Positions 1 through 64,000 of a stretch of DNA of 64,000 nucleotides are shown here, piece after piece. This DNA comes from Escherichia coli. GTDB taxonomy: Bacteria > Pseudomonadota > Gammaproteobacteria > Enterobacterales > Enterobacteriaceae. Location: the NCBI RefSeq assembly GCF_050320075.1, contig NZ_CP190018.1. The stretch is one strand, 5' to 3'. The position numbers were made by a program, and so were the translations under genes. Positions within the stretch are counted from its first letter, which is position 1. Each line of letters starts with the position of its first letter. The notes under the pieces are model-generated. The model was not told the origin of the DNA, ran no database searches, and worked only from the letters and a program-made list of their open reading frames with translations.

Positions 1-1
1 G

Positions 2-448
2 CAATTAGGCTGGACGCCGCTTTATTATTTGAATCAGCATTTTGACCGTAAATTACTGATGAAAATATTCCGCTACTCTGACGTGGGCTTAGTGACGCCA
101 CTGCGTGACGGGATGAACCTGGTAGCAAAAGAGTATGTTGCCGCTCAGGACCCAGCCAACCCGGGCGTTCTTGTTCTTTCGCAATTTGCGGGAGCAGCAA
201 ACGAGTTAACGTCGGCGTTAATTGTTAATCCCTACGATCGTGACGAAGTTGCAGCTGCGCTGGATCGTGCCTTGACTATGTCGCTGGCGGAACGTATTTC
301 CCGTCATGCAGAGATGCTGGACGTTATCGTGAAAAACGATATTAACCACTGGCAGGAGTGCTTCATTAGCGACCTAAAGCAGATAGTTCCGCGAAGCGCG
401 GAAAGCCAGCAGCGCGATAAAGTTGCTACCTTTCCTAAGCTTGCGTAA
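2..448 (+). CDS. otsA: Trehalose-6-phosphate synthase OtsA, 3' end (gene starts upstream of window)
   Basis: Open frame enters from window start; translation matches OtsA C-terminus as I recall it; position upstream of uspC/flhDC as in E. coli. Confidence 0.85.
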   Translation, partial: QLGWTPLYYLNQHFDRKLLMKIFRYSDVGLVTPLRDGMNLVAKEYVAAQDPANPGVLVLSQFAGAANELTSALIVNPYDRDEVAAALDRALTMSLAERISRHAEMLDVIVKNDINHWQECFISDLKQIVPRSAESQQRDKVATFPKLA

Positions 449-454
449 GTGCGG

Positions 455-883
455 TTAATCTCCCGTAAGTGGAACTAACAGCACATCGACCTCACTTGAG
501 GCAATCACTCTTTTCGCCGAGCAGGATGCTCGCGAAAAGAAACTGTGATTGTGATTACCGCAAATCACCAAATCGAAATGATATTTGCGACAAACTTCCA
601 GAATATGTTCGCTTAACTCACCGTAGGCAATAAACGTCTTGTCAACGGGATACCCCGCATCCTGAATTAACTTATCAAGAAAGCTTTGCGTTTCTTCCTG
701 CATCACGCTGCGTAAATCTTCAAGCATCGGCGCAGCTAATTGATTGTACATTTCCGGGTCGGAAGCGAGAGTAATTAAACTGATGTGTCCCTTTACTGGC
801 CTGGCGATAGATACCGCTTTTGCCAGCAGTTGCTGACTTTCCGGTGTAACCGCAACGGCGACAAGAATATTGCTATAGCTCAT
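455..883 (-). CDS. uspC: Universal stress protein C
   Basis: 142-aa ORF, Usp-family sequence; divergent from flhDC as in E. coli. Confidence 0.9.
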   Translation of the reverse strand: MSYSNILVAVAVTPESQQLLAKAVSIARPVKGHISLITLASDPEMYNQLAAPMLEDLRSVMQEETQSFLDKLIQDAGYPVDKTFIAYGELSEHILEVCRKYHFDLVICGNHNHSFFSRASCSAKRVIASSEVDVLLVPLTGD

Positions 884-1385
884 AACCTGTTCCTTATTCT
901 GTGAACTTCAGGTGACATTAAAGCTTTACTCCTAATGGAGAAACGACGCAATCCCAACTCAGTCAAACAGGTAAATATTAGTCTGATTATTAGTAAAGAC
1001 AATTAATCAATCACTCTCGGTGATCATATGATTTCAACTGTAATTATAAGAAAATAATGTACTGATTCTCCATATTAAACAAGTGGTTAATATATGTAAA
1101 ACATTTTATTAACATTAAGTTGATTGTTGCCTTTCTTTGTATTTAATTAGTTTGTTGTGCGGTAAGTGTCTGTTTAAAAATAGCTTATCTGGTATTGCAT
1201 TAAAGCAATTATTTATAGCAGATGATTATTTACGGTGAGTTATTTTAACTGTGCGCAACATCCCATTTCGATTATTCCTGTTTCATTTTTGCTTGCTAGC
1301 GTCGCGAAAAACTTTTTAACAGATTGAAATACACCCAAAACAAAAGTATGACTTATACATTTATGTTAAGTAATTGAGCGTTTTG

Positions 1386-1401
1386 TGTGATCTGCATCAC
1401 A
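1386..1401. promoter_or_regulatory. CRP-binding site in flhDC regulatory region (TGTGA-N6-TCACA)
   Basis: Perfect TGTGATCTGCATCACA palindrome in the AT-rich 770-bp uspC-flhD intergenic region; flhDC is a known CRP-activated operon. Confidence 0.7.
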
Positions 1402-1663
1402 CATTATTGAAAATCGCAGCCCCCCTCCGTTGTATGTGAGTGTAGTGACGAGTAAAGTTGCGTCGATTTAGGAAAAATCTTAGATAAGTGTAAAGAACCC
1501 CTTCTATTTGTAAGGACTTATTAAATCCCAAAAAGGGGCTCTGCCTATTGCAGCTTATCGCAACTATTCTAATGCTAATTATTTTTTACCGGGGCTTCCC
1601 GGCGACATCACGGGGTGCGGTGAGACCGCATAAAAATAAAGTTGGTTATTCTGGGTGGGAATA

Positions 1664-2014
1664 ATGCATACCTCCGAGTTGCTGAAACACATTTATGACA
1701 TCAACTTGTCATATTTACTACTTGCACAGCGTCTGATTGTTCAGGACAAAGCGTCCGCAATGTTTCGTCTCGGCATAAATGAAGAAATGGCGACAACGTT
1801 AGCGGCACTGACTCTTCCGCAAATGGTTAAGCTGGCAGAAACCAATCAACTGGTTTGTCACTTTCGTTTTGACAGCCACCAGACGATTACTCAGTTGACG
1901 CAAGATTCCCGCGTTGACGATCTCCAGCAAATTCATACCGGCATCATGCTCTCAACACGCTTGCTGAATGATGTTAATCAGCCTGAAGAAGCGCTGCGCA
2001 AGAAAAGGGCCTGA
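1664..2014 (+). CDS. flhD: Flagellar master regulator FlhD
   Basis: Translation [25 protein letters not shown]...; ORF-track start at 1655 is an upstream alternative start, ATG at 1664 used. Confidence 0.95.
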
Positions 2015-2016
2015 TC

Positions 2017-2595
2017 ATGAGTGAAAAAAGCATTGTTCAGGAAGCGCGGGATATTCAGCTGGCAATGGAATTGATCACCCTTGGCGCTCGTTTGCAGATG
2101 CTGGAAAGCGAAACACAGTTAAGTCGCGGACGCCTGATAAAACTCTATAAAGAACTGCGCGGAAGCCCACCGCCGAAAGGCATGCTGCCATTCTCAACCG
2201 ACTGGTTTATGACCTGGGAACAAAACGTTCATGCTTCGATGTTCTGTAACGCATGGCAGTTTTTACTGAAAACCGGTTTGTGTAATGGCGTCGATGCGGT
2301 GATCAAAGCCTACCGTTTATACCTTGAACAGTGCCCGCAAGCAGAAGACGGACCGCTGCTGGCATTAACCCGTGCCTGGACATTGGTGCGGTTTGTTGAA
2401 AGTAGATTACTGCAACTTTCCAGCTGCAACTGCTGCGGCGGCAATTTTATTACCCACGCTCACCAGCCTGTTGGCAGCTTTGCCTGCAGCTTATGTCAGC
2501 CGCCATCCCGGGCAGTAAAAAGACGTAAACTTTCCCAGAATCCTGCCGATATTATCCCACAACTGCTGGATGAACAGAGAGTACAGGCTGTTTAA
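2017..2595 (+). CDS. flhC: Flagellar master regulator FlhC
   Basis: 192-aa ORF immediately after flhD, Cys-rich zinc site (CNCCGG...CSLC). Confidence 0.95.
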
Positions 2596-2621
2596 CTTAT
2601 ACGGTGTGGCGCAACATTCCA

Positions 2622-2653
2622 GCAGCGGTAACGACGTACCGCTGCTTTTTTTT
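2622..2653 (+). terminator. Rho-independent terminator after flhDC
   Basis: Stem GCAGCGGTA/TACCGCTGC with 6-nt loop followed by T8 run. Confidence 0.75.
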
Positions 2654-2721
2654 GCCCCAATCGCGCGTTAACGCCTGACGACTGAACATCCTGTCATGGT
2701 CAACAGTGGAAGGATGATGTC

Positions 2722-3605
2722 GTGCTTATCTTATTAGGTTACCTGGTTGTTCTCGGTACAGTTTTCGGCGGTTATTTGATGACCGGTGGAAGCCTTGGAG
2801 CACTCTATCAACCCGCTGAACTGGTGATTATTGCCGGTGCAGGGATTGGGTCGTTTATCGTCGGCAATAATGGCAAAGCGATTAAAGGCACGCTGAAGGC
2901 GCTGCCGTTGCTGTTTCGTCGCTCCAAATACACCAAAGCAATGTATATGGATCTGCTGGCTCTGCTTTATCGGTTGATGGCGAAATCGCGGCAGATGGGG
3001 ATGTTTTCGCTGGAACGTGATATTGAAAATCCCCGTGAGAGCGAGATCTTCGCCAGCTACCCACGCATCCTTGCGGATAGCGTCATGCTTGATTTTATCG
3101 TCGATTATCTGCGTCTGATTATCAGCGGTCACATGAACACCTTCGAAATCGAAGCCCTGATGGATGAAGAGATTGAGACGCACGAAAGCGAGGCAGAAGT
3201 CCCGGCGAACAGTCTGGCGCTGGTCGGGGACTCACTTCCGGCGTTTGGTATTGTCGCTGCTGTGATGGGGGTCGTTCACGCGTTAGGTTCAGCCGATCGT
3301 CCTGCCGCCGAGCTGGGGGCGCTTATCGCACATGCGATGGTGGGGACTTTCCTCGGTATTTTATTGGCTTACGGATTTATTTCCCCATTAGCGAGTGTTT
3401 TACGTCAGAAAAGCGCCGAAACCAGCAAAATGATGCAGTGCGTCAAAGTCACACTGCTTTCTAATCTGAACGGTTACGCACCGCCTATCGCCGTTGAGTT
3501 TGGTCGCAAAACGCTCTATTCCAGCGAACGTCCGTCGTTTATTGAACTGGAAGAGCATGTGCGTGCGGTGAAAAATCCGCAACAACAGACGACAACCGAG
3601 GAAGC

Positions 3606-3609
<4 letters not shown>
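2722..3609 (+). CDS. motA: Flagellar motor stator protein MotA (GTG start)
   Basis: 295-aa membrane protein [17 protein letters not shown]...; overlaps motB start. Confidence 0.95.
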
Positions 3610-6501
<2,892 letters not shown>

Positions 6502-6521
6502 ATGAGTAAAAAGGTAACAAT

Positions 6522-7025
6522 ATGACCGGTATGACGAATGTAACAAAGCTGGCCAGCGAGCCGTCAGGCCAGGAATTTCTGGTATTTACCCTTGGTGATG
6601 AAGAGTACGGTATTGATATCCTGAAAGTGCAGGAGATCCGTGGCTATGATCAGGTAACACGGATTGCGAACACGCCAGCGTTTATCAAAGGCGTCACGAA
6701 TCTGCGCGGTGTTATTGTGCCGATTGTGGACTTACGAATTAAGTTCAGCCAGGTGGATGTGGACTATAACGACAACACGGTAGTTATCGTCCTGAATCTC
6801 GGACAGCGGGTGGTCGGCATCGTGGTTGACGGCGTTGCAGACGTGCTTTCATTGACGGCGGAGCAAATTCGTCCGGCACCGGAATTTGCCGTGACGCTTT
6901 CAACAGAATATCTCACTGGACTGGGCGCACTGGGCGACCGGATGTTGATTCTGGTGAACATCGAAAAACTGCTGAACAGCGAAGAGATGGCGCTGTTAGA
7001 TAGCGCGGCGTCAGAAGTGGCGTAA
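6522..7025 (+). CDS. cheW: Chemotaxis coupling protein CheW
   Basis: 167-aa [14 protein letters not shown]..., immediately after cheA. Confidence 0.95.
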
Positions 7026-7169
7026 TTCTCCCGATTTCCTCAATTGCAATGAACCCGATGACCTGCGCATCGGGTTTTTTATTTCAGTTTCGCGGCGGGT
7101 GGCATCAGCAATAAAGTTTCCCCCTTCCTTGCCGATAACGAGATCAACTTGTTTTCAGGAAGGTGCCTT

Positions 7170-8831
7170 ATGATTAACCGTATCCGCGTAGTCACGCTGT
7201 TGGTAATGGTGCTGGGGGTATTCGCACTGTTACAGCTTATTTCCGGCAGTCTGTTTTTTTCTTCCCTTCACCATAGCCAGAAGAGCTTTGTGGTTTCCAA
7301 TCAATTACGGGAACAGCAGGGCGAGCTGACGTCAACCTGGGATTTAATGCTGCAAACGCGCATTAACCTGAGTCGTTCAGCGGTGCGGATGATGATGGAT
7401 TCCTCCAATCAACAAAGTAACGCCAAAGTTGAATTGCTCGATAGCGCCAGGAAAACATTGGCCCAGGCAGCGACGCATTATAAAAAATTCAAAAGCATGG
7501 CACCGTTACCTGAAATGGTCGCTACCAGTCGTAATATTGATGAAAAATATAAAAACTATCACACAGCGTTAACTGAACTGATTGATTATCTTGATTATGG
7601 CAATACTGGAGCTTATTTCGCTCAGCCAACCCAGGGAATGCAAAATGCAATGGGCGAAGCGTTTGCTCAGTACGCCCTCAGCAGTGAAAAAATGTATCGC
7701 GATATCATCACTGACAACGCAGATGATTACCGATTTGCCCAATGGCAACTGGCGGTTATTGCGCTGGTGGTGGTATTGATTCTGCTGGTGGCGTGGTACG
7801 GCATTCGCCGTATGTTGCTTACACCGCTGGCAAAAATTATTGCTCACATTCGCGAAATCGCCAGTGGTAACCTGGCGAATACCCTGACCATTGACGGGCG
7901 CAGTGAAATGGGCGACCTGGCGCAGAGCGTTTCACATATGCAACGCTCTTTGACTGACACCGTCACTCATGTGCGTGAAGGTTCAGATGCCATCTATGCC
8001 GGTACCCGTGAAATTGCGGCAGGCAACACCGATCTTTCCTCCCGTACTGAACAGCAGGCATCTGCGCTGGAAGAAACTGCCGCCAGCATGGAGCAGCTCA
8101 CCGCGACAGTGAAGCAAAACGCCGATAACGCCCGCCAGGCCTCACAACTGGCGCAAAGTGCCTCTGACACTGCCCAGCACGGCGGCAAAGTAGTGGATGG
8201 CGTAGTGAAAACGATGCATGAGATCGCCGATAGTTCGAAGAAAATTGCCGACATTATCAGCGTTATCGATGGTATTGCCTTCCAGACTAATATCCTCGCG
8301 CTGAATGCCGCTGTTGAAGCAGCACGAGCGGGTGAACAAGGCCGTGGTTTTGCCGTGGTGGCGGGCGAAGTGCGTAATCTTGCCAGCCGCAGCGCCCAGG
8401 CGGCAAAAGAGATCAAAGCCCTCATTGAAGACTCCGTCTCGCGCGTTGATACCGGTTCGGTGCTGGTCGAAAGCGCCGGGGAAACAATGAACAATATCGT
8501 CAATGCTGTCACTCGCGTGACTGACATTATGGGCGAGATTGCATCGGCATCGGATGAACAGAGCCGTGGCATCGATCAAGTCGCATTGGCGGTTTCGGAA
8601 ATGGATCGCGTCACGCAACAGAACGCATCGCTGGTGCAGGAATCAGCTGCCGCCGCAGCTGCGCTGGAAGAACAGGCCAGTCGTTTAACGCAAGCGGTTT
8701 CCGCGTTTCGTCTGGCAGCCAGCCCACTCACCAATAAACCGCAAACACCATCCCGTCCTGCCAGTGAGCAACCACCGGCACAGCCACGACTGCGAATTGC
8801 TGAACAAGATCCAAACTGGGAAACATTTTGA
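7170..8831 (+). CDS. tar: Methyl-accepting chemotaxis protein II (aspartate/maltose receptor) Tar
   Basis: 553 aa from [16 protein letters not shown]...; MCP signalling domain; C-terminal NWETF pentapeptide. Confidence 0.95.
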
Positions 8832-8876
8832 CGAGTATTTACTAACGCGGTCATTGCCGCCTGATGGGGAGCGTTG

Positions 8877-10478
8877 ATGTTTAATCGTATTCGAATTTCG
8901 ACCACGCTGTTTTTAATTTTGATTCTCTGCGGGATCTTGCAGATTGGCAGTAACGGCATGTCTTTTTGGGCATTTCGCGACGATTTGCAACGACTGAATC
9001 AGGTCGAACAGAGCAATCAGCAACGTGCGGCTTTAGCGCAAACTCGGGCGGTAATGTTACAGGCCAGTACCGCGCTGAACAAAGCGGGCACTCTGACGGC
9101 GCTTAGCTATCCGGCGGATGACATTAAAACGTTGATGACGACGGCGCGCGCCAGTCTGACGCAATCCACCACGCTGTTTAAAAGTTTTATGGCGATGACT
9201 GCGGGCAACGAGCACGTCAGGGCGTTGCAAAAAGAGACGGAGAAAAGTTTTGCCCGCTGGCACAACGATCTCGAACATCAGGCGACCTGGCTTGAAAGTA
9301 ATCAACTTTCGGATTTCCTCACTGCGCCGGTGCAGGAATCACAGAATGCGTTTGACGTTAACTTTGAGGCCTGGCAGCTGGAGATCAACCATGTGCTGGA
9401 AGCTGCCAGTGCGCAAAGCCAGCGTAACTATCACATTTCGGCGCTGGTGTTTATCAGCATGATTATTGTTGCAGCGCTCTACATCAGCAGTGCGCTGTGG
9501 TGGACGCGCAAGATGATTGTTCAACCACTGGCCATCATCGGTAGCCATTTTGACAGCATTGCTGCGGGTAATCTGGCGCGTCCGATTGCAGTGTATGGTC
9601 GCAATGAGATCACCGCCATTTTTGCCAGTCTGAAGACCATGCAGCAGGCTTTGCGTGGGACGGTAAGTGATGTGCGTAAGGGAAGCCAGGAGATGCACAT
9701 TGGTATCGCGGAGATTGTCGCAGGCAATAACGATCTCTCAAGTCGTACCGAACAGCAGGCGGCATCGCTGGCACAAACGGCCGCCAGTATGGAGCAATTA
9801 ACCGCCACGGTAGGGCAAAACGCCGATAACGCACGACAGGCGTCGGAACTGGCAAAAAATGCCGCGACAACGGCGCAGGCGGGCGGTGTTCAGGTCAGTA
9901 CCATGACTCACACCATGCAGGAGATCGCCACCAGCTCGCAAAAAATTGGCGACATTATCAGCGTTATCGACGGCATTGCTTTCCAGACCAATATTCTGGC
10001 CCTGAATGCGGCAGTGGAAGCGGCTCGCGCCGGAGAGCAGGGTCGTGGTTTTGCGGTAGTGGCAGGTGAAGTGCGCAATCTTGCCAGCCGTAGCGCCCAG
10101 GCAGCAAAAGAGATCAAAGGGCTGATCGAAGAGTCAGTCAATCGTGTCCAGCAGGGTTCGAAACTGGTGAATAACGCCGCCGCGACCATGACTGATATTG
10201 TCAGTTCGGTGACCCGCGTGAACGACATTATGGGAGAAATTGCTTCGGCCTCGGAAGAACAACGGCGGGGGATTGAGCAGGTTGCGCAGGCTGTCAGCCA
10301 GATGGATCAGGTGACACAGCAGAACGCCTCGCTGGTAGAAGAAGCGGCGGCGGCAACGGAACAACTGGCGAACCAGGCTGACCATCTTTCGTCGCGTGTG
10401 GCGGTATTTACCCTTGAAGAACATGAAGTAGCACGACATGAGTCGGCGCAGTTACATATTGCGCCAGTGGTATCCTGA
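8877..10478 (+). CDS. tap: Methyl-accepting chemotaxis protein IV (dipeptide receptor) Tap
   Basis: 533 aa from MFNRIRISTTLFLILIL...; MCP signalling domain near-identical to tar; no NWETF tail. Confidence 0.93.
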   Translation: MFNRIRISTTLFLILILCGILQIGSNGMSFWAFRDDLQRLNQVEQSNQQRAALAQTRAVMLQASTALNKAGTLTALSYPADDIKTLMTTARASLTQSTTLFKSFMAMTAGNEHVRALQKETEKSFARWHNDLEHQATWLESNQLSDFLTAPVQESQNAFDVNFEAWQLEINHVLEAASAQSQRNYHISALVFISMIIVAALYISSALWWTRKMIVQPLAIIGSHFDSIAAGNLARPIAVYGRNEITAIFASLKTMQQALRGTVSDVRKGSQEMHIGIAEIVAGNNDLSSRTEQQAASLAQTAASMEQLTATVGQNADNARQASELAKNAATTAQAGGVQVSTMTHTMQEIATSSQKIGDIISVIDGIAFQTNILALNAAVEAARAGEQGRGFAVVAGEVRNLASRSAQAAKEIKGLIEESVNRVQQGSKLVNNAAATMTDIVSSVTRVNDIMGEIASASEEQRRGIEQVAQAVSQMDQVTQQNASLVEEAAAATEQLANQADHLSSRVAVFTLEEHEVARHESAQLHIAPVVS

Positions 10479-10496
10479 AGTGATTGAGAAGGCGCT

Positions 10497-11357
10497 ATGA
10501 CTTCATCTCTGCCCTGTGGGCAAACGTCTTTATTGTTACAGATGACCGAGCGCCTGGCGCTTTCCGACGCGCATTTTCGGCGGATAAGTCAATTGATCTA
10601 TCAACGAGCCGGGATCGTCCTGGCCGACCATAAACGCGACATGGTTTACAACCGACTGGTTCGTCGTTTGCGTTCGCTGGGACTGACGGATTTCGGCCAT
10701 TACCTGAACTTGCTGGAATCTAATCAGCACAGCGGTGAGTGGCAGGCGTTTATCAATTCGCTGACCACGAATCTGACGGCATTTTTCCGTGAGGCGCATC
10801 ATTTTCCTCTGCTCGCGGATCACGCCCGGCGTCGTTCTGGCGAGTATCGCGTATGGAGCGCGGCGGCTTCGACCGGCGAAGAGCCGTACAGCATTGCGAT
10901 GACACTGGCTGACACATTGGGCACCGCGCCCGGACGCTGGAAAGTGTTTGCCAGCGACATTGACACCGAAGTGCTGGAAAAAGCCAGAAGCGGTATTTAT
11001 CGCCATGAAGAGTTGAAAAATCTGACGCCGCAGCAACTGCAGCGGTACTTCATGCGAGGGACGGGACCGCATCAAGGGCTGGTACGCGTGCGTCAGGAAT
11101 TGGCGAATTATGTTGATTTTGCCCCGCTGAATTTACTGGCGAAACAGTACACCGTGCCGGGGCCGTTTGATGCGATCTTCTGTCGTAACGTCATGATCTA
11201 CTTCGATCAAACTACCCAGCAGGAGATTTTGCGCCGCTTTGTTCCGCTCCTTAAACCCGACGGATTGCTGTTTGCGGGTCACTCTGAAAACTTTAGCCAC
11301 CTTGAGCGCCGCTTCACGCTGCGTGGTCAGACGGTGTATGCGCTAAGTAAGGATTAA
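10497..11357 (+). CDS. cheR: Chemotaxis protein methyltransferase CheR
   Basis: 286-aa ORF, SAM-dependent MCP methyltransferase sequence. Confidence 0.95.
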
Positions 11358-11359
11358 CG

Positions 11360-12813
<1,454 letters not shown>

Positions 12814-12823
12814 GGATGCGACT

Positions 12824-13468
12824 ATGATGCAACCATCAATCAAACCTGCTGACGAGCATTCAGCTGGCGATATCATTGCGCGCATCGGCAGCCTGACGCG
12901 TATGCTGCGCGACAGTTTGCGGGAGCTGGGGCTGGATCAGGCCATTGCCGAAGCGGCGGAAGCCATCCCCGATGCGCGCGATCGTTTGTACTATGTTGTG
13001 CAGATGACCGCCCAGGCTGCGGAGCGGGCGCTGAACAGTGTTGAGGCGTCACAACCGCATCAGGATCAAATGGAGAAATCAGCAAAAGCGTTAACCCAAC
13101 GTTGGGATGACTGGTTTGCCGATCCGATTGACCTTGCCGACGCCCGAGAACTGGTAACAGATACGCGGCAATTTCTGGCAGATGTCCCCGCGCATACCAG
13201 CTTTACTAACGCGCAGCTGCTGGAAATCATGATGGCGCAGGATTTTCAGGATCTCACCGGACAGGTCATTAAGCGGATGATGGATGTCATTCAGGAGATC
13301 GAACGTCAGTTGCTGATGGTGCTGTTGGAAAACATCCCCGAACAGGAGTCGCGTCCAAAACGTGAAAACCAGAGTTTGCTTAATGGACCTCAGGTCGATA
13401 CCAGCAAAGCCGGTGTGGTAGCCAGTCAGGATCAGGTGGACGATTTGTTGGATAGTCTTGGATTTTGA
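12824..13468 (+). CDS. cheZ: CheY-phosphate phosphatase CheZ
   Basis: 214 aa from [18 protein letters not shown]...; ORF-track start at 12794 is an upstream extension. Confidence 0.95.
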
Positions 13469-13474
13469 TTTGTA

Positions 13475-13540
13475 TTGCCTGATGTGGCGTGACTACGTCA
13501 TATCAGGCGGTCGTATAACGCGATGACGCCGCATCCGACA
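13475..13540. repeat. REP (repetitive extragenic palindrome) elements downstream of cheZ
   Basis: GCCTGATGTGGCG...CGTCATATCAGGCGG palindrome followed by GCCGCATCCGACA REP-type motif. Confidence 0.6.
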
Positions 13541-13669
13541 AACGCATACTATGCTTGATGTGTGGCAGTAAAAGCCCTAAATCCCGCCTGTTTTGCCCCT
13601 TACTCAAACCATTGAACGCTTTGCGCTCTGGCATCATTTACGCTTAATACTCTTTCCAGGATTGGCGAC

Positions 13670-14818
13670 GTGTCTGACGAGAGCGACGACAAAACAGAAG
13701 CCCCCACACCTCACCGACTAGAAAAAGCGCGGGAAGAGGGGCAAATCCCGCGTTCCCGTGAACTGACTTCACTGCTGATTTTGTTAGTGGGCGTTAGTGT
13801 TATCTGGTTTGGCGGTGTGTCGCTGGCCCGTCGATTGTCGGGCATGCTCTCCGCTGGGCTGCATTTTGATCACAGTATTATCAATGACCCGAATCTGATC
13901 CTCGGGCAAATTATTCTGCTGATCAGAGAAGCCATGCTGGCGCTGCTGCCGCTGATTAGCGGCGTGGTGCTGGTGGCGCTCATTTCTCCGGTCATGCTGG
14001 GAGGGCTGGTATTTAGCGGAAAATCCTTGCAGCCGAAGTTTTCCAAACTCAACCCGCTACCGGGCATTAAACGGATATTCTCGGCTCAGACTGGCGCGGA
14101 GTTGCTTAAGGCAATTTTGAAAACCATCCTGGTTGGCAGCGTGACGGGATTTTTTCTCTGGCATCACTGGCCGCAGATGATGCGCTTAATGGCCGAGTCT
14201 CCGATTACCGCCATGGGTAATGCGATGGATCTGGTAGGGCTATGCGCGCTGCTGGTGGTACTTGGTGTTATTCCGATGGTGGGATTTGACGTCTTTTTCC
14301 AAATCTTCAGCCACCTGAAAAAGCTGCGAATGTCGCGGCAGGATATTCGTGATGAGTTCAAACAAAGCGAAGGCGACCCCCAAGTTAAAGGGCGGATCCG
14401 TCAGATGCAGCGAGCGGCCGCACGGCGTCGGATGATGGCCGATGTGCCGAAAGCGGACGTTATCGTCAATAACCCAACTCACTACTCAGTGGCTTTGCAG
14501 TACGACGAAAACAAAATGAGTGCGCCAAAAGTCGTTGCCAAGGGCGCGGGGCTGGTGGCATTACGCATTCGTGAAATTGGCGCTGAAAATAACGTCCCTA
14601 CGCTTGAAGCGCCGCCGCTGGCGCGAGCGCTGTATCGACATGCGGAGATCGGTCAACAAATCCCGGGTCAACTGTACGCCGCGGTGGCGGAAGTGCTGGC
14701 CTGGGTCTGGCAACTGAAACGCTGGCGTCTGGCTGGTGGACAGCGCCCTGTACAACCTACTCATCTTCCGGTGCCGGAAGCCCTGGATTTTATTAACGAG
14801 AAACCGACCCATGAGTAA
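13670..14818 (+). CDS. flhB: Flagellar export apparatus protein FlhB (GTG start)
   Basis: 382 aa MSDESDDKTEAPTPHRLEKAREEGQIP...; NPTH autocleavage motif present. Confidence 0.95.
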   Translation: MSDESDDKTEAPTPHRLEKAREEGQIPRSRELTSLLILLVGVSVIWFGGVSLARRLSGMLSAGLHFDHSIINDPNLILGQIILLIREAMLALLPLISGVVLVALISPVMLGGLVFSGKSLQPKFSKLNPLPGIKRIFSAQTGAELLKAILKTILVGSVTGFFLWHHWPQMMRLMAESPITAMGNAMDLVGLCALLVVLGVIPMVGFDVFFQIFSHLKKLRMSRQDIRDEFKQSEGDPQVKGRIRQMQRAAARRRMMADVPKADVIVNNPTHYSVALQYDENKMSAPKVVAKGAGLVALRIREIGAENNVPTLEAPPLARALYRHAEIGQQIPGQLYAAVAEVLAWVWQLKRWRLAGGQRPVQPTHLPVPEALDFINEKPTHE

Positions 14819-16889
14819 TCTGGCCGCGATGCTGCGCCTGCCTGCAAACCTGAAATCGACACAATGGCAGATCCTTGCCGGACCGATTTTGATCCTGTTG
14901 ATTTTGTCGATGATGGTGCTGCCACTGCCCGCATTCATACTCGACCTGTTGTTTACCTTCAATATTGCCTTGTCGATCATGGTGTTGCTGGTGGCGATGT
15001 TTACCCAGCGCACGCTTGAGTTTGCTGCGTTTCCGACCATTCTATTGTTTACTACGTTGTTGCGTCTGGCACTTAACGTAGCTTCAACCCGCATCATTTT
15101 GATGGAAGGGCATACCGGCGCGGCGGCGGCTGGGAAGGTGGTCGAAGCGTTCGGTCACTTCCTCGTTGGTGGCAATTTCGCTATCGGTATCGTGGTGTTC
15201 GTCATTCTCGTGATCATCAACTTTATGGTCATTACCAAAGGTGCCGGGCGTATCGCAGAAGTGGGGGCGCGCTTTGTTCTCGATGGTATGCCGGGTAAGC
15301 AGATGGCGATTGACGCCGACCTTAACGCCGGATTGATTGGTGAAGATGAGGCGAAAAAACGCCGCTCCGAAGTGACTCAGGAAGCCGATTTTTACGGCTC
15401 AATGGACGGGGCAAGTAAGTTTGTTCGCGGCGATGCCATCGCCGGGATCCTCATCATGGTCATTAACGTTGTCGGCGGGTTGCTGGTCGGCGTGCTGCAA
15501 CATGGCATGAGCATGGGACACGCCGCGGAAAGTTATACGCTATTGACCATTGGCGACGGTCTGGTGGCACAAATCCCGGCGCTGGTGATTTCTACCGCCG
15601 CGGGGGTCATCGTTACGCGTGTCAGCACCGATCAGGATGTTGGCGAGCAGATGGTGAATCAGCTTTTCAGTAACCCGAGCGTTATGTTGTTAAGCGCCGC
15701 CGTGCTCGGTTTACTCGGCCTGGTGCCCGGAATGCCGAACCTGGTATTTTTGCTGTTCACTGCCGGATTGCTTGGGCTGGCCTGGTGGATCCGCGGACGT
15801 GAACAAAAAGCGCCTGCCGAACCAAAACCGGTAAAAATGGCAGAGAATAATACCGTTGTCGAAGCGACGTGGAACGATGTACAACTGGAAGATTCCTTGG
15901 GAATGGAAGTGGGTTATCGACTGATCCCGATGGTTGATTTCCAACAAGATGGCGAGTTGCTGGGCCGTATTCGTAGTATTCGTAAGAAATTTGCTCAGGA
16001 GATGGGGTTTCTGCCGCCGGTGGTGCACATTCGCGACAATATGGATCTGCAACCTGCACGTTATCGCATTTTGATGAAAGGCGTAGAGATTGGCACTGGC
16101 GATGCCTATCCGGGGCGCTGGCTGGCAATTAACCCAGGTACCGCTGCCGGGACGTTACCTGGTGAGGCGACCGTCGATCCGGCATTTGGCCTGAATGCTA
16201 TCTGGATTGAAAGTGCGCTTAAAGAACAGGCGCAGATTCAGGGGTACACCGTGGTTGAGGCCAGCACGGTGGTGGCAACGCATCTTAACCACCTCATTAG
16301 CCAGCATGCCGCAGAGCTGTTTGGTCGTCAGGAGGCGCAACAGCTGTTGGATCGCGTCGCCCAGGAGATGCCAAAGCTGACGGAAGATCTCGTTCCTGGC
16401 GTCGTCACGCTCACCACACTGCATAAAGTGCTGCAAAATCTGCTCGATGAAAAAGTGCCGATTCGCGATATGCGCACTATTCTCGAAACGCTGGCGGAAC
16501 ATGCGCCCATCCAAAGCGATCCACATGAATTAACCGCCGTCGTGCGCGTGGCGTTGGGACGGGCGATTACCCAGCAGTGGTTTCCTGGCAAAGATGAAGT
16601 TCATGTTATTGGCCTCGATACACCGCTGGAACGTTTGTTGCTACAGGCGTTGCAGGGCGGGGGCGGACTGGAGCCAGGGCTGGCGGATCGTTTACTGGCG
16701 CAAACTCAGGAAGCTCTATCCCGTCAGGAGATGTTGGGTGCGCCGCCAGTTTTATTGGTGAACCACGCGCTGCGACCATTATTGTCTCGCTTCCTGCGCC
16801 GCAGCTTGCCGCAGTTAGTGGTGCTGTCGAATCTGGAACTATCTGATAACCGACATATCCGCATGACGGCGACAATTGGCGGTAAATGA
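14811..16889 (+). CDS. flhA: Flagellar export apparatus protein FlhA
   Basis: 692 aa from MSNLAAMLRLPANLK...; overlaps flhB stop; ORF-track start at 14736 is an upstream extension. Confidence 0.95.
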   Translation: MSNLAAMLRLPANLKSTQWQILAGPILILLILSMMVLPLPAFILDLLFTFNIALSIMVLLVAMFTQRTLEFAAFPTILLFTTLLRLALNVASTRIILMEGHTGAAAAGKVVEAFGHFLVGGNFAIGIVVFVILVIINFMVITKGAGRIAEVGARFVLDGMPGKQMAIDADLNAGLIGEDEAKKRRSEVTQEADFYGSMDGASKFVRGDAIAGILIMVINVVGGLLVGVLQHGMSMGHAAESYTLLTIGDGLVAQIPALVISTAAGVIVTRVSTDQDVGEQMVNQLFSNPSVMLLSAAVLGLLGLVPGMPNLVFLLFTAGLLGLAWWIRGREQKAPAEPKPVKMAENNTVVEATWNDVQLEDSLGMEVGYRLIPMVDFQQDGELLGRIRSIRKKFAQEMGFLPPVVHIRDNMDLQPARYRILMKGVEIGTGDAYPGRWLAINPGTAAGTLPGEATVDPAFGLNAIWIESALKEQAQIQGYTVVEASTVVATHLNHLISQHAAELFGRQEAQQLLDRVAQEMPKLTEDLVPGVVTLTTLHKVLQNLLDEKVPIRDMRTILETLAEHAPIQSDPHELTAVVRVALGRAITQQWFPGKDEVHVIGLDTPLERLLLQALQGGGGLEPGLADRLLAQTQEALSRQEMLGAPPVLLVNHALRPLLSRFLRRSLPQLVVLSNLELSDNRHIRMTATIGGK

Positions 16890-17281
16890 TGAGAACCTTA
16901 TTAGCAATATTATTGTTTCCGCTGCTGGTGCAAGCCGCCGGGGAGGGGATGTGGCAGGCGAGTAGTGTGGGCGTTACGCTGAATCACCGTGGTGAGTCGA
17001 TGTCGTCAGCGCCTCTTTCTACTCGACAACCTGCTGCAGGATTGATGACGCTGGTGGCGTGGCGTTATCAGCTTATCGGCCCGACACCTGCAGGACTGCG
17101 GGTTCGCTTGTGTTCACAATCTCGTTGTGTCGAATTAGAAGGGCAGAGTGGAACCACCGTGGCCTTTTCCGGTATACCGGCGATAGAACCGTTGCGATTT
17201 ATCTGGGAAGTGCCTGGCGGTGGGCGGTTAATTCCGCCGCTAAAGGTACAACGGAATGAAGTGATTGTGAATTATCGTTAA
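16886..17281 (+). CDS. flhE: Flagellar protein FlhE
   Basis: 130-aa signal-peptide protein MMRTLLAILLFPLLVQA...; overlaps flhA stop. Confidence 0.9.
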   Translation: MMRTLLAILLFPLLVQAAGEGMWQASSVGVTLNHRGESMSSAPLSTRQPAAGLMTLVAWRYQLIGPTPAGLRVRLCSQSRCVELEGQSGTTVAFSGIPAIEPLRFIWEVPGGGRLIPPLKVQRNEVIVNYR

Positions 17282-17285
17282 TGAT

Positions 17286-17320
17286 AAAAAAGCCGATGTC
17301 TGCCATGACATCGGCTTTTG
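17286..17320. terminator. Bidirectional rho-independent terminator shared by convergent flhE and argS
   Basis: A-tract, stem AGCCGATGTC/GACATCGGCT, T-tract. Confidence 0.8.
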
Positions 17321-17333
17321 CCGTATAACGCGA

Positions 17334-19067
17334 TTACATACGCTCTACTGTCTCAATACCCAGCGTATCCAGACCCAGTTTCAGCGTCTTCGCCGTCAGT
17401 TGTGCCAGTTTCAGACGGCTGTTACGCACTTCTTCGTTTTCTGCGCTGAGGATCGGGCAGTGCTCGTAGAAGCCAGAGAACAGACCAGCCAGATCGTACA
17501 GGTAAGCACACATCACATGCGGCGTGCCTTCACGGGCAACCACGGTGAGGGTTTCTTCAAACTGCAGCAGGCGAGCTGCCAGTTGCGCTTCACGATCTTC
17601 ACGGATGATAACCGGAGCTGCAGCCAGTTGCTCTTCGTCAATTTCTGCTTTACGGAACACGGACAATACACGCGTGTATGCATACTGCATGTATGGCGCG
17701 GTATTACCCTCAAACGCCAGCATGTTGTCCCAGTCGAAGATGTAGTCCGTGGTGCGGTTTTTGGAGAGATCCGCATATTTCACCGCACCAATACCAACTG
17801 CGTTAGCCAGTTTTTCCAGCTCGTCGGCTGGCATATCCGGGTTCTTTTCTGCCACCAGACGACGTGCACGCTCCAGGGCTTCATCCAGCAGATCCGCCAG
17901 TTTCACTGTACCACCCGCGCGGGTTTTGAACGGTTTGCCGTCTTTGCCCAGCATCATGCCGAACATGTGGTGTTCCAGCGGTACGGATTCCGGTACATAG
18001 CCTGCTTTACGGACGATAGCCCACGCCTGCATCAGGTGTTGATGCTGACGGGAGTCGATGTAATACAGCACGCGATCGGCATGCAGTGTTTCATAACGAT
18101 ATTTCGCACAGGCGATATCAGTGGTGGTGTAGAGATAGCCACCATCTTTCTTCTGAATGATCACGCCCATCGGTTCGCCTTCCTTGTTTTTGAACTCATC
18201 AAGGAATACGACGGTCGCGCCTTCACTTTCTACTGCCAGACCTTTGGCTTTCAGGTCCGCCACGATACCCGGCAGCATTGGGTTGTAGAGACTTTCACCC
18301 ATGACGTCATCGCGGGTCAACGTCACGTTCAGACGATCGTAGGTGATCTGGTTCTGCGTCATGGTGATGTCGACCAGTTTGCGCCACATCTCGCGGAAAT
18401 ATTCGTCACCGCTTTGCAGTTTGACTACGTAGTTACGTGCACGCTCGGCAAACTCTTCATCTTCGTCGTAATGCTTTTTCGCATCGCGGTAGAAACCTTC
18501 AAGGTCAGCCAGCTCCATTTCACCGGCGTTTTCTTGCTGCTGCTTTTCCAACCACGCAATCAGCATACCGAACTGAGTACCCCAGTCGCCGACGTGGTTC
18601 GCGCGAATCACTTTGTGACCGAGGAACTCCAGAGTACGCACTGCCGCGTCACCAATAATGGTAGAGCGCAGGTGACCGACGTGCATCTCTTTCGCCACGT
18701 TCGGAGCGGAGTAGTCAACCACAATGGTCTGTTTTTCTGGCGTAGCAACACCGAGACGATCGGACGCCAGCGCCTGCTGAACATGATCAGCCAGGAAGGC
18801 TGGATCAAGAAAAATGTTGATAAAGCCTGGACCGGCGATCTCAACTTTGCTGGCGATACCGTTAAGATCCAGATGAGTCAGCACCTGCTCTGCTAATTGT
18901 CGCGGTGCCATACCCAGTTTTTTAGCAACTGCCATCATGCCGTTAGCCTGATAGTCGCCGAACTGAACTTTTGCTGACTGACGAACCTGCGGTTCGCAAT
19001 CCGCAGGCGCGCCTGCCGCAATCATGGCCTGACGGACTTTTTCTGAGAGAAGAGCCTGAATATTCAC
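17334..19067 (-). CDS. argS: Arginine--tRNA ligase (GTG start)
   Basis: 577 aa [19 protein letters not shown]...; class I aaRS HVGH and KMSKS-like motifs. Confidence 0.97.
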
Positions 19068-19282
19068 CGGAATACCTTACATTGATGAAGCGAGCAAAAA
19101 TTGCCCGCACCAGTTAAAGAAATTAGGGCGGGAGTATACTGCAAATGGCTGTTTTCGTCAGCAACGTGCGCGTGGCGTATTGCCGTTTTCACTATTGCAT
19201 CAGAAGCGGCGTGAAATCAGCGGTTGGTTGGCGCAGGGCAACAGGGTAAATTAACGCTTTTACTGAAAGACGAAGAGTGATT

Positions 19283-19849
19283 ATGGCGAACTGGCAATCT
19301 ATCGACGAGCTGCAGGATATTGCATCGGATTTACCGCGATTTACCCACGCATTAGATGAACTTTCCCGCCGTTTGGGGTTGGATATCACTCCGCTGACTG
19401 CCGATCACATTTCTTTGCGTTGCCATCAAAACGCCACCGCTGAGCGCTGGCGTCGCGGGTTTGAACAGTGCGGCGAGCTTTTGTCAGAAAATATGATCAA
19501 TGGCAGGCCGATTTGTCTGTTTAAATTGCATGAACCGGTACAGGTTGCGCACTGGCAGTTTTCCATTGTGGAGCTACCGTGGCCCGGGGAAAAACGTTAC
19601 CCGCACGAAGGTTGGGAACATATTGAAATCGTTCTGCCGGGCGATCCAGAAACGCTGAATGCCCGTGCGCTGGCATTGCTTTCTGATGAAGGACTCAGCC
19701 TGCCGGGGATCTCAGTGAAAACCAGTTCGCCAAAAGGTGAGCATGAGCGATTACCGAATCCGACGCTGGCGGTCACCGATGGCAAAACAACTATTAAGTT
19801 TCATCCGTGGTCCATTGAAAAGATCGTTGCCAGCGAGCAGTCGGCGTAA
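19283..19849 (+). CDS. yecM: YecM (VOC/glyoxalase-like fold protein)
   Basis: 188 aa from MANWQSIDELQDIASDL...; divergent from argS as in E. coli. Confidence 0.85.
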   Translation: MANWQSIDELQDIASDLPRFTHALDELSRRLGLDITPLTADHISLRCHQNATAERWRRGFEQCGELLSENMINGRPICLFKLHEPVQVAHWQFSIVELPWPGEKRYPHEGWEHIEIVLPGDPETLNARALALLSDEGLSLPGISVKTSSPKGEHERLPNPTLAVTDGKTTIKFHPWSIEKIVASEQSA

Positions 19850-19853
19850 TTAA

Positions 19854-20609
<756 letters not shown>

Positions 20610-20655
20610 TTTTTACCGTTGCATCATGTCGCCCAATATGATGCTTGCTCGTACC

Positions 20656-20688
20656 AGGCCCCTGCAATTTCAACAGGGGCCTTTTTTT
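20656..20688 (+). terminator. Rho-independent terminator after cutC
   Basis: Stem AGGCCCCTG/CAGGGGCCT followed by T7. Confidence 0.8.
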
Positions 20689-20994
20689 ATCCCTGAATAG
20701 TATAAAAAATGAACGATTACCGCGATCTGTTGAGCGGGTGACAGTGCACATAGCGTTGTGCTAAAAATTTTTATATATTCATATTAATTATGTAATTTAA
20801 ATTACTAAAACTGACAAATATGTATTCTAAATAACAACTGGGTTATTCCTTAGCAATTAATGATTACATTGTAATAAATCATATTCTTTATCGATTATTT
20901 CAGGCAGTGTTGTGCCGAATTATGCAAGCGGTCAATTCGTTGTATATTTAATTATACAATGATTTCGGTGTTCTGGAATTAATTAGAGGAATCT

Positions 20995-22095
20995 ATGCGA
21001 GGGAAAAAACGCATTGGGTTAATGTTTTTGCTGATAGCGGTTGTGGTTGGTGGCGGCGGGTTATTGCTGGCGCAAAAAGCCTTACATAAAACGTCGGATA
21101 CAGCATTTTGCCTTTCCTGCCACTCGATGAGTAAACCTTTTGAGGAATATCAGGGAACTGTCCACTTTTCGAACCAGAAAGGGATACGTGCGGAATGTGC
21201 CGATTGCCATATTCCAAAGTCAGGGATGGATTATTTATTTGCTAAATTAAAAGCATCTAAAGATATTTATCATGAATTTGTTAGCGGCAAAATAGACAGT
21301 GACGATAAGTTCGAAGCGCATCGTCAGGAAATGGCCGAAACAGTATGGAAAGAATTAAAAGCCACTGACTCTGCAACGTGCCGTAGTTGCCATTCTTTTG
21401 ATGCCATGGATATTGCCTCGCAAAGTGAATCTGCGCAGAAAATGCATAACAAAGCACAAAAGGGCGGCGAAACCTGTATCGATTGTCATAAAGGCATTGC
21501 TCATTTTCCGCCAGAAATAAAAATGGATGACAACGCGGCGCATGAGCTGGAAAGTCAGGCCGCTACTTCAGTGACTAATGGCGTACATATTTATCCTTTC
21601 AAAACTTCTCGCATAGGCGAGCTGGCTACCGTGAATCCTGGTACCGATCTCATCGTCGTTGATGCCAGTGGCAAACAGCCGATCGTTCTGTTGCAGGGTT
21701 ATCAAATGCAGGGCAGTGAAAACACGCTCTACCTGGCGGCAGGTCAACGGCTGGCACTAGCCACATTAAGTGAAGAAGGTATCAAGGCGCTCACGGTAAA
21801 CGGGGAATGGCAGGCTGACGAATACGGCAATCAATGGCGTCAGGCGTCTTTACAGGGTGCGCTTACCGATCCCGCATTAGCGGACCGTAAACCGCTATGG
21901 CAATACGCTGAAAAACTTGACGATACCTATTGCGCTGGTTGCCATGCCCCTATTGCCTCCGACCATTACACCGTCAATGCATGGCCGTCCATTGCCAAAG
22001 GAATGGGGGCGCGAACCAGCATGAGCGAAAACGAACTGGACATTTTGACGCGGTACTTCCAGTACAACGCCAAAGATATTACCGAGAAACAGTGA
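20995..22095 (+). CDS. torY: Pentahaem c-type cytochrome TorY (TMAO/N-oxide reductase system III)
   Basis: 366 aa with five CxxCH haem-binding motifs (CLSCH, CADCH, CRSCH, CIDCH, CAGCH); NapC/NirT-like. Confidence 0.93.
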
Positions 22096-22119
22096 TCCTC
22101 GTTGATCAGGGAGGAAGTT

Positions 22120-24549
22120 ATGACATTAACAAGACGTGAATTTATTAAACACAGCGGTATTGCCGCTGGGGCGCTGGTGGTGACATCGGCTGCACCGCTA
22201 CCCGCATGGGCAGAAGAGAAGGGTGGCAAAATCCTCACCGCGGGCCGTTGGGGAGCGATGAACGTAGAAGTGAAGGACGGCAAGATTGTTTCTTCAACAG
22301 GCGCGCTGGCGAAAACTATACCGAACTCCTTACAGTCTACGGCGGTGGATCAGGTACACACCACGGCGCGTATTCAGCATCCGATGGTGAGAAAAAGCTA
22401 TCTCGATAATCCACTGCAACCGGCGAAAGGTCGTGGCGAAGATACCTATGTACAGGTGAGCTGGGAACAAGCATTAAAACTGATTCATGAGCAACACGAT
22501 CGTATTCGTAAAGCTAACGGACCATCGGCCATTTTTGCCGGATCTTACGGCTGGCGATCTTCTGGCGTGTTGCATAAAGCGCAAACCTTACTGCAACGTT
22601 ATATGAACCTTGCGGGCGGTTATTCCGGGCATAGCGGCGATTATTCAACCGGGGCAGCACAGGTGATCATGCCGCATGTGGTCGGTTCTGTAGAGGTGTA
22701 TGAACAGCAGACCTCCTGGCCGCTGATTCTGGAAAACAGCCAGGTTGTGGTGCTGTGGGGGATGAACCCGCTGAATACCTTGAAAATTGCCTGGAGCAGT
22801 ACCGATGAGCAAGGGCTGGAATACTTCCATCAGCTGAAAAAATCTGGCAAACCCGTGATTGCCATTGATCCTATTCGCTCCGAAACCATCGAATTCTTTG
22901 GCGATAATGCCACCTGGATCGCGCCGAATATGGGCACCGACGTGGCACTGATGTTAGGGATCGCGCATACCCTGATGACACAAGGCAAACACGATAAAGT
23001 GTTCCTTGAAAAATACACTACCGGATATCCGCAGTTTGAAGAGTATCTGGCAGGCAAAAGCGATAATACGCCGAAGAGCGCGGCCTGGGCGGCGGAAATT
23101 TCTGGCGTACCGGAAGCGCAGATAGTCAAACTCGCTGAACTGATGGCGGCAAATCGCACAATACTGATGGCAGGCTGGGGAATTCAGCGCCAGCAATATG
23201 GTGAACAGAAACACTGGATGCTGGTGACGCTGGCGGCGATGTTAGGGCAGATTGGTACACCGGGCGGCGGGTTTGGTTTCTCTTATCATTACTCCAATGG
23301 TGGCAACCCGACGCGTGTTGGCGGCGTGCTGCCGGAAATGTCTGCGGCGATTGCCGGACAGGCCAGCGAGGCCGCTGATGATGGCGGAATGACGGCGATT
23401 CCTGTTGCCCGTATCGTCGATGCGCTGGAAAATCCTGGCGGCAAATATCAGCATAACGGTAAAGAGCAAACGTACCCAAATATCAAAATGATCTGGTGGG
23501 CGGGTGGCGGTAACTTTACCCATCACCAGGATACTAATCGTCTGATTAAAGCATGGCAGAAACCGGAGATGATCGTCGTTTCTGAATGCTACTGGACCGC
23601 AGCTGCTAAACATGCAGATATCGTATTACCGATCACCACATCGTTTGAGCGCAATGACTTGACGATGACCGGTGATTACAGCAACCAGCATATTGTACCG
23701 ATGAAGCAGGCTGTCGCTGCGCAATTTGAAGCGCGTAACGATTTTGACGTGTTTGCCGATCTTGCTGAATTACTCAAACCTGGCGGAAAAGAGATCTATA
23801 CCGAAGGTAGAGATGAAATGGCGTGGCTGAAATTTTTCTATGATGCCGCTCAGAAAGGTGCGCGTGCGCAACGCGTGACTATGCCGATGTTTAATGCTTT
23901 CTGGCAGCAAAATAAACTGATCGAAATGCGCCGCAGCGAGAAGAACGAACAGTACGTTCGTTATGGTGATTTCCGCGCCGATCCGGTGAAAAATGCGCTG
24001 GGTACGCCAAGCGGCAAAATTGAGATTTACTCCAAAACGCTGGAAAAATTTGGCTATAAGGATTGCCCGGCACACCCAACCTGGCTTGCGCCTGATGAGT
24101 GGAAAGGTTCCGCCGACGAGAAGCAGTTGCAGCTTCTGACCGCACATCCGGCACACCGTTTACACAGTCAGCTTAACTATGCGGAACTGCGTAAAAAATA
24201 TGCGGTTGCCGATCGTGAACCGATCACTATTCACACCGAAGATGCTGCTCGCTTTGGTATTGCGAATGGCGATCTGGTGCGTGTCTGGAACAGACGTGGT
24301 CAGATTCTGACAGGCGCGGTGGTGACTGACGGGATCAAAAAAGGCGTGGTATGCGTGCATGAAGGTGCATGGCCAGATCTGGAAAATGGCTTGTGTAAAA
24401 ACGGCAGTGCGAACGTGTTAACGGCGGATATCCCCAGCTCTCAGCTGGCAAATGCCTGTGCCGGTAACTCTGCGCTGGTGTATATCGAAAAATATACGGG
24501 CAATGCACCGAAGTTAACGGCGTTTGATCAGCCAGCTGTTCAGGCATAA
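22120..24549 (+). CDS. torZ: Molybdoenzyme TMAO/N-oxide reductase TorZ (BisZ)
   Basis: 809 aa from [17 protein letters not shown]... with twin-arginine signal; DMSO-reductase family; ORF-track start at 22102 is an upstream extension. Confidence 0.93.
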
Positions 24550-24554
24550 GACGT

Positions 24555-24583
24555 GAAAAGCGCCCGGAAACGGGCGCTAATCT

Positions 24584-24585
<2 letters not shown>
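24555..24585. terminator. Hairpin terminator between convergent torZ and cmoB
   Basis: Stem AGCGCCCG/CGGGCGCT with GAAA loop; T-run on the cmoB strand. Confidence 0.65.
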
Positions 24586-26731
<2,146 letters not shown>

Positions 26732-26783
26732 ACAAACTCCCTTTAAAATGGCCGATGGCACCTGTCTATGATAGGTGGCAAAT

Positions 26784-27130
26784 TCAGAAAAGAGAAGATT
26801 GCTGTGGAATAGCCGGAACTGCTCCGATCTCTGGAAGCGTTTTACGTAAGTCTTCCCACAGGGTATGTACCAGTTCCGGGGCCTGGGCAATATCTGGCGT
26901 ATGTAAAAAAAGATAAGGCGTAGTGGTCTGATGCCACTGCGCTAATTTTTGTAACCAGACCTGAAATAATTCCCGGTTTTGCGTCATATCATCACTACCG
27001 ATAAAACGGATCAGCGGATTTGTCGCCGTCAGTACAGCATGTACCGGAACTTTAGGTTTTTTTCGTTGAGCGTCGCGAATAGCTTCACTGTGTGGACGTG
27101 CTGCATGAACCGGGCGGCTGTCTAAAATCA
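26784..27130 (-). pseudogene. yecE: yecE 3' fragment (C-terminal ~114 codons), separated from its 5' half by a 12.2 kb insertion
   Basis: Translation ...ILDSRPVHAARPHSEAIRDAQRKK...QQSSLF continues in frame from the 5' fragment at 39369 once the insert is removed; the ORF-track start at 27134 is a TTG artefact. Confidence 0.85.
27124..27130. repeat. attL core (AAAATCA) of the yecE insertion
   Basis: Identical 7-mer at 39363-39369; left flank joined to right flank restores yecE codons ...NRVILDSR... Confidence 0.65.
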
Positions 27131-27189
27131 TCAAGGTCTAAATGCACTACATGGGCACCTAAACATATACATGTGATGTTGAGGTGTTA

Positions 27190-27210
27190 GAAAGGGGGCT
27201 GTTCAGCCCC
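27190..27210 (-). terminator. Rho-independent terminator for the 306-aa leftward gene
   Basis: On minus strand GGGGCTGAACAGCCCC hairpin followed by CTTTCT, immediately after the stop at 27219. Confidence 0.7.
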
Positions 27211-27218
27211 TGATAGAC

Positions 27219-28139
27219 TTAGTAATTATCCCTGACAACTTCATCATATCTTTCAATGAAGGTTAGTTGTTTATTACTTCCATTATAACTATCAACCCAT
27301 TTGTCTACAGCTTCATCGAATAGAAATAAAAAATCCGTATAATTTATATACACTACATTATCATAATATTGGGTTGGGTGACCTCTTTTACATACAGCAA
27401 TACTAAGACGTCTTTCTTTACCCTGAGTAACTTTGTGTGAATTAAGATTAGTCATGTGAAGCAATGAGTTCCTTAATTCATATAATTCGTCGGAAGTTAC
27501 TCCAAGTTTTTGTATATCTGAGTATGTATCTAACCAATTTTGAAAGACTCTTCTTTTGTTTCCAAACTCAATATAAGCTATAGTATCAATAAATGACATT
27601 AATAGCTTGAAGCTTGACAAGTAATGTTTTTTGTTAAACAGAAGCTTTATTGGTTCCATATGGTCATCATTAAGAAGTTCCTTAATGTGAAAACCATCAT
27701 CTTTCATATACTTATCAAGATAGTCTGGCAAGTCTTTTACACCTTCAATGTGATAGTTAGGTGTGTGCTTATTCCTTAATTGCTCTGACATTGATAACTG
27801 AATATCATATTGTAATTTGCCTTTAACAACGGGGGTGACTATAGCTAAAGGGTTTTCAGGTGCATTTTGAGCTTCTAATGCTAATTCAAACGGAGCAAAA
27901 GGATTACCAATCCGCAAATTTGCATTATATCTTTCAAGTGTCAATTTGTCATTTTCTAAAACAGAAGGGTGTATCCCATAAAATAAACGACAAGAAGCTA
28001 AGTCAATCTCCAAATTCCGCTTTAAAAAATCTAATTTTTGCGCATCATCGCCATCATGTTCGTGAGGTACTATTCCGGCATGTGTGATATGAACTCCATC
28101 AGGACTAAAGCAAAATATGTTGTAGATAATCTCTTTCAT
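27219..28139 (-). CDS. Hypothetical 306-aa protein, AT-rich, counter-oriented accessory gene in the element; has one R-x4-H (RNSLLH) motif
   Basis: Uninterrupted ORF with ATG start, own terminator, transcribed opposite to the rest of the element; no family recognised by eye. Confidence 0.6.
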   Translation of the reverse strand: MKEIIYNIFCFSPDGVHITHAGIVPHEHDGDDAQKLDFLKRNLEIDLASCRLFYGIHPSVLENDKLTLERYNANLRIGNPFAPFELALEAQNAPENPLAIVTPVVKGKLQYDIQLSMSEQLRNKHTPNYHIEGVKDLPDYLDKYMKDDGFHIKELLNDDHMEPIKLLFNKKHYLSSFKLLMSFIDTIAYIEFGNKRRVFQNWLDTYSDIQKLGVTSDELYELRNSLLHMTNLNSHKVTQGKERRLSIAVCKRGHPTQYYDNVVYINYTDFLFLFDEAVDKWVDSYNGSNKQLTFIERYDEVVRDNY

Positions 28140-28400
28140 ACCATTCTAACCTTCAGTGAAAATAAAGTTTTAACTATCATTAGATTATGAACAATCACAA
28201 TTGGCCTGTAAATAACAGGGCATAAACAGGTTCGTTTAGCTTGATTTTATCACTATAACTGTCTGATTTAACGGTAACTCACCAAGTATACACACAGTAA
28301 TTACACAATCCTGTTATTATGTAACTTATTGAAATATATAAATAATTTTTACATTCTTTGTTTGGGGTAAGCTGTGTAATGTTAGTCGTCCCTCTCCAGA

Positions 28401-28414
28401 CACTATATATAGTG
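28401..28414. promoter_or_regulatory. Perfect 14-bp palindrome CACTATATATAGTG in the 1.1 kb ORF-free spacer
   Basis: Read directly; embedded in a run of TATATA-containing repeats. Confidence 0.4.
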
Positions 28415-29102
28415 CTATATACAGGACTATATAACGATATATAGATGTTTGGTCACATGGTATAACTATCAAACCACTTAACGATTTCCTACGTGAAAGT
28501 TAGAAAGTGATAGTTATAGTTACCTTGTCAAATCTTCGTAGTCCCTTCTTAAAAAATCGTGAAAGGTAATCTTGTTATCTATACAGAATCTACGTAGATG
28601 CTTCTTAGTGCGCAAAACAGCTATTATGTTAAAAACGCACTGTATACGTATCAGTACTGATTTATAAGGGTTTTGTGTATTGGCTGATAAGAGGCTATAC
28701 AGCACCTTGAGAGCATGTCTTCTAAGTCATTGACATATAAGGTCACAGAAGTTTGTAGCTGTTACAGAGAAAACTGGATAGGACTTCACAGAACTATAAA
28801 ATGTTACAGCTATTGATAGGTGAAATCTTCTTGATAGATGCTTTGAAGTGTGGTGAAGGCTTTTTGAGGTGGGGCTAAACAGATATCATGAAGAAAGTCA
28901 ATAGTTGATTCGGTTTATCGAATAAACCTCATAGATATTTTAAAATTCTGCAAAGGGGGTCACATAGCTGGTGTGACGGGTACTTAGCAGCTACAGACAT
29001 CTATCAGATATTTTTGAAGATTTTTAGAAGGGGAATTTGAAGAGGGGCTACTACGATTTTATAAAAATTTTCAGATTCTGAAAAGTTACTGTACAGAATA
29101 TG

Positions 29103-29127
29103 TACAGATATCTTTAAAGTATCTGTA
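29103..29127. promoter_or_regulatory. Inverted repeat TACAGATA-N9-TATCTGTA (candidate operator) upstream of the MTase gene
   Basis: Read directly; adjacent direct repeats GTACAGA(A/T)AT and GATATCC x2. Confidence 0.4.
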
Positions 29128-29249
29128 AAAACTTTTAAGATAAAAGATAGATATCCCAGAAAGGATATCCGTTTAGAAAACCTATTAAGTATCTCTTAAA
29201 AGAGAGTAAACCTTGTCAAGAGTGATTGCAATAAAAATTTTTATTTCTT

Positions 29250-29912
29250 ATGTCAATTGAGTGTATTTTAATCGGGAAACATCATGGGGGTTCTGATTAC
29301 TGGAGAACTCCATTTTTGTTATTTAAGAACTTACACCGTGAATTTATTTTCAGTCTGGATGGTGCTGCAACTAAGCACGATACGTTATTACCCCGCTTTA
29401 CGGATGATATTCACAATCAGTCATGGGATGGTGAACGGGTATTCTGTAACCCACCATACAGCGACACTAAAACATTCCTCGTAAAAGCGTCTGAGGCAGA
29501 TTTATCGGTATTCCTGATACCGTACCGACCCCAAACCATATACTGGCTTAAGCACATCTTCACAAACCCGCTTTGCCATGAAATCCGTATTCTTCATCGT
29601 GCAGTTAAATACCTTCCACCAGCAGGGCATAACAGGCTTACTATTAGGTCGCCGTTTCCAAGTGCAGTCGTTGTTTTTAAAAAAGAACCACGCAGGCATG
29701 AAATTACGCAGATGGTTTGCTGTGCTGATACATTGCTACCGTTAACCATCATTAACAGAGGAGGCTTGAGAGGAAGGCCCACCATTTACCCACCTGAGAC
29801 GCTCGACAGCTTCATAAAACTATACAGGCAAGGCAAACCCATTAAGTGCATTGCAGATGCTCTCAGAATGCCTCTGAGCACGTCATACAGGATTGCTCAA
29901 AGGTTGAGCTAG
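29250..29912 (+). CDS. Phage-type DNA N6-adenine methyltransferase (Dam family) with C-terminal HTH-like tail
   Basis: SDYWRTPF...FSLDGAA...FCNPPY motifs typical of phage Dam MTases; C-terminal GRP...IADALRMPLSTSYRIAQRL resembles an HTH. Confidence 0.75.
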   Translation: MSIECILIGKHHGGSDYWRTPFLLFKNLHREFIFSLDGAATKHDTLLPRFTDDIHNQSWDGERVFCNPPYSDTKTFLVKASEADLSVFLIPYRPQTIYWLKHIFTNPLCHEIRILHRAVKYLPPAGHNRLTIRSPFPSAVVVFKKEPRRHEITQMVCCADTLLPLTIINRGGLRGRPTIYPPETLDSFIKLYRQGKPIKCIADALRMPLSTSYRIAQRLS

Positions 29913-30052
29913 AATTCTCATAAATATGGTCATTTACAAGACAGGTGATTTAGATATTAAGAGGTATCCCTGTGAACAATAAATGACCAATCAGTAATTA
30001 TCCTGTGAAATAATTGTTGCAATTTATAATCACACATGGTATAGTTTCATAG

Positions 30053-30197
30053 TGGACTGATAAAAAAGTTCATGTCTTGAAGTGGTAACACTTGGGGAGG
30101 TGTCAGATGATTGACGTATATTAACCTCTCATTCATGGTAATACCTCAGCGTTTTAATCATCGTACTGTTTCAGGCATGGACTTCTTTATCAGTCCA
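30053..30197. promoter_or_regulatory. 145-bp segment bracketed by a perfect 12-bp inverted repeat (TGGACTGATAAA / TTTATCAGTCCA) upstream of the initiator gene
   Basis: Read directly at 30053-30064 and 30186-30197. Confidence 0.4.
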
Positions 30198-30276
30198 TCA
30201 ATCCCCCAGATATTTTAATCACACAGGCTAATCGGTTTTATCCGGTTGGCCTTTTCACGTATGAGGTAATTTATGA

Positions 30277-31245
30277 ATGAAAAAAGAAACTAATGCTTTT
30301 ATTATGGTAGATAAACGAGTTGCACAATTCCCTAAAACATTAAAGCCAATTGACCGCTTGGTATATTTCACTATGCTGGATGGTGCTGATTATTACGAAT
30401 CTAAGTTCGGGAGATACGCACCAAGTATTGACTATTTGATGGTTATGTCTGGTGCTACACGTAATACAGTTATTGATTCACTTAAGAGACTTGAGTCACA
30501 CAGACTTATCGAAAAGACCAATGTAAAGGGTCAGCAAAGTATTTTTAAAGTATTCACGTTGGATGAGCGTCCAGAGGTCTTATCAGAACCTACCCTTGAT
30601 GAGCGTCGTAGAGCTAAATTATCAGGTCAACCAGAATCTGACAGTAACCCAACCAAAAATTGGTTACCTACCCAACCAGAATTTGGTTACCTACCTAACC
30701 AGAATTTGGTTACATGTAATACTGAATATAAAGACAAAAATATAAATACTGAAGAAGAAAGACTAAAAGGGAACTTTGAAGAAGAATCTCTTAAGAAGGG
30801 AGCTTCGCTCTGTGATTCACATGAATGTGATATTAAAGAAGATGACTTTCTTTCTTTGGATGAATTAAATGATTTTCTCTCTATGAATGAATCTGGCCTT
30901 GATAGTGAAGCTACTAAAGAGGCTGTTAAAAAGGAAGATAAAATCTCTGATGTGAATATCGATAGTGACCATAAAAACACACAGTGCCCCGCCACTGATG
31001 ATGAGATGGACCCCTTCGATGATTACCTTGATGAAGAGTCAGAGCGTGAAAAAGCCATTAAGAGGGTAGAGAAGAAAAAGAGATTCGAGCTTGCAAGACA
31101 AAAGAACAAAGTATCGGGTTTAGACCCATTCGATGACAGTGACGATGATGACTTTTCTTTCACACCAAGAAAGAAACAAACTCAGGATGACAAGAAGCAA
31201 AAAATTAAACCGAAGATGTATTTTGCTGGTGGAGGTATGCGCTAA
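30277..31245 (+). CDS. Putative replication initiator / replisome organiser (N-terminal winged-helix-like domain, acidic C-terminal tail)
   Basis: N-terminus resembles phage initiator DNA-binding domains; tandem iterons inside the ORF; highly acidic low-complexity C-terminal half. Confidence 0.55.
   Translation: MKKETNAFIMVDKRVAQFPKTLKPIDRLVYFTMLDGADYYESKFGRYAPSIDYLMVMSGATRNTVIDSLKRLESHRLIEKTNVKGQQSIFKVFTLDERPEVLSEPTLDERRRAKLSGQPESDSNPTKNWLPTQPEFGYLPNQNLVTCNTEYKDKNINTEEERLKGNFEEESLKKGASLCDSHECDIKEDDFLSLDELNDFLSMNESGLDSEATKEAVKKEDKISDVNIDSDHKNTQCPATDDEMDPFDDYLDEESEREKAIKRVEKKKRFELARQKNKVSGLDPFDDSDDDDFSFTPRKKQTQDDKKQKIKPKMYFAGGGMR
30641..30714. repeat. Tandem 23-bp direct repeats (iterons) inside the initiator ORF: TTGGTTACCTACC(C/T)AACCAGAAT
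   Basis: Two full units at 30660-30682 and 30683-30705 (1 mismatch) plus flanking partial units. Confidence 0.8.
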
Positions 31246-31541
31246 TGAAAGAATATCACGGTGAAAAGAGATACAAAGATTACCTGTTAAAGCGTTATAG
31301 CATTTCTCGTGAAGGCCACTTAATGAAGGATACTCACGGGGAAGTTTACCGGATTAGACCGAAGAAAGAAGGGAGGGATTATTTCTTTTACGATGGTGTG
31401 ACAGATTTAAAGATTGATGCTTTGAAGTTTGCGGCGCTGTATCATTATGATATCTGGGACTCAGTCCACCAGCTACGATTAAAAGACGGTGACCCCGGTA
31501 ATCTGAGGGCCACCAATATTATCAAGGGAAAGTGCCGGTAA
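31245..31541 (+). CDS. Small HNH_3/NUMOD4-like protein (98 aa), catalytic His not evident
   Basis: YSISREGHLMKDTHGEVYRIRPKKEGRDYFFYDG...LKDGDPGNLRATN resembles NUMOD4/HNH_3 layout; overlaps initiator stop. Confidence 0.45.
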   Translation: MKEYHGEKRYKDYLLKRYSISREGHLMKDTHGEVYRIRPKKEGRDYFFYDGVTDLKIDALKFAALYHYDIWDSVHQLRLKDGDPGNLRATNIIKGKCR

Positions 31542-31864
31542 GTCCACCAGCTATTTATTTATTGAAATCTCTATCTCAACACGAAGAAGTTTAAGTCGAA
31601 TTGTAAGCTTTGTCTTTTTTGTAATGACTCGATTCATAACGCAAAACACCAATAGCACAATAAATACCGCAAAGCCCAACGAGCTAAAACGATGAGATTC
31701 AATAATTGCTGTGAAAAAATCATGCATTAATTTTCCTTTTGCGAAAGGAAACAGCACCTGTATCAGCCCCTATAACCATAATATCATGTAAATGAGATGT
31801 TGACAATATGTTAAATAAATGTTATGATTGTAGTATGAGTAAGAGATTTAAGGAGATTTTTACA

Positions 31865-32155
31865 ATGACTCACACAGTTACGCGCCTTTTGCCAGAGGCA
31901 TTTGAACGACTGGCAGCAATCAAAGCCAAATATCCCGATATGAAGCACACAGCGCTTGTTGGAGAGCTTTTAAAAGAGTCGGTAACCCTGACCCCTTTCG
32001 ATAACGTTAAGGGCGTTGCAGAGGGTTCTAAGGCCATCAGAATCACAACGGACCAACTGGAACTACTCAAAGCACAGTCCGCAGTAGCAGGTTGCTCAAT
32101 GATTCAGGTGTTAAGCGCAAAGGTCCATCAATTAGCGGATAGGCTGGGGGTTTAA
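31865..32155 (+). CDS. Hypothetical small protein (96 aa)
   Basis: AAGGAG RBS 8 nt upstream of ATG at 31865; ORF-track start at 31808 is probably an extension; stop overlaps next gene (TAATG). Confidence 0.5.
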   Translation: MTHTVTRLLPEAFERLAAIKAKYPDMKHTALVGELLKESVTLTPFDNVKGVAEGSKAIRITTDQLELLKAQSAVAGCSMIQVLSAKVHQLADRLGV

Positions 32156-32580
32156 TGCTATGCACATTTGATTATCATGCGTTTTATCGCCATAGAGGCC
32201 ACCTTGTCCGTGAGAATAGCGGAACATGGAAAGATTTAACTCGTAATGCTGAACCCTTCACACACCAGCAATTAAAATCCCGCTTCTCCAGATGGAAGAA
32301 TGCACCAGCAGATACTGGTGATTTTGAGATTATCCATACCTTCGATTATGCCTCAGAAGATGACCTTCACGATGCAATTAAGCTGATTGAAGACTTCAAT
32401 ACCTCAGAAGATGTGGATGGTGACAAATATAAATCCCGTGGTAACCGCTATAACCGTGATGATATCACTCAGGCCATAAATGCTGGTCAATCTCAGCGAT
32501 ACATTACAGAAAAATATGGTATTTCACGGAGACAGTATTTCTACGTTAAATCATTGATTAATAAAGACAATTCAAAATAA
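32155..32580 (+). CDS. Hypothetical protein (141 aa) with C-terminal HTH-like segment
   Basis: Translationally coupled to upstream gene; C-terminus ...QSQRYITEKYGISRRQYFYVK resembles a Hin/resolvase-type HTH. Confidence 0.5.
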   Translation: MLCTFDYHAFYRHRGHLVRENSGTWKDLTRNAEPFTHQQLKSRFSRWKNAPADTGDFEIIHTFDYASEDDLHDAIKLIEDFNTSEDVDGDKYKSRGNRYNRDDITQAINAGQSQRYITEKYGISRRQYFYVKSLINKDNSK

Positions 32581-32741
32581 CCATCTCAGTAACGGTAGAA
32601 TGCACTTTACAGGCAGAGTTGCACCTTAATTTGATAAATTACCTTACCAGCCAGTGCAACTCCCTCTGTAACCCGCATGATTACTGGTCTCAGAATGGCT
32701 ATTTTAAGAGGTCTGAGATGTGTTTTGTAGGAGATTTAAAA

Positions 32742-33065
32742 ATGAACAACTTCCCATTACAGATTTTCGTTGATAACGACACCGCTATGATGGTGCAAAG
32801 CTTCAGTGATGCAGGTATTAGCATTGATTTTGACAGGCTGTTAAAGCTAATGGCTGATAATGAAGAAAACGTCTCTGACTTTATTCACTCGGTGGAGTTT
32901 AACGAGCCTCGAATGATGTTACCAATTACAGACAGTAATATGAAAAGATTGGTTATTGAGCAAACGAACAAATACAGTATTTCCCCAGAGCAATTTTTGA
33001 AAGGTGCTGTGACAATCCTGTACAGCGATAATATTTTGGTTACGGATTCCGTGAGGGTTCACTAA
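32742..33065 (+). CDS. Hypothetical small protein (107 aa)
   Basis: GGAG-type RBS before ATG at 32742; ORF-track start at 32619 is probably an extension. Confidence 0.45.
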   Translation: MNNFPLQIFVDNDTAMMVQSFSDAGISIDFDRLLKLMADNEENVSDFIHSVEFNEPRMMLPITDSNMKRLVIEQTNKYSISPEQFLKGAVTILYSDNILVTDSVRVH

Positions 33066-33359
33066 TGGGCTTAATAATTGCTTGGACGTTGCTTGGCTTA
33101 TTTGTTGGTTGCTGGGTAGGCAGCACAGTAAATAGAAATTGATGTTACCAATCTGTTAAAAAGCTGTTGACAAATAACCTTAAGCATGAGATGATGGTAA
33201 TAGGGGAGAGCAACTCTCTCTTATTTTTCTTTCAAAATAATCCGATGGATGGATATTCTGAATTGGAAAGGTGCAATGCTTTTCGTCATGGCCTTTCAGT
33301 TTAGTCTGAGAGGCTATCTCAAAAAGTGCTTAATCATTCATTGAACCCTTTACAGCTTT

Positions 33360-33387
33360 GCCCTAACTCATGATTAGGGCTTTCTTT
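33360..33387 (+). terminator. Rho-independent terminator-like hairpin
   Basis: Stem GCCCTAA/TTAGGGC with 7-nt loop followed by TTTCTTT. Confidence 0.55.
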
Positions 33388-33456
33388 AAGAGTTTTTAAA
33401 CAGAGCTTTTAAAGAAAGTTTTTCCTGAAACTTCGTTAACGTTAAAGCAAACCTTC

Positions 33457-33520
33457 AAAGCCCTTCACAGATGAGGATGATTCCATGAATATCCGAATCA
33501 CCTATGTTTAGGGCTTTTTT
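33457..33520 (+). ncRNA. Long-loop hairpin with U-tract (candidate small RNA 3' end or attenuator)
   Basis: Outer stem AAAGCCCT/AGGGCTTT enclosing inner GGAT/ATCC stem, followed by T6. Confidence 0.3.
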
Positions 33521-33636
33521 CAGCTTTTAAAAAGCATACTTGGCAAACGCCTTTTAAGCCTCTTCTAAGTTCGAGGATGTCAGGTGTGCTTTTTAAAAAC
33601 TGAAACATAAATTATCTTAGAAGAGGAAAGGTATTA

Positions 33637-34341
33637 ATGGCTATCCGTGATGAAAATGAAATGATTATTGAAAACAAACCAAGTGCACTTGATATTCACG
33701 AATTAAGTTTGCGTGAATCTTTTGATAGAGCTTGGCGGGAATCACACGAAGTAAATAAAGGTCCATATATTCCACCAGAACCACTCGAGATTCCAAGAGT
33801 TGAAATTGATTTTTCTATGAACGAACGGTGTGAACTTGATTTGAAGTTGAAGCTACAACGCCGATATTTCCAAGCTATTAAAGACTCTCAAGAAGCAATG
33901 AGAAGTGTTTATGAGAAAATTCAGTCCAAGCTTGAAGACGAAATTGACGAAATGGCTATTTTGATGGAGCTTCAAACCAATCCTTATGCTTATTTCTCTC
34001 GACTAGACCGTGACGGTTGGGGGTATGACCCTGTAGAGATTGGTAAAGTGATTGCAGATTTACCAGAAGGTCAAAGGGTTATTCGTACGGAAAGGGCCAT
34101 CAGAGCGCCACATCAACTGTCTCTAATTGTTGCTGATAAATCACAAGCTGAGCTTGAAGAAATTGCCAAAGAGAAACTGATGAAAGCAAGAGAAAATGAG
34201 ATTAATTTGCTGAAATCAAGACTGGCTAAGCTGATTAGTGACCATCAAGCGCTGGCTAAGGAGTACCGTCAAGAGTTGGCACAGATTATCAGCTTCAATG
34301 ATTTTCTGAGTGTTCCACGAGAATTTAGCAAGGCTGTTTGA
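33637..34341 (+). CDS. Hypothetical protein (234 aa), charged coiled-coil-rich
   Basis: ORF with ATG and GAGG-type RBS; no family recognised. Confidence 0.55.
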   Translation: MAIRDENEMIIENKPSALDIHELSLRESFDRAWRESHEVNKGPYIPPEPLEIPRVEIDFSMNERCELDLKLKLQRRYFQAIKDSQEAMRSVYEKIQSKLEDEIDEMAILMELQTNPYAYFSRLDRDGWGYDPVEIGKVIADLPEGQRVIRTERAIRAPHQLSLIVADKSQAELEEIAKEKLMKARENEINLLKSRLAKLISDHQALAKEYRQELAQIISFNDFLSVPREFSKAV

Positions 34342-34364
34342 TTATGAATTAAAAGAGGTGATTA

Positions 34365-34583
34365 ATGTATGAAGACCGTTTGGAAACTATCAAGGCAGTT
34401 TGTGAAAAACTTAAAAACCAACCACGTAAACCAAAAACGGTAAAGAGTAAGCATCAGCCTGTCACCTCAAACAGCAAAATAAAGATTCGCAAAATTCCTT
34501 CGTGGTGCATTGACCGTATTCCGGTTGGTTCAAGAATTATTCGTGAAGATGGTGATTATCATTGGGTATCAGTTGTTGGTTAG
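34365..34583 (+). CDS. Hypothetical small basic protein (72 aa)
   Basis: RBS GAGGTG before ATG; gene-dense context. Confidence 0.45.
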   Translation: MYEDRLETIKAVCEKLKNQPRKPKTVKSKHQPVTSNSKIKIRKIPSWCIDRIPVGSRIIREDGDYHWVSVVG

Positions 34584-34671
34584 TTAGTAAAAATCTACGG
34601 GAGAGATTATCGAGTGATATCGGTAGCTCTCCCTTTTTCGTATATGAACACTTAAGAGGTGAAAAATATGA

Positions 34672-36804
34672 ATGAGCAAATTCACAGTTGATAGTTTTAT
34701 CGTTGAATTAAGCTTCAATGAAAACATTATTAAGGGCTTGCAAAGAGTTGAAAAGGCAGCTTTGCAGTCAGCACAAAGAATTGAAAAGAACCTAAATAAA
34801 GGTTTCAGGATTAATACAAAGCAGCTTGATAGTAATTTAACGGCTTCTTTAGGGCAGCTTGAAAGGAAGTTTAATAAGGCCTTTGACAAGATTGAACAGA
34901 GAGCAAGAAATACTAAAGCTTTCCAGTTTACCACCAGATTTAATGACACTGTTAATCCTCCAAAACAACCGAGACAGCCACGAATTAGCGGCAACAGAGC
35001 AATCACAGCAGCTTACTCAGCGAATATGAGCAAGCTAAAAGGCTTTGACCCTATTTTGCAGAAATACATCAAATCTCAGTTTTACGGGCTATCTGCTAAA
35101 GCCGGTTCAATGGATTCTTCAAAATTCAATGAGAAGTTAGCTCAGTTAAACGCTTCAGTCAGAGAAGCAATTGCTAAAGCCAGAGGTCATACATCCACCA
35201 GCATTAATGGTGACAGAGCAGCTAATAGTCTTGATAACCTGTCTTCAGCAGCAGTTAAAACAGCAGGTGCATTTATCTCAATGCAGGCTGTATTAGCCAG
35301 TTATCAGAAGATTATGGAAATTGGTTTACAGCGTGCAAGTGCTGAACGTTCAATTGATTTCGTATTTGATAAAGATGCAGGTCAAGTAAAAGAGTTCACA
35401 AAGTCATTAGCTCAAACAACGGGTTTAGATATCGCTGAACTGCAATCACAGTTTGCTGGTTTTGGTGCTTCAGCTAAAGAGTCTATGGGCATTCAAGGTT
35501 CTGAAGAACTTTTTAAAAATATGATTGGCTATGCTCGTCTGATGGGGAGAAGTGAAGAAGAGATTAAGCGAGCACTGACAGCATTATCACAGATGGCTGG
35601 TAAGGGTCAGGTTATGGCTGAAGAGCTTAAGGGGCAATTAGCTGAAGCTGTTCCTGGTATGGTTCAGGTATTCGCTAAAGCAACCGGAAGGAATGAACAA
35701 GAGCTATTTGATGCCATGAAGAAGGGGGCTTTAAAATCTGCCGATACTCTTCAGAAGGTCACTCAGGAACTGAATAAACAAATCACCGCTAAAGGTGGCT
35801 GGAAAGCTATTTCAGAAAGTACACAGGCACAACTAGGGAACCTGAAAAACTCTTGGAATACCACGCTTGATAGTATCTTCAGAGGTTCTGAAGATGGTCT
35901 GCAAGATTTTACAAGAAGCTTAACAACGCTTTTAAACGCTCTTGGTGGAAGTGGTAAAAGTCTTGGTGAATCTCTTGGTAGTCTCATGACTTCTATGTCA
36001 CATGGTGTCGATTCATTGACTGATATCAGCTACAGGGTAAGAGCATTCTTCGATGAGGTGACATTAGCTTACCGTTCACTAAATGACACTCAGAAAAAAA
36101 TTGTTGATGGTTTATCTGATGGGTTAATTGATGGTTTGAAGATGCTTGCCGTAGCTGTTACTGCTCAAAAGGCTGCAAATGTAGCTGGAGGCTTGTTAAA
36201 CCTTGCAAATGCTGTTACTTCATTCGGTGATGCTGTTAATAAAGCTAAAGCTGGCAAGGCTGGTTCTTCAGGTGGTGCGCTAAATAAAGTTGGTAGAGTT
36301 GTTCTTTATGCTGAGTTGGTGAACTTTGCTCTTGATAATTTAAACCCTGAAGCGGCTAAGAATCCGAACTTACACCAATCAGGTATTGGAACAGAGACAA
36401 ACTTCAACCCTGAATACAAAGGCGATTCATCTAAACCAAACCAAATTAATGATGGATGGGCTAAGATTGGTAGTTCTATCGCTGACTGGTTTAATGGTGC
36501 GGCTAATAAAATTGCTAACTTCCAAGACCCGATGAATAACTTTGTTAATAACACACAATCAACTCCACCAGCTATCACAGGTGACATGGTTAATAGCAAT
36601 GCTCAACTTGCTATGGCTGTATCAGAGTTAGGAAGAAAGGTAGACGCTTTAACAGTAGAAGCTAAGAAGCCTTTATCAGTTAATATCAAAGGTGAAGCAA
36701 TTGTTAGACCGGATGAACCAGCTTTCTTTACTTTCAATCAATCAGCTAATGACCAGTTCACGCAGGATATGCTCTTAAGTTCAAGCTATCCAGAGGAAGA
36801 ATGA
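34672..36804 (+). CDS. Tape-measure-domain-like protein (710 aa)
   Basis: Central segment ...MAEELKGQLAEAVPGMVQVFAKATGRNEQELFDAMKKGALKSADTLQKV... resembles the conserved phage tape-measure domain; Ala/Gly/Ser-rich low-complexity C-terminal part. Confidence 0.55.
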   Translation: MSKFTVDSFIVELSFNENIIKGLQRVEKAALQSAQRIEKNLNKGFRINTKQLDSNLTASLGQLERKFNKAFDKIEQRARNTKAFQFTTRFNDTVNPPKQPRQPRISGNRAITAAYSANMSKLKGFDPILQKYIKSQFYGLSAKAGSMDSSKFNEKLAQLNASVREAIAKARGHTSTSINGDRAANSLDNLSSAAVKTAGAFISMQAVLASYQKIMEIGLQRASAERSIDFVFDKDAGQVKEFTKSLAQTTGLDIAELQSQFAGFGASAKESMGIQGSEELFKNMIGYARLMGRSEEEIKRALTALSQMAGKGQVMAEELKGQLAEAVPGMVQVFAKATGRNEQELFDAMKKGALKSADTLQKVTQELNKQITAKGGWKAISESTQAQLGNLKNSWNTTLDSIFRGSEDGLQDFTRSLTTLLNALGGSGKSLGESLGSLMTSMSHGVDSLTDISYRVRAFFDEVTLAYRSLNDTQKKIVDGLSDGLIDGLKMLAVAVTAQKAANVAGGLLNLANAVTSFGDAVNKAKAGKAGSSGGALNKVGRVVLYAELVNFALDNLNPEAAKNPNLHQSGIGTETNFNPEYKGDSSKPNQINDGWAKIGSSIADWFNGAANKIANFQDPMNNFVNNTQSTPPAITGDMVNSNAQLAMAVSELGRKVDALTVEAKKPLSVNIKGEAIVRPDEPAFFTFNQSANDQFTQDMLLSSSYPEEE

Positions 36805-36967
36805 TTTCTTATATATCCGTGTGCTACGTGATTTCTTCTGAACAGATATACCCACTAAAAATTATTTTTTACGTAGCTCACGCTTAACAGAGAAAATACT
36901 TATATATCAAAGGCTTGGTTAAAAATGATTAAAATACACTAAGCCTTTGAAATCAAAGGAGAATTTA

Positions 36968-37741
36968 ATGATTTACTCTAATCAGATTCGTTACAGTGGT
37001 AAAGATGGCGTTTACTTTCATCTACAAGGCCAGCCAGATAATTTCTTGTCACTATCAGCTACTGAGAACATGGAATTTGACAGCCCTATGATGGTTACCA
37101 CTCAAAATATGCAATCAGGGCAGACTGTCACAGATAATGTAATGCGTTCACCCAGAACTATTTCAATCAGTGGTGTGGTTGTAGTTGGTGAATCCGGTAG
37201 TATCCTTATCTCAAGAGATAATAAGCTGGTGGAAAACTTCATAGACACTCTTGAAAACTGGCGTGACCAGAAGCAAATTATCTCAGTTGTCTGTAAAGAT
37301 GGTATTAAGATTGACGACTCAATTATTACAAACTTTAAAGCCTCTAAAGATGTTGGTATTGCCAATGGTCTTAGAATCCAATTAACTTTTCAGGAAATTA
37401 ACTTTAAAGCTATTGTGGGTCAGACTGATATCTCGGCTGCGACCGGAAGGACTTCTACCACAAGTGATGGTGGTGCTACCAGTAAAAAGAATACAGGGAA
37501 CACTACGACAAGCTTAGGTAACGGTATGTTGATGTGTCAGGAGCTATATAATCGCTCTACGAGTGAACTTACTAATGAGCAACTTCAAGCCCGTATCAAT
37601 TGTGGTAAAAATGTCAGAGTTAAGAACGGAAAAAGCACCTTCTCAGATGCCGCTAATGAGCAAGCTTCAAAGGTGCTTAATAATGCTGGTACAGGTAGTA
37701 CTTTGAAGAAGTATTCTGTTAATCCTAACAAGCGATACTGA
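36968..37741 (+). CDS. Hypothetical protein (257 aa), possible virion/tail-associated
   Basis: AAGGAG RBS before ATG at 36968 (ORF-track start 36947 is TTG); directly follows the tape-measure-like gene. Confidence 0.45.
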
Positions 37742-37755
37742 CGATAGAATCTCAA

Positions 37756-39279
37756 CTATATGATAACCTCATCAACATCTATTAAACCCCTCTCAGTGAC
37801 TTCAGAAAGCGACTGTATAGCCTCTGTAACGTTGTCTGAGGGGTTTTCTGTTATTGGTAAGGTGATTGCTTTACCGTTGTGAAAAGTTACTTTACAGCGA
37901 CGTTTAGCAGTATTTAAAACGACCTCTTTAACAGCACTTTTGATTATCAGTTGTGCTTCAATCCTTCCCGCCTTTGTAGTCAAGTCACAATCAGACAAAC
38001 AACCCACATCAATAGATTTAAGGCGTTGTGTCTCCTTCTCGATATCCGCATCAACTTGTGATAGCTCATTCTTTAGTTGTCTTAGTTTGCTGGTAATAGC
38101 GGACAAGTCTTCAATTTCAAGTGATAGCTGTACCAGCTTTTCAATATTGCTTGAGATGTGTTCACGGTGTAGCTTCAGTGTGTCTATGGTATTCGTCATA
38201 TCGCTATCAAATCGGTCAAGACGAGATAGCAGGGCAAGCAATGTACCATCGGTTTGCTTACGTGAAAGTCCTTTAGCACTACAACGGTTTTCATTACGAA
38301 GAGGACAACGATAAATCCCGTTTCTTGTATCGCTAAAGCCTGTGATAATCAAAGCATGACCACATTCAGAACAACGGATAACACCTTTGAAAAGATTCAC
38401 AGCCATTGGCTTATCTGAAGCAGGTTTTCTACCGTAACGAGCATATGATAGTTGTTGAACTTTGTAGAATGTTGTTTCATCTATAATTGCAGGATAATAA
38501 CCAGATATCTCCTCACAGCCTTTAGGTGTGAAGTAACCAATTACAGAGCGATTCTTCAAAAGGTCTTGCACTGAGGTTTGACCAAACTTACCTGCTTTGT
38601 ACTGGTTAAGCGTCTGGTGACCTTCAGCATTAAGAGTTCTGACAATCTCCCAGATAGACTTACCCTCTAACCGTAGCTGAAAGCACCTCTTCACAGTCTC
38701 CACTTTCTCAGGTATCACAGAGAAGCTTTTACGGTCATCATTAAGCTTAAGCCATGCAGGACAACGCCTAGAAATCTTGATACCAGCTTTAGCAGCTTCT
38801 TTCTTTGCATCCCATGCAGCTTGTATACGCTCAGCCTTACGTAATGATTCCTCATGCGCCCTTTGCATTATCAAAATGCTTTTAATCAGAGCTAACGGGT
38901 CTTTAAGAGATTCCCTTGTGTAATGTTCACCATCGGACAGGGTGACTACATCTACACCAGAGCGAAGAATGTTTCTGAGTAGCTCACTTGCTTGGTCTAC
39001 GTCCTGACGTGAGAGACGGTCTAAACTCTCGATTAGTAGTGTATCACCAGCTTTAACAAGCCCTTTCTCGATAGCGGTTAAAAAGTCACCTAAGCCACCT
39101 TTCAAGTGCTTACCAGTGAACCCGCTAACGCCTAAATCACGAAAAGTAAGGGATTCATCCAGATAGTACTCAGGATGAGCCTTAAGCCAATCAGTGACCA
39201 TCTTAGCCTGTCGTCTTAATGAGTCGCCTCTGGATTGCTTCTCAGATGAAAACCGGATGTAACTGATTGCACGTTTCAT
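37756..39279 (-). CDS. Large serine recombinase (integrase)
   Basis: 507 aa; N-terminal resolvase-type catalytic domain (YIRFSSEKQ with catalytic Ser), recombinase domain, Cys-rich zinc ribbon (CSECGH...YRCPLRNENRC), C-terminal coiled coil; adjacent to attR. Confidence 0.9.
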   Translation of the reverse strand: MKRAISYIRFSSEKQSRGDSLRRQAKMVTDWLKAHPEYYLDESLTFRDLGVSGFTGKHLKGGLGDFLTAIEKGLVKAGDTLLIESLDRLSRQDVDQASELLRNILRSGVDVVTLSDGEHYTRESLKDPLALIKSILIMQRAHEESLRKAERIQAAWDAKKEAAKAGIKISRRCPAWLKLNDDRKSFSVIPEKVETVKRCFQLRLEGKSIWEIVRTLNAEGHQTLNQYKAGKFGQTSVQDLLKNRSVIGYFTPKGCEEISGYYPAIIDETTFYKVQQLSYARYGRKPASDKPMAVNLFKGVIRCSECGHALIITGFSDTRNGIYRCPLRNENRCSAKGLSRKQTDGTLLALLSRLDRFDSDMTNTIDTLKLHREHISSNIEKLVQLSLEIEDLSAITSKLRQLKNELSQVDADIEKETQRLKSIDVGCLSDCDLTTKAGRIEAQLIIKSAVKEVVLNTAKRRCKVTFHNGKAITLPITENPSDNVTEAIQSLSEVTERGLIDVDEVII

Positions 39280-39346
39280 TGTTCACCTCACCAATAGCAG
39301 TTGGGCTTGTACCAACCCCTAGATTGTATCGCTTTAGATGGTGTAT

Positions 39347-39841
39347 TTAAACGTGTCTAATAAAAATCACCCGATTAACGCCGCGCTGATGTAAACCGCG
39401 ATTAAGCGTTTGTTCCTCTTCCCCTTTGGCGAAAAACTGTGGATGGCGGACTTCCACACCATAATTAAATTCGCCGGGAAGGGAATCGAGAAAATGCCAA
39501 AGCGCAGGCAGATCCCGTGGGCCAAATGTGGCAGGCAGTTGCAGCCAGTATTGCCCAATGCGCGGCGCTAACGGTGACATGCGGGTCAAAAATTCAGTCA
39601 CTAAATCATCGCAATGCCGTAATGCTGCCTGATGCGAAATGGTCGCCGGAAACTTAAAACAGAAGCGAAAATTATCTGTGGTCTGCTCACGCCAGCGCAG
39701 GACAACCTCGGATTTCGGCAGGGCGTAAAGCGTGGTGTTGCCCTCCACACAGTTAAAGTGGCGGGCATACTCTTCAAGGCTGGTGATCCCCAACCGCACC
39801 CATTTAGGATGCGACCATTGCGGCAGACCGATGTAAATCAT
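39347..39841 (-). pseudogene. yecE: yecE 5' fragment (N-terminal ~158 native codons, reads 6 codons into the insert before a stop)
   Basis: Translation [29 protein letters not shown]... (DUF72); 158 + 114 codons reconstitute a 272-aa protein. Confidence 0.85.
39363..39369. repeat. attR core (AAAATCA) of the yecE insertion
   Basis: Identical 7-mer to 27124-27130. Confidence 0.65.
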
Positions 39842-40404
39842 AATGCGTTGAGGATCTCTTCCACACTGCGCACACGGGCGATGCGTGGGTAGATATGGTT
39901 GATGCTGTTATTGTGCTGCTCGGCGCTGGCGGCGCTGCAGGCGTCTTCGGCAATCACCAGATTAAAACCGAGTTCCCAGGCATTGCGGGCGGTGGATTCA
40001 ACACCGATATTGGTCGAGATCCCACATAATACTATTGTATCGATACCCCGGCGGCGTAATTGCAACTCCAGATCTGTACCGTAAAACGCCCCCCACTGAC
40101 GTTTGATGATTTCGATATCACTGTCAGTTGCACCTAATGCAGCAGGATGTTGCCACCAGTTTTCGGGCAACACTTTAGCGGGGGAAGGGGCATCAACCGG
40201 CTGTTTTAATGCTTCGGCGTAATCGGCAGACCAGCCAACGCGCACCAGAAACACGGGCTGACCGCTGGCGCGAAATTTCACCGCCAGCTTCCCGGCGCGA
40301 TTAACCACCTCATCGGCAGTATGTGGACCTCCGGCAAAAGGTAAGATGCCTTCTTGTAAATCAATCACCACCAGCGCGGTGGTTTTAGCATTAAGTTCAA
40401 GCAT
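39838..40404 (-). CDS. yecD: Isochorismatase-family hydrolase YecD
   Basis: 188 aa from [20 protein letters not shown]...; overlaps yecE start (ATGA). Confidence 0.9.
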
Positions 40405-40713
40405 GATGACTCCTGACAAAACAAAATCGTGCCTCTCACCTTAATGCGATTAGCCGATGGCGGAACGACAAATTTTGTTAATTTTTATGAGTTCGGGCAA
40501 CACCTTTATAGCAAACTGGCGTAGAGTCTGATTTCAGGCCCGATATAAAGTGGTAACGAGGCGTTCCAGCGCGGGCCAGACTCTTACGGTGCGGCAGAAT
40601 TTCCAGTATAATAGCCGCCTTTTTTCATTCAGTTGTGACATACAGCTAACGCTGCGACTTGGTCACCTGCGCAGCAGGGGGCATCCGCCGGCAGCTAAGT
40701 TAAGGGATATCTC

Positions 40714-42486
40714 ATGCGTACAGAATATTGTGGACAGCTCCGTTTGTCCCACGTGGGGCAGCAGGTGACTCTGTGTGGTTGGGTCAACCGTCGTCGTGAT
40801 CTTGGTAGCCTGATCTTCATCGATATGCGCGACCGCGAAGGTATCGTGCAGGTATTTTTCGATCCGGATCGTGCGGACGCGTTAAAGCTGGCCTCTGAAC
40901 TGCGTAATGAGTTCTGCATTCAGGTCACGGGCACCGTACGTGCGCGTGACGAAAAAAATATTAACCGCGATATGGCGACTGGCGAAATCGAAGTACTGGC
41001 GTCCTCGCTGACTATCATCAACCGTGCAGATGTTCTGCCGCTTGACTCTAACCACGTCAACACCGAAGAAGCGCGTCTGAAATACCGCTACCTCGACCTG
41101 CGTCGCCCGGAAATGGCTCAGCGCCTGAAAACCCGCGCTAAAATCACCAGCCTGGTGCGCCGTTTTATGGATGACCACGGCTTCCTCGACATCGAAACTC
41201 CGATGCTGACCAAAGCCACGCCGGAAGGCGCGCGTGACTACCTGGTGCCTTCTCGTGTGCACAAAGGTAAATTCTACGCACTGCCGCAATCCCCACAGTT
41301 GTTCAAACAGCTGCTGATGATGTCCGGCTTTGACCGTTACTATCAGATCGTTAAATGCTTCCGTGACGAAGACCTGCGCGCTGATCGTCAGCCTGAATTT
41401 ACTCAGATCGATGTGGAAACTTCTTTCATGACCGCGCCGCAAGTGCGTGAAGTGATGGAAGCGCTGGTGCGTCATCTGTGGCTGGAAGTGAAGGGCGTGG
41501 ATCTGGGCGATTTCCCGATAATGACCTTTGCGGAAGCAGAACGCCGTTATGGTTCTGATAAACCGGATCTGCGTAACCCGATGGAACTGACTGACGTTGC
41601 CGATCTGCTGAAATCTGTTGAATTTGCAGTATTTGCAGGTCCGGCGAACAATCCGAAAGGGCGCGTTGCCGCTCTGCGTGTTCCGGGTGGCGCATCGCTG
41701 ACCCGTAAGCAGATCGACGAATACGGTAACTTCGTTAAAATCTACGGCGCGAAAGGTCTGGCTTACATCAAAGTTAACGAACGCGCGAAAGGTCTGGAAG
41801 GTATCAACAGCCCGGTAGCGAAGTTCCTTAATGCAGAAATCATCGAAGCCATCCTGGATCGTACTGCCGCGCAAGATGGCGATATGATTTTCTTCGGTGC
41901 CGACAACAAGAAAATTGTTGCCGACGCGATGGGCGCACTGCGCCTGAAAGTGGGTAAAGACCTTGGTCTGACCGACGAAAGCAAATGGGCACCGCTGTGG
42001 GTTATCGATTTCCCGATGTTTGAAGACGACGGTGAAGGCGGCCTGACGGCAATGCACCATCCGTTCACCTCACCGAAAGACATGACTGCTGCAGAACTGA
42101 AAGCTGCACCAGAAAATGCGGTGGCGAACGCTTACGATATGGTCATCAATGGTTACGAAGTGGGCGGTGGTTCTGTGCGTATCCATAATGGTGATATGCA
42201 GCAGACGGTGTTTGGTATTCTGGGTATCAACGAAGAGGAACAGCGCGAGAAATTCGGCTTCCTGCTCGACGCCCTGAAATACGGTACTCCGCCGCACGCA
42301 GGTCTGGCATTCGGTCTTGACCGTCTGACGATGCTGCTGACCGGCACCGACAATATCCGTGACGTTATCGCCTTCCCGAAAACCACGGCGGCGGCGTGTC
42401 TGATGACTGAAGCACCGAGCTTTGCTAACCCGACTGCACTGGCTGAGCTGAGCATTCAGGTTGTGAAGAAGGCAGAGAATAACTGA
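40714..42486 (+). CDS. aspS: Aspartate--tRNA ligase
   Basis: 590 aa [31 protein letters not shown]...; class II aaRS. Confidence 0.97.
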
Positions 42487-42603
42487 TATGACTCAAATAC
42501 ACGAAATCATTCGCGTTGCATCGAGGCGGCAACTGAGTGAACTCCCATGAGCATAGATAACTATGTGAATGGGATGAGCGAAGGCAGTCAACGAAGAGGC
42601 AGC

Positions 42604-43056
42604 GTGAAGGATAAAGTGTATAAGCGTCCCGTTTCGATCTTAGTGGTCATCTATGCGCAAGATACGAAACGGGTGCTGATGTTGCAGCGGCGTGACGATC
42701 CCGATTTCTGGCAGTCGGTAACCGGCAGCGTGGAAGAGGGTGAAACCGCGCCGCAAGCTGCCATGCGCGAAGTAAAGGAAGAGGTCACCATCGATGTTGT
42801 CGCTGAACAACTGACCTTAATTGACTGTCAGCGCACGGTAGAATTTGAAATTTTTTCACATTTACGTCATCGCTATGCGCCGGGCGTGACGCGTAATACG
42901 GAATCATGGTTCTGTCTTGCGCTCCCGCACGAACGCCAGGTCGTCTTCACTGAACATCTGGCCTACAAGTGGCTTGATGCGCCTGCTGCGGCGGCGCTCA
43001 CTAAGTCCTGGAGCAACCGGCAGGCGATTGAACAGTTTGTAATTAACGCTGCCTGA
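42604..43056 (+). CDS. nudB: Dihydroneopterin triphosphate diphosphatase NudB (GTG start)
   Basis: 150 aa from (V)[19 protein letters not shown]...; Nudix box [21 protein letters not shown]. Confidence 0.9.
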
Positions 43057-43084
43057 ACAGGCAGGGCTATCTGGAGATATTTTT

Positions 43085-43825
43085 ATGGCAGGTCATAGTA
43101 AATGGGCCAACACCAGACATCGTAAAGCTGCGCAGGATGCTAAGCGCGGTAAAATCTTCACTAAAATCATTCGTGAGCTGGTAACCGCGGCTAAGCTGGG
43201 CGGTGGTGACCCGGACGCTAACCCGCGTCTGCGTGCAGCAATTGATAAAGCATTGTCTAACAACATGACCCGTGACACTCTGAACCGCGCAATTGCACGT
43301 GGTGTGGGCGGTGATGATGATGCAAACATGGAAACCATCATCTACGAAGGTTACGGTCCTGGCGGCACGGCAATCATGATTGAATGTCTGTCTGACAACC
43401 GCAACCGTACCGTTGCTGAAGTGCGTCATGCATTCAGCAAATGTGGTGGTAACCTCGGTACTGATGGTTCCGTAGCCTATCTGTTCAGCAAAAAAGGCGT
43501 GATCTCCTTCGAGAAAGGCGATGAAGACACCATCATGGAAGCAGCTCTGGAAGCGGGTGCTGAAGACGTTGTGACCTATGATGACGGCGCGATTGACGTC
43601 TACACTGCATGGGAAGAAATGGGTAAAGTACGCGACGCTCTGGAAGCGGCAGGTCTGAAAGCAGACAGCGCGGAAGTTTCCATGATCCCGTCCACCAAAG
43701 CTGATATGGATGCTGAAACCGCACCGAAACTGATGCGTCTGATCGATATGCTGGAAGATTGCGACGACGTGCAGGAAGTCTACCATAACGGTGAAATCTC
43801 CGATGAGGTTGCAGCGACTCTCTGA
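43085..43825 (+). CDS. yebC: YebC/PmpR-family transcriptional regulator
   Basis: 246 aa [27 protein letters not shown]... Confidence 0.95.
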
Positions 43826-43859
43826 TGGGGCCTGCTAAACAGCAAAACGGAGACGCGTG

Positions 43860-44381
43860 ATGGCTATTATTCTCGGCATTGACCCGGGTTCGCGCGTGAC
43901 CGGCTATGGCGTCATCCGCCAGGTAGGCAGGCAACTCTCCTACCTGGGTAGCGGATGCATACGCACCAAAGTGGATGATTTACCGTCTCGTCTGAAGCTC
44001 ATCTATGCGGGCGTGACGGAAATCATCACCCAGTTCGAGCCTGATTATTTCGCCATTGAACAAGTCTTTATGGCGAAGAACGCTGACTCAGCCCTGAAAC
44101 TGGGTCAGGCGCGCGGCGTGGCGATTGTGGCGGCGGTGAATCAGGAATTGCCGGTATTTGAATATGCGGCACGTCAGGTAAAGCAAACGGTGGTAGGTAT
44201 TGGTAGTGCTGAAAAAAGCCAGGTGCAGCATATGGTCCGCACCTTGCTGAAACTGCCCGCTAATCCACAGGCGGATGCTGCCGATGCATTAGCTATCGCG
44301 ATTACCCATTGTCACGTCAGTCAGAATGCGATGCAGATGAGCGAATCGCGGCTGAACCTGGCGAGAGGGCGACTGCGTTAA
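43860..44381 (+). CDS. ruvC: Holliday junction resolvase RuvC
   Basis: 173 aa from [18 protein letters not shown]... Confidence 0.95.
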
Positions 44382-44382
44382 G

Positions 44383-44985
44383 TTATACCGCCTCGGTCAG
44401 TTCCGGCTGAGGCGTTTCCACTCCCTCCGCATGAATCAACACCAAACCCGGATGATGCCACAAACTGGCTGGCGTGACGGTTTTACGCTCCCACGGAATA
44501 GAACCCAGGAACCAGAATTTCCAGAAAGTGAGTTTTGCATTCGGATTGCTATTTAACAATTCTCCAAACGTCTCTATTTCACCCACCGGAATACATAGCG
44601 CCTCTTTATAAATATCAAAAACAAATTTTGAACAGAACTGGCGCGAAGATTCGTATTTAAAACCGGTGTGGTAAAGTTTGCGTAGCCGGGAGGGAACCTG
44701 TTCAACAATTCGTTGTTTTTGTTGTTCTGTCAGCCCAGCGTCTAATCGCTTTATAGCATAGCGTTGATTAGACGAACGTTTAATAAAACGAGATAGCGTG
44801 GTGATGGTTGAAAGGGGAACCCGGCTTTCTGCAACCAGGAAGTCTTCACCGTTATGACCGATAATGATCCCGACGTGATTACTCCAGCAATTTGATGCAG
44901 CTGATATTTGACCAAATAAGGCAGCACCTATACATGTAAAGACGATATCTCCAATTTCATATTCAGCAGGGTAATTAATATTCAC
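44383..44985 (-). CDS. yebB: YebB (DUF830 family), GTG start
   Basis: 200 aa from (V)[19 protein letters not shown]...; ORF-track start at 45084 is an upstream extension. Confidence 0.8.
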
Positions 44986-45192
44986 GTTGTCATTCCATTG
45001 AAATAGATACGAATATACGTAATAGCATAAAAAATTTATTTTTTCAGGAGGCGCAATGTATATTTTTATTACGCATTTCTTCACTGAATATGTAATATTA
45101 AAATATTTGCTTCCAATATAACCTGTAGAACAAATTATACTGTGCCATTTTTCAGATCATCGGGACACCTCGCAAGTTTTCTTCATCCTTCG

Positions 45193-45208
45193 CTGGATAT
45201 CTATCCAG
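45193..45208. promoter_or_regulatory. LexA (SOS) box upstream of ruvAB: CTG-N10-CAG
   Basis: CGCTGGATATCTATCCAGCA, palindromic, ~55 bp upstream of ruvA start; ruvAB is SOS-regulated. Confidence 0.8.
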
Positions 45209-45259
45209 CATTTTTTTATCATACAGCATTATCTTTGATTCATTACGCAGGAGCGTCAT

Positions 45260-45871
45260 GTGATAGGCAGACTCAGAGGCATCATCATTGAAAAACAACC
45301 CCCGCTGGTGTTAATTGAAGTGGGCGGCGTAGGCTATGAAGTGCATATGCCGATGACCTGTTTTTATGAACTCCCTGAAGCGGGTCAGGAAGCGATCGTT
45401 TTCACCCACTTTGTGGTGCGTGAAGACGCGCAACTGCTGTACGGTTTTAACAATAAACAAGAGCGCACATTGTTCAAAGAGTTGATCAAAACCAACGGCG
45501 TCGGCCCGAAGTTAGCGCTGGCGATCCTCTCCGGAATGTCAGCGCAGCAGTTCGTTAATGCCGTTGAGCGTGAAGAAGTGGGGGCACTGGTGAAACTGCC
45601 GGGTATTGGCAAAAAAACCGCCGAACGCTTGATTGTTGAAATGAAAGACCGATTTAAAGGTTTGCATGGCGATCTCTTTACGCCAGCCGCCGACCTGGTA
45701 CTCACGTCTCCTGCCAGCCCGGCGACCGACGATGCTGAACAAGAAGCGGTTGCCGCGCTGGTGGCGCTGGGCTATAAACCACAAGAAGCAAGCCGCATGG
45801 TGAGCAAAATCGCTCGCCCTGACGCCAGCAGTGAAACATTAATTCGCGAAGCCCTACGCGCCGCGTTATGA
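45260..45871 (+). CDS. ruvA: Holliday junction branch migration protein RuvA (GTG start)
   Basis: 203 aa [28 protein letters not shown]... Confidence 0.95.
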
Positions 45872-45876
45872 GGTAA

Positions 45877-46890
<1,014 letters not shown>

Positions 46891-46894
46891 GTCG

Positions 46895-47035
46895 GATCGG
46901 TCGCTCGCGGCGCATCCGACACTGGCAGTGTTGCCTGATGCGCCGCTATTCGCGTCTTATCAGGCATATACCAGAGATAGCGAACCACAGGTCGGATAAG
47001 GCGCTCGCGCCGCATCCGACAAATGTGTTCAGCGA
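46895..47035. repeat. REP/BIME cluster between ruvB and znuB
   Basis: Multiple copies of GCCTGATGCG / CGCATCCGACA-type REP palindromes. Confidence 0.75.
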
Positions 47036-47039
47036 AAGA

Positions 47040-47825
47040 TTAGCTGGCCTGTTTTTTCATCATACTGAGAATAAATAACAGTGCCGCGCATAGCACCACC
47101 GACGGGCCTGCTGGTGTATCGTAAAATGCGGAAAAGGTTAAACCGCCAGTCACTGCCACCATCCCCACCAAAACAGCGACACCTGCCATCTGTTCCGGCG
47201 TGCGGGCAAAGCGACGTGCAGTAGCAGCAGGAATAATTAGCAACGAAGTAATAATCAACGCGCCGACAAATTTCATCGCTACACCAATCGTCAATGCCGT
47301 CACCAGCATCAACAACAATTTCACGCGCTGTAATTTCACACCATCAACAAACGCCAGATCCGGGCTAATCGTCATCGACAGCAAATTGCGCCATTGCCAG
47401 AACAAAATCGCCACCACGATGACCACGCCAATTGCAATAGAGATGAGATCTTCTGGCGTCACTGCCAGCAAATCACCGAACAGGTAAGCCATCAAATCAA
47501 CACGAATATTAGACATCAGACTAACGACCACCAGGCCCAGCGACAGGGCACTGTGCGCCATTATCCCTAATAACGTGTCGATCGCCAGCTGTGGACGCTT
47601 CTCCAGCCATACCAGACCGCCCGCCAGCAGCAGCGTAACTGCAATCACCGCATAGAATGGATTCACGTCCAGCAACAAACCAAACGCGACACCAAGTAAT
47701 GAGGCATGGGCCAGCGTATCACCGAAATAAGACATACGACGCCAGACCACAAACGAACCCAGCGGACCCGCGGCACAGGCGAGCATGATCCCGGCTAACC
47801 AACCGGGAAATAATAATTCAATCAT
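47040..47825 (-). CDS. znuB: Zinc ABC transporter permease ZnuB
   Basis: 261-aa polytopic membrane protein; overlaps znuC stop. Confidence 0.93.
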
Positions 47826-48577
47826 GAGCGATCATTTCCCCGACGCAAAACAATTCGTCCCTGTAAATCGTGACGATGATTATGATGATGGCGATAGATA
47901 CCCAGTTGTTCAGCACCACGAGGACCAAACATAGAAATAAACTCCGGATGCAGGGAAACAACTTCCGGTGTACCGGAACAACAAATGTGGTGATTCAGGC
48001 AAAGCACTTCATCGGTTTTTGCCATTACCAGATGCAGATCGTGAGAGACCATTAAAACGCCACAATCCAGTTCGCGACGCAACTGGTCAATAAGGTCATA
48101 TAACGCCACCTGACCATTCACATCCACGCCCTGAGTGGGTTCATCCAGCACTAATAATTGCGGTCGATTTAACAATGCTCGCGCTAACAATACACGCTGT
48201 GTTTCGCCACCCGAGAGCTTTTGCATCGGTGCGTTAATCAGATGCCCGGCCTGGACACGTTTCAGTGCAGGCAAAATATCTTCTTTATGTGTGCCAGGGC
48301 GTAAGCGTAAAAAACGGTTTACGGTAAGTGGCAACGTGGTGTCGAGATACAGCTTCTGCGGTACATAGCCGATGCGCAGTTTTCCGTTGCGCTTGATAAC
48401 CCCTTCATCGGGTGTTACCAGCCCGAGCACTACCCGTACCAGTGTCGACTTACCTGCGCCATTTGGCCCAAGTAAAGTCAAAATTTTTCCAGGTTTAAGT
48501 TCCAGCGACACATCAGAGAGGACGCGGCGTTGGCCAAAAGAAACCGAGACATTTTCCAGGGAAACCAGACTTGTCAT
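47822..48577 (-). CDS. znuC: Zinc ABC transporter ATP-binding protein ZnuC
   Basis: 251 aa; Walker [10 protein letters not shown] and ABC signature LSGGETQR. Confidence 0.95.
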
Positions 48578-48602
48578 GTTAATTTTAGTCTTGCAGTAGT
48601 CA

Positions 48603-48625
48603 TGAAATGTTATAATATCACACTT
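48603..48625. promoter_or_regulatory. Zur box in the divergent znuC/znuA promoter region
   Basis: TGAAATGTTATAATATCACACTT, palindromic AT-rich motif matching the Zur operator between znuA and znuCB. Confidence 0.8.
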
Positions 48626-48655
48626 CTCATATTCATTACGATGATTGGTCGCATT

Positions 48656-49588
48656 ATGTTACATAAAAAAACGCTTCTTTTCGCAGCATTATCCGCCGCT
48701 CTCTGGGGCGGTGCAACACAGGCCGCAGATGCTGCCGTTGTCGCTTCGCTTAAACCCGTTGGGTTCATCGCTTCTGCCATTGCTGATGGGGTAACAGAAA
48801 CGGAGGTTTTACTACCTGACGGCGCTTCAGAACATGATTATTCACTGCGTCCATCAGATGTAAAACGCTTACAGAACGCGGACTTAGTCGTTTGGGTTGG
48901 CCCGGAGATGGAAGCGTTCATGCAAAAACCGGTAAGTAAATTACCTGAAGCGAAACAGGTAACGATTGCGCAGCTAGAGAATGTGAAACCGCTGCTGATG
49001 AAAAGTATTCACGGCGATGATGATGATCACGACCACGCGGAAAAAAGTGACGAAGATCACCATCACGGCGATTTCAACATGCATCTTTGGCTTTCCCCAG
49101 AGATAGCGCGGGCTACAGCGGTTGCAATCCATGGAAAATTAGTGGAACTTATGCCGCAAAGTCGAGCCAAACTTGACGCCAACCTGAAGGATTTTGAGGC
49201 ACAATTAGCCTCAACCGAAAAGCAGGTTGGTAACGAGCTCGCGCCGCTCAAGGGGAAAGGTTATTTCGTTTTTCACGATGCTTACGGCTATTTCGAAAAA
49301 CAGTTCGGACTGACACCGCTTGGTCATTTTACCGTTAACCCTGAGATTCAACCTGGCGCGCAGCGTTTACATGAAATAAGAACACAGTTGGTTGAGCAAA
49401 AAGCAACCTGCGTTTTTGCTGAGCCACAGTTCAGGCCAGCGGTCGTTGAGAGCGTCGCACGAGGGACATCCGTTCGTATGGGAACGTTGGATCCCCTGGG
49501 GACGAATATCAAACTGGGTAAAACAAGCTATTCAGAATTCCTGAATCAATTAGCCAACCAGTATGCGAGCTGCCTGAAAGGAGATTAA
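48656..49588 (+). CDS. znuA: Zinc ABC transporter periplasmic binding protein ZnuA
   Basis: 310 aa from [23 protein letters not shown] (signal peptide); His/Asp-rich loop; ORF-track start at 48530 is an upstream extension. Confidence 0.93.
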
Positions 49589-49603
49589 TGAGGAAGTGAT
49601 TAC

Positions 49604-50926
49604 GTGCAACAGATAGCCCGCTCTGTCGCCCTGGCGTTTAATAATTTACCGCGACCACACCGCGTTATGTTGGGGTCGCTCACCGTTCTTACTCTGGCCG
49701 TCGCTGTCTGGCGGCCCTATGTTTATCACCGCGATGCCACGCCAATTGTCAAAACCATTGAGCTGGAACAGAACGAAATTCGTTCGCTCTTACCTGAAGC
49801 CAGTGAGCCGATTGATCAAGCTGCACAAGAAGATGAAGCCATTCCCCAGGATGAACTGGATGACAAAATCGCCGGTGAAGCGGGCGTGCATGAATATGTT
49901 GTTTCCACTGGCGATACGCTAAGCAGCATTCTCAATCAGTATGGTATTGATATGGGTGATATCACCCAACTGGCTGCTGCCGACAAAGAATTGCGTAACC
50001 TGAAAATCGGTCAACAACTCTCCTGGACATTAACCGCGGACGGCGAACTGCAGCGCCTCACCTGGGAAGTGTCTCGTCGTGAAACCCGAACCTATGACCG
50101 TACTGCCGCTAACGGTTTTAAAATGACCAGCGAAATGCAGCAAGGAGAGTGGGTCAACAATCTGCTGAAAGGTACCGTCGGGGGAAGCTTTGTTGCCAGC
50201 GCCAGAAACGCCGGTTTAACCAGCGCCGAAGTGAGCGCAGTGATTAAAGCCATGCAGTGGCAAATGGATTTCCGCAAACTGAAAAAAGGCGATGAATTTG
50301 CGGTGTTAATGTCACGAGAAATGCTTGATGGTAAACGTGAGCAAAGCCAACTGCTGGGCGTACGTTTGCGTTCAGAAGGTAAAGATTATTACGCAATCCG
50401 CGCTGAAGATGGCAAATTCTATGATCGTAACGGTACTGGTCTGGCGAAAGGATTCTTGCGATTCCCGACGGCGAAACAGTTCCGTATCTCGTCTAACTTT
50501 AACCCGCGTCGTACTAATCCGGTGACTGGTCGTGTTGCGCCACACAGAGGTGTTGATTTCGCCATGCCACAGGGTACGCCGGTGCTTTCAGTGGGTGACG
50601 GTGAAGTGGTGGTTGCCAAACGCAGTGGCGCAGCAGGTTATTATGTGGCTATTCGTCATGGTCGCAGCTACACCACGCGTTATATGCACTTGCGCAAGAT
50701 TCTGGTGAAACCGGGACAGAAGGTGAAACGTGGCGACCGTATCGCGCTTTCCGGTAATACCGGACGTTCAACCGGGCCGCATCTGCACTATGAAGTATGG
50801 ATAAACCAGCAGGCCGTAAACCCGCTGACGGCAAAACTGCCGCGTACCGAAGGGCTGACCGGCTCCGATCGTCGCGAATTCCTGGCGCAGGCCAAAGAGA
50901 TTGTGCCGCAGCTACGGTTTGATTAA
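49604..50926 (+). CDS. mepM: Murein DD-endopeptidase MepM (YebA), M23 peptidase with LysM (GTG start)
   Basis: 440 aa; LysM-like segment and M23 motifs (HRGVDFA...[14 protein letters not shown]). Confidence 0.93.
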
Positions 50927-51045
50927 TTAACATCCATTCGCAGCCGGTACGCAGTCAGTACCGGCTTTTTTTATTTGGTGCGGGGCAAGTTGCGCCGCTA
51001 CACTATCACCAGATTGATTTTTGCCTTATCCGAAACTGGAAAAGC

Positions 51046-52017
51046 ATGGAAACGAAAAAAAATAATAGCGAATACATTCCTGAGTTTGATAAATCCTTTC
51101 GCCACCCGCGCTACTGGGGAGCATGGCTGGGCGTAGCAGCGATGGCGGGTATTGCTTTAACGCCGCCAAAGTTTCGCGACCCCATTCTGGCACGGCTGGG
51201 ACGTTTTGCCGGACGCCTGGGAAAAAGCTCACGCCGTCGTGCGTTAATCAATTTGTCGCTCTGCTTTCCAGAACGTAGTGAAGCTGAACGCGAAGCGATT
51301 GTTGATGAGATGTTTGCCACCGCGCCGCAAGCGATGGCAATGATGGCTGAGTTGGCAATACGCGGGCCGGAGAAAATTCAGCCGCGCGTTGACTGGCAAG
51401 GGCTGGAGATTATCGAAGAGATGCGACGTAATAACGAGAAAGTGATCTTTCTGGTGCCGCACGGTTGGGCCGTCGATATTCCTGCCATGCTGATGGCCTC
51501 GCAAGGGCAGAAAATGGCAGCGATGTTCCATAATCAGGGCAACCCGGTTTTTGATTATGTCTGGAACACGGTGCGTCGTCGTTTTGGCGGTCGTCTGCAT
51601 GCGAGAAATGATGGTATTAAACCATTCATCCAGTCGGTACGTCAGGGGTACTGGGGATATTATTTACCCGATCAGGATCATGGCCCAGAGCACAGCGAAT
51701 TTGTTGATTTCTTTGCCACCTATAAAGCGACGTTGCCCGCGATTGGTCGTTTGATGAAAGTGTGCCGTGCGCACGTTGTACCGCTGTTTCCGATTTATGA
51801 TGGCAAGACGCATCGCCTGACGATTCAGGTGCGCCCACCGATGGATGATCTGTTAGAGGCAGATGACCATACGATTGCGCGGCGGATGAATGAAGAAGTC
51901 GAGATTTTTGTTGGTCCGCGACCAGAACAATACACCTGGATATTAAAATTGCTGAAAACTCGCAAGCCGGGCGAAATCCAACCGTATAAGCGCAAAGATC
52001 TTTATCCCATCAAATAA
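51046..52017 (+). CDS. lpxM: Lipid A myristoyltransferase LpxM (MsbB)
   Basis: 323 aa [27 protein letters not shown]... Confidence 0.93.
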
Positions 52018-52107
52018 AAAAAGCCTCTCGCGAGGAGAGGCCTCCGCCTTGTGATAAGTTCAAGTTTGCTTCAGAAGATTCGAAATCTGTTGAACTATAA
52101 TTGAACT

Positions 52108-52143
52108 GTAGGCCGGATGAGGCGTTTTCGCCGCATCCGGCAA
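52108..52143. repeat. REP element between lpxM and pykA
   Basis: GTAGGCCGGATGAGGCG...CGCCGCATCCGGCAA palindrome. Confidence 0.75.
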
Positions 52144-52148
52144 CGTAC

Positions 52149-53591
52149 TTACTCTACCGTTAAAATACGCGTGGTATTAGTAGAACCCACGGTACTCATC
52201 ACGTCGCCCTGGGTGACAATCACCAGGTCACCAGACATCAAGTAACCTTTATCGCGCAGCAGATTAACCGCTTCGCTGGCAGCTGCTACGCCGTCATTAG
52301 CGCTATCAAAGTGCACCGGCGTAACGCCGCGATAGAGAGCAGTCAGGTTCAGCGTACGTTCATGGCGTGACATGGCGAAAATTGGCAGACCAGAGCTGAT
52401 ACGGGAGGTCATCAGCGCCGTACGACCCGATTCGGTCATGGTGATGATCGCCGTAACGCCTTTCAGGTGGTTAGCCGCGTACATTGCTGACATGGCAATA
52501 GCTTCTTCCACATTGTCGAACTGCACGTCCAGACGGTGTTTAGAAACGTTGATGCTCGGGATTTTTTCCGCACCCAGGCAAACGCGCGCCATGGCTGCAA
52601 CAGTTTCTGAAGGATACTGACCAGCAGCAGTTTCTGCAGAAAGCATCACAGCGTCAGTACCATCCAGAACGGCGTTTGCTACGTCCATGACTTCTGCACG
52701 CGTCGGCATCGGGTTAGTAATCATTGACTCCATCATCTGGGTCGCCGTGATTACTGCGCGGTTAAGCTGACGCGCACGACGGATCAACGCTTTCTGAATG
52801 CCGACCAGTTCCGGGTCGCCAATTTCCACACCGAGGTCGCCACGTGCAACCATTACCACGTCAGAGGCGAGGATGATGTCATCCATTGCATCCTGGCTGC
52901 AAACGGCTTCCGCACGTTCAACCTTGGCAACAATTTTCGCATCACAGCCTGCATCGCGTGCCAGGCGACGGGCATAGTTCAGATCTTCGCCGCAGCGTGG
53001 GAAGGAGACAGCCAGGTAATCTACGCCAATTAACGCCGCAGTCTTAATGTCTGCTTTGTCTTTTTCGGTCAGCGCTTCAGCCGACAAACCGCCGCCAAGT
53101 TTGTTGATACCTTTATTGTTGGAGAGGGGACCACCGACGGTGACTTCGGTGAACACTTTCATGCCCTGAACTTCCAGTACTTTTAACTGGACGCGACCAT
53201 CGTCCAGCAGCAGGATGTCACCAGGCACGACGTCAGCAGGCAGGCCTTTGTAGTCGATACCGACTTTTTCTTTGTCGCCTTCACCTTTACCCAGGTTGGC
53301 GTCGAGCAGGAATTTATCCCCAATATTGAGGAAAACTTTGCCTTCTTTAAAGGTGGATACACGAATTTTGGGCCCCTGGAGGTCACCCAGAATAGCCACA
53401 TGACGCCCCAGTTTTGCGGCAATTTCACGAACTTTATCCGCGCGCATTTTGTGATCTTCAGGCGAGCCGTGAGAAAAGTTCATACGTACAACGTTGGCAC
53501 CCGCTGCGATAACTTTTTCAAGATTATTATCGCGATCTGTTGCTGGGCCTAACGTGGTAACGATTTTTGTTCTGCGAAGCCTTCTGGACAT
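52149..53591 (-). CDS. pykA: Pyruvate kinase II
   Basis: 480 aa from [19 protein letters not shown]...; ORF-track start at 53615 is an upstream extension. Confidence 0.95.
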
Positions 53592-53718
53592 GTAATACTC
53601 CGTTGACTGAAACAACCAGGTGTTGCTTGAACATGAAATCCGAATGAAATAACGCCGCGATGGCTATAAATTAATCTCATTCGGATGTCGTATAAGATTA
53701 GGACAGTGACAGTCGTTT

Positions 53719-54588
53719 TTAGCGATCGTCACTTAAATTAAGTAACTGCTTATCAAAACGCGATTCCTTCAGCGCTTCCTTGACCCGCTTCAAGTTATCT
53801 CTGAATTTTGCACCGCGTCGCAAAGTAAATCCTGTCGCCAGCACATCTATCACGGTCAGCTGTGCAAGTCGAGAAACCATGGGCATATAAATGTCAGTAT
53901 CTTCCGGTACGTCGAGGGTAATTGCTAGCGTGGCTTCCCGGGCGAGCGGGGTACCTGCAGAGGTGAGGGCAATCACCATGGCGTCGTTTTCGCGTGCCAG
54001 CTGCGCCAGCTCGACCAGATTTTTTGTTCTTCCCGTGTGAGAAATCAGCACCACCACGTCTCCGTCGCTACAATTCATACAACTCATGCGTTGCAGCACA
54101 ATATCATCGGAGTACACCACCGGAACATTAAAACGAAAGAACTTATTCATCGCATCGTGGGCAACAGCGGCAGAAGAGCCTAATCCGAAAAAGGCGATTT
54201 TTTTTGCCTGAGTGAGTAAGTCGACGGCGCGGTTGATGGCAGATTTATCCAATGAATGACGGACATGATCGAGCGTTGCCATTGCGGACTCAAATATTTT
54301 CCCCGTGTATGATTCAACGCTGTCATCTTCATTGACGTTGCGATTAACATAGGGAGTGCCATTCGCCAGACTTTGTGCCAGATGAAGTTTAAAATCAGGA
54401 AAACCGCGCGTGTCCATGCTGCGACAGAAACGATTCACCGTCGGTTCGCTAACATTGGCTTCCAGCGCCAGAGCAGCAATACTCGAATGGATCGCGTTAT
54501 CGGGCGAAGCCAGAATGACCTCGGCAACTTTGCGCTCTGATTTGCTCAAATGTTCCAGCTGAGACTGGATTTTTTCCAGCATATTCAT
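53719..54588 (-). CDS. hexR: RpiR-family transcriptional regulator HexR (YebK)
   Basis: 289 aa with N-terminal HTH and SIS domain; divergent from zwf. Confidence 0.9.
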   Translation of the reverse strand: MNMLEKIQSQLEHLSKSERKVAEVILASPDNAIHSSIAALALEANVSEPTVNRFCRSMDTRGFPDFKLHLAQSLANGTPYVNRNVNEDDSVESYTGKIFESAMATLDHVRHSLDKSAINRAVDLLTQAKKIAFFGLGSSAAVAHDAMNKFFRFNVPVVYSDDIVLQRMSCMNCSDGDVVVLISHTGRTKNLVELAQLARENDAMVIALTSAGTPLAREATLAITLDVPEDTDIYMPMVSRLAQLTVIDVLATGFTLRRGAKFRDNLKRVKEALKESRFDKQLLNLSDDR

Positions 54589-54925
54589 GATGTAAAGAGA
54601 CTCACGGGTAATGACGATTTCCGCACTGAAAGAAATCGAAATGCAGTTTTGTCAGATATTACGCCTGTGTGCTGTGTTAATGACAAAAGCAGATAAAAAA
54701 GTTGTTATTTTTTTTCATAACATGATCAGTGTCAGATTTTTACCCAATGGAAAACGATGATTTTTTTATCAGTTTTGCCGCACTTTGCGCGCTTTTACCG
54801 TAATCGCACGGGTGGATAAGCGTTTACAGTTTTCGCAAGCTCGTAAAAGCAGTACAGTGCACCGTAAGAAAATTACAAGTATACCCTGGCTTAAGTACCG
54901 GGATAGTTAACTTAAGGAGAATGAC

Positions 54926-56401
54926 ATGGCGGTAACGCAAACAGCCCAGGCCTGTGACCTGGTCATTTTCGGCGCGAAAGGCGACCTTGCGCGTCGTAAA
55001 TTGCTGCCTTCCCTGTATCAACTGGAAAAAGCCGGTCAGCTCAACCCGGACACCCGGATTATCGGCGTAGGGCGTGCTGACTGGGATAAAGCGGCTTATA
55101 CCAAAGTTGTCCGCGAGGCGCTCGAAACTTTCATGAAAGAAACCATTGATGAAGGTTTATGGGACACCCTGAGTGCACGTCTGGATTTTTGTAATCTCGA
55201 TGTCAATGACACTGCTGCATTCAGCCGTCTCGGCGCGATGCTGGATCAAAAAAATCGTATCACCATTAACTACTTTGCCATGCCGCCCAGCACTTTTGGC
55301 GCAATTTGCAAAGGGCTTGGCGAGGCAAAACTGAATGCTAAACCGGCACGCGTAGTCATGGAGAAACCGCTGGGGACGTCGCTGGCGACCTCGCAGGAAA
55401 TCAACGATCAGGTTGGCGAATACTTCGAGGAGTGCCAGGTTTACCGTATCGACCACTATCTTGGTAAAGAAACGGTGCTGAACCTGTTGGCGCTGCGTTT
55501 TGCTAACTCTCTGTTTGTGAACAACTGGGACAATCGCACCATCGATCATGTTGAGATTACCGTGGCAGAAGAAGTGGGGATCGAAGGGCGCTGGGGCTAT
55601 TTTGATAAAGCCGGTCAGATGCGCGACATGATCCAGAACCACCTGCTGCAAATTCTTTGCATGATTGCGATGTCTCCGCCGTCTGACCTGAGTGCAGACA
55701 GCATCCGCGATGAAAAAGTGAAAGTACTGAAGTCTCTGCGCCGTATTGACCGCTCCAACGTACGCGAAAAAACCGTACGCGGGCAATATACTGCGGGCTT
55801 CGCCCAGGGCAAAAAAGTGCCGGGATATCTGGAAGAAGAGGGCGCGAACAAGAGCAGCAATACAGAAACCTTCGTGGCGATCCGCGTCGACATTGATAAC
55901 TGGCGCTGGGCCGGTGTGCCATTCTACCTGCGTACTGGTAAACGTCTGCCGACCAAATGCTCTGAAGTCGTGGTCTATTTCAAAACACCTGAACTGAATC
56001 TGTTTAAAGAGTCGTGGCAGGATCTACCGCAAAATAAACTGACTATCCGTCTGCAACCTGATGAAGGCGTGGATATCCAGGTACTGAATAAAGTTCCTGG
56101 CCTTGACCACAAACATAACCTGCAAATCACCAAGCTGGACCTGAGCTATTCAGAAACCTTTAATCAGACGCATCTGGCGGATGCCTATGAACGTCTGCTG
56201 CTGGAAACCATGCGTGGTATTCAGGCACTGTTTGTTCGTCGTGATGAAGTGGAAGAAGCCTGGAAATGGGTAGACTCCATTACTGAGGCGTGGGCGATGG
56301 ACAATGATGCGCCGAAACCGTATCAGGCCGGAACCTGGGGACCCGTTGCCTCGGTGGCAATGATTACCCGTGATGGTCGTTCCTGGAATGAGTTTGAGTA
56401 A
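54926..56401 (+). CDS. zwf: Glucose-6-phosphate 1-dehydrogenase
   Basis: 491 aa [26 protein letters not shown]... Confidence 0.97.
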
Positions 56402-56480
56402 TATCTGCGCTTATCCTTTATGGTTATTTTACCGGTAACATGATCTTGCACAGATTGTAGAACAATTTTTACACTTTCAG

Positions 56481-56513
56481 GCCTCGTGCGGATTCACCCA
56501 CGAGGCTTTTTTT
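56481..56513 (+). terminator. Rho-independent terminator between zwf and edd
   Basis: Stem GCCTCGTG/CACGAGGC followed by T7. Confidence 0.75.
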
Positions 56514-56635
56514 ATTACACTGACTGAAACGTTTTTGCCCTATGAGCTCCGGTTACAGGCGTTTCAGTCATAAATCCTCTGAATGAAGCGCGTTGTGAAT
56601 CATCCTGCTCTGACAACTCAATTTCAGGAGCCTTT

Positions 56636-58447
56636 ATGAATCCACAATTGTTACGCGTAACAAATCGAATCATTGAACGTTCGCGCGAGACTCGCTCTGC
56701 TTACCTCGCCCGGATAGAACAAGCGAAAACTTCGACCGTTCATCGTTCGCAGTTGGCATGTGGTAACCTGGCACACGGTTTCGCTGCCTGCCAGCCAGAA
56801 GACAAAGCCTCTTTGAAAAGCATGTTGCGTAACAATATCGCCATCATCACCTCCTATAACGACATGCTCTCCGCGCACCAGCCTTATGAACACTATCCAG
56901 AAATCATTCGTAAAGCCCTGCATGAAGCAAATGCGGTTGGTCAGGTTGCGGGCGGTGTTCCGGCGATGTGTGATGGTGTCACCCAGGGGCAGGATGGAAT
57001 GGAATTGTCGCTGTTAAGCCGCGAAGTGATTGCGATGTCTGCGGCGGTGGGGTTGTCCCATAACATGTTTGATGGTGCGCTGTTCCTCGGAGTGTGCGAC
57101 AAGATTGTTCCGGGTCTGACTATGGCAGCCCTGTCGTTTGGGCATTTGCCTGCGGTGTTTGTGCCGTCTGGACCGATGGCAAGCGGTTTGCCAAATAAAG
57201 AAAAAGTGCGTATTCGCCAGCTTTATGCCGAAGGTAAAGTGGACCGCATGGCATTACTGGAGTCAGAAGCCGCGTCTTATCATGCGCCGGGAACATGTAC
57301 TTTCTACGGTACTGCCAACACCAACCAGATGGTGGTGGAGTTTATGGGGATGCAGTTGCCAGGCTCTTCTTTTGTTCATCCGGATTCTCCGCTGCGCGAT
57401 GCTTTGACCGCAGCCGCTGCGCGCCAGGTTACACGCATGACCGGTAATGGTAATGAATGGATGCCGATCGGTAAGATGATCGATGAGAAAGTGGTGGTGA
57501 ACGGTATCGTTGCACTGCTGGCGACCGGTGGTTCCACTAACCACACCATGCACCTGGTGGCGATGGCTCGCGCGGCCGGTATTCAGATTAACTGGGATGA
57601 CTTCTCTGACCTTTCTGATGTTGTACCGCTGATGGCACGTCTCTACCCGAACGGTCCGGCCGATATTAACCACTTCCAGGCGGCAGGTGGCGTACCGGTT
57701 CTGGTGCGTGAACTGCTCAAAGCAGGCCTGCTGCATGAAGATGTCAATACGGTGGCTGGTTTTGGTCTGTCTCGTTATACCCTTGAACCATGGCTGAATA
57801 ATGGTGAACTGGACTGGCGGGAAGGGGCGGAAAAATCACTCGACAGCAATGTGATCGCTTCCTTCGAACAACCTTTCTCTCATCATGGTGGGACAAAAGT
57901 GTTAAGCGGTAACCTGGGCCGTGCGGTTATGAAAACCTCTGCCGTGCCGGTTGAGAACCAGGTGATTGAAGCGCCTGCGGTTGTTTTTGAAAGCCAGCAT
58001 GACGTTATGCCGGCTTTTGAAGCGGGTTTGCTGGACCGCGATTGTGTCGTTGTTGTCCGTCATCAGGGGCCAAAAGCGAACGGAATGCCAGAATTACATA
58101 AACTCATGCCGCCACTTGGTGTATTATTGGACCGGTGTTTCAAAATTGCGTTAGTTACTGATGGACGACTCTCCGGCGCTTCAGGTAAAGTGCCGTCAGC
58201 TATCCACGTAACACCAGAAGCCTACGATGGCGGGCTGCTGGCAAAAGTGCGCGACGGGGACATCATTCGTGTGAATGGACAGACAGGCGAACTGACGCTG
58301 CTGGTAGACGAAGCGGAACTGGCTGCTCGCGAACCACACATTCCTGACCTGAGCGCGTCACGCGTGGGAACAGGACGTGAATTATTCAGCGCCTTGCGTG
58401 AAAAACTGTCCGGTGCCGAACAGGGCGCAACCTGTATCACTTTTTAA
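56636..58447 (+). CDS. edd: Phosphogluconate dehydratase
   Basis: 603 aa [28 protein letters not shown]... Confidence 0.97.
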
Positions 58448-58483
58448 GACGACAAATTTGTAATCAGGCGAGAGAAAACTCTG

Positions 58484-59125
58484 ATGAAAAACTGGAAAAC
58501 AAGTGCAGAATCAATCCTGACCACCGGCCCGGTTGTACCGGTTATCGTGGTAAAAAAACTGGAACACGCGGTGCCGATGGCTAAAGCGTTGGTTGCTGGT
58601 GGGGTGCGCGTTCTGGAAGTGACTCTGCGTACCGAGTGTGCAGTTGACGCTATCCGTGCTATCGCCAAAGAAGTGCCTGAAGCGATTGTGGGTGCCGGTA
58701 CGGTGCTGAATCCACAGCAGCTGGCAGAAGTCACCGAAGCGGGTGCACAGTTCGCAATTAGCCCGGGTCTGACCGAGCCGCTGCTGAAGGCTGCTACCGA
58801 AGGGACTATTCCTCTGATTCCGGGGATCAGCACTGTTTCCGAACTGATGCTGGGTATGGACTACGGTTTGAAAGAGTTCAAATTCTTCCCGGCTGAAGCT
58901 AACGGCGGTGTGAAAGCCCTGCAGGCGATCGCGGGTCCGTTCTCCCAGGTCCGTTTCTGCCCGACGGGTGGTATTTCTCCGGCTAACTACCGTGACTACC
59001 TGGCGCTGAAAAGCGTGCTGTGCATCGGTGGTTCCTGGCTGGTTCCGGCAGATGCGCTGGAAGCGGGCGATTACGACCGCATTACTAAGCTGGCGCGTGA
59101 AGCTGTAGAAGGCGCTAAGCTGTAA
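58484..59125 (+). CDS. eda: KHG/KDPG aldolase
   Basis: 213 aa [36 protein letters not shown]... Confidence 0.97.
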
Positions 59126-59129
59126 AAGT

Positions 59130-59162
59130 CAAAATGCCCGATCCTCGATCGGGCATTTTGGT
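59130..59162. terminator. Bidirectional terminator between convergent eda and purT
   Basis: A-tract, stem ATGCCCGATC/GATCGGGCAT, T-tract. Confidence 0.8.
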
Positions 59163-59179
59163 AGCGTTTTTCGCCGGGG

Positions 59180-60358
59180 TTAAGCTTGTACTTTTATCTG
59201 TGCTGCGGCGTGCTTTGCGCGCTCAATCGCTTCATCAACACTCTCAGCGGTCGCCAGCGCAACACCCAGACGACGGCTGCCATCAATTTCCGGCTTACCA
59301 AATAAACGAATCTGTAGGCCTGCGCCTACGGCATTCTGCACATTATCAAACGTGACATTCTCACTGGTCAGTTGTGGCAGGATAACGGCAGAAGCTGCAG
59401 GACCATACTGACGGATCCCGCCAACCGGAAGTCCGAGAAAGGCTCGCACATGCAGGGCAAACTCCGAGAGATCCTGAGAAATTAACGTCACCATCCCGGT
59501 ATCATGTGGGCGAGGGGAGACCTCACTGAAAATCACCTCATCACCACAGACAAACAGCTCGACACCAAACAGCCCATAACCGCCCAGTGCCAGCACCACT
59601 TTACGGGCAATTTCTTGCGCACGTTCCAAAGCCAGCTGGCTCATTTGCTGTGGTTGCCAGGATTCACGATAGTCGCCATCTTCCTGGCGATGACCTACCG
59701 GTGCACAGAAATGGACGCCATCCACCGCGCTGACGGTTAGCAGGGTAATTTCGAAATCAAACTTGACGACGCCTTCAACAATTACGCGGCCCGCTCCGGC
59801 GCGACCGCCTTGCTGAGCGTACTCCCATGCATGAGCAAGTTGCTCTGCAGAACGAATAAACGTCTGCCCCTTGCCGGAGGAACTCATCACCGGTTTAACA
59901 ATGCAGGGATAGCCGATTTCAGCAACCGCCTTGCGGAAAAGGTTTTCGTTATCGGCAAAACGATAAGTGGAAGTGGGCAGCTGCAGCTCTTCTGCCGCCA
60001 GGCGACGGATACCCTCGCGATTCATCGTTAATTTCGTTGCGCGCGCGCAGGGGACAACATTCAGTCCTTCCTCTTCAAGTTGGATCAGCATATCGGTGGC
60101 AATAGCTTCGATCTCCGGCACGATATAATGTGGTTTTTCCAGTTCAACCACACGGCGTAATGCATCACCATCAAGCATATTAATGACATGGGAGCGATGC
60201 GCGACATGCATAGCTGGCGCGTCGGCATAGCGATCGACGGCAATCACCTCTACGCCGAGACGCTGACACTCGATTGCCACTTCTTTACCCAGTTCACCGG
60301 AGCCTAATAACATCACGCGAGTTGCTGCCGGACGCAGCGCAGTGCCTAATAACGTCAT
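59180..60358 (-). CDS. purT: Formate-dependent phosphoribosylglycinamide formyltransferase PurT
   Basis: 392 aa [27 protein letters not shown]...; ATP-grasp. Confidence 0.95.
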
Positions 60359-60456
60359 AACGAATATCCCCTGATTAATTCCGCGCGCAGTATAAACGAA
60401 AACGTTTGCGCGTGTCTTTATTGCTGATATTGATTTTCCAACCGAAAAGAAATATA

Positions 60457-60472
60457 CTGTATAAAATCACAG
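60457..60472. promoter_or_regulatory. LexA (SOS) box upstream of yebG: CTG-N10-CAG
   Basis: TACTGTATAAAATCACAGTT ~20 bp upstream of yebG start; yebG is an SOS gene. Confidence 0.8.
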
Positions 60473-60491
60473 TTATTATGAGAGGCTGCAA

Positions 60492-60782
60492 ATGGCGGTT
60501 GAAGTTAAATACGTAGTCATTCGTGAGGGCGAAGAGAAAATGTCGTTTACCAGCAAAAAGGAAGCCGATGCTTATGACAAAATGCTTGATACGGCGGATC
60601 TGCTTGACACCTGGCTGACAAATTCTCCAGTGCAAATGGAAGACGAGCAACGTGAAGCCCTTTCGCTATGGCTGGCAGAACAAAAAGATGTGCTGAGCAC
60701 CATTCTGAAAACCGGCAAATTACCGTCCCCACAGGTCGTCGGTGCTGAATCCGAAGAGGAAGATGCCTCACACGCGGCCTGA
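60492..60782 (+). CDS. yebG: SOS-induced protein YebG
   Basis: 96 aa MAVEVKYVVIREGEEKMSFTSKKEADAYDKML... Confidence 0.9.
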   Translation: MAVEVKYVVIREGEEKMSFTSKKEADAYDKMLDTADLLDTWLTNSPVQMEDEQREALSLWLAEQKDVLSTILKTGKLPSPQVVGAESEEEDASHAA

Positions 60783-60800
60783 AGCAACTTGCGCTCCTGA

Positions 60801-61205
<405 letters not shown>

Positions 61206-61531
61206 TGGCTTCTGATAATTCGATTGACCGTTGGCGGATGCGGCGCGAGTGCCTTATCCGCCCCACAACGCACCACAATCGTAGGCCTGAGAAGACGCAA
61301 CAGCGTCGCATCGGGCAATCAGCATCAAACAGTGCTACTCAAAACGTCAAACTACTTTCACCTAAAATACCCTTATCATCTGATATACAGTGAACACCTT
61401 ACCTGGCGGGAATTTCTTTGAATAACGGCCAACCGCCCCGCTTATTTGCGCATCTTTTGTCTCGATATACATTTTCTGACATCCTCATCCGCTATGCTAC
61501 AGGCACTAAAAATGGTTATTGAGGAGCAAAT

Positions 61532-62191
61532 ATGGCTAACTGGTTAAATCAACTGCAATCCCTGCTTGGGCAAAGCAGTTCTTCTGCCTCCTCGTCTGCG
61601 GATCAGGGATTGGGCAAACTTTTAGTGCCGGGCGCATTAGGCGGACTGGCTGGGCTGCTGGTCGCAAATAAATCAGCACGTAAACTTCTTACGAAATATG
61701 GCACCAACGCGTTGCTGGTTGGCGGCGGAGCGGTAGCGGGTACGGTGCTGTGGAATAAATACAAAGATAAAATTCGCGCGGCGCATCAGGACGAACCGCA
61801 GTTTGGCGCGCAAAGTACGCCGCTGGATGAGCGTACTGAACGTTTGATCCTTGCGCTGGTCTTTGCCGCTAAAAGTGATGGTCATATTGATGCCAAAGAA
61901 CGTGCGGCAATCGATCAGCAATTGCGTGAAGCCGGCGTGGAAGAGCAGGGGCGTGTACTCATTGAGCAGGCAATCGAACAACCGCTGGATCCACAACGCC
62001 TGGCTACCGGGGTCCGCAATGAAGAAGAGGCGCTGGAAATCTATTTCCTGAGCTGCGCGGCTATTGATATTGACCATTTTATGGAACGCAGTTACCTGAA
62101 TGCACTGGGTGACGCGCTGAAAATCCCCCAGGACGTTCGTGAAGGCATTGAACGCGATCTCGAACAACAAAAACGCACTTTGGCGGAATAA
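61532..62191 (+). CDS. yebE: Inner membrane protein YebE (DUF533)
   Basis: 219 aa [28 protein letters not shown]... Confidence 0.9.
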
Positions 62192-62199
62192 TTCCGCTC

Positions 62200-62238
62200 T
62201 CTGGATAGCCTGAAGTTGACTATTTCGGGCTATCCAGA
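62200..62238. repeat. Subterminal imperfect-palindrome hairpin of the IS end (TCTGGATAGCC-N17-GGCTATCCAGA)
   Basis: 11-bp perfect stem, no flanking U-tract on either strand, so an IS-end structure fits better than a terminator. Confidence 0.5.
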
Positions 62239-62354
62239 ACCGCACAGCCATTTGAGCAGGCTGATTTTCTCTGTCTGCATAACATTCGATATCCGCGCCA
62301 TTACCTGTCATCATGTGACTGCTCCCCGCCCTGTCGGGCGAGGCTTCCCACTTC

Positions 62355-63524
62355 TTAAGCCGCAACCGTCTGTGTGACGGATTTACGCTGGCCTCCATGG
62401 GCAGAAACGACGAGTCCCGCCGCTTGTAATTCCAGTATGCCCTTGCGTTTGATGTTGAGCGCCGCGTTGATATCGCGGTCATGTTCAACTCCACACTCTG
62501 GACACTGCCAGATGCGCTTATGTAATGGCATCTCCGACATTTTGTGACCGCAGCAGTGGCAGGTCTTCGAACTGGCGAACCATTGATCCAGTTTCACCAG
62601 ATGCACACCTTTCTCTGTTGCTTTGTATTCCAGTTTTGTGATGAATCCAGACCATCCAGCATCGCCTATCGCACGAGCCAGATGGTGATTTTTCATCATA
62701 TTTGCCATTTTCAATGTCTCGACAATTACCGCTTGGTTTTCGTCAACAATTGCGCGAGATAACTTGTGCTGGAAATCGGCACGGGCACCGGCTACCCGTT
62801 CGTGAACGGCTGCAAGTTGTATTCTGGCTTTGCGCCTGTTTGCGCTCCCTTTTTTCTTACGGGACAGTGCTTTCTGCTTCCGGCGCAGGTTGCGACTTGC
62901 ATTGATTAGGTGGCGGGGACTGGCAATTTTATTGCCGTCCGATTTGATGACAAAATGCGCCAGCCCCATATCCAGCCCTGTCACATTTGATATCAGTGCG
63001 GGCTTTGCCGGCGCTTCCATCCCGTCGTCACAGAGTAACGACGCGTAGTATTTCCCGGTTGCGCTGCGGCTCAACGTGATACTTTTCAGCATTCCCGTAA
63101 TTTCACGATGTAAACGCGCTTCAATCGGCAAGATTTTCGGTATTTTTATCGCAGCATCAAGGACTTTTATGCCAACACAATGGTAGCTCGATTGTCTGCC
63201 GTGTTTACTTTTAAAGGTAGGTTTACCTGCTTTCAGTTTCGGATTGAAAAAGTTAGAAAAAGCCACGTCGAGGTTAATTACCGCCTGCTGCAACGCAATA
63301 GAATCATATTCTTTAAGCCATCCATACCGGCGGGATTTCTTCGCCACTGCAAGCAGTGGTTTGAGGTCTTTACGCGGGTTTAAATTTACGCGGTGCCGCT
63401 GGTAAGAATGTTTCTTGATATGCAGAGCTTTGTTGTACGCAAAACGCACTGCACCGAACTGGGCGTTGATAAATTCAGCCTGTTCTGGTGTCGGGTAGAT
63501 GCGTACTTTTGTTGCTCTTAACAT
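62355..63524 (-). CDS. tnpB: TnpB (IS200/IS605 OrfB; RuvC-like RNA-guided nuclease family)
   Basis: 389 aa; N-terminal MLRATKVRIYPTPEQAEF..., RuvC-like motifs and C-terminal zinc finger CHCCGH...CPECG. Confidence 0.85.
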   Translation of the reverse strand: MLRATKVRIYPTPEQAEFINAQFGAVRFAYNKALHIKKHSYQRHRVNLNPRKDLKPLLAVAKKSRRYGWLKEYDSIALQQAVINLDVAFSNFFNPKLKAGKPTFKSKHGRQSSYHCVGIKVLDAAIKIPKILPIEARLHREITGMLKSITLSRSATGKYYASLLCDDGMEAPAKPALISNVTGLDMGLAHFVIKSDGNKIASPRHLINASRNLRRKQKALSRKKKGSANRRKARIQLAAVHERVAGARADFQHKLSRAIVDENQAVIVETLKMANMMKNHHLARAIGDAGWSGFITKLEYKATEKGVHLVKLDQWFASSKTCHCCGHKMSEMPLHKRIWQCPECGVEHDRDINAALNIKRKGILELQAAGLVVSAHGGQRKSVTQTVAA

Positions 63525-63640
63525 AATCAGCGCTCATTGATATAATGCTTTTATTTTAACACTTTAGGTAAATATATCAATTGAGTAATCATGATGATTT
63601 ACTGGCGGGATTTCTCCGCAAACGACACAGTGTCAGTAAG

Positions 63641-64000
63641 CTGGTTGTGCACCTTATTTTTACGACAAAGTATCGACGCAAACTATTCGACAGTCAGATG
63701 ATCGCTCAGTTGCGTGAGGCTTTTGGCTCCGCTGCGGCAAAGCTTGAATGCGAAATTATTGAGATGGACGGGGAGCCAGACCATGTACACCTGCTGGTTG
63801 CCTACCCGCCAAAACTGGCGGTCAGTGTGATGGTCAATAATTTAAAATCGGTATCATCACGTTTGCTACGCCAGCAGAACGCGCATTTACGCATGCAGAG
63901 TAAAACGGGGCTTTTGTGGTCGAGATCGTACTTTGTCTGTAGCACCGGAGAGGCAACGATTGAAACGCTCAGAGCCTACGTTCAGAGTCAGTCAACACCT
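63641..64000 (+). CDS. tnpA: IS200-type Y1 transposase TnpA, partial (3' end beyond window; start codon unclear)
   Basis: Frame translates to ...LVVHLIFTTKYRRKLF...DHVHLLVAYPP...WSRSYF... (HUH motif and catalytic Tyr); no in-frame ATG between the upstream stop at 63569 and the HUH domain. Confidence 0.7.
   Translation, partial: MVVHLIFTTKYRRKLFDSQMIAQLREAFGSAAAKLECEIIEMDGEPDHVHLLVAYPPKLAVSVMVNNLKSVSSRLLRQQNAHLRMQSKTGLLWSRSYFVCSTGEATIETLRAYVQSQSTP

Follow-up and report, generated by a model that had tools for sequence, protein, structure and literature searches.

The flhDC locus raises the question of whether the flagellar regulatory region of this Escherichia coli strain is free of insertion sequences (IS) and, if so, what this tells about the regulation of motility. 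The AT-rich DNA upstream of flhDC acts as a silencer. Insertions in this region had been named in the original prediction as a cause of hypermotility in laboratory strains, and the literature on K-12 agrees: IS1, IS5 and other insertions at ~-96 to -476 of the flhD start raise flhDC expression and motility (PMC5100188, PMC11237407, PMC5493358, PMC8652233). The region was analyzed here within a stretch of 64 kb (the window).

Layout of the uspC-flhD spacer and its surroundings

The gene order at the left end of the window is otsA (3' end), uspC, a long spacer, flhD, flhC, motA, motB and the che/flh genes. The genes on both sides of the spacer, uspC (455-883, minus strand) and flhD (1664-2014, plus strand), are divergent, as determined from the open reading frames and from the RefSeq annotation of identical sequence. 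This annotation, available for strains 746 and YZLc1-3, agrees with the window in gene content and coordinates. YZLc1-3, a chicken isolate, differs from the window by 2 mismatches in 50 kb. The uspC gene is intact and encodes 142 aa, with coordinates identical in both annotated strains. The 116-aa product of flhD is the RefSeq protein WP_001295647.1, the same one as in W3110. The flhC gene (2017-2595, plus strand; 192 aa) is also intact, and bears a rare G130R substitution at codon 2404-2406. Full-length coding sequences are present for uspC, flhDC, motAB, cheAW, tar, tap, cheRBYZ and flhBAE.

The spacer (884-1663) is uninterrupted and has a length of 780 bp when measured to the annotated flhD ATG at 1664, or 771 bp (884-1654) when measured to an in-frame upstream GTG at 1655. 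With a GC content of 34.8-34.9% (34.9% for the 780 bp), compared to 48.7% for the whole window, it corresponds well to the AT-rich spacer of about 770 bp described in the original prediction. The most AT-rich stretch, at 950-1400, has a GC content of 29.7%. It covers roughly -65 to -515, matching the zone in which activating IS insertions have been reported in K-12.

A 13-nt imperfect direct repeat was also observed, with one copy at 889-901 (GTTCCTTATTCTG) and the other at 1641-1653 (GTTGGTTATTCTG), each adjoining a start codon, that of uspC and that of flhD, respectively. This repeat was considered as a meaningful feature and rejected: it is a two-copy match only and was judged to be probably due to chance.

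Several observations concern other parts of the window. Residue 106 of CheW (codon 6837-6839) is Ala, compared to Ser in strain 746, and YZLc1-3 likewise has its own CheW protein accession. Two RNAs score above the Rfam gathering score: the C0465 RNA (7045-7122, minus strand), located between cheW and tar, and the MicL sRNA (20381-20688, plus strand), located within and after cutC. A 12.2-kb phage-like element (27131-39362) is inserted in yecE (DUF72), resulting in two pseudogene halves, and AAAATCA is repeated at both of its junctions. It encodes a Dam-like methyltransferase with a helix-turn-helix (HTH), a tape-measure protein, a baseplate protein and a large serine recombinase (37756-39279, minus strand). 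An exact copy of this element is found in 2 of the 5,426 complete genomes (YZLc1-3 and Ec-U3), while diverged relatives with 88-97% identity occupy the same locus in many strains. At the right edge of the window (~62355-64000), an IS200/IS605-type element was mapped from the annotation of strain 746, with a TnpB-like gene at ~62355-63524 (minus strand) and an ISEc46 tnpA truncated by the window end. An additional IS200-family tnpA, which strain 746 carries between mepM and lpxM, is missing from the window at ~50971.

Insertion sequences at the spacer, in the window and across the species

No transposase coding sequence was found in the spacer. Its longest open reading frame has 44 aa, and none reaches a Pfam family cut-off, in line with the earlier statement that the region contains no transposase-like sequence. 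The sole weak, sub-threshold Pfam match in the spacer (HPIH, E 0.058) is not to a transposase family. Inverted repeats of at least 12 nt are absent from the spacer, and its similarity to IS1 and IS5 is limited to matches of 9-11 nt, which is the chance level. The spacer also shows no similarity to the remainder of the 64-kb window.

Of the 5,426 complete E. coli genomes, 5,421 contain a match to the 771-bp segment, and many of these carry it as one contiguous stretch at 100% identity. In every matched genome the segment is single-copy, and it is found in two places only where an insertion splits it. It can therefore hold no piece of a multi-copy mobile element of ~30 bp or more.

Alignment with MG1655 and W3110, the check proposed along with the original prediction, revealed no IS and no IS-derived ends in the spacer of the window. 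The backbone of MG1655 (NC_000913.3) is collinear with the window at 97.5% identity, except for one extra window base at 1526. MG1655 contains an extra block of 776 bp, made up of IS1H (768 bp) and an 8-bp duplication of CATTTATG, which is absent from the window. This IS1H sits after the equivalent of window position 1365, 20 bp upstream of the CRP site. Its target, CATTTATG, is empty in the window and occurs there in one copy (1358-1365), whereas it is duplicated around IS1 in MG1655. The backbone of W3110 (NC_007779.1) is likewise collinear, at ~97.5% identity. In that strain, IS5 is located at the TTAA equivalent to window positions 1366-1369 and the TTAA is duplicated, while the TTAA of the window is single. 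This empty target of the W3110-type IS5, located by junction comparison, occupies -99 to -96 relative to the start of flhD transcription (PMC5100188). Thus, the spacer shows neither IS terminal inverted repeats nor a duplicated target site, CATTTATG and TTAA each being single-copy. As neither hot-spot target is occupied and the spacer is contiguous throughout, the window retains the wild-type cis architecture.

The window was also compared with wild IS-free alleles (746, YZLc1-3, O157:H7, NC101 and BL21). These have the same flanking genes and a length of 780 bp +/-1, and they agree with the window in the position of the CRP site and in having the promoter, the leader and the RcsAB-like box. 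Many isolates match the window at 100% identity, and other lineages at 95-98%. No structural difference was found: in a six-allele alignment, no block is inserted relative to the IS-free alleles, and only SNPs and one 1-bp indel are seen. What sets the window apart is the haplotype of its core promoter and early leader, a minority one present in ~4% of the genomes.

All testable features of a wild-type, IS-free flhDC regulatory region are thus present, whereas those of IS-activated flhDC alleles (an IS in the spacer, IS ends with a duplication, a transposase) were all absent, and nothing was found that contradicts the IS-free state. It is nearly certain that 884-1663 is an ordinary class I flagellar promoter region of E. 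coli, free of interruption and with wild-type cis architecture.

The frequency of this state in the species was determined with a 500-bp query (window 930-1429), for which an insertion of at least ~750 bp splits the match into two places. The query was found in 5,591 places in 5,421 genomes, which corresponds to ~170 genomes (~3%) interrupted in these central 500 bp. A query of 80 nt across the MG1655 IS1 junction, and an equivalent one across the W3110 IS5 junction, were covered in 65 and 58 genomes, respectively. Up to 123 of the ~170 interrupted genomes therefore carry one of these two junctions, and among the matches listed, all carriers look like K-12 laboratory derivatives, judging by name or genome size. 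Other interruptions account for at least ~47 genomes (0.9%). A non-K-12 case is ECONIH5 (NZ_CP026202.1), in which an IS903B has taken the place of the otsA 3' end, the entire uspC gene and most of the spacer, with its end ~230 bp upstream of flhD. Fixation of an IS at this spacer is also seen in natural lineages, as described for the uspC-IS30-flhDC marker of wastewater-adapted E. coli, which was found in 0 of 845 animal and human isolates and in 0 of 1,177 genomes (PMC5007776), an independent survey in agreement with the counts above. This marker concerns the same intergenic locus, and the window contains neither IS30 nor any other insertion there.

The IS-free flhDC spacer is the norm of the species and no distinguishing feature. 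The IS-free finding is correct but ordinary, because it describes the normal state in ~97% of complete E. coli genomes.

The flhD promoter, its leader and a minority haplotype

The CRP palindrome announced in the original prediction was recovered as TGTGATCTGCATCACA at 1386-1401. It is the only TGTGA-N6-TCACA match in 64 kb, where 0.08 would be expected by chance. The motif scan and the published positions place the center of this perfect palindromic core, a cAMP-CRP site, at ~-71.5 from the putative start. A CAP site at -72 of flhD is given in the AsflhD preprint (bioRxiv 10.1101/2021.05.11.443715). The right half-site reads TCACA in the window and in most lineages, and TCACG in K-12 and BL21. 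We infer that flhD transcription starts at ~1465, because the IS5 TTAA (-99 to -96), the CAP site (-72) and the mapped end of AsflhD all agree on this position.

Counted from this start, a candidate sigma-70 core promoter is located at 1430-1458 (plus strand), with the -35 hexamer TTGTAT at 1430-1435, a 17-bp spacer and the -10 hexamer TAAAGT at 1453-1458. The hexamers were assigned from the putative start site and not from a consensus scan, which missed the promoter because of its weak -35 hexamer (3/6 match). In most sampled alleles, including K-12, O157 and the B2 strains, the -10 hexamer is TACAGT. MG1655 differs from the window in both elements, the right CRP half-site and, owing to the window SNP at 1455, the -10 hexamer.

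The 5' untranslated leader of flhD would extend from 1465 to 1663 (plus strand). It is 199 nt long, compared to 198 nt in K-12, the difference being the extra T at 1526. A sequence resembling an RcsAB box, TAGGAAAAATCTTA, is located at 1469-1482 on the plus strand (+5 to +18) and overlaps the first GGA motif of the leader (1471-1473). No other match occurs in the window, where 0.03 would be expected by chance. A second GGA motif is found at 1513-1515. We take TAGGAAAAATCTTA at 1469-1482 to be the putative RcsAB box of flhDC, and the first leader GGA to be a putative CsrA site.

A homologue of the antisense RNA AsflhD was located at 1465-1685 on the minus strand, with 95.5% identity to the MG1655 annotation; its function is described in bioRxiv 10.1101/2021.05.11.443715. 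A homologue of the small RNA MotR (2559-2653, plus strand; 97.9% identity to the MG1655 annotation) ends in the flhC terminator hairpin at 2621-2646. Both RNAs were mapped only by homology to the MG1655 annotation; a scan of 400-2800 with Rfam 15, at E values up to 1, gave no match, including to AsflhD and MotR.

Ten variants set the spacer of the window apart from five other alleles (O157:H7, two B2 strains, BL21 and MG1655). Eight of the ten are clustered at -27 to +81: 1439 A, 1455 A, 1497 A, the extra T at 1526, 1529 C, 1534 A, 1536 G and 1545 C. The variant at 1455 is a C-to-A change inside the putative -10 hexamer. The 141-bp block enclosing this cluster (1425-1565) has diverged more than any other part of the spacer, with only 92.3% identity to K-12, versus 97.5% for the spacer overall. 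It is at least 99% identical in only 209 of 5,372 genomes (~4%).

These variants lead to a different reading of the locus, in which the region is free of IS, yet lineage-specific point changes (the -10 hexamer TAAAGT in place of TACAGT, the perfect CRP site and the eight changes at -27 to +81) shift its regulation, so that flhDC expression would be measurably unlike that of other E. coli lineages. The lineage-specific character of the eight clustered variants and their concentration in the most diverged block are in its favor, as is the activation of K-12 motility by point mutations upstream of flhDC, reported in PMC11237407 and PMC5100188. However, the change in the -10 hexamer exchanges one non-consensus base for another, both versions matching TATAAT at 4/6 positions. 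The RcsAB-like box, both GGA motifs and the leader close to the Shine-Dalgarno sequence are conserved. Moreover, the haplotype is common to ~200 natural isolates from varied hosts, and therefore represents standing variation and not a recent activating mutation. A measurable shift in expression is considered unlikely. Slightly less probable still is the more specific proposal that the minority haplotype, with its -10 SNP, perfect CRP half-sites and seven further changes between +33 and +81, is a natural cis-regulatory variant that may alter flhDC output or the control by CsrA and small RNAs relative to other lineages.

The patch of variants in the leader (+31 to +77) could also be explained by an RNA stem, formed by 1495-1503 with 1533-1541 and kept by compensatory evolution, with the second GGA motif in its loop. 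The pair 1500:1536 is C-G in the window haplotype and A-T in K-12 and BL21, the pair 1497:1539 is C-G in the B2 strains and A-T in one strain, and the stem is present in the predicted minimum-free-energy fold of the window allele. The covariation is nevertheless at the chance level, since values as high as those observed arise in 169 of 500 shuffles. At these two double-change pairs the haplotypes are mostly mismatched, 1500:1536 being unpaired in 6 of 10 and 1497:1539 in 8 of 10. RNAalifold took a different register, with zero compensatory pairs, and the whole leader folds no better than its shuffles (z = -0.37). The compensatory stem, quite doubtful on these figures, was rejected as unsupported. 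Since the signal is no better than that of shuffles and most haplotypes are mismatched at the two pairs, no leader structure is claimed.

Native regulation and its relation to motility

The uninterrupted promoter region, the reading preferred here, can be placed in a model of flhDC control whose observed part consists of the contiguity of the spacer, the empty IS targets, the CRP site and the intact flhDC with its downstream mot/che/flh genes. A weak sigma-70 promoter starting at ~1465 would be activated by cAMP-CRP bound at 1386-1401. H-NS, LrhA, OmpR, RcsAB and others would repress it via the AT-rich upstream DNA and the early leader, as suggested by published work on K-12. The 199-nt leader would be a target of CsrA, of several small RNAs and of the antisense RNA AsflhD; among the small RNAs, McaS, ArcZ, OmrA/B and OxyS target the flhDC leader (PMC3634460). 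In K-12 laboratory lines, this repressive architecture is broken, with hypermotility as the result, when an IS1 or IS5 inserts upstream of the CRP site, at a distance of 20-30 bp or more. The start site, the promoter hexamers, the binding sites of proteins and RNAs and the level of expression form the deduced part of the model.

A separate possibility is that the promoter is intact but that the G130R substitution in FlhC impairs the master regulator, which would leave the strain poorly motile whatever its regulatory region. Arg instead of Gly at residue 130 is seen in just 2 of 5,374 complete E. coli genomes, and the exact 61-mer around codon 130 of flhC was found among complete genomes only in YZLc1-3 and Ec-U3. 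The substitution is non-conservative and lies seven residues before the first zinc-binding cysteine. The four zinc-binding cysteines, (near-)invariant across 56 diverse full-length homologues, are however intact in the window. In the same 56 homologues, position 130 is variable (G in 20, D in 9, R in 7, K in 7 and N in 4), so that Arg and Lys, found together in 14 of them, are natural residues at this position, and a second solved FlhC has an Asn there. G130R was therefore not retained as a damaging change: although rare in E. coli, it affects a position that varies and is often Arg or Lys, and it is probably tolerated. An impaired FlhC is considered very improbable.

The suggestion in the original prediction that the absence of an IS points to native flhDC regulation is supported, within limits. 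For the cis architecture, which is uninterrupted, native regulation is a fair inference. It extends neither to a K-12-like sequence nor to a prediction of motility. Native here designates a natural minority haplotype and not the K-12 sequence, as judged from the alignments. Motility cannot be predicted from the sequence, since trans factors (lrhA, clpX) and FlhDC itself also matter, the latter carrying G130R in this strain. The divergent core promoter, the changes in the -10 hexamer and the CRP site and the G130R substitution argue against reading the regulation as K-12-like or predictable.

The window lacks the K-12 laboratory artefact of an IS1 or IS5 upstream of flhDC, and any motility phenotype of this strain is therefore not to be ascribed to it. 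The IS-free spacer matters little on its own, and the population counts possibly provide useful context. With ~3% of genomes interrupted, mostly at the two K-12 junctions, they confirm that the activation of flhDC by IS is mainly a laboratory phenomenon.

What the first reader, a model, noticed from the sequence alone, without database searches (positions are those of the whole stretch)
8220..10120. Near-identical ~200 bp segments in tandem paralogues tar and tap
The signalling-domain coding segments around 8220-8420 (tar) and 9920-10120 (tap) are nearly identical at the nucleotide level (for example GACATTATCAGCGTTATCGA and the [29 protein letters not shown] coding block). Such direct repeats 1.7 kb apart are substrates for homologous deletion producing tar-tap fusions and may confuse short-read assembly.
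Basis: seen in the sequence. Interest (0 to 1): 0.2.

Follow-up and report, generated by a model that had tools for sequence, protein, structure and literature searches.

The report
Conserved tar/tap signalling-domain repeat in E. coli

Summary
The window is the E. coli flhDC–mot–che region, with tar at 7170-8831 and tap at 8877-10478. The repeat is real, but the offset is 1701 nt rather than 1700, and "near-identical" is too strong.

- **Identity:** Of the 34 differences, 29 are at third codon positions.
- **Exact matches:** the longest shared runs are 21, 18 and 16 nt. No k-mer of 22 nt or longer is shared.
- **Controls:** unlinked paralogues are about as similar (tar–tsr 79%, tar–trg 78%). 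Over the whole cytoplasmic region tar–tsr (77%) exceeds tar–tap (73%). The similarity therefore reflects protein constraint on the receptor hairpin tip, not gene conversion between neighbours.
- **Deletion idea: supported.** Three of 5,426 complete E. coli genomes carry an exact 1701-nt in-register tar–tap fusion. These come from two independent events, with crossovers in the two longest exact tracts. The two fusion proteins are listed on 71 and 28 contigs of the larger collection. Laboratory tar–tap hybrids have been cited since Slocum et al. 1987.
- **Assembly idea: not supported.**
- **Common tap loss:** the loss seen in about 20% of genomes is a separate 1374-nt deletion inside tap.

Verdict: known biology, low interest.

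The parts
7170..8831 (+). tar (methyl-accepting chemotaxis protein II, 553 aa, ends in NWETF)
   Evidence: NCBIfam NF011622 1197.9 bits against a cutoff of 900; Pfam TarH+HAMP+MCPsignal. RefSeq annotation of the matching strain 746, which differs from the window at only 5 bases over 1-27130. C-terminus checked.
8877..10478 (+). tap (methyl-accepting chemotaxis protein IV, 533 aa, no NWETF)
   Evidence: NCBIfam NF007309 1179.2 bits against a cutoff of 903; Pfam TarH+HAMP+MCPsignal; annotation; C-terminus ...IAPVVS.
8010..8653 (+). tar copy of the nucleotide-level homologous region (cytoplasmic methylation-helix and hairpin coding part)
   Evidence: blastn tar nt 841-1484 against tap nt 835-1478: 73.6% over 651 nt, E 2.5e-110; the repeat finder D1/D2.
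9711..10354 (+). tap copy of the homologous region, 1701 nt downstream and in frame
   Evidence: 29 of 34 differences at third codon positions
8250..8417 (+). 56-codon run with identical amino acids in Tar and Tap ([14 protein letters not shown]...AQAAKEIK); 143/168 nt identical
   Evidence: the same block is nearly invariant in Tsr, Trg and Aer
8249..8269 (+). longest exact shared tract (21 nt here, 24 nt in K-12-type alleles); partner at 9950-9970; crossover site of the natural fusion in strains ET474 and PEC389
8114..8131 (+). second-longest exact shared tract (18 nt); partner at 9815-9832; crossover site of the natural fusion in strain ETEC4088
8403..8418 (+). third-longest exact shared tract (16 nt); partner at 10104-10119; no natural crossover seen here

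Best explanation
The two segments are the parts of the tandem paralogues tar and tap that encode the cytoplasmic hairpin tip of methyl-accepting chemotaxis proteins. This is the most conserved part of the family; it contacts CheA and CheW. Purifying selection keeps 56 consecutive amino acids identical. The DNA therefore stays about 83-85% identical while most synonymous sites have diverged. The level of similarity owes nothing to the genes being neighbours. Because the copies are direct, in frame and 1701 nt apart, rare crossovers in the few exact tracts of 18-24 nt delete exactly 1701 nt. The product is one hybrid gene: the Tar sensing domain, transmembrane segments and HAMP domain joined to the Tap signalling tip and C-terminus, which lacks the NWETF docking site for CheR/CheB. 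The cell also loses Tap. Shown here: the homology, the paralogue controls, and natural fusions with mapped crossovers. Inferred: the recombination pathway (RecA-dependent at the minimal homology length, or RecA-independent slippage or annealing) and the phenotype of the hybrid.
For: The homology is real: 73.6% over 651 nt, E 2.5e-110, and 83.1% in the segment. Differences are mostly synonymous third-position changes. Both genes pass the Tar and Tap equivalog cutoffs and share the TarH-HAMP-MCPsignal architecture. Unlinked paralogues show the same pattern: in the segment tar-tsr is 79.1%, tap-tsr 78.6% and tar-trg 77.6%; across the whole region tar-tsr is 77.1% against tar-tap 72.9%. The same-codon fraction at identical residues is 0.59 for tar-tap against 0.49 pooled for the other pairs (Fisher p=0.18), and p=0.59 against tar-tsr. 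A synthetic in-register fusion query found three complete genomes with a single-piece match and no tap. A flank-only census found exactly those three of 5,426. Diagnostic-site mapping shows one clean switch from tar to tap with 0 conflicting sites out of 290, located in the 21/24-nt tract (ET474 and PEC389) and in the 18-nt tract (ETEC4088). The halves differ from K-12 tar and tap by only 0-2 nt. The chance that two uniformly placed crossovers both hit the two longest tracts is about 0.005. The two fusion proteins are listed on 71 and 28 contigs from NCBI, ENA and Logan. Every place examined has the context cheA-cheW-fusion-cheR-cheB-cheY-cheZ. Literature: the hairpin region is highly conserved and binds CheA/CheW, and NWETF is present in Tar and Tsr but absent from the minor receptors (PMC3676780). 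Slocum et al. 1987 is cited for functional chemoreceptor chimeras (PMC2229510).
Against: Observed identity in the segment (83.1%) exceeds a null that keeps both protein sequences and redraws tap codons from MCP codon usage (74.8 +/- 2.3%, P about 2e-4). Protein constraint plus average codon bias therefore does not explain everything. The same excess appears in unlinked pairs (same-codon 0.40-0.57 against 0.37-0.39 expected), so it is family-wide. It could be residual ancestry or site-specific codon preference. tar-tap has the highest value in the segment (0.59), so a very old or small conversion tract cannot be strictly excluded. The recombination pathway and the phenotype of the hybrid were not tested. 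I could not read Slocum 1987 or Weerasuriya 1998 (not held).
Confidence: 0.9

Rival explanations
1. Concerted evolution: gene conversion between the adjacent copies keeps this segment homogenised, so the similarity is a consequence of the tandem arrangement.
For: Identity exceeds the codon-usage null.
Against: The difference from unlinked pairs is not significant (Fisher p=0.18 against pooled pairs, p=0.59 against tar-tsr). Over the whole homologous region unlinked tar-tsr is more similar than tar-tap (77.1% against 72.9%). There is no long identical tract: the maximum is 21 nt, and the codon-redraw null gives P(>=21) = 0.045-0.06. The sliding same-codon profile of tar-tap tracks that of tar-tsr.
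Confidence: 0.05
2. Similarity at the protein level only: the nucleotide resemblance is no more than identical amino acids plus codon bias would produce.
For: 29 of 34 differences are at third codon positions, and 56 identical residues are encoded by only 85% identical DNA. Megablast finds no hit.
Against: blastn detects the homology directly at E 2.5e-110. Observed identity exceeds the protein-plus-codon-usage null by about 8 points in the segment and about 6 points region-wide (P<=2e-4). The DNA similarity is sufficient for real crossovers in nature.
Confidence: 0.04
3. The 'natural fusions' are assembly collapses across the shared tract, not real genotypes.
For: K-12-type alleles share a 24-nt exact tract. 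A de Bruijn assembler limited to k<=21-23 could in principle join across it.
Against: The same two junctions recur with identical protein sequence on 71 and 28 contigs from several sources, including three finished chromosomes from different countries and hosts. The surrounding operon is intact. No word of 25 nt or longer is shared, so standard k values and read lengths resolve the two copies. A collapse would not remove 1701 nt cleanly in frame in long-read assemblies.
Confidence: 0.03

Closest known systems
E. coli K-12 tar-tap tandem chemoreceptor genes of the meche operon (tar-tap-cheR-cheB-cheY-cheZ)
   Same: Same genes, order and lengths. The window region is 98.1% identical to K-12 MG1655 over 3.4 kb (H33). 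Equivalog models are passed.
   Different: Only allelic differences. For example, a T at 8270 shortens the longest tar/tap exact tract from 24 nt (K-12) to 21 nt.
Laboratory Tar-Tap hybrid transducers (Slocum, Halden & Parkinson 1987, J Bacteriol 169:2938; Weerasuriya, Schneider & Manson 1998, J Bacteriol 180:914)
   Same: Tar N-terminal portion joined in register to the Tap C-terminal portion through the homologous cytoplasmic region. From my own recollection, Slocum et al. described spontaneous tar-tap deletions formed by recombination between these homologies. References verified; papers not held.
   Different: The fusions found here are in wild isolates (frog and pig faeces; China, Korea, Belgium), not laboratory mutants. 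Their junctions are mapped to 24- and 18-nt tracts. Whether they match the published junctions could not be checked.
Loss of tap in phylogroup B2 / uropathogenic E. coli (Lane et al. 2006; Borziak et al. 2013, as cited in PMC3559539 and PMC12623472)
   Same: A deletion at the same locus that removes Tap function. It is seen here in about 1,100 of 5,426 genomes.
   Different: It is a 1374-nt deletion inside tap (window about 9008-10369) between short imperfect repeats. It leaves tar intact plus a 153-nt tap stub. It does not use the tar/tap homology and creates no hybrid.
Other E. coli MCP paralogues (tsr, trg, aer)
   Same: Same conserved hairpin-tip block, with 65-79% nt identity to tar or tap in the segment.
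   Different: They are unlinked, so recombination with them would rearrange the chromosome rather than give a simple viable deletion.

Membership tests
Methyl-accepting chemotaxis proteins (MCP) | MCPsignal domain (PF00015) with a HAMP domain and an N-terminal ligand-binding domain | tested here: met
   Tar: MCPsignal 211 bits, TarH 142, HAMP 46. Tap: 191, 145, 38. All are above the gathering cutoffs.
Tar (MCP-II) equivalog NF011622 | Full-length score at or above the curated cutoff of 900 bits | tested here: met
   1197.9 bits, residues 1-553 of 553.
Tap (MCP-IV) equivalog NF007309 | Full-length score at or above the curated cutoff of 903 bits | tested here: met
   1179.2 bits, residues 1-533 of 533.
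High- versus low-abundance receptor classes | C-terminal NWETF pentapeptide present in Tar and absent in Tap | tested here: met
   Tar ends ...QDPNWETF and Tap ends ...LHIAPVVS. Class definition from PMC3676780.
Direct repeats acting as substrates for homologous deletion (tar-tap hybrid formation) | Existence of in-register deletion products whose junctions lie within shared sequence | tested here: met
   Three of 5,426 genomes have an exact 1701-nt deletion. Crossovers map to the 21/24-nt and 18-nt tracts, with 0 of 290 conflicting diagnostic sites.
Direct repeats acting as substrates for homologous deletion (tar-tap hybrid formation) | Dependence on RecA or homologous-recombination machinery | not testable with these tools
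   Requires deletion-frequency assays in recA+ and recA- backgrounds.
Unequal crossing-over between tandem paralogues | Reciprocal duplication product (tar - tap'-'tar - tap) | tested here: not met
   No record matches a synthetic tap-to-tar junction at 95% or above; all top matches are 2-piece normal loci. The tap 5' region gives 5,374 places in 5,372 records, 2 of them on plasmids. The records with a second place could not be listed.
Concerted evolution / gene conversion between tandem paralogues | Lower synonymous divergence between the tandem pair than between unlinked paralogues | tested here: not met
   Same-codon fraction 0.59 against 0.49 pooled (p=0.18). Across the whole region it is 0.51 for both tar-tap and tar-tsr. 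tar-tsr is more similar than tar-tap overall.
Assembly-confounding repeats | Exact or near-exact identity over at least typical k-mer or read length | tested here: not met
   One shared 21-mer and zero shared 22-mers; 83% identity over 200 nt; no megablast hit.

The most novel reading that the evidence does not exclude
The two natural Tar-Tap hybrid lineages are not neutral accidents. They would be selected receptor remodelling in animal-gut E. coli (pig, frog): one step removes dipeptide/pyrimidine sensing by Tap and turns the major aspartate/maltose receptor into an NWETF-less, Tap-like signaller with changed adaptation kinetics. Their persistence on about 100 contigs from several countries would then reflect a fitness benefit. 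The 18-24-nt tracts would act as a built-in evolutionary switch.
Probability: 0.12. Interest if true: 0.4.

Novelty: already known. Interest (0 to 1): 0.15.

Why it matters
For the window itself, very little: this is the canonical tar-tap paralogy of E. coli, and the conserved signalling tip is textbook knowledge. There are two modest practical points. First, in-register tar-tap fusions do exist in wild isolates. NCBI's pipeline annotates them simply as 'tar' because they still pass the Tar equivalog cutoff (1049 and 1004 bits against 900). Surveys of chemoreceptor repertoires that rely on gene names will therefore miss them and will misread those strains as carrying a normal Tar. Second, the crossovers sit in the two longest exact tracts (24 and 18 nt). 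This is a natural illustration of how short a perfect match can be and still support deletion between diverged repeats.

Tried and rejected
1. I suspected that the roughly 1,100 genomes lacking a full tar-tap match were tar-tap homologous deletions. Rejected: they carry a 1374-nt deletion inside tap that leaves tar intact.

2. I looked for the reciprocal duplication (tap'-'tar hybrid) with a synthetic junction and by counting copies of the tap 5' region. None was found. The top hit, H139, turned out to be an IS1-mediated truncation of tap with loss of cheR through flhE.

3. I tested gene conversion through synonymous-codon identity against the unlinked paralogues tsr, trg and aer. No significant excess was found.

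4. I tested a null of protein constraint plus codon usage only. It explains about 75 of the 83 percentage points but not all.

5. I tried to read Slocum 1987 (PMC212330), Weerasuriya 1998 (PMC106972) and Lane 2006 (PMC1540019). None is held, so only their citations in other papers could be verified.

6. The first paper search for 'tar-tap' mostly returned strain genotypes such as delta(tar-tap)5201.
Full report
**What the region is**

The window is the E. coli flagellar region II, running otsA-uspC-flhDC-motAB-cheAW-tar-tap-cheRBYZ-flhBAE and onward. Window 7100-10500 is 100% identical to several E. coli chromosomes (for example strain 746, NZ_CP023353.1) and 98.1% identical to K-12 MG1655. 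RefSeq annotation of strain 746 places tar at 7170-8831 and tap at 8877-10478, both on the + strand, followed by cheR. This annotation transfers to window coordinates because the window is collinear with strain 746 over 1-27130, with 5 mismatches. Tar scores 1197.9 bits on the NCBIfam MCP-II equivalog (cutoff 900). Tap scores 1179.2 bits on the MCP-IV equivalog (cutoff 903). Both have the Pfam TarH-HAMP-MCPsignal architecture.

**Checking the observation**

The two segments are related, but the register is 1701 nt rather than 1700. At offset 1701, 8220-8420 matches 9921-10121 at 167/201 = 83.1%. At offsets 1699, 1700 and 1702 identity is 24-26%.

- The quoted 20-mer occurs at exactly 8250 and 9951, within a 21-nt exact run (8249-8269 / 9950-9970).
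- The quoted 29-residue peptide is encoded at 8331-8417 and 10032-10118, with 76/87 identical bases.
The repeat finder reports 300 nt at 77% and 185 nt at 74%. blastn aligns tar nt 841-1484 to tap nt 835-1478 at 73.6% over 651 nt, E 2.5e-110.
- 'Nearly identical' is wrong. There are 34 differences in 201 nt, 29 of them at third codon positions (26 synonymous and 4 non-synonymous codon differences). A run of 56 identical amino acids is encoded by only 143/168 identical bases.
- Megablast finds no hit between the genes. They share one 21-mer and no 22-mer.

**Why the segments are similar**

I aligned Tar, Tap and the three unlinked K-12 paralogues Tsr, Trg and Aer (loci) and back-translated to codons.

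- The block [31 protein letters not shown] is essentially invariant in all five proteins. This is the hairpin tip of the cytoplasmic domain, described as highly conserved and as the CheA/CheW interaction surface (PMC3676780).
- Over the whole homologous region (tar 8001-8640) the unlinked pair tar-tsr (77.1%) is closer than tar-tap (72.9%).
- At positions with identical, degenerate amino acids the same codon is used in 37/63 cases for tar-tap, against 237/481 pooled for the other nine pairs (Fisher p=0.18). Against tar-tsr the p value is 0.59. Region-wide, both tar-tap and tar-tsr are at 0.51.
- A null that keeps both proteins and redraws tap codons from MCP codon usage gives 74.8 +/- 2.3% in the segment. 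Protein constraint thus accounts for most of the identity but not all (observed 83.1%, P about 2e-4).
- The residual excess is shared by unlinked pairs (observed same-codon 0.40-0.57 against 0.37-0.39 expected). I therefore attribute it to residual ancestry or site-specific codon preference, not to conversion between neighbours.
- A 21-nt exact run is only marginally unusual under that null (P = 0.045-0.06).

**Testing the deletion idea**

I built a synthetic in-register fusion (tar 7400-8259 joined to tap 9961-10800) and searched 5,426 complete E. coli genomes. Three chromosomes matched as a single 1700-nt piece with no tap annotated:

- ET474 (frog faeces, China)
- PEC389 (pig, Korea)
- ETEC4088 (pig, Belgium)

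A census that does not depend on crossover position used only unique flanks (tar 7300-7899 plus cheR 10497-11096). It found exactly these three genomes and no others. In each, a 1608-nt gene sits between cheW and cheR, which is the length expected for a 1701-nt in-register deletion.

Across 290 sites that distinguish tar from tap, each fusion shows a single switch with no conflicting site.

- With K-12-type parents, ET474 and PEC389 (identical over 4.1 kb) cross over inside CGACATTATCAGCGTTATCGACGG.
- ETEC4088 crosses over inside GCAAAACGCCGATAACGC (18 nt).
- These are the two longest exact tracts in the 640-nt homology. The chance that two uniformly placed events both fall there is about 0.005.
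- The fusion halves differ from K-12 tar and tap by 0-2 nt.

The two fusion proteins are listed on 71 and 28 contigs from NCBI, ENA and Logan. Every place examined has the context cheA-cheW-fusion-cheR-cheB-cheY-cheZ. This argues for real circulating lineages rather than assembly artefacts.

No reciprocal duplication product was detected.

**Known background**

Functional chimeras between closely related chemoreceptors are cited to Krikos 1985, Slocum 1987, Tatsuno 1994 and Weerasuriya 1998 (PMC2229510). [quoted passage not shown] From my own knowledge, Slocum, Halden and Parkinson reported that many spontaneous tar-tap deletions arise by recombination between the homologous C-terminal coding regions and yield Tar-Tap hybrids. 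I could not open that paper. My only addition is that such fusions exist in wild isolates and where their junctions lie.

**Likely consequence of the fusion (inference)**

The hybrid keeps Tar's periplasmic domain, transmembrane helices and HAMP domain. In the ET474 type it also keeps the first methylation helix. It acquires Tap's tip-distal helix and C-terminus, which lacks NWETF. The minor receptors lack this CheR/CheB docking site and are poorly methylated on their own (PMC3676780). The hybrid should therefore sense aspartate and maltose but depend on Tsr for adaptation, and the cell loses Tap-mediated taxis.

The pathway of formation is not determined. Tracts of 18-24 nt lie at or below the minimal efficient length I recall for RecA-dependent recombination in E. 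coli (my own knowledge). RecA-independent slippage or annealing is an equally good candidate.

**The assembly claim**

No shared word of 22 nt or longer exists, and identity is 83% over 200 nt. Standard assemblers and read mappers will therefore not confuse the copies.

**The common tap loss is something else**

About 1,100 of 5,426 genomes match only 60% of the tar-tap query. In strain HH45 this is a 1374-nt deletion within tap (window about 9008-10369) between short imperfect repeats. It leaves tar intact and a 153-nt tap stub. This corresponds to the known loss of Tap in B2/uropathogenic strains (PMC3559539, PMC12623472). It did not use the tar/tap homology.

**Verdict**

The explanation is ordinary paralogy under strong protein constraint. 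The deletion hypothesis is correct and already known, and the assembly concern is unfounded. Novelty: already known. Interest: low.

Noticed in passing
window 27131-39362: A 12.2-kb prophage-remnant-like island is inserted into yecE (DUF72), splitting the gene, with a 7-nt overlap at the junction. In an identical copy (NZ_CP123240.1) it is annotated with a large recombinase-family protein (window about 37756-39279, minus strand), a tape measure protein (34672-36804), a baseplate protein (36968-37741), a DNA N6-adenine methyltransferase (29250-29912) and eight hypothetical proteins. Strain 746, which otherwise matches the window, lacks it. Only 2 of 5,426 complete E. coli genomes carry it at 80% coverage or more with 100% identity.
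   Followed up: partly
L001 3278-3430 (NZ_CP116411.1); equivalent to window about 9008-10369: About 20% of complete E. coli genomes carry a 1374-nt deletion inside tap, leaving a 153-nt stub annotated as 'Tar ligand binding domain-containing protein'. This is the known B2/UPEC tap loss. Its junction lies at short imperfect repeats (GAATCAGGTCGA / GAACCAGGCTGA in the window), not at the tar/tap homology.
   Followed up: yes
L003/L004 971-2578, L005 971-2578: The natural tar-tap fusion genes are annotated by PGAP simply as 'tar: methyl-accepting chemotaxis protein II'. They still score 1049 and 1004 bits on the Tar equivalog (cutoff 900), so name-based receptor surveys will miss both the fusion and the loss of NWETF.
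   Followed up: yes
L007 371-1810 (NZ_CP018245.1, strain 472; also H78, H79): An in-frame 222-nt deletion inside tar between 19-nt direct repeats (tar nt 1160-1178 and 1382-1400, window about 8329-8347 and 8551-8569). It removes much of the conserved hairpin-tip coding block, and the product is annotated only as a 'Tar ligand binding domain-containing protein'.
   Followed up: partly
L006 2078-3598 (NZ_CP047658.1, LD39-1; also H73-H76): An in-frame 81-nt deletion in tap (tap is 1521 nt instead of 1602; the break is near tap nt 885/961 with a 6-nt overlap), found in at least five genomes.
   Followed up: partly
L011 3329-5231 (NZ_CP141736.1, strain 2023CK-01509): An IS1A element truncates tap and abuts argS, so cheR-cheB-cheY-cheZ-flhBAE are deleted in this clinical isolate. 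Separately, strain S1-IND-01-A has an ISVsa5 insertion in tar (H43).
   Followed up: no
window about 62355-64000: By collinearity with strain 746, an ISEc46 (IS200/IS605 family) element lies at the far end of the window: TnpB/InsQ RNA-guided endonuclease at about 62355-63524 on the minus strand, and tnpA from about 63581. Strain 746 also has an extra IS200 tnpA between mepM and lpxM (705 nt) that the window lacks.
   Followed up: no

Follow-up and report, generated by a model that had tools for sequence, protein, structure and literature searches.

The window, a 64,000-nucleotide stretch of Escherichia coli DNA, contains the junction at which flhE, the last gene of flhBAE, meets argS, the gene for arginine–tRNA ligase. 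The two genes are convergent, their stop codons are 52 bp apart, and one inverted repeat lies in the spacer between them. The features are listed here with the evidence for each in parentheses.

16889–17281, + strand: flhE coding sequence, 130 aa, last gene of flhBAE (open reading frame list; Pfam FlhE PF06366, E = 3e-41).
17282–17284, + strand: second stop codon, TGA, in frame and adjoining the flhE TAA (sequence, alignments).
17282–17333, no strand: flhE–argS spacer of exactly 52 bp, the short, yecT-less allele (sequence and open reading frame list).
17284–17291, − strand: predicted U-tract of the argS terminator, TTTTTTAT on the − strand, which is an A-tract 5′ of the hairpin on the + strand (sequence, terminator scan).
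17288–17319, − strand: hairpin, predicted intrinsic terminator of argS (fold, terminator scan, conserved stem), a perfect repeat with left arm AAAAGCCGATGTC at 17288–17300, loop TGCCAT at 17301–17306 and right arm GACATCGGCTTTT at 17307–17319.
17316–17319, + strand: short T-tract, TTTT then GCC, candidate tail for the flhE direction (weak, lineage-variable).
17334–19067, − strand: argS coding sequence, arginine–tRNA ligase, 577 aa, stop codon at 17334–17336 (open reading frame list).

The first stop codon of flhE is the TAA at 17279–17281 (+). The ArgS of the window is identical to WP_001025322.1, a protein annotated in K-12 W3110 and in CFSAN061763; the latter is a public complete genome collinear with the window, and its annotated gene coordinates are identical at the junction.

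The core stem of the hairpin is G+C-rich and 9 bp long (17292–17300 with 17307–17315), and four A–U pairs extend it. RNA of the − strand, the argS sense, folds at −23.0 kcal/mol (z −5.53) and RNA of the + strand, the flhE sense, at −25.0 kcal/mol (z −6.27). None of 200 dinucleotide shuffles folded as stably in either orientation, so the structure is far beyond chance. A consensus terminator scan made its call on the − strand only, with a stem of 13 pairs (six of them G–C), a 6-nt loop and the tail TTTTTTATCA. The stem begins 14 nt past the argS stop, and an equivalent position is found in nine Escherichia sequences. The argS-side tail, UUUUUUAU with its U6, is invariant in all nine of these aligned sequences, which include both the short allele and the long, yecT-bearing allele described below, and among the 22 non-Escherichia species for which the argS end was recovered, most likewise have a terminator-like hairpin after argS. 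On the argS strand, then, a G+C-rich stem-loop is followed by a U run close 3′ of the stop codon, as in intrinsic terminators. Judged by sequence and predicted fold, the main role of the spacer hairpin is Rho-independent termination of argS, in textbook form.

That the hairpin is no terminator at all, and instead a dispersed REP-type repeat, a small-RNA gene or a recombination site, is scarcely credible even for a perfect 13-bp palindrome in intergenic DNA, because a 58-bp junction query matches one place per genome (median 1, maximum 2) and always between flhE and argS, an Rfam scan of the whole window at gathering thresholds gave no match at the flhE–argS junction, no promoter-like site was found within 16800–17800, and the position and U-tract are canonical for an intrinsic terminator of argS.

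The flhE direction presents a different picture. On the + strand the hairpin folds at −21 to −25 kcal/mol and its tail is TTTTGCCG, with four T only, which is under the threshold of the terminator scan and gave no + strand call. This tail varies by lineage: as RNA it reads UUUUGCC in the window, UGUU in ST131, UUUUGU in E. albertii, and CUUU in both strain MEW and a divergent genome labelled E. coli SCPM-O-B-8794 (L004). Since the argS-side tail is invariant while the flhE-side tail varies, the comparison argues that selection keeps the element as the terminator of argS.

With an A6 run 5′ of the hairpin and U4 3′ of it, one element could nevertheless end both argS and flhBAE transcripts, and polymerase collisions could supplement the weak flhE-side signal. 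Widespread bidirectional termination, assisted by collisions, has been described for convergent gene pairs in E. coli (Ju et al. 2019, in the summary given by bioRxiv 10.1101/2022.10.23.513370); according to the same preprint, many mapped bidirectional sites are unlike intrinsic terminators and depend on polymerase collisions. The window hairpin resembles the bidirectional terminators of Ju et al. in being a single stem-loop within a convergent pair, with an A-run on one side and a T-run on the other, so that each strand reads hairpin-then-U. It differs from them in its asymmetry (U6 toward argS, U4 toward flhE), and it differs from many of the mapped collision-dependent sites in being a textbook intrinsic terminator on the argS strand. 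It is plausible that the hairpin also stops flhBAE transcripts, asymmetrically and probably with less efficiency than in the argS direction. The strength of flhE-side termination may differ between lineages, and bidirectional function may be marginal, the flhE-side tail having only four U and being degraded in other short-allele lineages. Our first-pass annotation had placed a single hairpin in the 52 bp between convergent flhE and argS, which the sequence, the open reading frame list and the folding all bear out, and had called it a bidirectional terminator; the convergent genes and the hairpin on both strands stand, but a canonical, invariant U-tract exists on the argS strand only.

In K-12 MG1655 (NC_000913.3) and in W3110, 784 bp separate the argS and flhE stop codons, and the two intervals are identical. 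They contain two genes.

K-12 interval, argS strand: yecT, b1877, 162 aa, LprI family / DUF1311 (Pfam LprI PF07007, E = 1.1e-17).
K-12 interval, opposite strand to yecT and argS: yecV, b4778, 14 codons, 14 aa (annotation).

The order is argS–yecV–yecT–flhE (b1876, b4778, b1877, b1878), with the same flanking genes in the same orientation as in the window (ArgS 100% identical, FlhE 96%). YecT has a hydrophobic, signal-like N-terminal segment. Work in K-12 shows that BglJ-RcsB activates yecT and that the gene is expressed more strongly in an hns stpA mutant (PMC3950696). The 14-aa product of yecV counts as a validated small protein (cited in bioRxiv 10.1101/2021.06.08.447495); the yecV stop codon sits within the ascending arm of the K-12 argS terminator. 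That terminator hairpin lies at the same distance from the argS stop as the one in the window and shares its end, GGCTTTTTTAT, although the inner stem sequence is unlike. The other differences are the length (784 versus 52 bp), the presence of yecT and yecV, and a separate hairpin between flhE and yecT. A tblastn search of the whole window with YecT returned a best E-value of 7 and no yecT-like sequence, and 52 bp is too short for the gene. The first-pass annotation had tentatively placed yecT between argS and flhE in K-12, correctly by the annotation of MG1655 and W3110, which has yecV there too. It had further supposed that the strain of the window lacks yecT, which the tblastn search and the 52-bp spacer confirm, and had proposed comparison with the MG1655 interval, whose 784 bp show that K-12 does not share the 52-bp junction.

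Both forms are common. A 352-bp query spanning the short junction matched contiguously in 1785 of 5426 complete E. coli genomes (33%) and was split into two places in the remaining ones, while the K-12 784-bp yecT interval matched in 3642 (67%). These counts sum to 5427 for 5426 genomes, so that practically every genome has one of the two states and only one, and short-allele genomes do not carry yecT elsewhere. The 58-bp junction query was single-copy in 1782 genomes, and the genome counts exclude the short junction as an assembly collapse. The flanks of the 1785 short-junction genomes differ by up to 4.3%. By the strain names in the matches, the short form is found in O25b:H4-ST131, ST1193 and O2:H1, and the long form in K-12, O157:H7, O55:H7, O111:H8, O103:H2, O6:H16 and O78. 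Phylogroup labels (B2, A, B1 and E), where used here, are assigned informally from such strain and serotype names. The yecT-less junction is thus an ordinary accessory-gene polymorphism, common in E. coli. What had been recorded at first pass as a strain-level difference is a real difference from K-12, but the counts make it a lineage-level dimorphism of about 1:2 and not a peculiarity of one strain.

The long allele varies in its own right. Strain N25 has an IS1 inside the yecT interval, and in 88 of the 3642 yecT-positive genomes the match spans under 80% of the interval, so this allele is itself prone to IS insertion or partial deletion.

The wider distribution comes from a scan based on FlhE with one genome per species, which gave 59 loci that were searched by tblastn for ArgS, YecT and YecM; type genomes of E. 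fergusonii, E. marmotae and E. ruysiae are missing from its Escherichia sample. The short junction was present in E. albertii NBRC 107761 (L006) and in the divergent genome L004 (FlhE 93%). The long allele was present in E. whittamii (L005) and Escherichia sp. E1V33 (L003), with YecT 96–98% identical in amino acids to that of K-12. The stem GCCGATGTC/GACATCGGC is identical in the window, ST131, strain MEW, L004 and E. albertii.

The E. albertii and L004 junctions are like that of the window in their identical stem, A6 run and argS-side tail and in the 52 bp between stop codons. They are unlike it in having a 9-nt loop (CGTAACCGC or CGTAACTGC) instead of 6 nt and in the distance from the last shared flhE codon to the argS stop, which is 3 bp longer; their flanking genes are only 84–94% identical to those of the window. 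The spacer still measures 52 bp because the loop, longer by 3 nt, is offset by a sense codon in place of the first flhE stop. That codon is CAG in E. albertii, CAA in L004 and CGG in MEW; in each the TGA is used and FlhE is one residue longer.

Strain MEW (L062), an E. coli from an ivory gull, combines features of the two groups. Its flanks are 98–100% identical to the window and typical of E. coli, while its junction (at about 2504–2555 of the locus) carries the 9-nt loop and the flanking variants of L004; it is the sole such genome among the 5426. The sequence comparison indicates very local recombination or retained polymorphism at the MEW junction. Because MEW joins E. coli flanks to an L004-type junction, the junction can move or sort independently of its flanks.

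How the short and long alleles relate in sequence can be followed at both ends of the spacer. In a global alignment of the window with K-12, homology stops at the last flhE sense codon, the flhE stops themselves being different (TAA versus TGA), and it restarts 3–6 nt beyond the argS stop, so that the entire intergenic segment differs. The best local alignment of the 52 bp is to the argS-proximal hairpin in all four long alleles, a marginal match that 1–9% of mononucleotide shuffles equal in score. In both alleles the argS hairpin starts about 14–21 nt after the argS stop and ends in GGCTTTTTTAT. The short-allele stem is GCC-GAT-GTC / GAC-ATC-GGC. The long-allele stem, which is perfect in E1V33, is GCC-T-GAT-CAG / CTG-ATC-A-GGC; compared with the short one it has one extra T–A pair, and the three innermost pairs are exchanged on both sides, with pairing kept throughout. 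The versions of both alleles fold at −16 to −23 kcal/mol in both orientations. Position and pairing suggest that the short and long argS hairpins are probably homologous, positionally equivalent terminators that have deeply diverged. We read the net difference between the alleles as about 730 bp, comprising yecV, yecT and the hairpin on the yecT/flhE side, between the flhE stop and the argS terminator.

An insertion into the hairpin loop was also considered, K-12 having AAAAAGGCTCGATGTCTTG, which resembles the short-allele left arm, 43 nt past flhE. This model was rejected. The same site is GGCTCCATGTTTTG in E1V33 and GGCTTCATGTTTTG in E. whittamii, so the likeness comes from K-12-specific substitutions in the yecT terminator; the model is also countered by the local alignment, which, unbiased, chose the argS-proximal hairpin in all four long alleles.

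Outside Escherichia, neither allele was found. tblastn detected no yecT at the site in 55 species of other genera (Citrobacter, Salmonella, Enterobacter, Leclercia and others). The distance between flhE and argS is 2.1–3.4 kb in the 22 species in which argS lies inside the 3.5 kb fetched downstream of flhE. Gene content was inspected at two non-Escherichia loci. Both encode a GH88 glycoside hydrolase, together with an MFS transporter in Citrobacter sedlakii and with a penicillin-binding protein in Salmonella diarizonae. The hairpins after flhE and argS in these genera also differ from the Escherichia ones. Since the content of the site there is unrelated and about 3 kb long, both Escherichia alleles are derived relative to other genera.

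A separate feature of these loci is the motif AGAAACGCTGTTTTATAAA, which is conserved after the flhE terminator in most non-Escherichia genera (L007–L061), about 60–110 nt downstream of flhE. MFS and/or GH88 genes lie downstream of it in L009 and L010, and the whole locus is missing from Escherichia. We take the motif to resemble a KdgR-type box, and it looks like a conserved operator for a sugar-utilisation locus.

From these comparisons, the 52-bp spacer is best read as an ‘empty-site’ allele, one of two states of an old polymorphism at the flhE–argS junction in the genus Escherichia. The alternative, K-12 allele has about 730 extra bp and a positionally equivalent but differently sequenced argS terminator. 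The strain of the window therefore has neither yecT nor yecV. We hold with good confidence that the lineage of this strain kept or inherited the yecT-less form and did not recently delete the genes; its lineage most likely retained or inherited that allele.

As to which state came first, we lean towards a short ancestor, with an AT-rich yecT cassette acquired once within Escherichia and both alleles then spread by descent and homologous recombination. The yecT interval has a GC content of 39.4%, against 53% for argS and 53–56% for flhE and flhA, and the GC3 of yecT is 34% against 58% for argS. This composition suggests that the yecT interval is an old, AT-rich acquisition. AT-richness, together with expression affected by H-NS/StpA, is typical of horizontally acquired DNA. 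Short-ancestral polarity is favoured because yecT is AT-rich and H-NS/StpA-affected and because E. albertii, an early-branching Escherichia species, is short.

Block-wise identities of the flanks (1.7 kb left, 2.4 kb right) cluster by species, are mosaic within E. coli and do not cluster by allele. A linked ancient haplotype, in which the flanks would track the allele, was rejected on this basis. The same clustering by species means that an ancestral short and an ancestral long allele would both require recombination or lineage sorting.

The reverse polarity, with yecT–yecV present in the Escherichia ancestor and then one ancient deletion, divergence of the terminators and spread by recombination, is possible but doubtful. 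Both alleles do occur in several Escherichia species, both terminators share AAGCC...GGCTTTTTTAT as well as their position and may be homologous, and the flanks cluster by species, so that the junction moves or sorts independently of them. An ancestral long allele sits less well with the short allele of E. albertii, and with a yecT that is strongly AT-rich compared with its neighbours and absent at the syntenic site in the 55 other species, a pattern more typical of acquired DNA.

It is also conceivable, though we think it unlikely, that the two alleles form an ancient trans-species polymorphism, each with its own compensated terminator, kept by selection on an LprI-type periplasmic protein and not by neutral sorting or recombination. 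One conceivable basis for such selection would be that ExPEC/B2 and commensal A/B1/E lineages meet host lysozyme to different degrees.

Very little weight falls on a recent deletion of yecT–yecV from a K-12-like 784-bp interval, in this strain or its close relatives, that left 52 bp behind. The longer interval of K-12 and two thirds of E. coli would provide the substrate, and deletions from yecT into the flh region are known in laboratory K-12 derivatives (recurrent yecT–flhD deletions in a Keio strain; PMC13082787). No simple deletion, however, yields the 52 bp, the window stem being GCCGATGTC/GACATCGGC and that of K-12 GCCTGATC.../...GATCAGGC. The same short stem is found in E. albertii and in another divergent Escherichia genome, and the short form is carried by 1785 genomes with the flank differences given above. 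Because its terminator is common to E. albertii, the short E. coli allele cannot have arisen from the K-12 form by recent deletion; an old polymorphism, with the spacer as its empty-site state, remains our reading.

Several other observations were made in the window. Compared with CFSAN061763 it has a 12.2-kb insertion at 27131–39362 that interrupts yecE (DUF72). The whole insertion is present at 100% identity in two of the 5426 complete genomes, YZLc1-3 (chicken) and Ec-U3 (human), where its annotations are a recombinase, tape measure, baseplate, a DNA N-6-adenine methyltransferase, an HTH protein and hypotheticals. The insertion has the look of a small prophage-like element; a few other genomes have elements 90–97% identical to it at this site. 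Left of it (1–27130) the window is 99.04% identical to CFSAN061763, with 258 mismatches in 27 kb, and to the right (39363–62239) it is 99.97% identical, with six mismatches in 22.9 kb; this contrast suggests a recombination mosaic around the flagellar region. Among E. coli strains flhA–flhE (14811–17281) is unusually divergent, with 91–97% nucleotide identity in blocks of 200–500 bp, and argS (17334–19067) mostly 97–100%; flhE of the window is 94.1% identical in nucleotides to that of K-12. The flhA/flhE divergence is mosaic and does not track the junction allele. Two known E. coli RNAs were found by Rfam at gathering level: MicL sRNA at 20381–20688 (+), with 368 bits and overlapping the 3′ part of cutC, and C0465 RNA at 7045–7122 (−), with 100 bits, between cheW and tar.

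Much of what is described here is already known. The junction is annotated in more than 1700 public genomes, yecT and yecV are known K-12 genes, and terminators shared by convergent genes are known. In the yecT literature we found K-12-centred studies only, and no paper on the flhE–argS dimorphism. Only two points are mildly interesting, the age of the polymorphism, which more than one Escherichia species shares, and the way in which the two argS terminators have diverged with full compensation. The data suggest no new mechanism, and the junction is a convenient natural test case for asymmetric bidirectional termination. Short-allele strains would have one terminator for flhBAE and argS, where flagellar readthrough would run antisense to the essential argS. 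About a third of sequenced E. coli, ST131 and ST1193 among them, have neither yecT, a BglJ-RcsB target, nor yecV, and the gene list of K-12 is not a safe guide to other lineages of the species.

Follow-up and report, generated by a model that had tools for sequence, protein, structure and literature searches.

Vibrio cholerae PLEs integrate by means of a large serine recombinase and carry their own initiator, RepA, with iterons. The satellites of other groups carry different hallmarks, namely the alpha primase, sid, psu and delta in P4, alpA and pri-rep in PICIs, and a full capsid module in cf-PICIs. PLEs, which also encode a tape measure protein (TMP), a hub protein and a chaperone, form chimeric tails, and their tail proteins are 19-41% identical to those of the helper (10.1101/2025.01.29.635557). 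In the EPIPs of Mycolicibacterium aichiense, altered tail length suggests tail hijacking (bioRxiv 10.64898/2025.12.02.691453). In the hub of the Felixounavirus Bas63, a hexamer of the initiator starts the tail tube, and the C-terminal 25 residues of the TMP dock there (PMC12609058).

In the present study, an insert of 12,239 bp (12.2 kb) with AAAATCA at either end was observed to split yecE in a 64,000-nt stretch of Escherichia coli DNA, hereafter the window (Table 1). The insert is a member of a family of integrative elements found in Escherichia, Shigella and Citrobacter as well as in at least one more enterobacterium, and no publication describing these elements was found. Herein, we propose, with a probability of roughly two in three, that the element is a Felixounavirus satellite resembling the Vibrio PLEs, which would form chimeric tails and be packaged by the terminase of its helper. 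Compared by description, the element and PLE are both chromosomal islands of 12-18 kb with a large serine recombinase, an initiator of their own with iterons, and a partial tail module comprising their own TMP and a hub-proximal baseplate or tube protein. A conserved small RNA is present in PLE (SviR) and a candidate in the element, and the PLE helper is a strictly virulent myophage, the type proposed here. The element differs from PLE in its host (Enterobacteriaceae), the helper genus, the second tail protein (a Dit-like tube initiator instead of the BhuB hub), the closeness to the helper's protein (70-95% versus 41%) and the packaging mimicry, which concerns a direct-terminal-repeat boundary; moreover, unlike in PLE, neither a tail chaperone nor a TcaP-like scaffold could be recognised. 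The EPIPs likewise combine a serine integrase with their own TMP, but genes for a small terminase, head-tail adaptors, a scaffold and a capsid protein are present in them as well; moreover, they have a temperate prophage in an actinobacterium as helper, and the sequence context is unrelated. P4-like satellites, PICIs and cf-PICIs are also small integrative elements of E. coli with variable cargo that exploit a helper, as proposed for the element; however, these groups use tyrosine integrases and temperate helpers, and none of their hallmarks was detected in the element by profile searches.

Table 1. Features of the element and its insertion site (positions refer to the window).
Feature	Coordinates	Strand	Basis or remark
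yecE 3' fragment (DUF72), ending in the left AAAATCA	26784..27130	-	frame rejoining
attL, left AAAATCA core	27124-27130		within yecE 3' fragment
Cargo gene, 306 aa, variable slot adjoining attL	27219..28139	-	specific to this variant
Conserved non-coding block with palindromes	28322..28720	.	73-92% identity in relatives
Mimic of right boundary of Felixounavirus direct terminal repeat (DTR)	28934..29096	+	AYO145A match
Phage promoter-region copy, directly upstream of dam operon	29132..29232	+	AYO145A/Felix O1 match
DNA N6-adenine (Dam-type) methyltransferase, C-terminal helix-turn-helix	29250..29912	+	phrog_111, 2.4e-25
Replication initiator-like protein, internal origin	30277..31245	+	weak PHROG/Pfam matches, iterons
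98-aa ORF	31245..31541	+	in 4/11 relatives; no profile match
96-aa core protein	31865..32155 (RefSeq start; mechanical ORF from 31808)	+	homologues in 8/11 relatives
141-aa protein, weak C-terminal helix-turn-helix, variable module	32155..32580	+	
107-aa core protein	32742..33065	+	
Candidate small RNA	33167..33392	+	promoter, covarying hairpins, terminator
234-aa core protein	33637..34341	+	AF2 model, pLDDT 74
72-aa core protein, directly upstream of TMP gene	34365..34583	+	in 9/11 relatives
Tape measure protein (TMP), 710 aa	34672..36804	+	phrog_4036, 1e-79
Conserved spacer segment between TMP and tube-initiator genes	36822..36895	+	82-96% identity
Tail-tube initiator (Dit-like; annotated 'phage baseplate protein'), 264 aa	36947..37741 (RefSeq start 36968)	+	PDB 9ndy_A, PF21821
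Large serine recombinase (integrase), adjoining attR	37756..39279	-	phrog_95, E=1.9e-79
attR, right AAAATCA core (39363-39369) with yecE 5' fragment	39363..39841	-	frame rejoining

The precise split of yecE across a direct repeat, claimed in the initial annotation, was reproduced from the coordinates: joining 26784-27130 to 39370-39841 yields a single DUF72/YecE frame of 272 aa (...NRVILDSR...). In comparisons with uninterrupted yecE, the reconstructed 270-nt junction was found without interruption and with 100% identity in strain 7/2, and it is intact in 5,139 of 5,426 complete E. coli genomes. Both yecE halves are DUF72 pseudogenes according to RefSeq in strain YZLc1-3, which carries the identical locus (L001). 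The AT-richness noted by inspection is reflected in a GC content of 0.33-0.45 within the insert versus approximately 0.52 outside. The profile searches also bore out the large serine recombinase, the Dam-type methyltransferase, the initiator-like gene with internal iterons and the tape-measure-like protein, whereas the HNH/NUMOD4-like assignment of the 98-aa ORF had to be abandoned, as no library gave a match. RefSeq counts 12 coding sequences in the insert, compared with the 13 ORFs listed earlier. The suggested competition with lambdoid/Stx phages for yecE gained no support: the published Stx-phage att core at this gene, CAYGCAGTTAA (PMC5592225), is missing from the window, and AAAATCA is where the element recombines.

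The TMP and the tube initiator are the sole phage-like structural genes of the insert, and the best matches listed for both are all from Felix O1-like virulent phages. The tube initiator matches PDB 9ndy_A (E=5.5e-114) and Pfam Dit_like PF21821, is 70% identical to Felix O1 ORF68 in amino acids and 80% in nucleotides, and is a clear orthologue of gp18 in the Bas63 tail core (PDB 9ndy; PMC12609058). Across the relatives, its nucleotide identity to phage AYO145A ranges from 70% to 94.6%, and this range implies repeated recent recombination with the phage and, hence, residence in the same cells. The TMP is approximately 30% identical to Felixounavirus TMPs, with nothing closer among 50,697 phages, and has both termini and the central TMP_3 region in common with Bas63 gp17. 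The first 49 aligned positions are 61% identical to Felixounavirus and the C-terminal LSSSYPEEE is matched at 9/9 residues; identity falls to 4-37% in the middle and, outside the termini and the TMP_3 region, is mostly below 30% with a local peak of 50%. The element TMP is 20-54 aa shorter than that of Felixounavirus, and TMPs of the family measure 688-722 aa. The two genes are adjacent and abutting in Felix O1, whereas in the element they are set apart by a conserved 140-nt spacer, of which the segment in Table 1 is conserved in all covering relatives, with a second copy ahead of the TMP gene in relative L014. Unlike in Felixounavirus, these tail genes reside on a chromosomal island without other virion genes. 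The 264-aa gene was left unnamed in the initial annotation, which also missed the Felix O1-like helper.

Two non-coding regions also resemble these phages. First, the segment at 28934-29096 (approximately 160 bp) is 72% identical to AYO145A 15808-15971, including a 27/27 and a 36/42 block, within a gap flanked by terminators annotated on both strands; it aligns to 2972-3135 of the corresponding gap in Pr103Blw, where the annotated 581-bp DTR ends at 3022. All 222 matching phage records are Felix O1-like, and the copy is kept in every covering relative, even where the replication module differs. The alignment suggests a putative packaging or terminase site with a predicted cut near 28984. Second, the promoter copy comprises the palindrome AGATATCC-CAGAAAGG-ATATCT followed by ACCTTGTCAAG..TTGCAA, and is 86% identical over 58 nt to AYO145A 24316-24261 and Felix O1 21633-21578. 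The motif ACCTTGTCAAG..TTGTCAAC occurs three times in each phage, and the occurrences at AYO145A 24218 and 65821 are non-coding, with promoters annotated there in the record. Because both the tail genes and this non-coding mimicry resemble Felix O1-like phages, the sequences point to virulent myophages of this type (Ounavirinae, Felixounavirus), rather than lambdoid/Stx phages, as the helper.

Several observations favour the satellite reading over the strongly reduced prophage that the initial annotation had offered beside it. First, searches of the ORFs against PHROGs, NCBIfam, PADLOC and Pfam yielded no capsid, portal, terminase, holin or endolysin, as had been noted by inspection, and the element possesses a recombinase and a replicon of its own. 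Second, the compact gene order is kept in hundreds of genomes, namely 482 of 5,426 complete E. coli genomes (approximately 9%, with up to 4 copies per genome), as well as in Shigella, Citrobacter and another enterobacterium, in elements of 10-19 kb occupying at least three attachment sites (yecE, yciI|tonB and mdtG|lpxL). At least two divergent types of serine recombinase, only approximately 34% identical to each other, are used by the family; the type of the yecE copy is present in 296 genomes, and its closest phage homologue is YbcK-like (36%). Third, the DNA copies the terminal-repeat boundary of the helper. In addition, the GC content of the insert, approximately 0.39, is similar to that of Felixounavirus (38.7%), and the PLEs furnish an experimental precedent for satellites with chimeric tails.

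We infer that the element depends on a helper and passes through induction, excision, replication, packaging, formation of chimeric tails and interference. The large serine recombinase would place the element in yecE. Upon Felixounavirus infection, the copies of the phage promoter would switch on the rightward operons, the element would excise, perhaps using an excision factor supplied by the phage, and the initiator would fire the iteron origin within its own gene. The helper terminase would then recognise the terminal-repeat-boundary copy and fill capsids made by the helper with DNA of the element. The TMP and tube initiator of the element would replace the phage versions in the baseplate hub, and the resulting chimeric tails would probably impair phage production. 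The slot adjoining attL carries variable cargo. A genome of 12 kb is too small for a T=9 capsid of 86-88 kb unless multimers are packaged or capsid size is redirected, and this misfit speaks against the satellite reading. Also counted against it are the match to the right DTR boundary only, the left boundary having no significant match in this copy, and the decay of some copies, e.g. IS2 inside the TMP gene. Nor could a protein redirecting capsid size, an excision factor, a tail chaperone or a small terminase be identified in the element.

The same Felixounavirus-specific features might instead belong to a defence island that is not transmitted by phages, an explanation we consider rather unlikely. 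The TMP and tube initiator would then be dominant-negative decoys poisoning Felixounavirus tail assembly, the terminal-repeat copy would be a terminase decoy, and the island would spread by conjugative mobilisation, generalised transduction or transformation. Consistent with this explanation, the searches revealed no packaged form: the viral and metagenome contigs searched lacked the excised attP junction, and the central 5.4 kb of the element occurs in no deposited phage record, both of which also count against the satellite reading. Moreover, no gene for capsid remodelling was identified, the cargo slot is similar to defence hotspots in other mobile elements, and PLE11 provides a precedent for tail assembly as a defence target (10.1101/2025.01.29.635557). 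However, a pure decoy needs neither both docking termini nor a full-length TMP, and its own iteron replicon would be superfluous. The family has moved repeatedly from one attachment site or genus to another and continues to recombine with the phage, which better fits phage transfer, and all characterised elements with such mimicry are also packaged.

It is improbable that the element is a defective prophage left by a temperate relative of Felix O1 after loss of the head, terminase and lysis genes, despite its phage-type genes (TMP, tube initiator, Dam, O-like initiator and integrase), AT-rich composition and the IS insertions in some copies. In approximately 480 genomes the compact gene set is found again, at no fewer than three sites and together with intact cognate recombinases, a pattern not expected from random decay, and the conserved terminal-repeat and promoter mimicry indicates selection. 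Furthermore, neither the initiator-like protein nor the central 5.4 kb was matched in any of 50,697 phage genomes, the best TMP match anywhere is 30% and from virulent phages, and those listed for the tail genes have the same origin. Very improbable is an element with a lifestyle unrelated to Felixounavirus that gained its tail cassette by chance recombination: phages have mosaic genomes and just 2 of the 12 genes have phage homologues, but no genes of the family are kept more universally than those of the TMP and tube initiator (11 relatives compared), the phage matches extend to two separate non-coding regions, and the identities to phage differing by member indicate many exchange events rather than one.

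Among the remaining genes, the methyltransferase matched a PADLOC orphan MTase (1.3e-13) and fell under the TIGR01712 cut-off, with Pfam Dam matched in relatives. The initiator-like gene gave weak matches to phrog_270/428/678 (1e-7 to 1e-6) and Pfam HTH_36 (0.005) and contains 3-4 direct repeats of 23 bp at 30624-30715. The 306-aa cargo protein had no match in PHROGs, NCBIfam, PADLOC or Pfam and is missing from all 11 relatives compared; its homologues have a patchy distribution, in Enterobacterales, Stenotrophomonas, cyanobacteria and Planctomycetota. The 96-aa core protein, whose gene is preceded by back-to-back sigma-70-like promoters at 31778-31828, had neither a profile nor a PDB match. 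The 234-aa protein, with 5 full-length clusters among 1.84 billion representative proteins, is modelled as a long hairpin of antiparallel coiled coil that ends in a small alpha/beta tip; its fold matches are generic only (coiled-coil, prefoldin and Skp-like), and it is a candidate chaperone or assembly scaffold. The 72-aa protein, for which searches gave no match, is a possible chaperone analogue, judging only from gene position. Conservation also extends to non-coding DNA. The palindrome-containing block is kept in relatives L005, L006, L007, L018 and L021, and the candidate small RNA combines a TTGACA-17-GATGAT promoter with three hairpins that covary and a terminator at 33360-33380; its fold z-score is -3.7. 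Compensatory changes were observed in 12 pairs, compared with 5.5±1.6 in shuffles (0/500), and 91% of cells are paired, compared with 43-62% when partners are slid; the RNA is kept even beside a neighbouring gene that is just 25% identical.

We propose, with a probability of roughly 0.55, that Escherichia coli and its relatives harbour widespread satellites of strictly virulent Felix O1-like phages (Felixounavirus), which would be packaged via a copy of the boundary of the phage terminal repeat, use a tape measure protein (TMP) and a tube initiator of their own to rebuild the tail core, and encode a conserved small RNA. The copy in yecE is an AT-rich insert of 12,239 bp (one repeat copy counted), with a GC content in 500-nt windows of 0.33-0.45 compared with approximately 0.52 in the flanks. 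The split of yecE described in the initial annotation was confirmed at both junctions: a 272-aa DUF72/YecE reading frame is restored upon removal of the insert and one copy of AAAATCA, and the reconstructed 270-nt empty site is uninterrupted and 100% identical in E. coli strain 7/2. Alignment with genomes carrying an uninterrupted yecE likewise established attB, the site being intact in 5,139 of the 5,426 complete E. coli genomes. Strains YZLc1-3 and Ec-U3 carry the same insert, 100% identical, where RefSeq annotates two DUF72 pseudogene halves with 12 CDS between them. The immediate flanks comprise torZ, cmoB, cmoA and yecN on one side and yecD and aspS on the other. A link to lambdoid phages was considered and rejected, the recombinase being merely 36% identical to the YbcK-like recombinases of those phages, and the suggested competition with Stx phages for yecE found no support in the window, from which the published Stx-phage att core is absent. 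The positions of the features are collected below.

Features of the yecE element and their positions in the window
Feature	Position	Strand	Remarks
AAAATCA direct repeat	27124-27130 and 39363-39369
Insert	27131-39369
306-aa cargo protein	27219-28139	minus	Variable slot adjoining attL; no domain match
Palindrome-rich conserved non-coding block	28322-28720		Between cargo gene and terminal-repeat copy
Example palindromes in this block	28403-28444		TATATAGTGCTATA / TACAGGACTATATA
Terminal-repeat copy	28934-29096
Promoter-region copy	29132-29189
Initiator-like gene	30277-31245
Family core	30277-37741
68-aa hydrophobic ORF	31551-31757	minus	Unannotated in RefSeq
Back-to-back sigma-70 promoters	31778-31828
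Candidate small RNA	33167-33392		~190 nt; before 234-aa gene; three hairpins
Its sigma-70-like promoter	33167-33195
Its terminator	33360-33380
TMP gene	34672-36804
TMP/tube-initiator spacer	36822-36895		~73 nt; 82-96% conserved in all family members
Tube-initiator gene	36947-37741

Four gene calls previously made from the sequence were borne out by profile searches, namely the large serine recombinase adjoining attR (phrog_95, 1.9e-79), the Dam-type methyltransferase, the initiator-like gene with iterons, and the TMP (phrog_4036, 1e-79). Resolvase, Recombinase and Zn_ribbon_recom domains were found in the recombinases of relatives, and the initiator-like helix-turn-helix protein showed weak matches to O-like and Rep PHROGs together with HTH_36, with three to four 23-bp iterons lying within its gene. 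The 98-aa ORF that had been called HNH/NUMOD4-like matched nothing in these searches. The 264-aa gene following the TMP gene encodes a tail-tube initiator (PDB 9ndy_A, "Tube initiator protein (gp018)", E=5.5e-114; Pfam Dit_like PF21821, 3.8e-19). The initial annotation had also noted the absence of capsid, portal, terminase and lysis genes, and this observation held: no ORF matched a capsid, portal, terminase, holin or endolysin in PHROGs, NCBIfam, PADLOC or Pfam, and five small or coiled-coil proteins are without family assignment. The element combines several features of a satellite, with no capsid, motor or lysis match, a recombinase of its own, and an initiator-like protein with 23-bp iterons. 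Among known defence systems, PADLOC recognised the orphan methyltransferase only, and the small ORFs had no match in the PDB. The 234-aa protein is predicted to fold into a long hairpin of coiled coil that bears a small domain at its tip, a model with no informative fold match, and only five full-length 50%-identity clusters were found for it in 1.84 billion representative proteins, with Shigella sonnei among the names of its homologues. The family of the 306-aa cargo protein is widely scattered (Klebsiella, Pectobacterium, Pantoea, Enterobacter, Stenotrophomonas, cyanobacteria and Planctomycetota), and a single-gene defence or accessory function is possible because of its placement in the variable slot adjoining attL. 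Between the 68-aa ORF and the 96-aa core gene, two sigma-70 promoters stand back to back, a layout that looks like a genetic switch; they are close to consensus, matching it at 11/12 and 10/12 positions, and each has the TG of an extended -10.

Judged from sequence, the element has its ties with virulent Felix O1-like phages and not with lambdoid phages. The helper-specific features found are a copied terminal-repeat boundary, a copied promoter region, the termini of the helper TMP, and a tube initiator with 70% protein and ~80% DNA identity to Felix O1 ORF68. The ORF68 gene lies directly downstream of the Felix O1 TMP gene. The best matches of the TMP in 50,697 phage genomes were Felixounavirus TMPs at ~30%, and this identity is concentrated at the ends: it reaches 61% over the first 49 aligned positions and falls to 4-37% in the middle, and the last nine residues, LSSSYPEEE, are identical to those of the phage. 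The last 30 nt of the gene are 97% identical to the phage in this copy and 100% identical in some relatives. In the cryo-EM structure of Bas63, the initiator hexamer is seated on the hub, and the C-terminal 25 residues of the TMP touch the hub and the puncturing protein (PMC12609058). Therefore, the parts of the TMP and tube initiator that have been kept are those that must dock in the phage baseplate. The remaining ORFs of the element have no homologue in Felix O1 or AYO145A.

Matches to Felixounavirus DNA were also seen in two non-coding segments that precede the dam gene, and the 222 phage records matching this region are all Felix O1-like. The terminal-repeat copy is 72% identical to AYO145A 15808-15971, including one block of 27/27 (GATATTTTAAAATTCTGCAAAGGGGGT) and another of 36/42, and its phage counterpart sits in a gene-free gap of ~1.6 kb that is flanked by annotated terminators on both strands in the AYO145A record. 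The Felixounavirus Pr103Blw is packaged with a 581-bp direct terminal repeat (DTR) according to PhageTerm (PMC8303462), and its GenBank record places this repeat inside the gap. The element segment aligns to positions 2972-3135 of the Pr103Blw gap, in which the repeat ends at 3022; the segment therefore straddles the right DTR boundary. In a second phage record, RPN213, the linear sequence is opened 78 nt from this boundary, which is suggestive of a terminus and not independent proof. We read this segment as a putative copy of the terminase recognition or cleavage region; alternatively, it might recruit phage replication functions. The second segment is 86% identical to a palindrome-bearing stretch in the divergent regulatory region of AYO145A gp044/gp045 and is followed, as in the phage, by the motif ACCTTGTCAAG..TTG(T/C)CAA, which occurs three times per phage, twice in non-coding regions with promoters annotated in the AYO145A record. 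This promoter-region match and the recurring motif suggest that the first operon of the element is wired to the phage transcription programme.

Throughout the family, conservation extends to the terminal-repeat copy, to a non-coding region in mid-element and to the spacer between the TMP and tube-initiator genes, and the palindrome-rich block is the left-most conserved part of members without cargo. The phage TMP and tube-initiator genes abut with no spacer; the spacer sequence is duplicated just upstream of the TMP gene in one related locus (L014 2826-2897) and may be a promoter or regulatory element. The candidate small RNA is conserved across the family, including Citrobacter. In this region, 12 of 39 pairs have compensatory changes among nine family members, compared with 5.5±1.6 in shuffles (0/500 reach 12), and 91% of cells are paired, compared with 43-62% when the partners are slid. 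A search of Rfam for known RNA families yielded nothing above noise.

The family core matches 482 of the 5,426 complete E. coli genomes (~9%), in up to four places per genome. The recombinase type of the yecE copy was found in 296 genomes, close to the ~284 genomes with a split yecE junction. Other members occupy yciI|tonB, with a recombinase just 34% identical, or mdtG|lpxL, in one case in a bacterium with flanks 76% identical to E. coli, and the same gene order was observed in Citrobacter freundii. A scan of species-representative genomes with the tube-initiator profile found no relative, one genome per species making this result uninformative. Upon comparison of 12 loci (this copy and 11 relatives), no relative lacks the TMP, and none whose sequence extends over the tube initiator or the 234-aa protein lacks these. 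The 96-aa, 107-aa and 72-aa proteins occur in 8-10 of the 11; the replication module, Dam, a 141-aa protein and the attL-proximal cargo are variable. In the yecE locus of strain ECONIH4 (L007 1-4500), the same recombinase type (protein 93% identical) accompanies a much larger cargo, comprising an FRG-domain protein, several hypothetical proteins and an ISNCY transposase; the replication module there is a different one and lacks Dam. Depending on the member, the nucleotide identity between the tube-initiator gene and AYO145A lies anywhere from 70% (some members) to 94.6% (another member, over 518 nt), a spread that requires repeated, recent recombination of element and phage DNA within one cell. 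The latter match, between the 5' 518 nt of the gene in one relative (L006 13232-13749) and AYO145A 45273-45790, points to a probable recent gene conversion. In genomes H124-H131, from human and animal isolates, the TMP gene is split by an IS2-family insertion, and the copies in some lineages are therefore decayed.

Three other explanations have been considered. A defence-only decoy island draws on the same features as the satellite reading; however, it is a doubtful reading, as it explains neither the element's own replicon, nor a full-length TMP with both termini kept, nor the spread over sites and genera. A decayed or defective prophage is quite unlikely, given the constant architecture and a core gene set that is the same across sites and genera; in addition, the initiator-like gene and the central 5.4 kb occur in no phage of the collection searched, no phage record containing the latter, and the nearest relatives of the tail genes, among the matches listed, all belong to Felix O1-like virulent phages. 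Chance acquisition of a tail cassette is highly improbable in view of the cassette's universality in the family, the separate non-coding phage matches and the range of identities to the phage.

The closest worked example for such a satellite is PLE of Vibrio cholerae, which parasitises the virulent myophage ICP1. Every PLE has genes for a TMP and a tail chaperone, and some PLEs also have one for a hub protein, with identities of 19-41% to the ICP1 proteins, and PLE virions contain the PLE TMP with the phage TMP excluded (10.1101/2025.01.29.635557). The yecE element resembles PLE in its large serine recombinase integrase, and its candidate small RNA recalls SviR of PLE. It differs in its host, E. 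coli, and in its phage homologies, which are to Felixounavirus. It has a TMP and a hub-proximal tube initiator with no chaperone recognised, and no homologue was detected of TcaP, the external scaffold that redirects capsid size in PLE, the predicted coiled-coil protein of 234 aa being at most a candidate. We classify the element as a phage satellite that follows the logic of PLE; searches that did not include PLE sequences revealed no relationship in sequence. Unlike PICIs and cf-PICIs, it has a serine recombinase instead of a tyrosine integrase and no match to AlpA, primase, small terminase or capsid, and no PHROG or NCBIfam match to the alpha primase/helicase, Sid, Psu, Delta or tyrosine integrase of P4-like satellites was found. 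The preprint on chimeric tails covered Vibrio satellites and cf-PICIs only (10.1101/2025.01.29.635557), and TMP-bearing satellites have been described in Mycolicibacterium (bioRxiv 10.64898/2025.12.02.691453). No account of the yecE element, or of any satellite of a Felix O1-like phage, was found in full-text coverage in which subscription journals are thinly represented.

To our knowledge, V. cholerae, with PLE and ICP1, is so far the one host in which satellites of strictly virulent phages have been characterised in detail, and there PLE decides the outcome of phage predation during epidemics. Felix O1-like phages are used in typing, biocontrol and therapy. If the present reading is correct, the best-studied bacterium would have a counterpart of PLE, and its target would be a phage genus with uses in typing and therapy. 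A system of this kind in E. coli, Shigella and Citrobacter would be a tractable model, because Felixounaviruses are already part of the BASEL phage collection and the Bas63 virion has been resolved by cryo-EM. It would show whether a tail core rebuilt from a satellite's own TMP and tube initiator is a general satellite strategy, and differences between strains in resistance to Felix O1-like phages could be explained by it. The copy of the terminal-repeat boundary is a precise, testable candidate for the packaging recognition site, which has otherwise not been mapped in Felixounavirus.

By analogy with PLE, we infer that Felixounavirus infection would induce the element, which might then replicate from its iteron origin, be packaged through the terminal-repeat copy, and supply its TMP and tube initiator for chimeric tails at the phage's expense. 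The attP 31-mer, which marks the excised junction, was absent from the viral and metagenome contigs searched, and the IMG/VR matches appear to be prophage calls from isolate genomes, judged from their numeric UViG identifiers. The T=9 phage capsid is made for 86-88 kb; to fit it, a 12 kb element would need either multimers or an unrecognised size-redirecting protein. Seven element lengths (7 x 12,246 = 85,722 bp) come near the Felix O1 genome of 86,155 bp, which may bear on multimer packaging or may be a coincidence, because family members range from ~10 to 19 kb.

Follow-up and report, generated by a model that had tools for sequence, protein, structure and literature searches.

A two-domain protein with a predicted catalytic-type HEPN domain, carried as optional cargo of a yecE island in Escherichia coli, is a candidate anti-phage nuclease

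Just inside one end of a low-GC island in the Escherichia coli chromosome lies a gene that runs against almost all of its neighbors and whose product has been named only as hypothetical. A sequence-only reading had described it as an orphan, a candidate for defense or lysogenic-conversion cargo, which raises the question of what kind of protein it encodes and what purpose this protein might serve. The gene spans 27219..28139, stop codon included, on the minus strand of the window, by which we mean the whole stretch of 64,000 nucleotides that was analyzed. It starts with ATG and encodes 306 aa according to the list of open reading frames (ORFs) of the window, and RefSeq places the same coding sequence (CDS), WP_000658747.1, "hypothetical protein," at the identical locus of E. 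coli YZLc1-3. Full-length homologues with 30 to 92% identity further support it as a protein-coding gene.

The genes of the window are those of an E. coli chromosome (flhBAE, argS, yecM, cutC, torYZ, cmoBA, yecN, then yecD and aspS), in which yecE, encoding a DUF72 protein, is split by a low-GC segment (35-42%, vs. ~51% in the flanks). A C-terminal yecE fragment lies on the attL side (26784..27131, minus strand), as seen from ORFs and from the RefSeq pseudogene annotation of the identical locus, and this annotation places the N-terminal fragment at 39365-39841. The island therefore occupies ~27132-39364 (12.2 kb). All its genes are on the plus strand except the one encoding WP_000658747.1 and that of a 507-aa large serine recombinase (37756..39279, minus strand), which is recognized by its annotation and by a match to phrog_95 at 1.9e-79. 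Besides the recombinase, the island encodes a replication initiator, a methyltransferase, a tape-measure homologue, and a phage protein of phrog_3721; annotation and PHROGs reveal no capsid or terminase genes, and the whole looks satellite-like. No Rfam family is found at 27000-39500. The nearest phage relatives of the tape-measure homologue are virulent Felix O1-like myoviruses. The island also carries a conserved 1-kb noncoding region and a cargo slot at attL, and it may be a more unusual object than the gene that concerns us here. As for the gene, most of what had been read from its position is borne out: ORF and RefSeq CDS agree on a minus-strand gene of 306 aa at 27219-28139, gene orientations and annotation make it the only minus-strand gene of the island besides the recombinase (37756-39279), its stop codon lies 88 nt from the end of the yecE' pseudogene fragment (27131), just inside attL, and it is AT-rich, with a GC content of ~35% vs. 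~51% in the flanks.

Whether the gene is cargo can be answered by comparison with related islands. We mapped the slot by blastn and MAFFT alignment of the window island with three sister islands (ZJ3920, B1W1, and H22). The sequence common to the sister islands ends at 27149 and restarts at a palindrome at 28204, which delimits a variable cassette of ~1,054 bp (27150..28203, minus strand). This cassette consists of the ORF, 69 nt downstream that include a hairpin, and 64 nt upstream that include a Shine-Dalgarno sequence and a -10 element. In all four islands compared, the inner boundary of the slot is the conserved element GCCTGTAAATAACAGGGCATAAACAGGT (28204..28232), which contains the palindrome CCTGT-N5-ACAGG. 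What the slot holds differs from island to island: ~15 nt in ZJ3920, ~55 nt in B1W1, and in H22 an unrelated gene on the opposite strand, whose 277-aa product has a transmembrane and coiled-coil appearance and no PADLOC match. The gene encoding WP_000658747.1 is thus optional cargo in a variable attL-proximal slot that is vacant or otherwise occupied in sister islands, as the cargo proposal had it.

The transcription signals around the gene are less clear-cut. A GC-rich hairpin, GGGGCU-GAAC-AGCCCC (27195..27210, minus strand), lies 9 nt past the stop codon and is followed by CUUUCU only, a tail with too few T for a consensus terminator scan, which indeed made no call. A 71-nt fold around the hairpin is no better than that of shuffled sequences (z -1.05). 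Of the gene's supposed own terminator, what stands is the hairpin, a plausible but weak terminator. Upstream, AAGG at 28150-28153 (minus strand) reads as a Shine-Dalgarno sequence, and a sigma-70-like promoter candidate, TTTACA-17 nt-CATAAT (28184..28212, minus strand), matches at 10 of 12 positions in a scan. Since promoter-like sites in the region as a whole are not enriched over shuffles, this is a candidate only. Junction mapping places its -35 in the conserved backbone palindrome and its -10 in the cassette, so part of the promoter appears to be backbone-derived. The stretch of 1.1 kb that had been noted as ORF-free does lack any annotated CDS (28140-29249, with only 48- and 61-aa mechanical ORFs), but from 28204 on it is island backbone, common to sister islands without the gene, and most of it is therefore not a private upstream region.

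The protein is no orphan. Among 5.8 billion clustered proteins we found 59 clusters of full-length homologues, with identities from 92% down to ~30%, and a profile search of 1.84 billion representatives returned 994 proteins at E<=1e-3, of which 392 remain at E<=1e-10 and 151 at E<=1e-30. The 59 clusters include enterobacteria (Escherichia, Klebsiella, Pectobacterium, Pantoea, Enterobacter, Citrobacter, Raoultella, and Erwinia) as well as Stenotrophomonas, cyanobacteria, and planctomycetes. The family also includes stand-alone proteins of ~180 aa that correspond to the C-terminal half, and the window product itself, or near-identical forms in the same 90% cluster with a few substitutions at most, occurs on 894 contigs. 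Homologues are carried by five plasmids, and none was found in 50,697 phage genome records, which makes any parallel with prophage morons a loose one.

Despite this spread, annotation resources have little to say about the family. Its members are named "hypothetical" or "uncharacterized" in the sequence sources searched, and the accession WP_000658747 is absent from the searchable literature. WP_000658747.1 has no match in Pfam even at E<=10 or in NCBIfam at E<=1, and no PADLOC model matches it or 10 relatives at E<=1; PADLOC-DB v2.0.0, which we used, dates from 2023, so later catalogues may already list the family. Nor is there a Pfam match at E<=0.001 for 40 full-length and 28 stand-alone C-domain relatives. 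In PHROGs, the sole match of WP_000658747.1 is a weak one to phrog_12390, which has no assigned function (E 0.007, residues 159-245). The family profile finds nothing among PDB sequences at E<=10, and the 120 matches listed by a word-seeded profile search with the C-domain are all close unannotated relatives, with no annotated HEPN family among them. The libraries queried (in the case of PADLOC, the 2023 version) thus appear to contain no match to the family, to its two-domain architecture, or to its N-terminal fold.

Structural prediction is more informative. The AF2 model, obtained with a 40-sequence alignment (pLDDT 89.7 and pTM 0.82), comprises two domains. The N-terminal part (27735..28139, minus strand) is predicted to form an alpha/beta domain (residues 1-110) that continues into a linker of lower confidence (residues 111-135); conserved residues in the domain are N7, D32, L39, D46, R76, T102, and G107. 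The C-terminal domain (residues 145-306; 27222..27707, minus strand) is HEPN-like in this model, with four core helices, H1 (152-169), H2 (173-192), H3 (216-228), and H4 (267-283), two short helices (198-206 and 209-212) inserted between H2 and H3, a beta insert (244-266) past the motif described below, and an extra helix (290-304) after H4. By the definition of Anantharaman et al. 2013 (PMC3710099), a HEPN domain is a four-helix up-down bundle of two alpha-hairpins in which an Rx4-6H motif closes helix 3 or opens the H3-H4 loop, with a polar residue (N, D, or H) right behind the conserved R; H2 contributes an acidic residue and is separated from H3 by an insert.

Each of these features is seen in the C-terminal domain. 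Its core is a predicted four-helix up-down bundle, an insert at 198-212 separates H2 from H3, and H3 (216-228) is closed by R223-N-S-L-L-H228 (27456..27473, minus strand), the predicted Rx4H catalytic motif. RNSLLH, which the sequence-only reading had placed at about residues 223-228, occupies exactly these positions. Both R223 and H228 are invariant in 40 of 40 diverse homologues, and in an alignment of 207 sequences the arginine is kept in 190 of 195 covering sequences and the histidine in 187 of 193. The HEPN guess had been tied in advance to conservation of R-x4-H in homologues, a test that it survives. The residue after R223 is polar, position 224 being N or H in 182 of 194 sequences (N in 169, H in 13). 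H2 contains K178, D185, and E191, and in the same alignment K178 is kept in 192 of 195 sequences and D185 in 189 of 196, while position 191 is E or D in 174 of 194.

Comparison of folds points in the same direction, although profile-level similarity to an established HEPN family was detected neither in Pfam, nor with the PDB profile, nor by hhalign against ApeA. Foldseek against AFDB50 recovers the family itself at E 1e-54 to 1e-13. Relatives and near-relatives in AFDB bear titles such as Apea-like or AbiU2-like HEPN (E 1e-23 to 1e-6), including one stand-alone C-domain relative titled "HEPN AbiU2-like"; beyond the family, small proteins titled "Apea-like HEPN" appear at E ~1e-6. Among solved structures, the matches include 4nqf, the HepT toxins 7ae2, 5yep, and 8xdj, YutE (1ylm), the sacsin HEPN domain, Csm6, Csx1, 1wwp, and 1jog, with AbiA, AbiV, and LsoA ranking lower. 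The best solved-structure matches to the helical bundle are thus HEPN toxins. Together, the predicted fold and the conserved motif make it very probable that the C-terminal domain of WP_000658747.1 is a HEPN domain of the catalytic type.

What such a protein might do is suggested by the company its homologues keep. One homologue (P0007 locus) shares with Shedu (SduA_C) a serine-recombinase island inserted within a T2SS ATPase gene. In Klebsiella the gene is on a yecE island of like kind, but there it adjoins the recombinase. The Pectobacterium homologue is part of an element that encodes a tyrosine integrase and a relaxase; that of Stenotrophomonas adjoins Shedu and a Mrr_cat-nSTAND1 protein; and that of Pantoea lies in a CP4-57-like island with Mrr_cat, AAA_13, and an AAA_11/12-PLDc_2 helicase. 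Shedu (SduA_C) is therefore found beside homologues in two unrelated loci. The cyanobacterial homologue adjoins an HSP90-like HATPase_c_3 protein and YhcG. Some homologues occupy ordinary chromosomal settings, for example one on a metagenome contig that sits alone between groEL and a gene for a TPP enzyme. Altogether, genes for Shedu, Mrr, STAND, AAA_13, or a PLD-helicase occur in four of seven distinct neighborhoods and the HATPase_c_3 and YhcG pair in a fifth, counts that come from a small sample, the association with defense genes having been judged from eight loci without background statistics. Within this small sample, members of the family are carried by mobile elements and are often found among defense genes.

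We therefore read WP_000658747.1 as a two-domain, single-protein HEPN ribonuclease that is carried as optional cargo of the yecE island and acts by phage-triggered abortive infection, a reading to which we give a probability of roughly 55%. The part of it that assigns the protein to anti-phage defense draws on homologue neighborhoods and on analogy with solo HEPN proteins, and is favored at similarly modest odds. Expression from the gene's own small cassette would be constitutive, and the protein would stay inactive until the previously undescribed N-terminal alpha/beta domain, or the pocket that it may form with the HEPN domain, senses a cue from the phage (a protein or a small molecule); by analogy, the N-terminal domain could be a sensor or an auto-inhibitor. 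Two HEPN domains would then pair, bringing R223, N224, and H228 into a composite Rx4H site that D185 or E191, together with K178 on helix 2, might assist. Cutting would be metal-independent and would hit cellular RNA, most likely the anticodon loops of tRNA, such that translation would halt and the infection be aborted. What we infer in this scheme is RNase activity, dimerization, and the anti-phage phenotype, along with the trigger and the RNA target. The gene is thus a good candidate for a one-protein anti-phage "suicide" nuclease.

A HEPN RNase might instead be the toxin of an addiction module that stabilizes its island or plasmid, with any defense incidental or absent, the antitoxin being either a small RNA or, in cis, the N-terminal domain of the toxin itself. 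Small-RNA antitoxins have precedents in AbiF and ToxIN. We consider this alternative unlikely. All-against-all BLASTP of the neighboring ORFs in nine loci identified no conserved neighbor and no shared partner gene, the sole exception being backbone genes of two related recombinase islands, which means that the homologues behave as a self-contained single-gene module. Nucleotidyltransferase genes that could encode an MNT antitoxin are likewise missing from the vicinity in the nine loci, and membership in the HEPN-MNT (HepT/MntA) systems was rejected because no minimal nucleotidyltransferase gene is adjacent. The cassette DNA on either side of the gene (64 nt upstream and 69 nt downstream) has no type III-like tandem repeats and no Rfam match. 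As for inhibition in cis, stand-alone forms of the C-domain exist that have neither the N-terminal domain nor an obvious partner.

Next in standing, though quite improbable, is a part in the life cycle of the island, in which the RNase would interfere with a helper phage or process island or helper transcripts when the satellite is induced, and would not provide general immunity. The satellite-like gene content of the island (recombinase, replication initiator, methyltransferase, tape-measure homologue, and phrog_3721 protein, with no capsid or terminase) fits this idea, as does the candidate promoter, whose -35 lies in the conserved backbone. A life-cycle function is harder to reconcile with the distribution of the gene. 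The island backbone (noncoding stretch plus methyltransferase region) occurs in ~448 of 5426 complete E. coli genomes, whereas the gene is found in only 13 of the 5426, always 100% identical in nucleotides, and is thus optional. Its carriers include O157:H7 strains, human isolates, and one chicken isolate, and one E. coli copy is interrupted by IS5. Moreover, homologues occur in contexts unrelated to this island, namely the tyrosine-integrase/relaxase element, chromosomal defense islands, plasmids, cyanobacteria, and Stenotrophomonas.

Even less probable, in our view, is that WP_000658747.1 is a noncatalytic HEPN-like protein, such as a nucleotide-binding protein, scaffold, or regulator, or a lysogenic-conversion factor directed at an animal host. 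HEPN domains that have lost catalysis have no Rx4-6H motif (PMC3710099), whereas 97% conservation of Rx4H in this family argues for a catalytic site. A virulence role sits poorly with a translation in which we could read no obvious signal peptide or hydrophobic segment, and the occurrence of the family in environmental bacteria, cyanobacteria, and planctomycetes argues against host-directed virulence. Lysogenic conversion, which had been raised alongside defense for this gene, finds no support.

The last alternative, a divergent member of the ApeA family, has a database title in its favor. AFDB entry A0AAV3H9W9, which is 100% identical to WP_000658747.1, is titled "ApeA N-terminal domain-containing protein," and some structural neighbors are titled "Apea-like HEPN domain-containing protein." The outline layout is also alike, with an N-terminal region of unassigned function followed by a C-terminal HEPN domain with RNxxxH. 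However, the PADLOC ApeA model (PDLC02157), which recovers the Ec2ApeA-like protein P0317 at 2.2e-12 as a positive control, matches neither WP_000658747.1 nor 10 relatives at E<=1. When the family profiles are compared by hhalign with 32 aligned ApeA sequences, seeded by Ec2ApeA (from the supplement of bioRxiv 10.64898/2026.01.26.701840), the probability is 0.1-0.2%, and even at E<=10 a Pfam scan detects neither ApeA_NTD1 nor HEPN_Apea in WP_000658747.1. The architectures differ as well. ApeA, a defense system described by Gao et al. 2020, is a protein of ~585 aa whose three domains (N, Mid, and HEPN) are mostly helical, and it forms decamers or dodecamers (bioRxiv 10.64898/2026.01.26.701840); ApeA-NTD1 is defined as a mostly beta domain of ~300 aa. 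WP_000658747.1, by contrast, has 306 aa, with an alpha/beta N-terminal domain of ~110 aa and a HEPN domain of ~160 aa. The ApeA label is therefore not borne out and kinship with ApeA, the least probable of the alternatives, is largely refuted, the resemblance being one of design, not of family.

An active protein would close a gap in the annotation of defense systems. It would also be small and tractable enough for studying how a HEPN site is silenced and then switched on, and it would mark yecE islands as a platform for cargo exchange that deserves mining. An inactive one would simply add to the hypothetical proteins. Members of the family occur in several phyla, with pathogenic E. coli O157:H7 among the carriers, yet Pfam, NCBIfam, and PADLOC all miss it. 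A bolder version, which we regard as doubtful, would make WP_000658747.1 the founding member of a widespread single-protein immune family (~1,000 clusters at 50% identity), in which a HEPN RNase works under an N-terminal alpha/beta domain of new fold that senses a new infection signal, and which would be traded as attL-hotspot cargo of uncharacterized 12-kb phage satellites that integrate in yecE, have their own tape-measure protein, and possibly parasitize virulent Felix O1-like phages.

How does this candidate compare with what is known? Its setting recalls the P2/P4 hotspots, where phage satellites and prophages carry cargo (Rousset et al. 2022, PMC9122126): as in these, a fixed slot by the integration end is vacant or holds mutually exclusive single-gene cassettes. 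The island differs from P4 in having a large serine recombinase and yecE as its integration site, and its slot differs from the P2/P4 hotspots in that the three slot states compared here include no validated defense gene. As for the protein, the HepT toxins (7ae2, 5yep, and 8xdj), with which it shares 11-12% identity, have neither its extra N-terminal domain nor its beta insert. No PADLOC or Pfam model for PD-T4-2, AbiF/AbiD, AbiV, AbiU2, RnlA/LsoA, PrrC/RloC, or DARNA matches WP_000658747.1. In DARNA/PD-T7-3, whose trigger is ssDNA presented by phage SSB, the domain order is reversed, with an N-terminal HEPN domain and a C-terminal domain of 300 aa. ApeA, for its part, is activated by 5'-phosphorylated deoxydinucleotides through a ligand pocket between its N-terminal and HEPN domains (bioRxiv 10.64898/2026.01.26.701840).

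HepS, a solo HEPN protein of the Gifsy-1 prophage of Salmonella, also mediates abortive infection (Nature 2026, PMC13043305). Its tetramer is opened by the tail-tip protein J, it has anticodon nuclease activity, and its homologues are defined as stand-alone proteins of <250 aa with the motif R100-H105 (PMC13043305). Compared with HepS as described, WP_000658747.1 has an additional N-terminal domain of ~135 aa and a beta insert past the motif. HepS, ApeA, and DARNA are each self-contained immune sensors and effectors, and each has a different trigger. To these solo HEPN nucleases the present family adds a compact 306-aa architecture whose candidate sensor domain has a fold not matched in the libraries queried. 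HEPN abortive-infection nucleases on mobile elements are a well-known kind, and WP_000658747.1 takes its place beside them as a solid, cheaply testable defense candidate, not a surprise.

The protein encoded by the HEPN gene, the minus-strand 306-aa ORF with a predicted C-terminal HEPN-like domain (27219..28139; WP_000658747.1), is identical to AFDB entry A0AAV3H9W9, which UniProt and AFDB title "ApeA N-terminal domain-containing protein." This title could be reproduced neither with Pfam (no match at E ≤ 10) nor with the PADLOC ApeA model, nor when hhalign was used against an ApeA alignment, so the label was probably mis-propagated. Many relatives of ~180 aa (P0121-P0188, in alignment A3) consist of the HEPN-like domain only. 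One of these stand-alone relatives (L018, 5001-5570) sits by itself, with ubiA on one side and a DUF2442 gene on the other, while a different one has an unannotated 127-aa gene directly upstream, which could be a split N-domain.

In the window, the HEPN gene fills the cargo slot of the yecE island, a variable attL-proximal cassette (27150..28203). The inner edge of this slot is marked in four of four islands compared by the same element, GCCTGTAAATAACAGGGCATAAACAGGT (28204-28232), which contains the palindrome CCTGT-N5-ACAGG and provides the -35 of the candidate HEPN gene promoter (28184..28212, minus strand). Cargo exchange could use this element as a landmark for recombination or insertion. 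In E. coli H22 (NZ_CP120563; L004, 1626-2459), an unrelated gene of 277 aa, lying on the other strand, fills the slot. The product of this further unexplained cargo has N-terminal hydrophobic segments and a long, charged, coiled-coil-like C terminus, and is without a PADLOC match. In the O157:H7 form of the island (E32511; L002, 11292-12854), HNH endonuclease remnants adjoin the cargo region together with an inserted IS1203. The HEPN gene of strain 18AR0366 (NZ_CM132283) is itself split by IS5.

Beyond the slot, ~1 kb of noncoding DNA (28204-29249) is kept among sister islands at 80-97% identity. No Rfam family matches it, and short palindromes and inverted repeats are abundant in it, among them CTGTACAGAATATGTACAG (29089-29107) and GGATATCC (29163-29170). 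This region might harbor the island origin, operators or an unannotated RNA.

The HEPN gene is also carried by two islands, that of L007 (GCA_040775625.1) and that of L008/L009 (Klebsiella), which are related to each other, their serine recombinases being 78% and their small resolvases 95% identical. Their insertion sites differ, a T2SS ATPase gene for one and yecE for the other. In these islands the HEPN gene adjoins the recombinase rather than lying at the far end, and the L007 island additionally carries Shedu.

As for the yecE island itself (27132-39364; 12.2 kb), its backbone occurs in ~448 of 5,426 complete E. coli genomes, and we found no description of it in any paper. It has the appearance of a phage satellite. 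Besides its large serine recombinase, it encodes a Dam-like methyltransferase (29250-29912) and a weak match to a RepO-like initiator (30277-31245). It also encodes a tape-measure homologue of 710 aa (34672-36804; phrog_4036, 1e-79) and a phrog_3721 protein of 264 aa (36947-37741) that carries the annotation "baseplate." Capsid, portal and terminase genes are absent. The phage tape-measure proteins closest to the island homologue, at ~30% identity, are those of virulent Felixounavirus (Felix O1-like) phages.

Follow-up and report, generated by a model that had tools for sequence, protein, structure and literature searches.

The spacer at 28140-29249 belongs to a chromosomal island of Escherichia coli and is best read, with moderate confidence, as the cis-acting hub of an undescribed satellite family that would exploit virulent Felix O1-like myoviruses (Ounavirinae). 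It is probably a mosaic of DNA sites and not a gene. Parts of the spacer are homologous to non-coding phage DNA, including one boundary of the phage terminal repeat and a phage operator, and between conserved stretches it carries a dif-like XerC-XerD site whose place is taken by a resolvase-family gene in sister islands. The features of the spacer and of the island are listed in Table 1. The window is the whole 64,000-nucleotide stretch of E. coli DNA that was analysed.

Table 1 Features of the spacer and of the surrounding island (window positions)
Feature	Position	Strand	Remarks
Whole island	27132-39364		~12,233 bp, 38.6% GC; inserted in yecE (DUF72); boundaries approximate
Variable cargo gene, 306 aa	27219-28139	-	ORF
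Cargo-linked variable segment	28140-28321	-	Homology lost left of ~28322 in most relatives
Conserved 29-nt element	28204-28232		Border of cargo slot; 93-97% identical in relatives with differing neighbouring sequence
Conserved left block	28322-28521	+	Majority frequency ~0.9 in family alignment
14-bp palindrome CACTATATATAGTG	28401-28414
dif/cer-like XerC-XerD site AGTGCGCAAAA-CAGCTA-TTATGTTAAAA	28607-28634	+	19 of 22 arm positions identical to dif
Highly conserved satellite-specific non-coding core	28612-28900		Majority frequency mostly 0.9-1.0 per 10-nt bin
Tandem ~40-nt repeat TCACAGAA-N-TGTTACAG-N-GATAGG, two copies	28743-28822		Inside core
TGTTACAG...GATAGG, two copies	28758-28820
34-nt movable segment	28901-28934		Indel in family alignment
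Mimic of right boundary of phage direct terminal repeat	28934-29096	+	Homology to D4 531-686
Overlapping palindromes CTGTACAGAATATGTACAG and TACAGATA-N9-TATCTGTA	29089-29127		Inverted repeats I2 and I7; between two helper-like elements
GTACAGA(A/T)AT, two copies	29091-29110
Inverted repeat TACAGATA-N9-TATCTGTA	29103-29127
Helper-type putative operator	29132-29189	+	Inverted repeat GATATCC-N6-GGATATC (29150-29170)
-35-like box ACCTTGTCAAG and AT-rich stretch up to MTase start codon	29210-29249	+	Aligned with JH2 and Sf13
Orphan Dam-family methyltransferase (MTase) fused to resolvase-type HTH	29250-29912	+	Pfam Dam and HTH_7; PHROG 111; PADLOC orphan MTase
O-like rep gene	30277-31245		PHROG replication-initiator families 270, 428 and 678, including lambda O-like
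Three tandem 23-nt iterons inside rep gene	30647-30715	+	Repeat family D1
Tape measure gene	34672-36804	+	Related to Felix O1-like tail genes
Dit-like distal tail gene	36947-37741	+	Related to Felix O1-like tail genes
Large serine recombinase (integrase), 507 aa	37756-39279	-	ORF; RefSeq: recombinase family protein

The island in yecE and its link to Felix O1-like phages

Split halves of a DUF72 pseudogene flank the island in the identical record NZ_CP123240. Consistently, the GC content drops across the island, and GATC sites end at 27009 and restart at 39511. The relatives examined occupy three chromosomal sites, namely yecE, yciI and ymdF. Homologs of the spacer are present in 549 of 5426 complete E. 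coli genomes (~10%); none was found in a plasmid collection, and a search of IMG/VR gave one partial match only. In a collection with one genome per species, no relative was found with the MTase as a query, and a 20-mer scan returned only chance matches in unrelated MAGs. Neither a packaged nor a circular form was found among island-sized metagenome contigs. One metagenome locus (L030) resembles two tandem islands.

All ORFs of the island are intact. The cargo gene has no match in Pfam, NCBIfam or PADLOC, and its slot is swappable, with other genes there in relatives. The MTase gene is the first gene of a rightward operon, and defence-system models applied to the cargo and the other island genes detected nothing except this orphan MTase. 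The iterons within the rep gene are probably the replication origin. The similarity of the integrase to XisF and CcrA in NCBIfam is sub-threshold, far under the curated cut-offs. No capsid, portal or terminase gene was found in the island by PHROG and NCBIfam searches, and the tape measure and Dit genes, which alone match the helper-type genome, are its only virion genes. The protein p141 was considered as a small-terminase-like protein and rejected, having only a sub-threshold HTH match and no PDB relative. The island has several hallmarks of a satellite: it bears an integrase, interrupts a chromosomal site, has its own replication module and carries an incomplete set of virion genes.

Several independent properties connect the island with Felix O1-like phages. 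The Dit protein matches PF21821 in Pfam and is 70% identical in amino acid sequence (78% in nucleotide sequence) to the product of the Felix O1 gene that lies right after the tape measure gene. The best matches of the tape measure protein are from Ounavirinae at ~30% identity, and its ends are much closer to those of phage D4, with 64% identity over the N-terminal 47 residues and 97% over the last 30 nucleotides of the gene. The GC content of the phage is 38.8%, almost the same as that of the island. GATC sites are completely absent from both, although 51 would be expected in the island and 301 in the phage; their density in the host flanks is 4.6 per kb. The significant phage matches to the spacer are all from 222-254 records, almost all of them Ounavirinae, and nearly all these matches lie in unannotated DNA. 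The terminus and operator elements lie 8 kb apart in opposite orientation in the phage but are adjacent and co-oriented in the island, and this rearranged order points to a mosaic origin of the spacer. Sister islands contain further pieces of phage non-coding DNA. No element of the spacer was found elsewhere in the island, and its other intergenic regions have no phage homology. No description of a satellite of Felix O1 or of the Ounavirinae was found by full-text searches of the literature; nothing relevant came up for tail genes of satellites, for prophages at yecE or for Xer recombination in satellites, the papers on yecE dealing with Stx prophages only.

Architecture of the spacer

The original prediction described the spacer as free of ORFs except for one weak frame and as dense in palindromes, and both descriptions hold. 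The sole ORF of at least 60 aa is a 61-aa frame on the minus strand (28520-28705), which is frameshifted in 19 of 31 relatives, and no excess of third-codon-position substitutions was found in any frame of the spacer across 32 family sequences; these tests give no sign of a small conserved protein-coding gene. A tRNA/tmRNA search found nothing. There are 14 perfect palindromes of at least 8 nt, against 5.8 ± 2.5 in 300 dinucleotide-preserving shuffles (~2.5-fold), a count reached in 2 of the 300, and 5 short-loop inverted repeats against 0.95 expected. All the motifs singled out before are present where they were placed; however, the two GATATCC copies at 29150-29170, which had been called a direct repeat, form on one strand an inverted repeat, GATATCC...GGATATC.

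Conservation of the palindromes among related elements had been proposed as one test of the prediction, and it is found only in part. The 14-bp palindrome, on which the main emphasis had been placed, is kept in 3 of 31 relatives, with a majority frequency of 0.65 in the family alignment. Of the 31 relatives, 8 retain TACAGATA-N9-TATCTGTA in its exact form. For the GATATCC inverted repeat, which is also shared with phages, the number is 11 of 31, and these are precisely the relatives with the MTase-type right end. Most of the flagged motifs are thus not conserved, but the TGTTACAG repeat lies inside the highly conserved core. The connection to helper phages, this core and the dif-like XerCD site had been overlooked.

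The leftmost segment would be part of the swappable cargo gene unit and hold the cargo promoter. On the minus strand, a promoter scan detected a sigma-70-like promoter of the cargo gene with 10 of 12 matches (TTTACA-17-CATAAT, 28212 to 28184). By eye, the 29-nt element bordering the cargo slot shows a short CCTGT/ACAGG hairpin. The adjoining left block is retained in the two resolvase-type variants (L004 and L005). This block contains a cluster of CTATATA repeats (28401-28445), and similar clusters occur in the terminus gap of the phages AYO145A (3478-3512 of L002) and D4 (1024-1051). A resemblance to TACGTA(G/A)ATGCT at 28591-28603 was considered as a mimic of the left repeat boundary and dismissed, as it is not conserved in the family.

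In the dif-like site, a central region of 6 bp separates an 11-bp XerC arm from an 11-bp XerD arm. No other place in the 64 kb matches with three or fewer mismatches, and no match was obtained in 100 shuffles; the dif 28-mer used as the reference was verified in 5423 of 5426 E. coli genomes. The XerD arm is the same in all 32 relatives compared. The XerC arm reads AGTGCG(T/C)A(A/G)AA except for rare changes at positions 1 and 4, and the central region varies between CAGCTA, AAGCTA and GAGTCA. The site agrees with the consensus and the arm constraints of XerCD sites and is predicted to be active in recombination. There is one such site in each core-bearing island and none in the phage or in the two resolvase-type variants. 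A second Xer site, as in a pdif module, was not found in the island.

The core that begins within this site is more highly conserved than its flanks, which are 75-88% identical in pairwise comparisons. It is ~95% identical in 33-34 of ~40 loci, whereas the adjoining MTase gene is detectable in only 12-17; because the metagenome copies were fetched with a 20-mer of the core, the conservation at 28660-28679 is partly by construction. The full-length core is present in 291 of 5426 E. coli genomes (~5%) and absent from phages. In the two resolvase-type variants, a resolvase-family gene occupies the slot of the core; this complementarity comes from these two fully examined variants and from 17 of 40 sampled records with a recombinase annotated under the match. 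A decayed recombinase gene was also considered and rejected, as a tblastn search of the spacer with both small recombinases gave no match. To the right of the core, the 34-nt segment is present in a minority of relatives and lies ~1.5 kb downstream in others; copies with 94-100% identity are found elsewhere in six loci (L014, L015, L026, L033, L050 and L051). The stretch 28532-28901 may be a module for the resolution of multimers or concatemers, made up of the Xer site and ~265 nt of highly conserved flank, with a small serine resolvase of their own in this slot of the sister islands. That an Xer site and a resolvase gene appear interchangeable hints at a testable stage following injection, at which concatemers would be reduced to monomer circles.

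The next element is homologous to the right boundary of the direct terminal repeat (DTR) of the phage. In D4, an exact 581-bp DTR called with PhageTerm is present at both ends, and the DTR of Pr103Blw is independently 581 bp. When window 28934-29089 is aligned with D4 531-686, the boundary 581|582 of D4 falls at 28984|28985, so that ~50 nt of the homology lie inside the phage repeat and ~105 nt outside. Matches are found in 222-254 Ounavirinae genomes within an ORF-free gap. The identity to the phage in this homology (class A) is only ~71% overall and is carried by short blocks, namely GATATTTTAA, TGCAAAGGGG, GGG.TAC..A.CAG, AGATATTTTTGA and TTTATAAAAA, which are common to phage and satellites. 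Despite indels between the blocks, 29 of 31 relatives retain TGCAAAGGGG, and the same number retain TTTATAAAAA. The island and the Felixounavirus terminal-repeat region, in which the 581-bp DTR lies in an ORF-free gap of ~1.5 kb, have these boundary blocks and the CTATATA cluster in common, together with a same-orientation vocabulary of words (CTATA, TACAG, TGTTA). However, only ~160 nt can be aligned, and of the dense CTTGTTA(A/G) arrays of the phage, with 29 TGTTA where 2.5 are expected, the island shows only a weak echo, with 5 where ~2 are expected.

Because the phage site lies between convergent terminators with no downstream gene, a role at the DNA level is favoured. The element is the best candidate for a packaging signal, at which the helper terminase would recognise and cut satellite DNA. 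A packaging site, one of the functions proposed earlier, is therefore retained for this element, by its homology to the right DTR boundary only, and not for the rest of the spacer. Neither the island nor related islands showed a significant match to the left DTR boundary, and a complete DTR-type packaging substrate is thus not demonstrated. The overlapping palindromes that follow are terminator-like on both strands, with 3 terminator-like matches against 0.5 expected.

The putative operator in front of the MTase gene matches most Felixounaviruses at 86% over 58 nt and the Mooglevirus Sf13 at 80% over 81 nt, and on the phage side it lies in a divergent intergenic (promoter) region. The phage counterpart of the inverted repeat is AGATATC-N6-GATATCT, and an inverted repeat of this type occurs once in the island and once in the D4 genome. 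The -35-like box is common to the two phage genera; neither a canonical -10 element nor a Shine-Dalgarno sequence was seen before the MTase gene. The stretch from this box to the start codon is presumed to be a helper-dependent promoter of the rightward operon. Through these copies of the operator and the -35-like box, a helper factor would turn on the operon of MTase, rep and tail genes. The proposed promoter/operator region thus narrows to 29132-29249, by homology to the phage operator and -35-like box, and the remainder of the spacer is left out. A divergent repressor switch like that of SaPI was ruled out, as the leftward gene is swappable cargo without a recognisable domain.

Alternative explanations

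The block around the repeat boundary (28934-29096) may be a helper-responsive promoter or regulatory element, or a helper-type origin, instead of a packaging site, which would leave the rest of the model unchanged. It contains AT-rich promoter-like words and a sigma-70-like site on the minus strand (TTTTCA-17-TAAAAT, 29084 to 29056), and the Felix O1 gap, with its dense TGTTA words, may contain an origin. Terminal-repeat phages place promoters and origins near their genome ends, as known from T7 biology, and the lack of a left-boundary mimic in the island also fits such a role. However, the convergent terminators around the phage gap leave no downstream gene on either strand, the homology is centred on the mapped repeat boundary, and the island has its own Rep and iterons. 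We consider a regulatory or origin function of this block unlikely. An origin of the element located in the spacer as a whole, which was among the earlier proposals, is very improbable. The spacer is AT-rich and rich in repeats and palindromes and adjoins the replication module, but its repeats are two-copy, irregular and mostly not conserved, and a regular iteron array (3 x 23 nt, head to tail) exists only within the O-like rep gene, just as the lambda ori sits inside gene O. A non-coding RNA, either an sRNA, a long leader or an antisense regulator, had also been proposed and could account for a core of ~290 nt that has no coding signal and is better conserved than the neighbouring genes; a weak promoter-like site on the plus strand (28493-28520) and a terminator-like hairpin (29089-29107) are available. 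However, a search of the whole window gave no Rfam match in the spacer at the gathering threshold, and a permissive search of the spacer gave only chance-level matches (E at least 2). The folding energy of the core equals that of shuffles (z -0.03 and +0.04 on the two strands), and the covariance terms of RNAalifold are about zero or unfavourable for three sub-regions and for the whole stretch on both strands. Furthermore, a DNA recombination site stands at the start of the core, and sister islands have a protein-coding resolvase gene in place of the core. Conservation for RNA function, in which case the RNA would be unstructured, is accordingly an improbable explanation of the core.

The two remaining explanations concern the history of the spacer and the partner of its Xer site, and both appear extremely improbable. 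The spacer might be inert debris, that is, decayed phage DNA or pseudogenes of a defective prophage with incidental repeats, and the presence of only two virion genes in the island and of scraps of phage non-coding DNA in the spacer would be expected from such decay. Yet conservation and retention of the core exceed those of the adjoining genes, 29 of 31 relatives have the same short blocks in the phage-derived pieces, which are rearranged and not collinear with the phage, and tblastn for the resolvase genes of sister islands finds no remnant. The ORFs of the island are intact, and the family is found in 5-10% of E. coli genomes at three sites. As for the dif-like site, its strong match to dif would also suit an attachment site of the IMEX type, at which XerCD would integrate the element or a sub-module at the chromosomal dif instead of resolving multimers. 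Elements that use Xer to integrate are well known, such as CTXphi, TLC and the gonococcal island. IMEXs are the subject of a preprint abstract. However, all copies examined are inside islands at yecE, yciI or ymdF next to a serine integrase and not at dif, and the resolvase-family gene that sister islands have as their alternative module speaks for resolution. At its centre the site reads CAGCTA and dif reads TGTATA, a mismatch that disfavours recombination with dif.

Comparison with known systems and proposed cycle

The preferred reading, a DNA hub of a satellite of Felix O1-like phages, places the island beside several known elements. Like PLE, it is a chromosomal island in the 10-20 kb class with an apparent tie to a virulent myovirus and not to a temperate phage, it has its own iteron-binding replication initiator, and its activation is apparently wired to helper infection. 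The PLE integrase is a large serine recombinase, as in the island. However, host and helper are different and no PLE-like gene content was apparent, and the likeness is limited to lifestyle and integrase class; in contrast to PLE, the island has homologues of the helper tape measure and Dit, a Dam-like MTase, a mimic of the terminal-repeat boundary and a site for host XerCD. P4-like core genes (psu, delta, sid, alpA, epsilon, alpha primase) had no matches in PHROG and NCBIfam scans, and the alpA, stl, terS and capsid-morphogenesis families that define PICI and SaPI elements were not found in PHROG, NCBIfam and Pfam scans. In the cross-talk between P4 and P2, expression is coupled by a helper-like promoter and operator in front of a satellite operon, to which the arrangement before the MTase gene is similar. 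The island differs from P4 in that there is no sequence or protein homology and that the helper is virulent and packages by terminal repeats and not by cos. PICMI elements of Vibrionaceae, which have virulent helpers, are packaged in concatemers as long as the helper genome, with ~8 copies in 49 kb (PMC10803314). Seven copies of the island amount to 85.6 kb, as compared with the 89.4-kb genome of the helper. This near match in length fits concatemer packaging, which in turn would create a need for a resolution site. Neither PICMI nor the island has capsid-remodelling genes. PICMI are ~6 kb long, have the core genes int, alpA and prim, lie next to fis and are apparently packaged by the headful, whereas the island is twice this size and has a serine integrase, tail genes and a site-specific terminus mimic, and hence falls outside the definition of PICMI.

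With cer of ColE1, psi of pSC101 and dif, the Xer site shares the 28-bp layout of arm, centre and arm, with conserved arms and a variable centre, and plasmids likewise use either an Xer site or a resolvase of their own. However, the site lies on a putative phage satellite and not on a plasmid. Its most conserved flank, a long one, is on the XerD side, whereas the accessory sequences of cer and psi are on the XerC side, and no ArgR box (ARG-box) was found in 28140-29249. Cre/lox of P1 also provides site-specific recombination in a packaged element, where it circularises or resolves incoming redundant DNA and resolves multimers. In contrast to P1, the island would use host XerCD, or a serine resolvase in sister islands, and not a tyrosine recombinase encoded by the element.

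We infer each functional step of the following cycle from sequence. Infection by the helper would activate the satellite operon, and the serine integrase would excise the island. Rep would then fire at the iterons within its own gene, and the helper terminase would cut and package the resulting satellite concatemers. In the next cell, XerCD or the resolvase would reduce the multimer to monomer circles, which would allow integration. More tentatively, it is possible that this is the first satellite family of Felix O1-like terminal-repeat phages and that the ~0.9-kb hub is a complete hijacking cassette, which would combine the cut site of the genome end, the timing of expression by a helper operator and resolution by host XerCD (a resolvase in sister islands).

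To our knowledge, the helpers of the E. coli satellites described so far (P4-like, PICI and cf-PICI) are temperate, and a satellite of a virulent terminal-repeat phage would widen the picture of E. coli satellites. We know of no terminase recognition sequences for the Felix O1-like phage group. The common blocks across the repeat boundary are candidates for such sequences and, if the model is true, the blocks shared by phage and satellite would be the first map of the Felixounavirus packaging signal, and host Xer recombination would be a new step in the life cycle of tailed-phage satellites. The complete absence of GATC in island and phage provides a clean compositional marker for finding more such elements. 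Felix O1-like phages are widely used in typing, biocontrol and therapy of Salmonella and E. coli. If an island present in 5-10% of E. coli genomes hijacks these phages or interferes with them, both the efficacy of the phages and gene transfer would be affected.

The island in yecE and its spacer

As originally predicted, the spacer between the cargo gene and the methyltransferase (MTase) gene (28140-29249) has no ORF of at least 60 aa except one 61-aa frame on the minus strand (28520-28705), and each motif quoted in that prediction is found in its place. The spacer is also dense in palindromes, with 14 perfect palindromes of at least 8 nt against 5.8 ± 2.5 expected from 300 dinucleotide-preserving shuffles of the spacer, 2 of which reach this count. 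The 14-bp palindrome, in turn, is retained in just 3 of 31 relatives.

The spacer lies in a ~12.2-kb block of 35-42% GC (27132-39364) that splits yecE, a DUF72 gene, in the chromosomal order flhBA-argS-cutC-torYZ-cmoAB-yecN, island, yecD-aspS. The island encodes a variable cargo protein, a Dam-family MTase with a fused resolvase-type HTH, a lambda-O-like replication initiator, two tail proteins, namely a tape measure protein (710 aa) and a Dit-like distal tail protein, a large serine recombinase (507 aa) and several small proteins without assigned function; it carries no capsid, portal or terminase gene. Another long ORF-free stretch (33066-33636, 571 nt) precedes the gene of a 234-aa coiled-coil protein, is conserved at 88-97% identity in 6-14 related loci and has no phage homology. 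In strain 18AR0366, an IS5 element (L010 754-1734) is located between the yecE remnant and a shorter cargo gene (241 aa vs 306 aa).

Spacer homologs are present in 549 of 5426 complete E. coli genomes, always on the chromosome and never annotated, and none were found on plasmids. Related islands are integrated in yecE, adjoining yciI or adjoining ymdF. The metagenome contig CYGL01000620.1 (12,790 bp) leads from the left end of one island across ~1.7 kb into the right end of another, non-identical copy, suggesting tandem integration of two related islands. No packaged or circular form was found among island-sized metagenome contigs.

Homology to most relatives starts at ~28322, and the first ~180 nt of the spacer, which contain the sigma-70-like promoter of the cargo gene, travel together with that gene. 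An alignment of 32 different copies, taken from E. coli genomes and from metagenome contigs, shows 28322-28900 to be well conserved, with a peak in the core (28612-28900), where the majority frequency is mostly 0.9-1.0 per 10-nt bin; the flanks show 75-88% pairwise identity. The metagenome copies were fetched with a 20-mer from 28660-28679, so that conservation at that spot arises partly by construction. When the whole island is tiled against ~40 related loci, core tiles are present in 33-34 of them at ~95% identity, and the adjoining MTase gene is detectable in only 12-17.

A small conserved protein does not account for the spacer: an excess of variable sites at third codon positions is absent in every frame, and 19 of the 31 relatives have a frameshift in the 61-aa ORF. 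A 33-aa ORF (28715-28816) remains open, with substitutions at first and second codon positions. The proposed non-coding RNA locus is likewise disfavoured, as an Rfam search of the spacer returns nothing, the core is no more stably folded than its shuffles (z = -0.03 and +0.04 on the two strands) and RNAalifold gives covariance terms that are about zero or unfavourable; an unstructured RNA from the spacer keeps a small probability. The host sRNAs MicL (20381-20688, 368 bits) and C0465 (7045-7122, 100 bits), both unrelated to the spacer, are the sole Rfam matches in the window. A replication origin in the spacer is contradicted by three tandem iterons inside the rep gene, which are likely to be the origin of the island.

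Features of the island, related loci and phages. Coordinates are those of the window unless a locus is named (L004, L005, L010, L014, related loci; L002, phage AYO145A; L053 and L054, phage vB_EcoM_D4)
Feature	Coordinates	Strand	Remark
Leftward cargo gene, 306 aa	27219-28139	-	Left border of spacer
dif-like putative XerCD site, AGTGCGCAAAA-CAGCTA-TTATGTTAAAA	28607-28634		19/22 dif arm positions
Rightward MTase gene	29250-29912	+	Right border of spacer
Three head-to-tail 23-nt iterons, ACCCAACCA(A/G)AAT(T)TGGTTACCT	30647-30715		Inside O-like rep gene
Small serine resolvase, 182-189 aa	L004 9198-9767; L005 9396-9944		Replaces Xer-site core
~70-85-nt element	L014 3441-3523; L010 3483-3566; L005 10234-10323		D4 44258-44346, 44399-44473, 45928-45996
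ORF-free terminal-repeat gap	L002 2071-3627 (AYO145A); L053 1-1032 and L054 43527-44439 (D4)		

DNA shared with Felix O1-like phages

A sensitive comparison with 50,697 phage records matches the spacer to 222-254 phage genomes, almost all of them Ounavirinae (Felixounavirus, Mooglevirus, Suspvirus), and nearly all of the matches are in unannotated DNA. DNA common to the island and the complete genome of phage D4 is confined to the Dit gene, the two extreme ends of the tape measure gene and two spacer segments. The Dit-like protein shares 70% identity with the product of the Felix O1 gene directly after the tape measure gene of the phage, and the Dit genes of the island and D4 share 78% nucleotide identity. 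The best matches of the tape measure protein are Ounavirinae proteins at ~30% identity; between its gene (34672-36804) and that of D4 (L053 28225-30453), the N-terminal 47 aa are 64% identical and the last 30 nt 97% identical, with a diverged middle. This pattern suggests that contacts with helper tail parts have been retained on a different body.

The composition of the island agrees with that of the phage, independently of homology. The two have nearly the same GC content (island, 38.6%; D4, 38.8%), and GATC is absent from both the island (51 expected) and the 89-kb D4 genome (301 expected). In the host flanks GATC occurs 4.6 times per kb, the last site before the island being at 27009 and the next at 39511, and in related contigs GATC is confined to the host flanks. 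The island encodes a Dam-family methyltransferase despite having no GATC.

The D4 record begins and ends with identical copies of a 581-bp direct terminal repeat, its termini having been called with PhageTerm (PMC11737134), and 581-bp terminal repeats have been reported independently for the Felixounavirus Pr103Blw (PMC8303462). The repeat sits within a ~1.5-kb ORF-free gap flanked by convergent terminators. Spacer positions 28934-29089 align to D4 531-686 and hence span the right boundary of the repeat, D4 581|582 corresponding to 28984|28985. The blocks GATATTTTAA, TGCAAAGGGG, AGATATTTTTGA and TTTATAAAAA are shared by phage and satellites on either side of this boundary, GGG.TAC..A.CAG crosses the putative cut itself, and these blocks survive although the sequence between them has diverged and contains indels; 29 of 31 relatives retain TGCAAAGGGG, and 29 retain TTTATAAAAA. 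For the left boundary, no counterpart was found in this or related islands, and other islands carry an additional piece from inside the repeat (D4 245-303). Less likely, the terminus-like block works as a promoter or as an origin of the helper type and not as a cut site.

The spacer echoes the word vocabulary of the phage gap more weakly and in the same orientation, with CTATA (6 observed vs 0.5 expected), TACAG (8 vs 1.8) and TGTTA (5 vs about 2) in excess. The phage gap is dense with the strand-biased word CTTGTTA(A/G) (TGTTA, 29 vs 2.5 expected), and no function appears to have been described for these arrays. The phage repeat opens with GCCCCCTT, and an inverted AAGGGGG lies ~30 nt before its end. 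Some sister islands, with longer spacers (2.1-2.6 kb unannotated), have a ~70-85-nt element with three copies in phage early-region non-coding DNA; it may be another captured helper promoter.

Next to the MTase gene, 29132-29189 is 86% identical to D4 8800-8745 in the opposite orientation and also matches phages JH2 and Sf13. The phage counterpart sits between two divergent transcription units, as described for Felix O1 (PMC3185647); the unit matching the orientation of the island includes a tail protein and an endolysin. Both the island segment and its phage counterpart hold an inverted repeat (island, GATATCC-N6-GGATATC; phages, AGATATC-N6-GATATCT), of which the island and D4 have one copy each. 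A shared ACCTTGTCAAG box follows ~45 nt beyond it, and the MTase start codon lies at most 31 nt further in the island. Of the original readings, promoter/operator and packaging site thus stand insofar as the two blocks resemble such phage sites by sequence. The terminus-like and operator-like blocks are 8 kb apart in opposite orientations in the phage and adjacent and co-oriented in the island, which indicates that the spacer is an assembled mosaic and not a leftover phage fragment.

A putative Xer site in the conserved core

In two sister islands, L004 and L005, a segment from ~28457/28543 to 28930/28945 is swapped for a small serine recombinase gene, whose L004 product matches Pfam Resolvase (E = 6e-35). 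The L005 element adjoins lambdoid prophage genes near yciI. Because a resolvase gene occupies the core slot, a host-recombinase site was searched for, and the dif-like site found is the sole dif match with at most 3 mismatches in the window; 100 shuffles give none. The dif 28-mer used as reference was found in 5423 of the 5426 E. coli genomes (median, one copy each). Its matches in this collection also include 744 places on plasmids, most of them with 80-95% identity; they probably represent Xer sites of plasmids and could be compared with that of the island.

The XerD arm is unchanged throughout the family and the XerC arm almost unchanged, and the 6-bp central region varies between sublineages. 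Each core-bearing island examined has exactly one Xer site, and none is present in the phage, L004 or L005. In a spread sample of 40 E. coli records, a recombinase is annotated under the spacer match in 17. Because the long conserved flank, with a tandem ~40-nt repeat (28743-28822), lies on the XerD side and the spacer has no ArgR box, this is not a strict cer-type site. Use of the site for IMEX attachment is contradicted by a central region that differs from that of dif (CAGCTA vs TGTATA) and by the Resolvase-family gene in the sister islands.

A candidate satellite of Felix O1-like phages

A reading of the spacer as debris is contradicted by the wider retention of the core than of the adjacent MTase gene and by the persistence of the terminus-like blocks in most relatives. 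The island lacks the features that define PICI, P4-like satellites and PICMI; the resemblance noted to PICMI and PLE is one of lifestyle only. In full-text searches of the literature, no satellite was found described for Felix O1 or Ounavirinae, nothing relevant on satellite tail genes or on Xer in satellites, and for yecE only Stx prophages.

In PICMI satellites, the packaged DNA is a concatemer as long as the helper genome (PMC10803314). Seven island copies would amount to 85.6 kb, compared with a helper genome of 89.4 kb; if such packaging occurs, which here is arithmetic only, a resolution site would be needed. We infer, with somewhat better than even confidence, that the island is a satellite of Felix O1-like phages and the spacer its cis-acting hub. 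The hub would combine the cargo promoter, a conserved block with no assigned role, a resolution module (a Xer site or, in sister islands, a gene for a resolvase), a block that mimics the helper genome terminus and would serve as a packaging site, and a helper-type operator and promoter that would drive the satellite operon.
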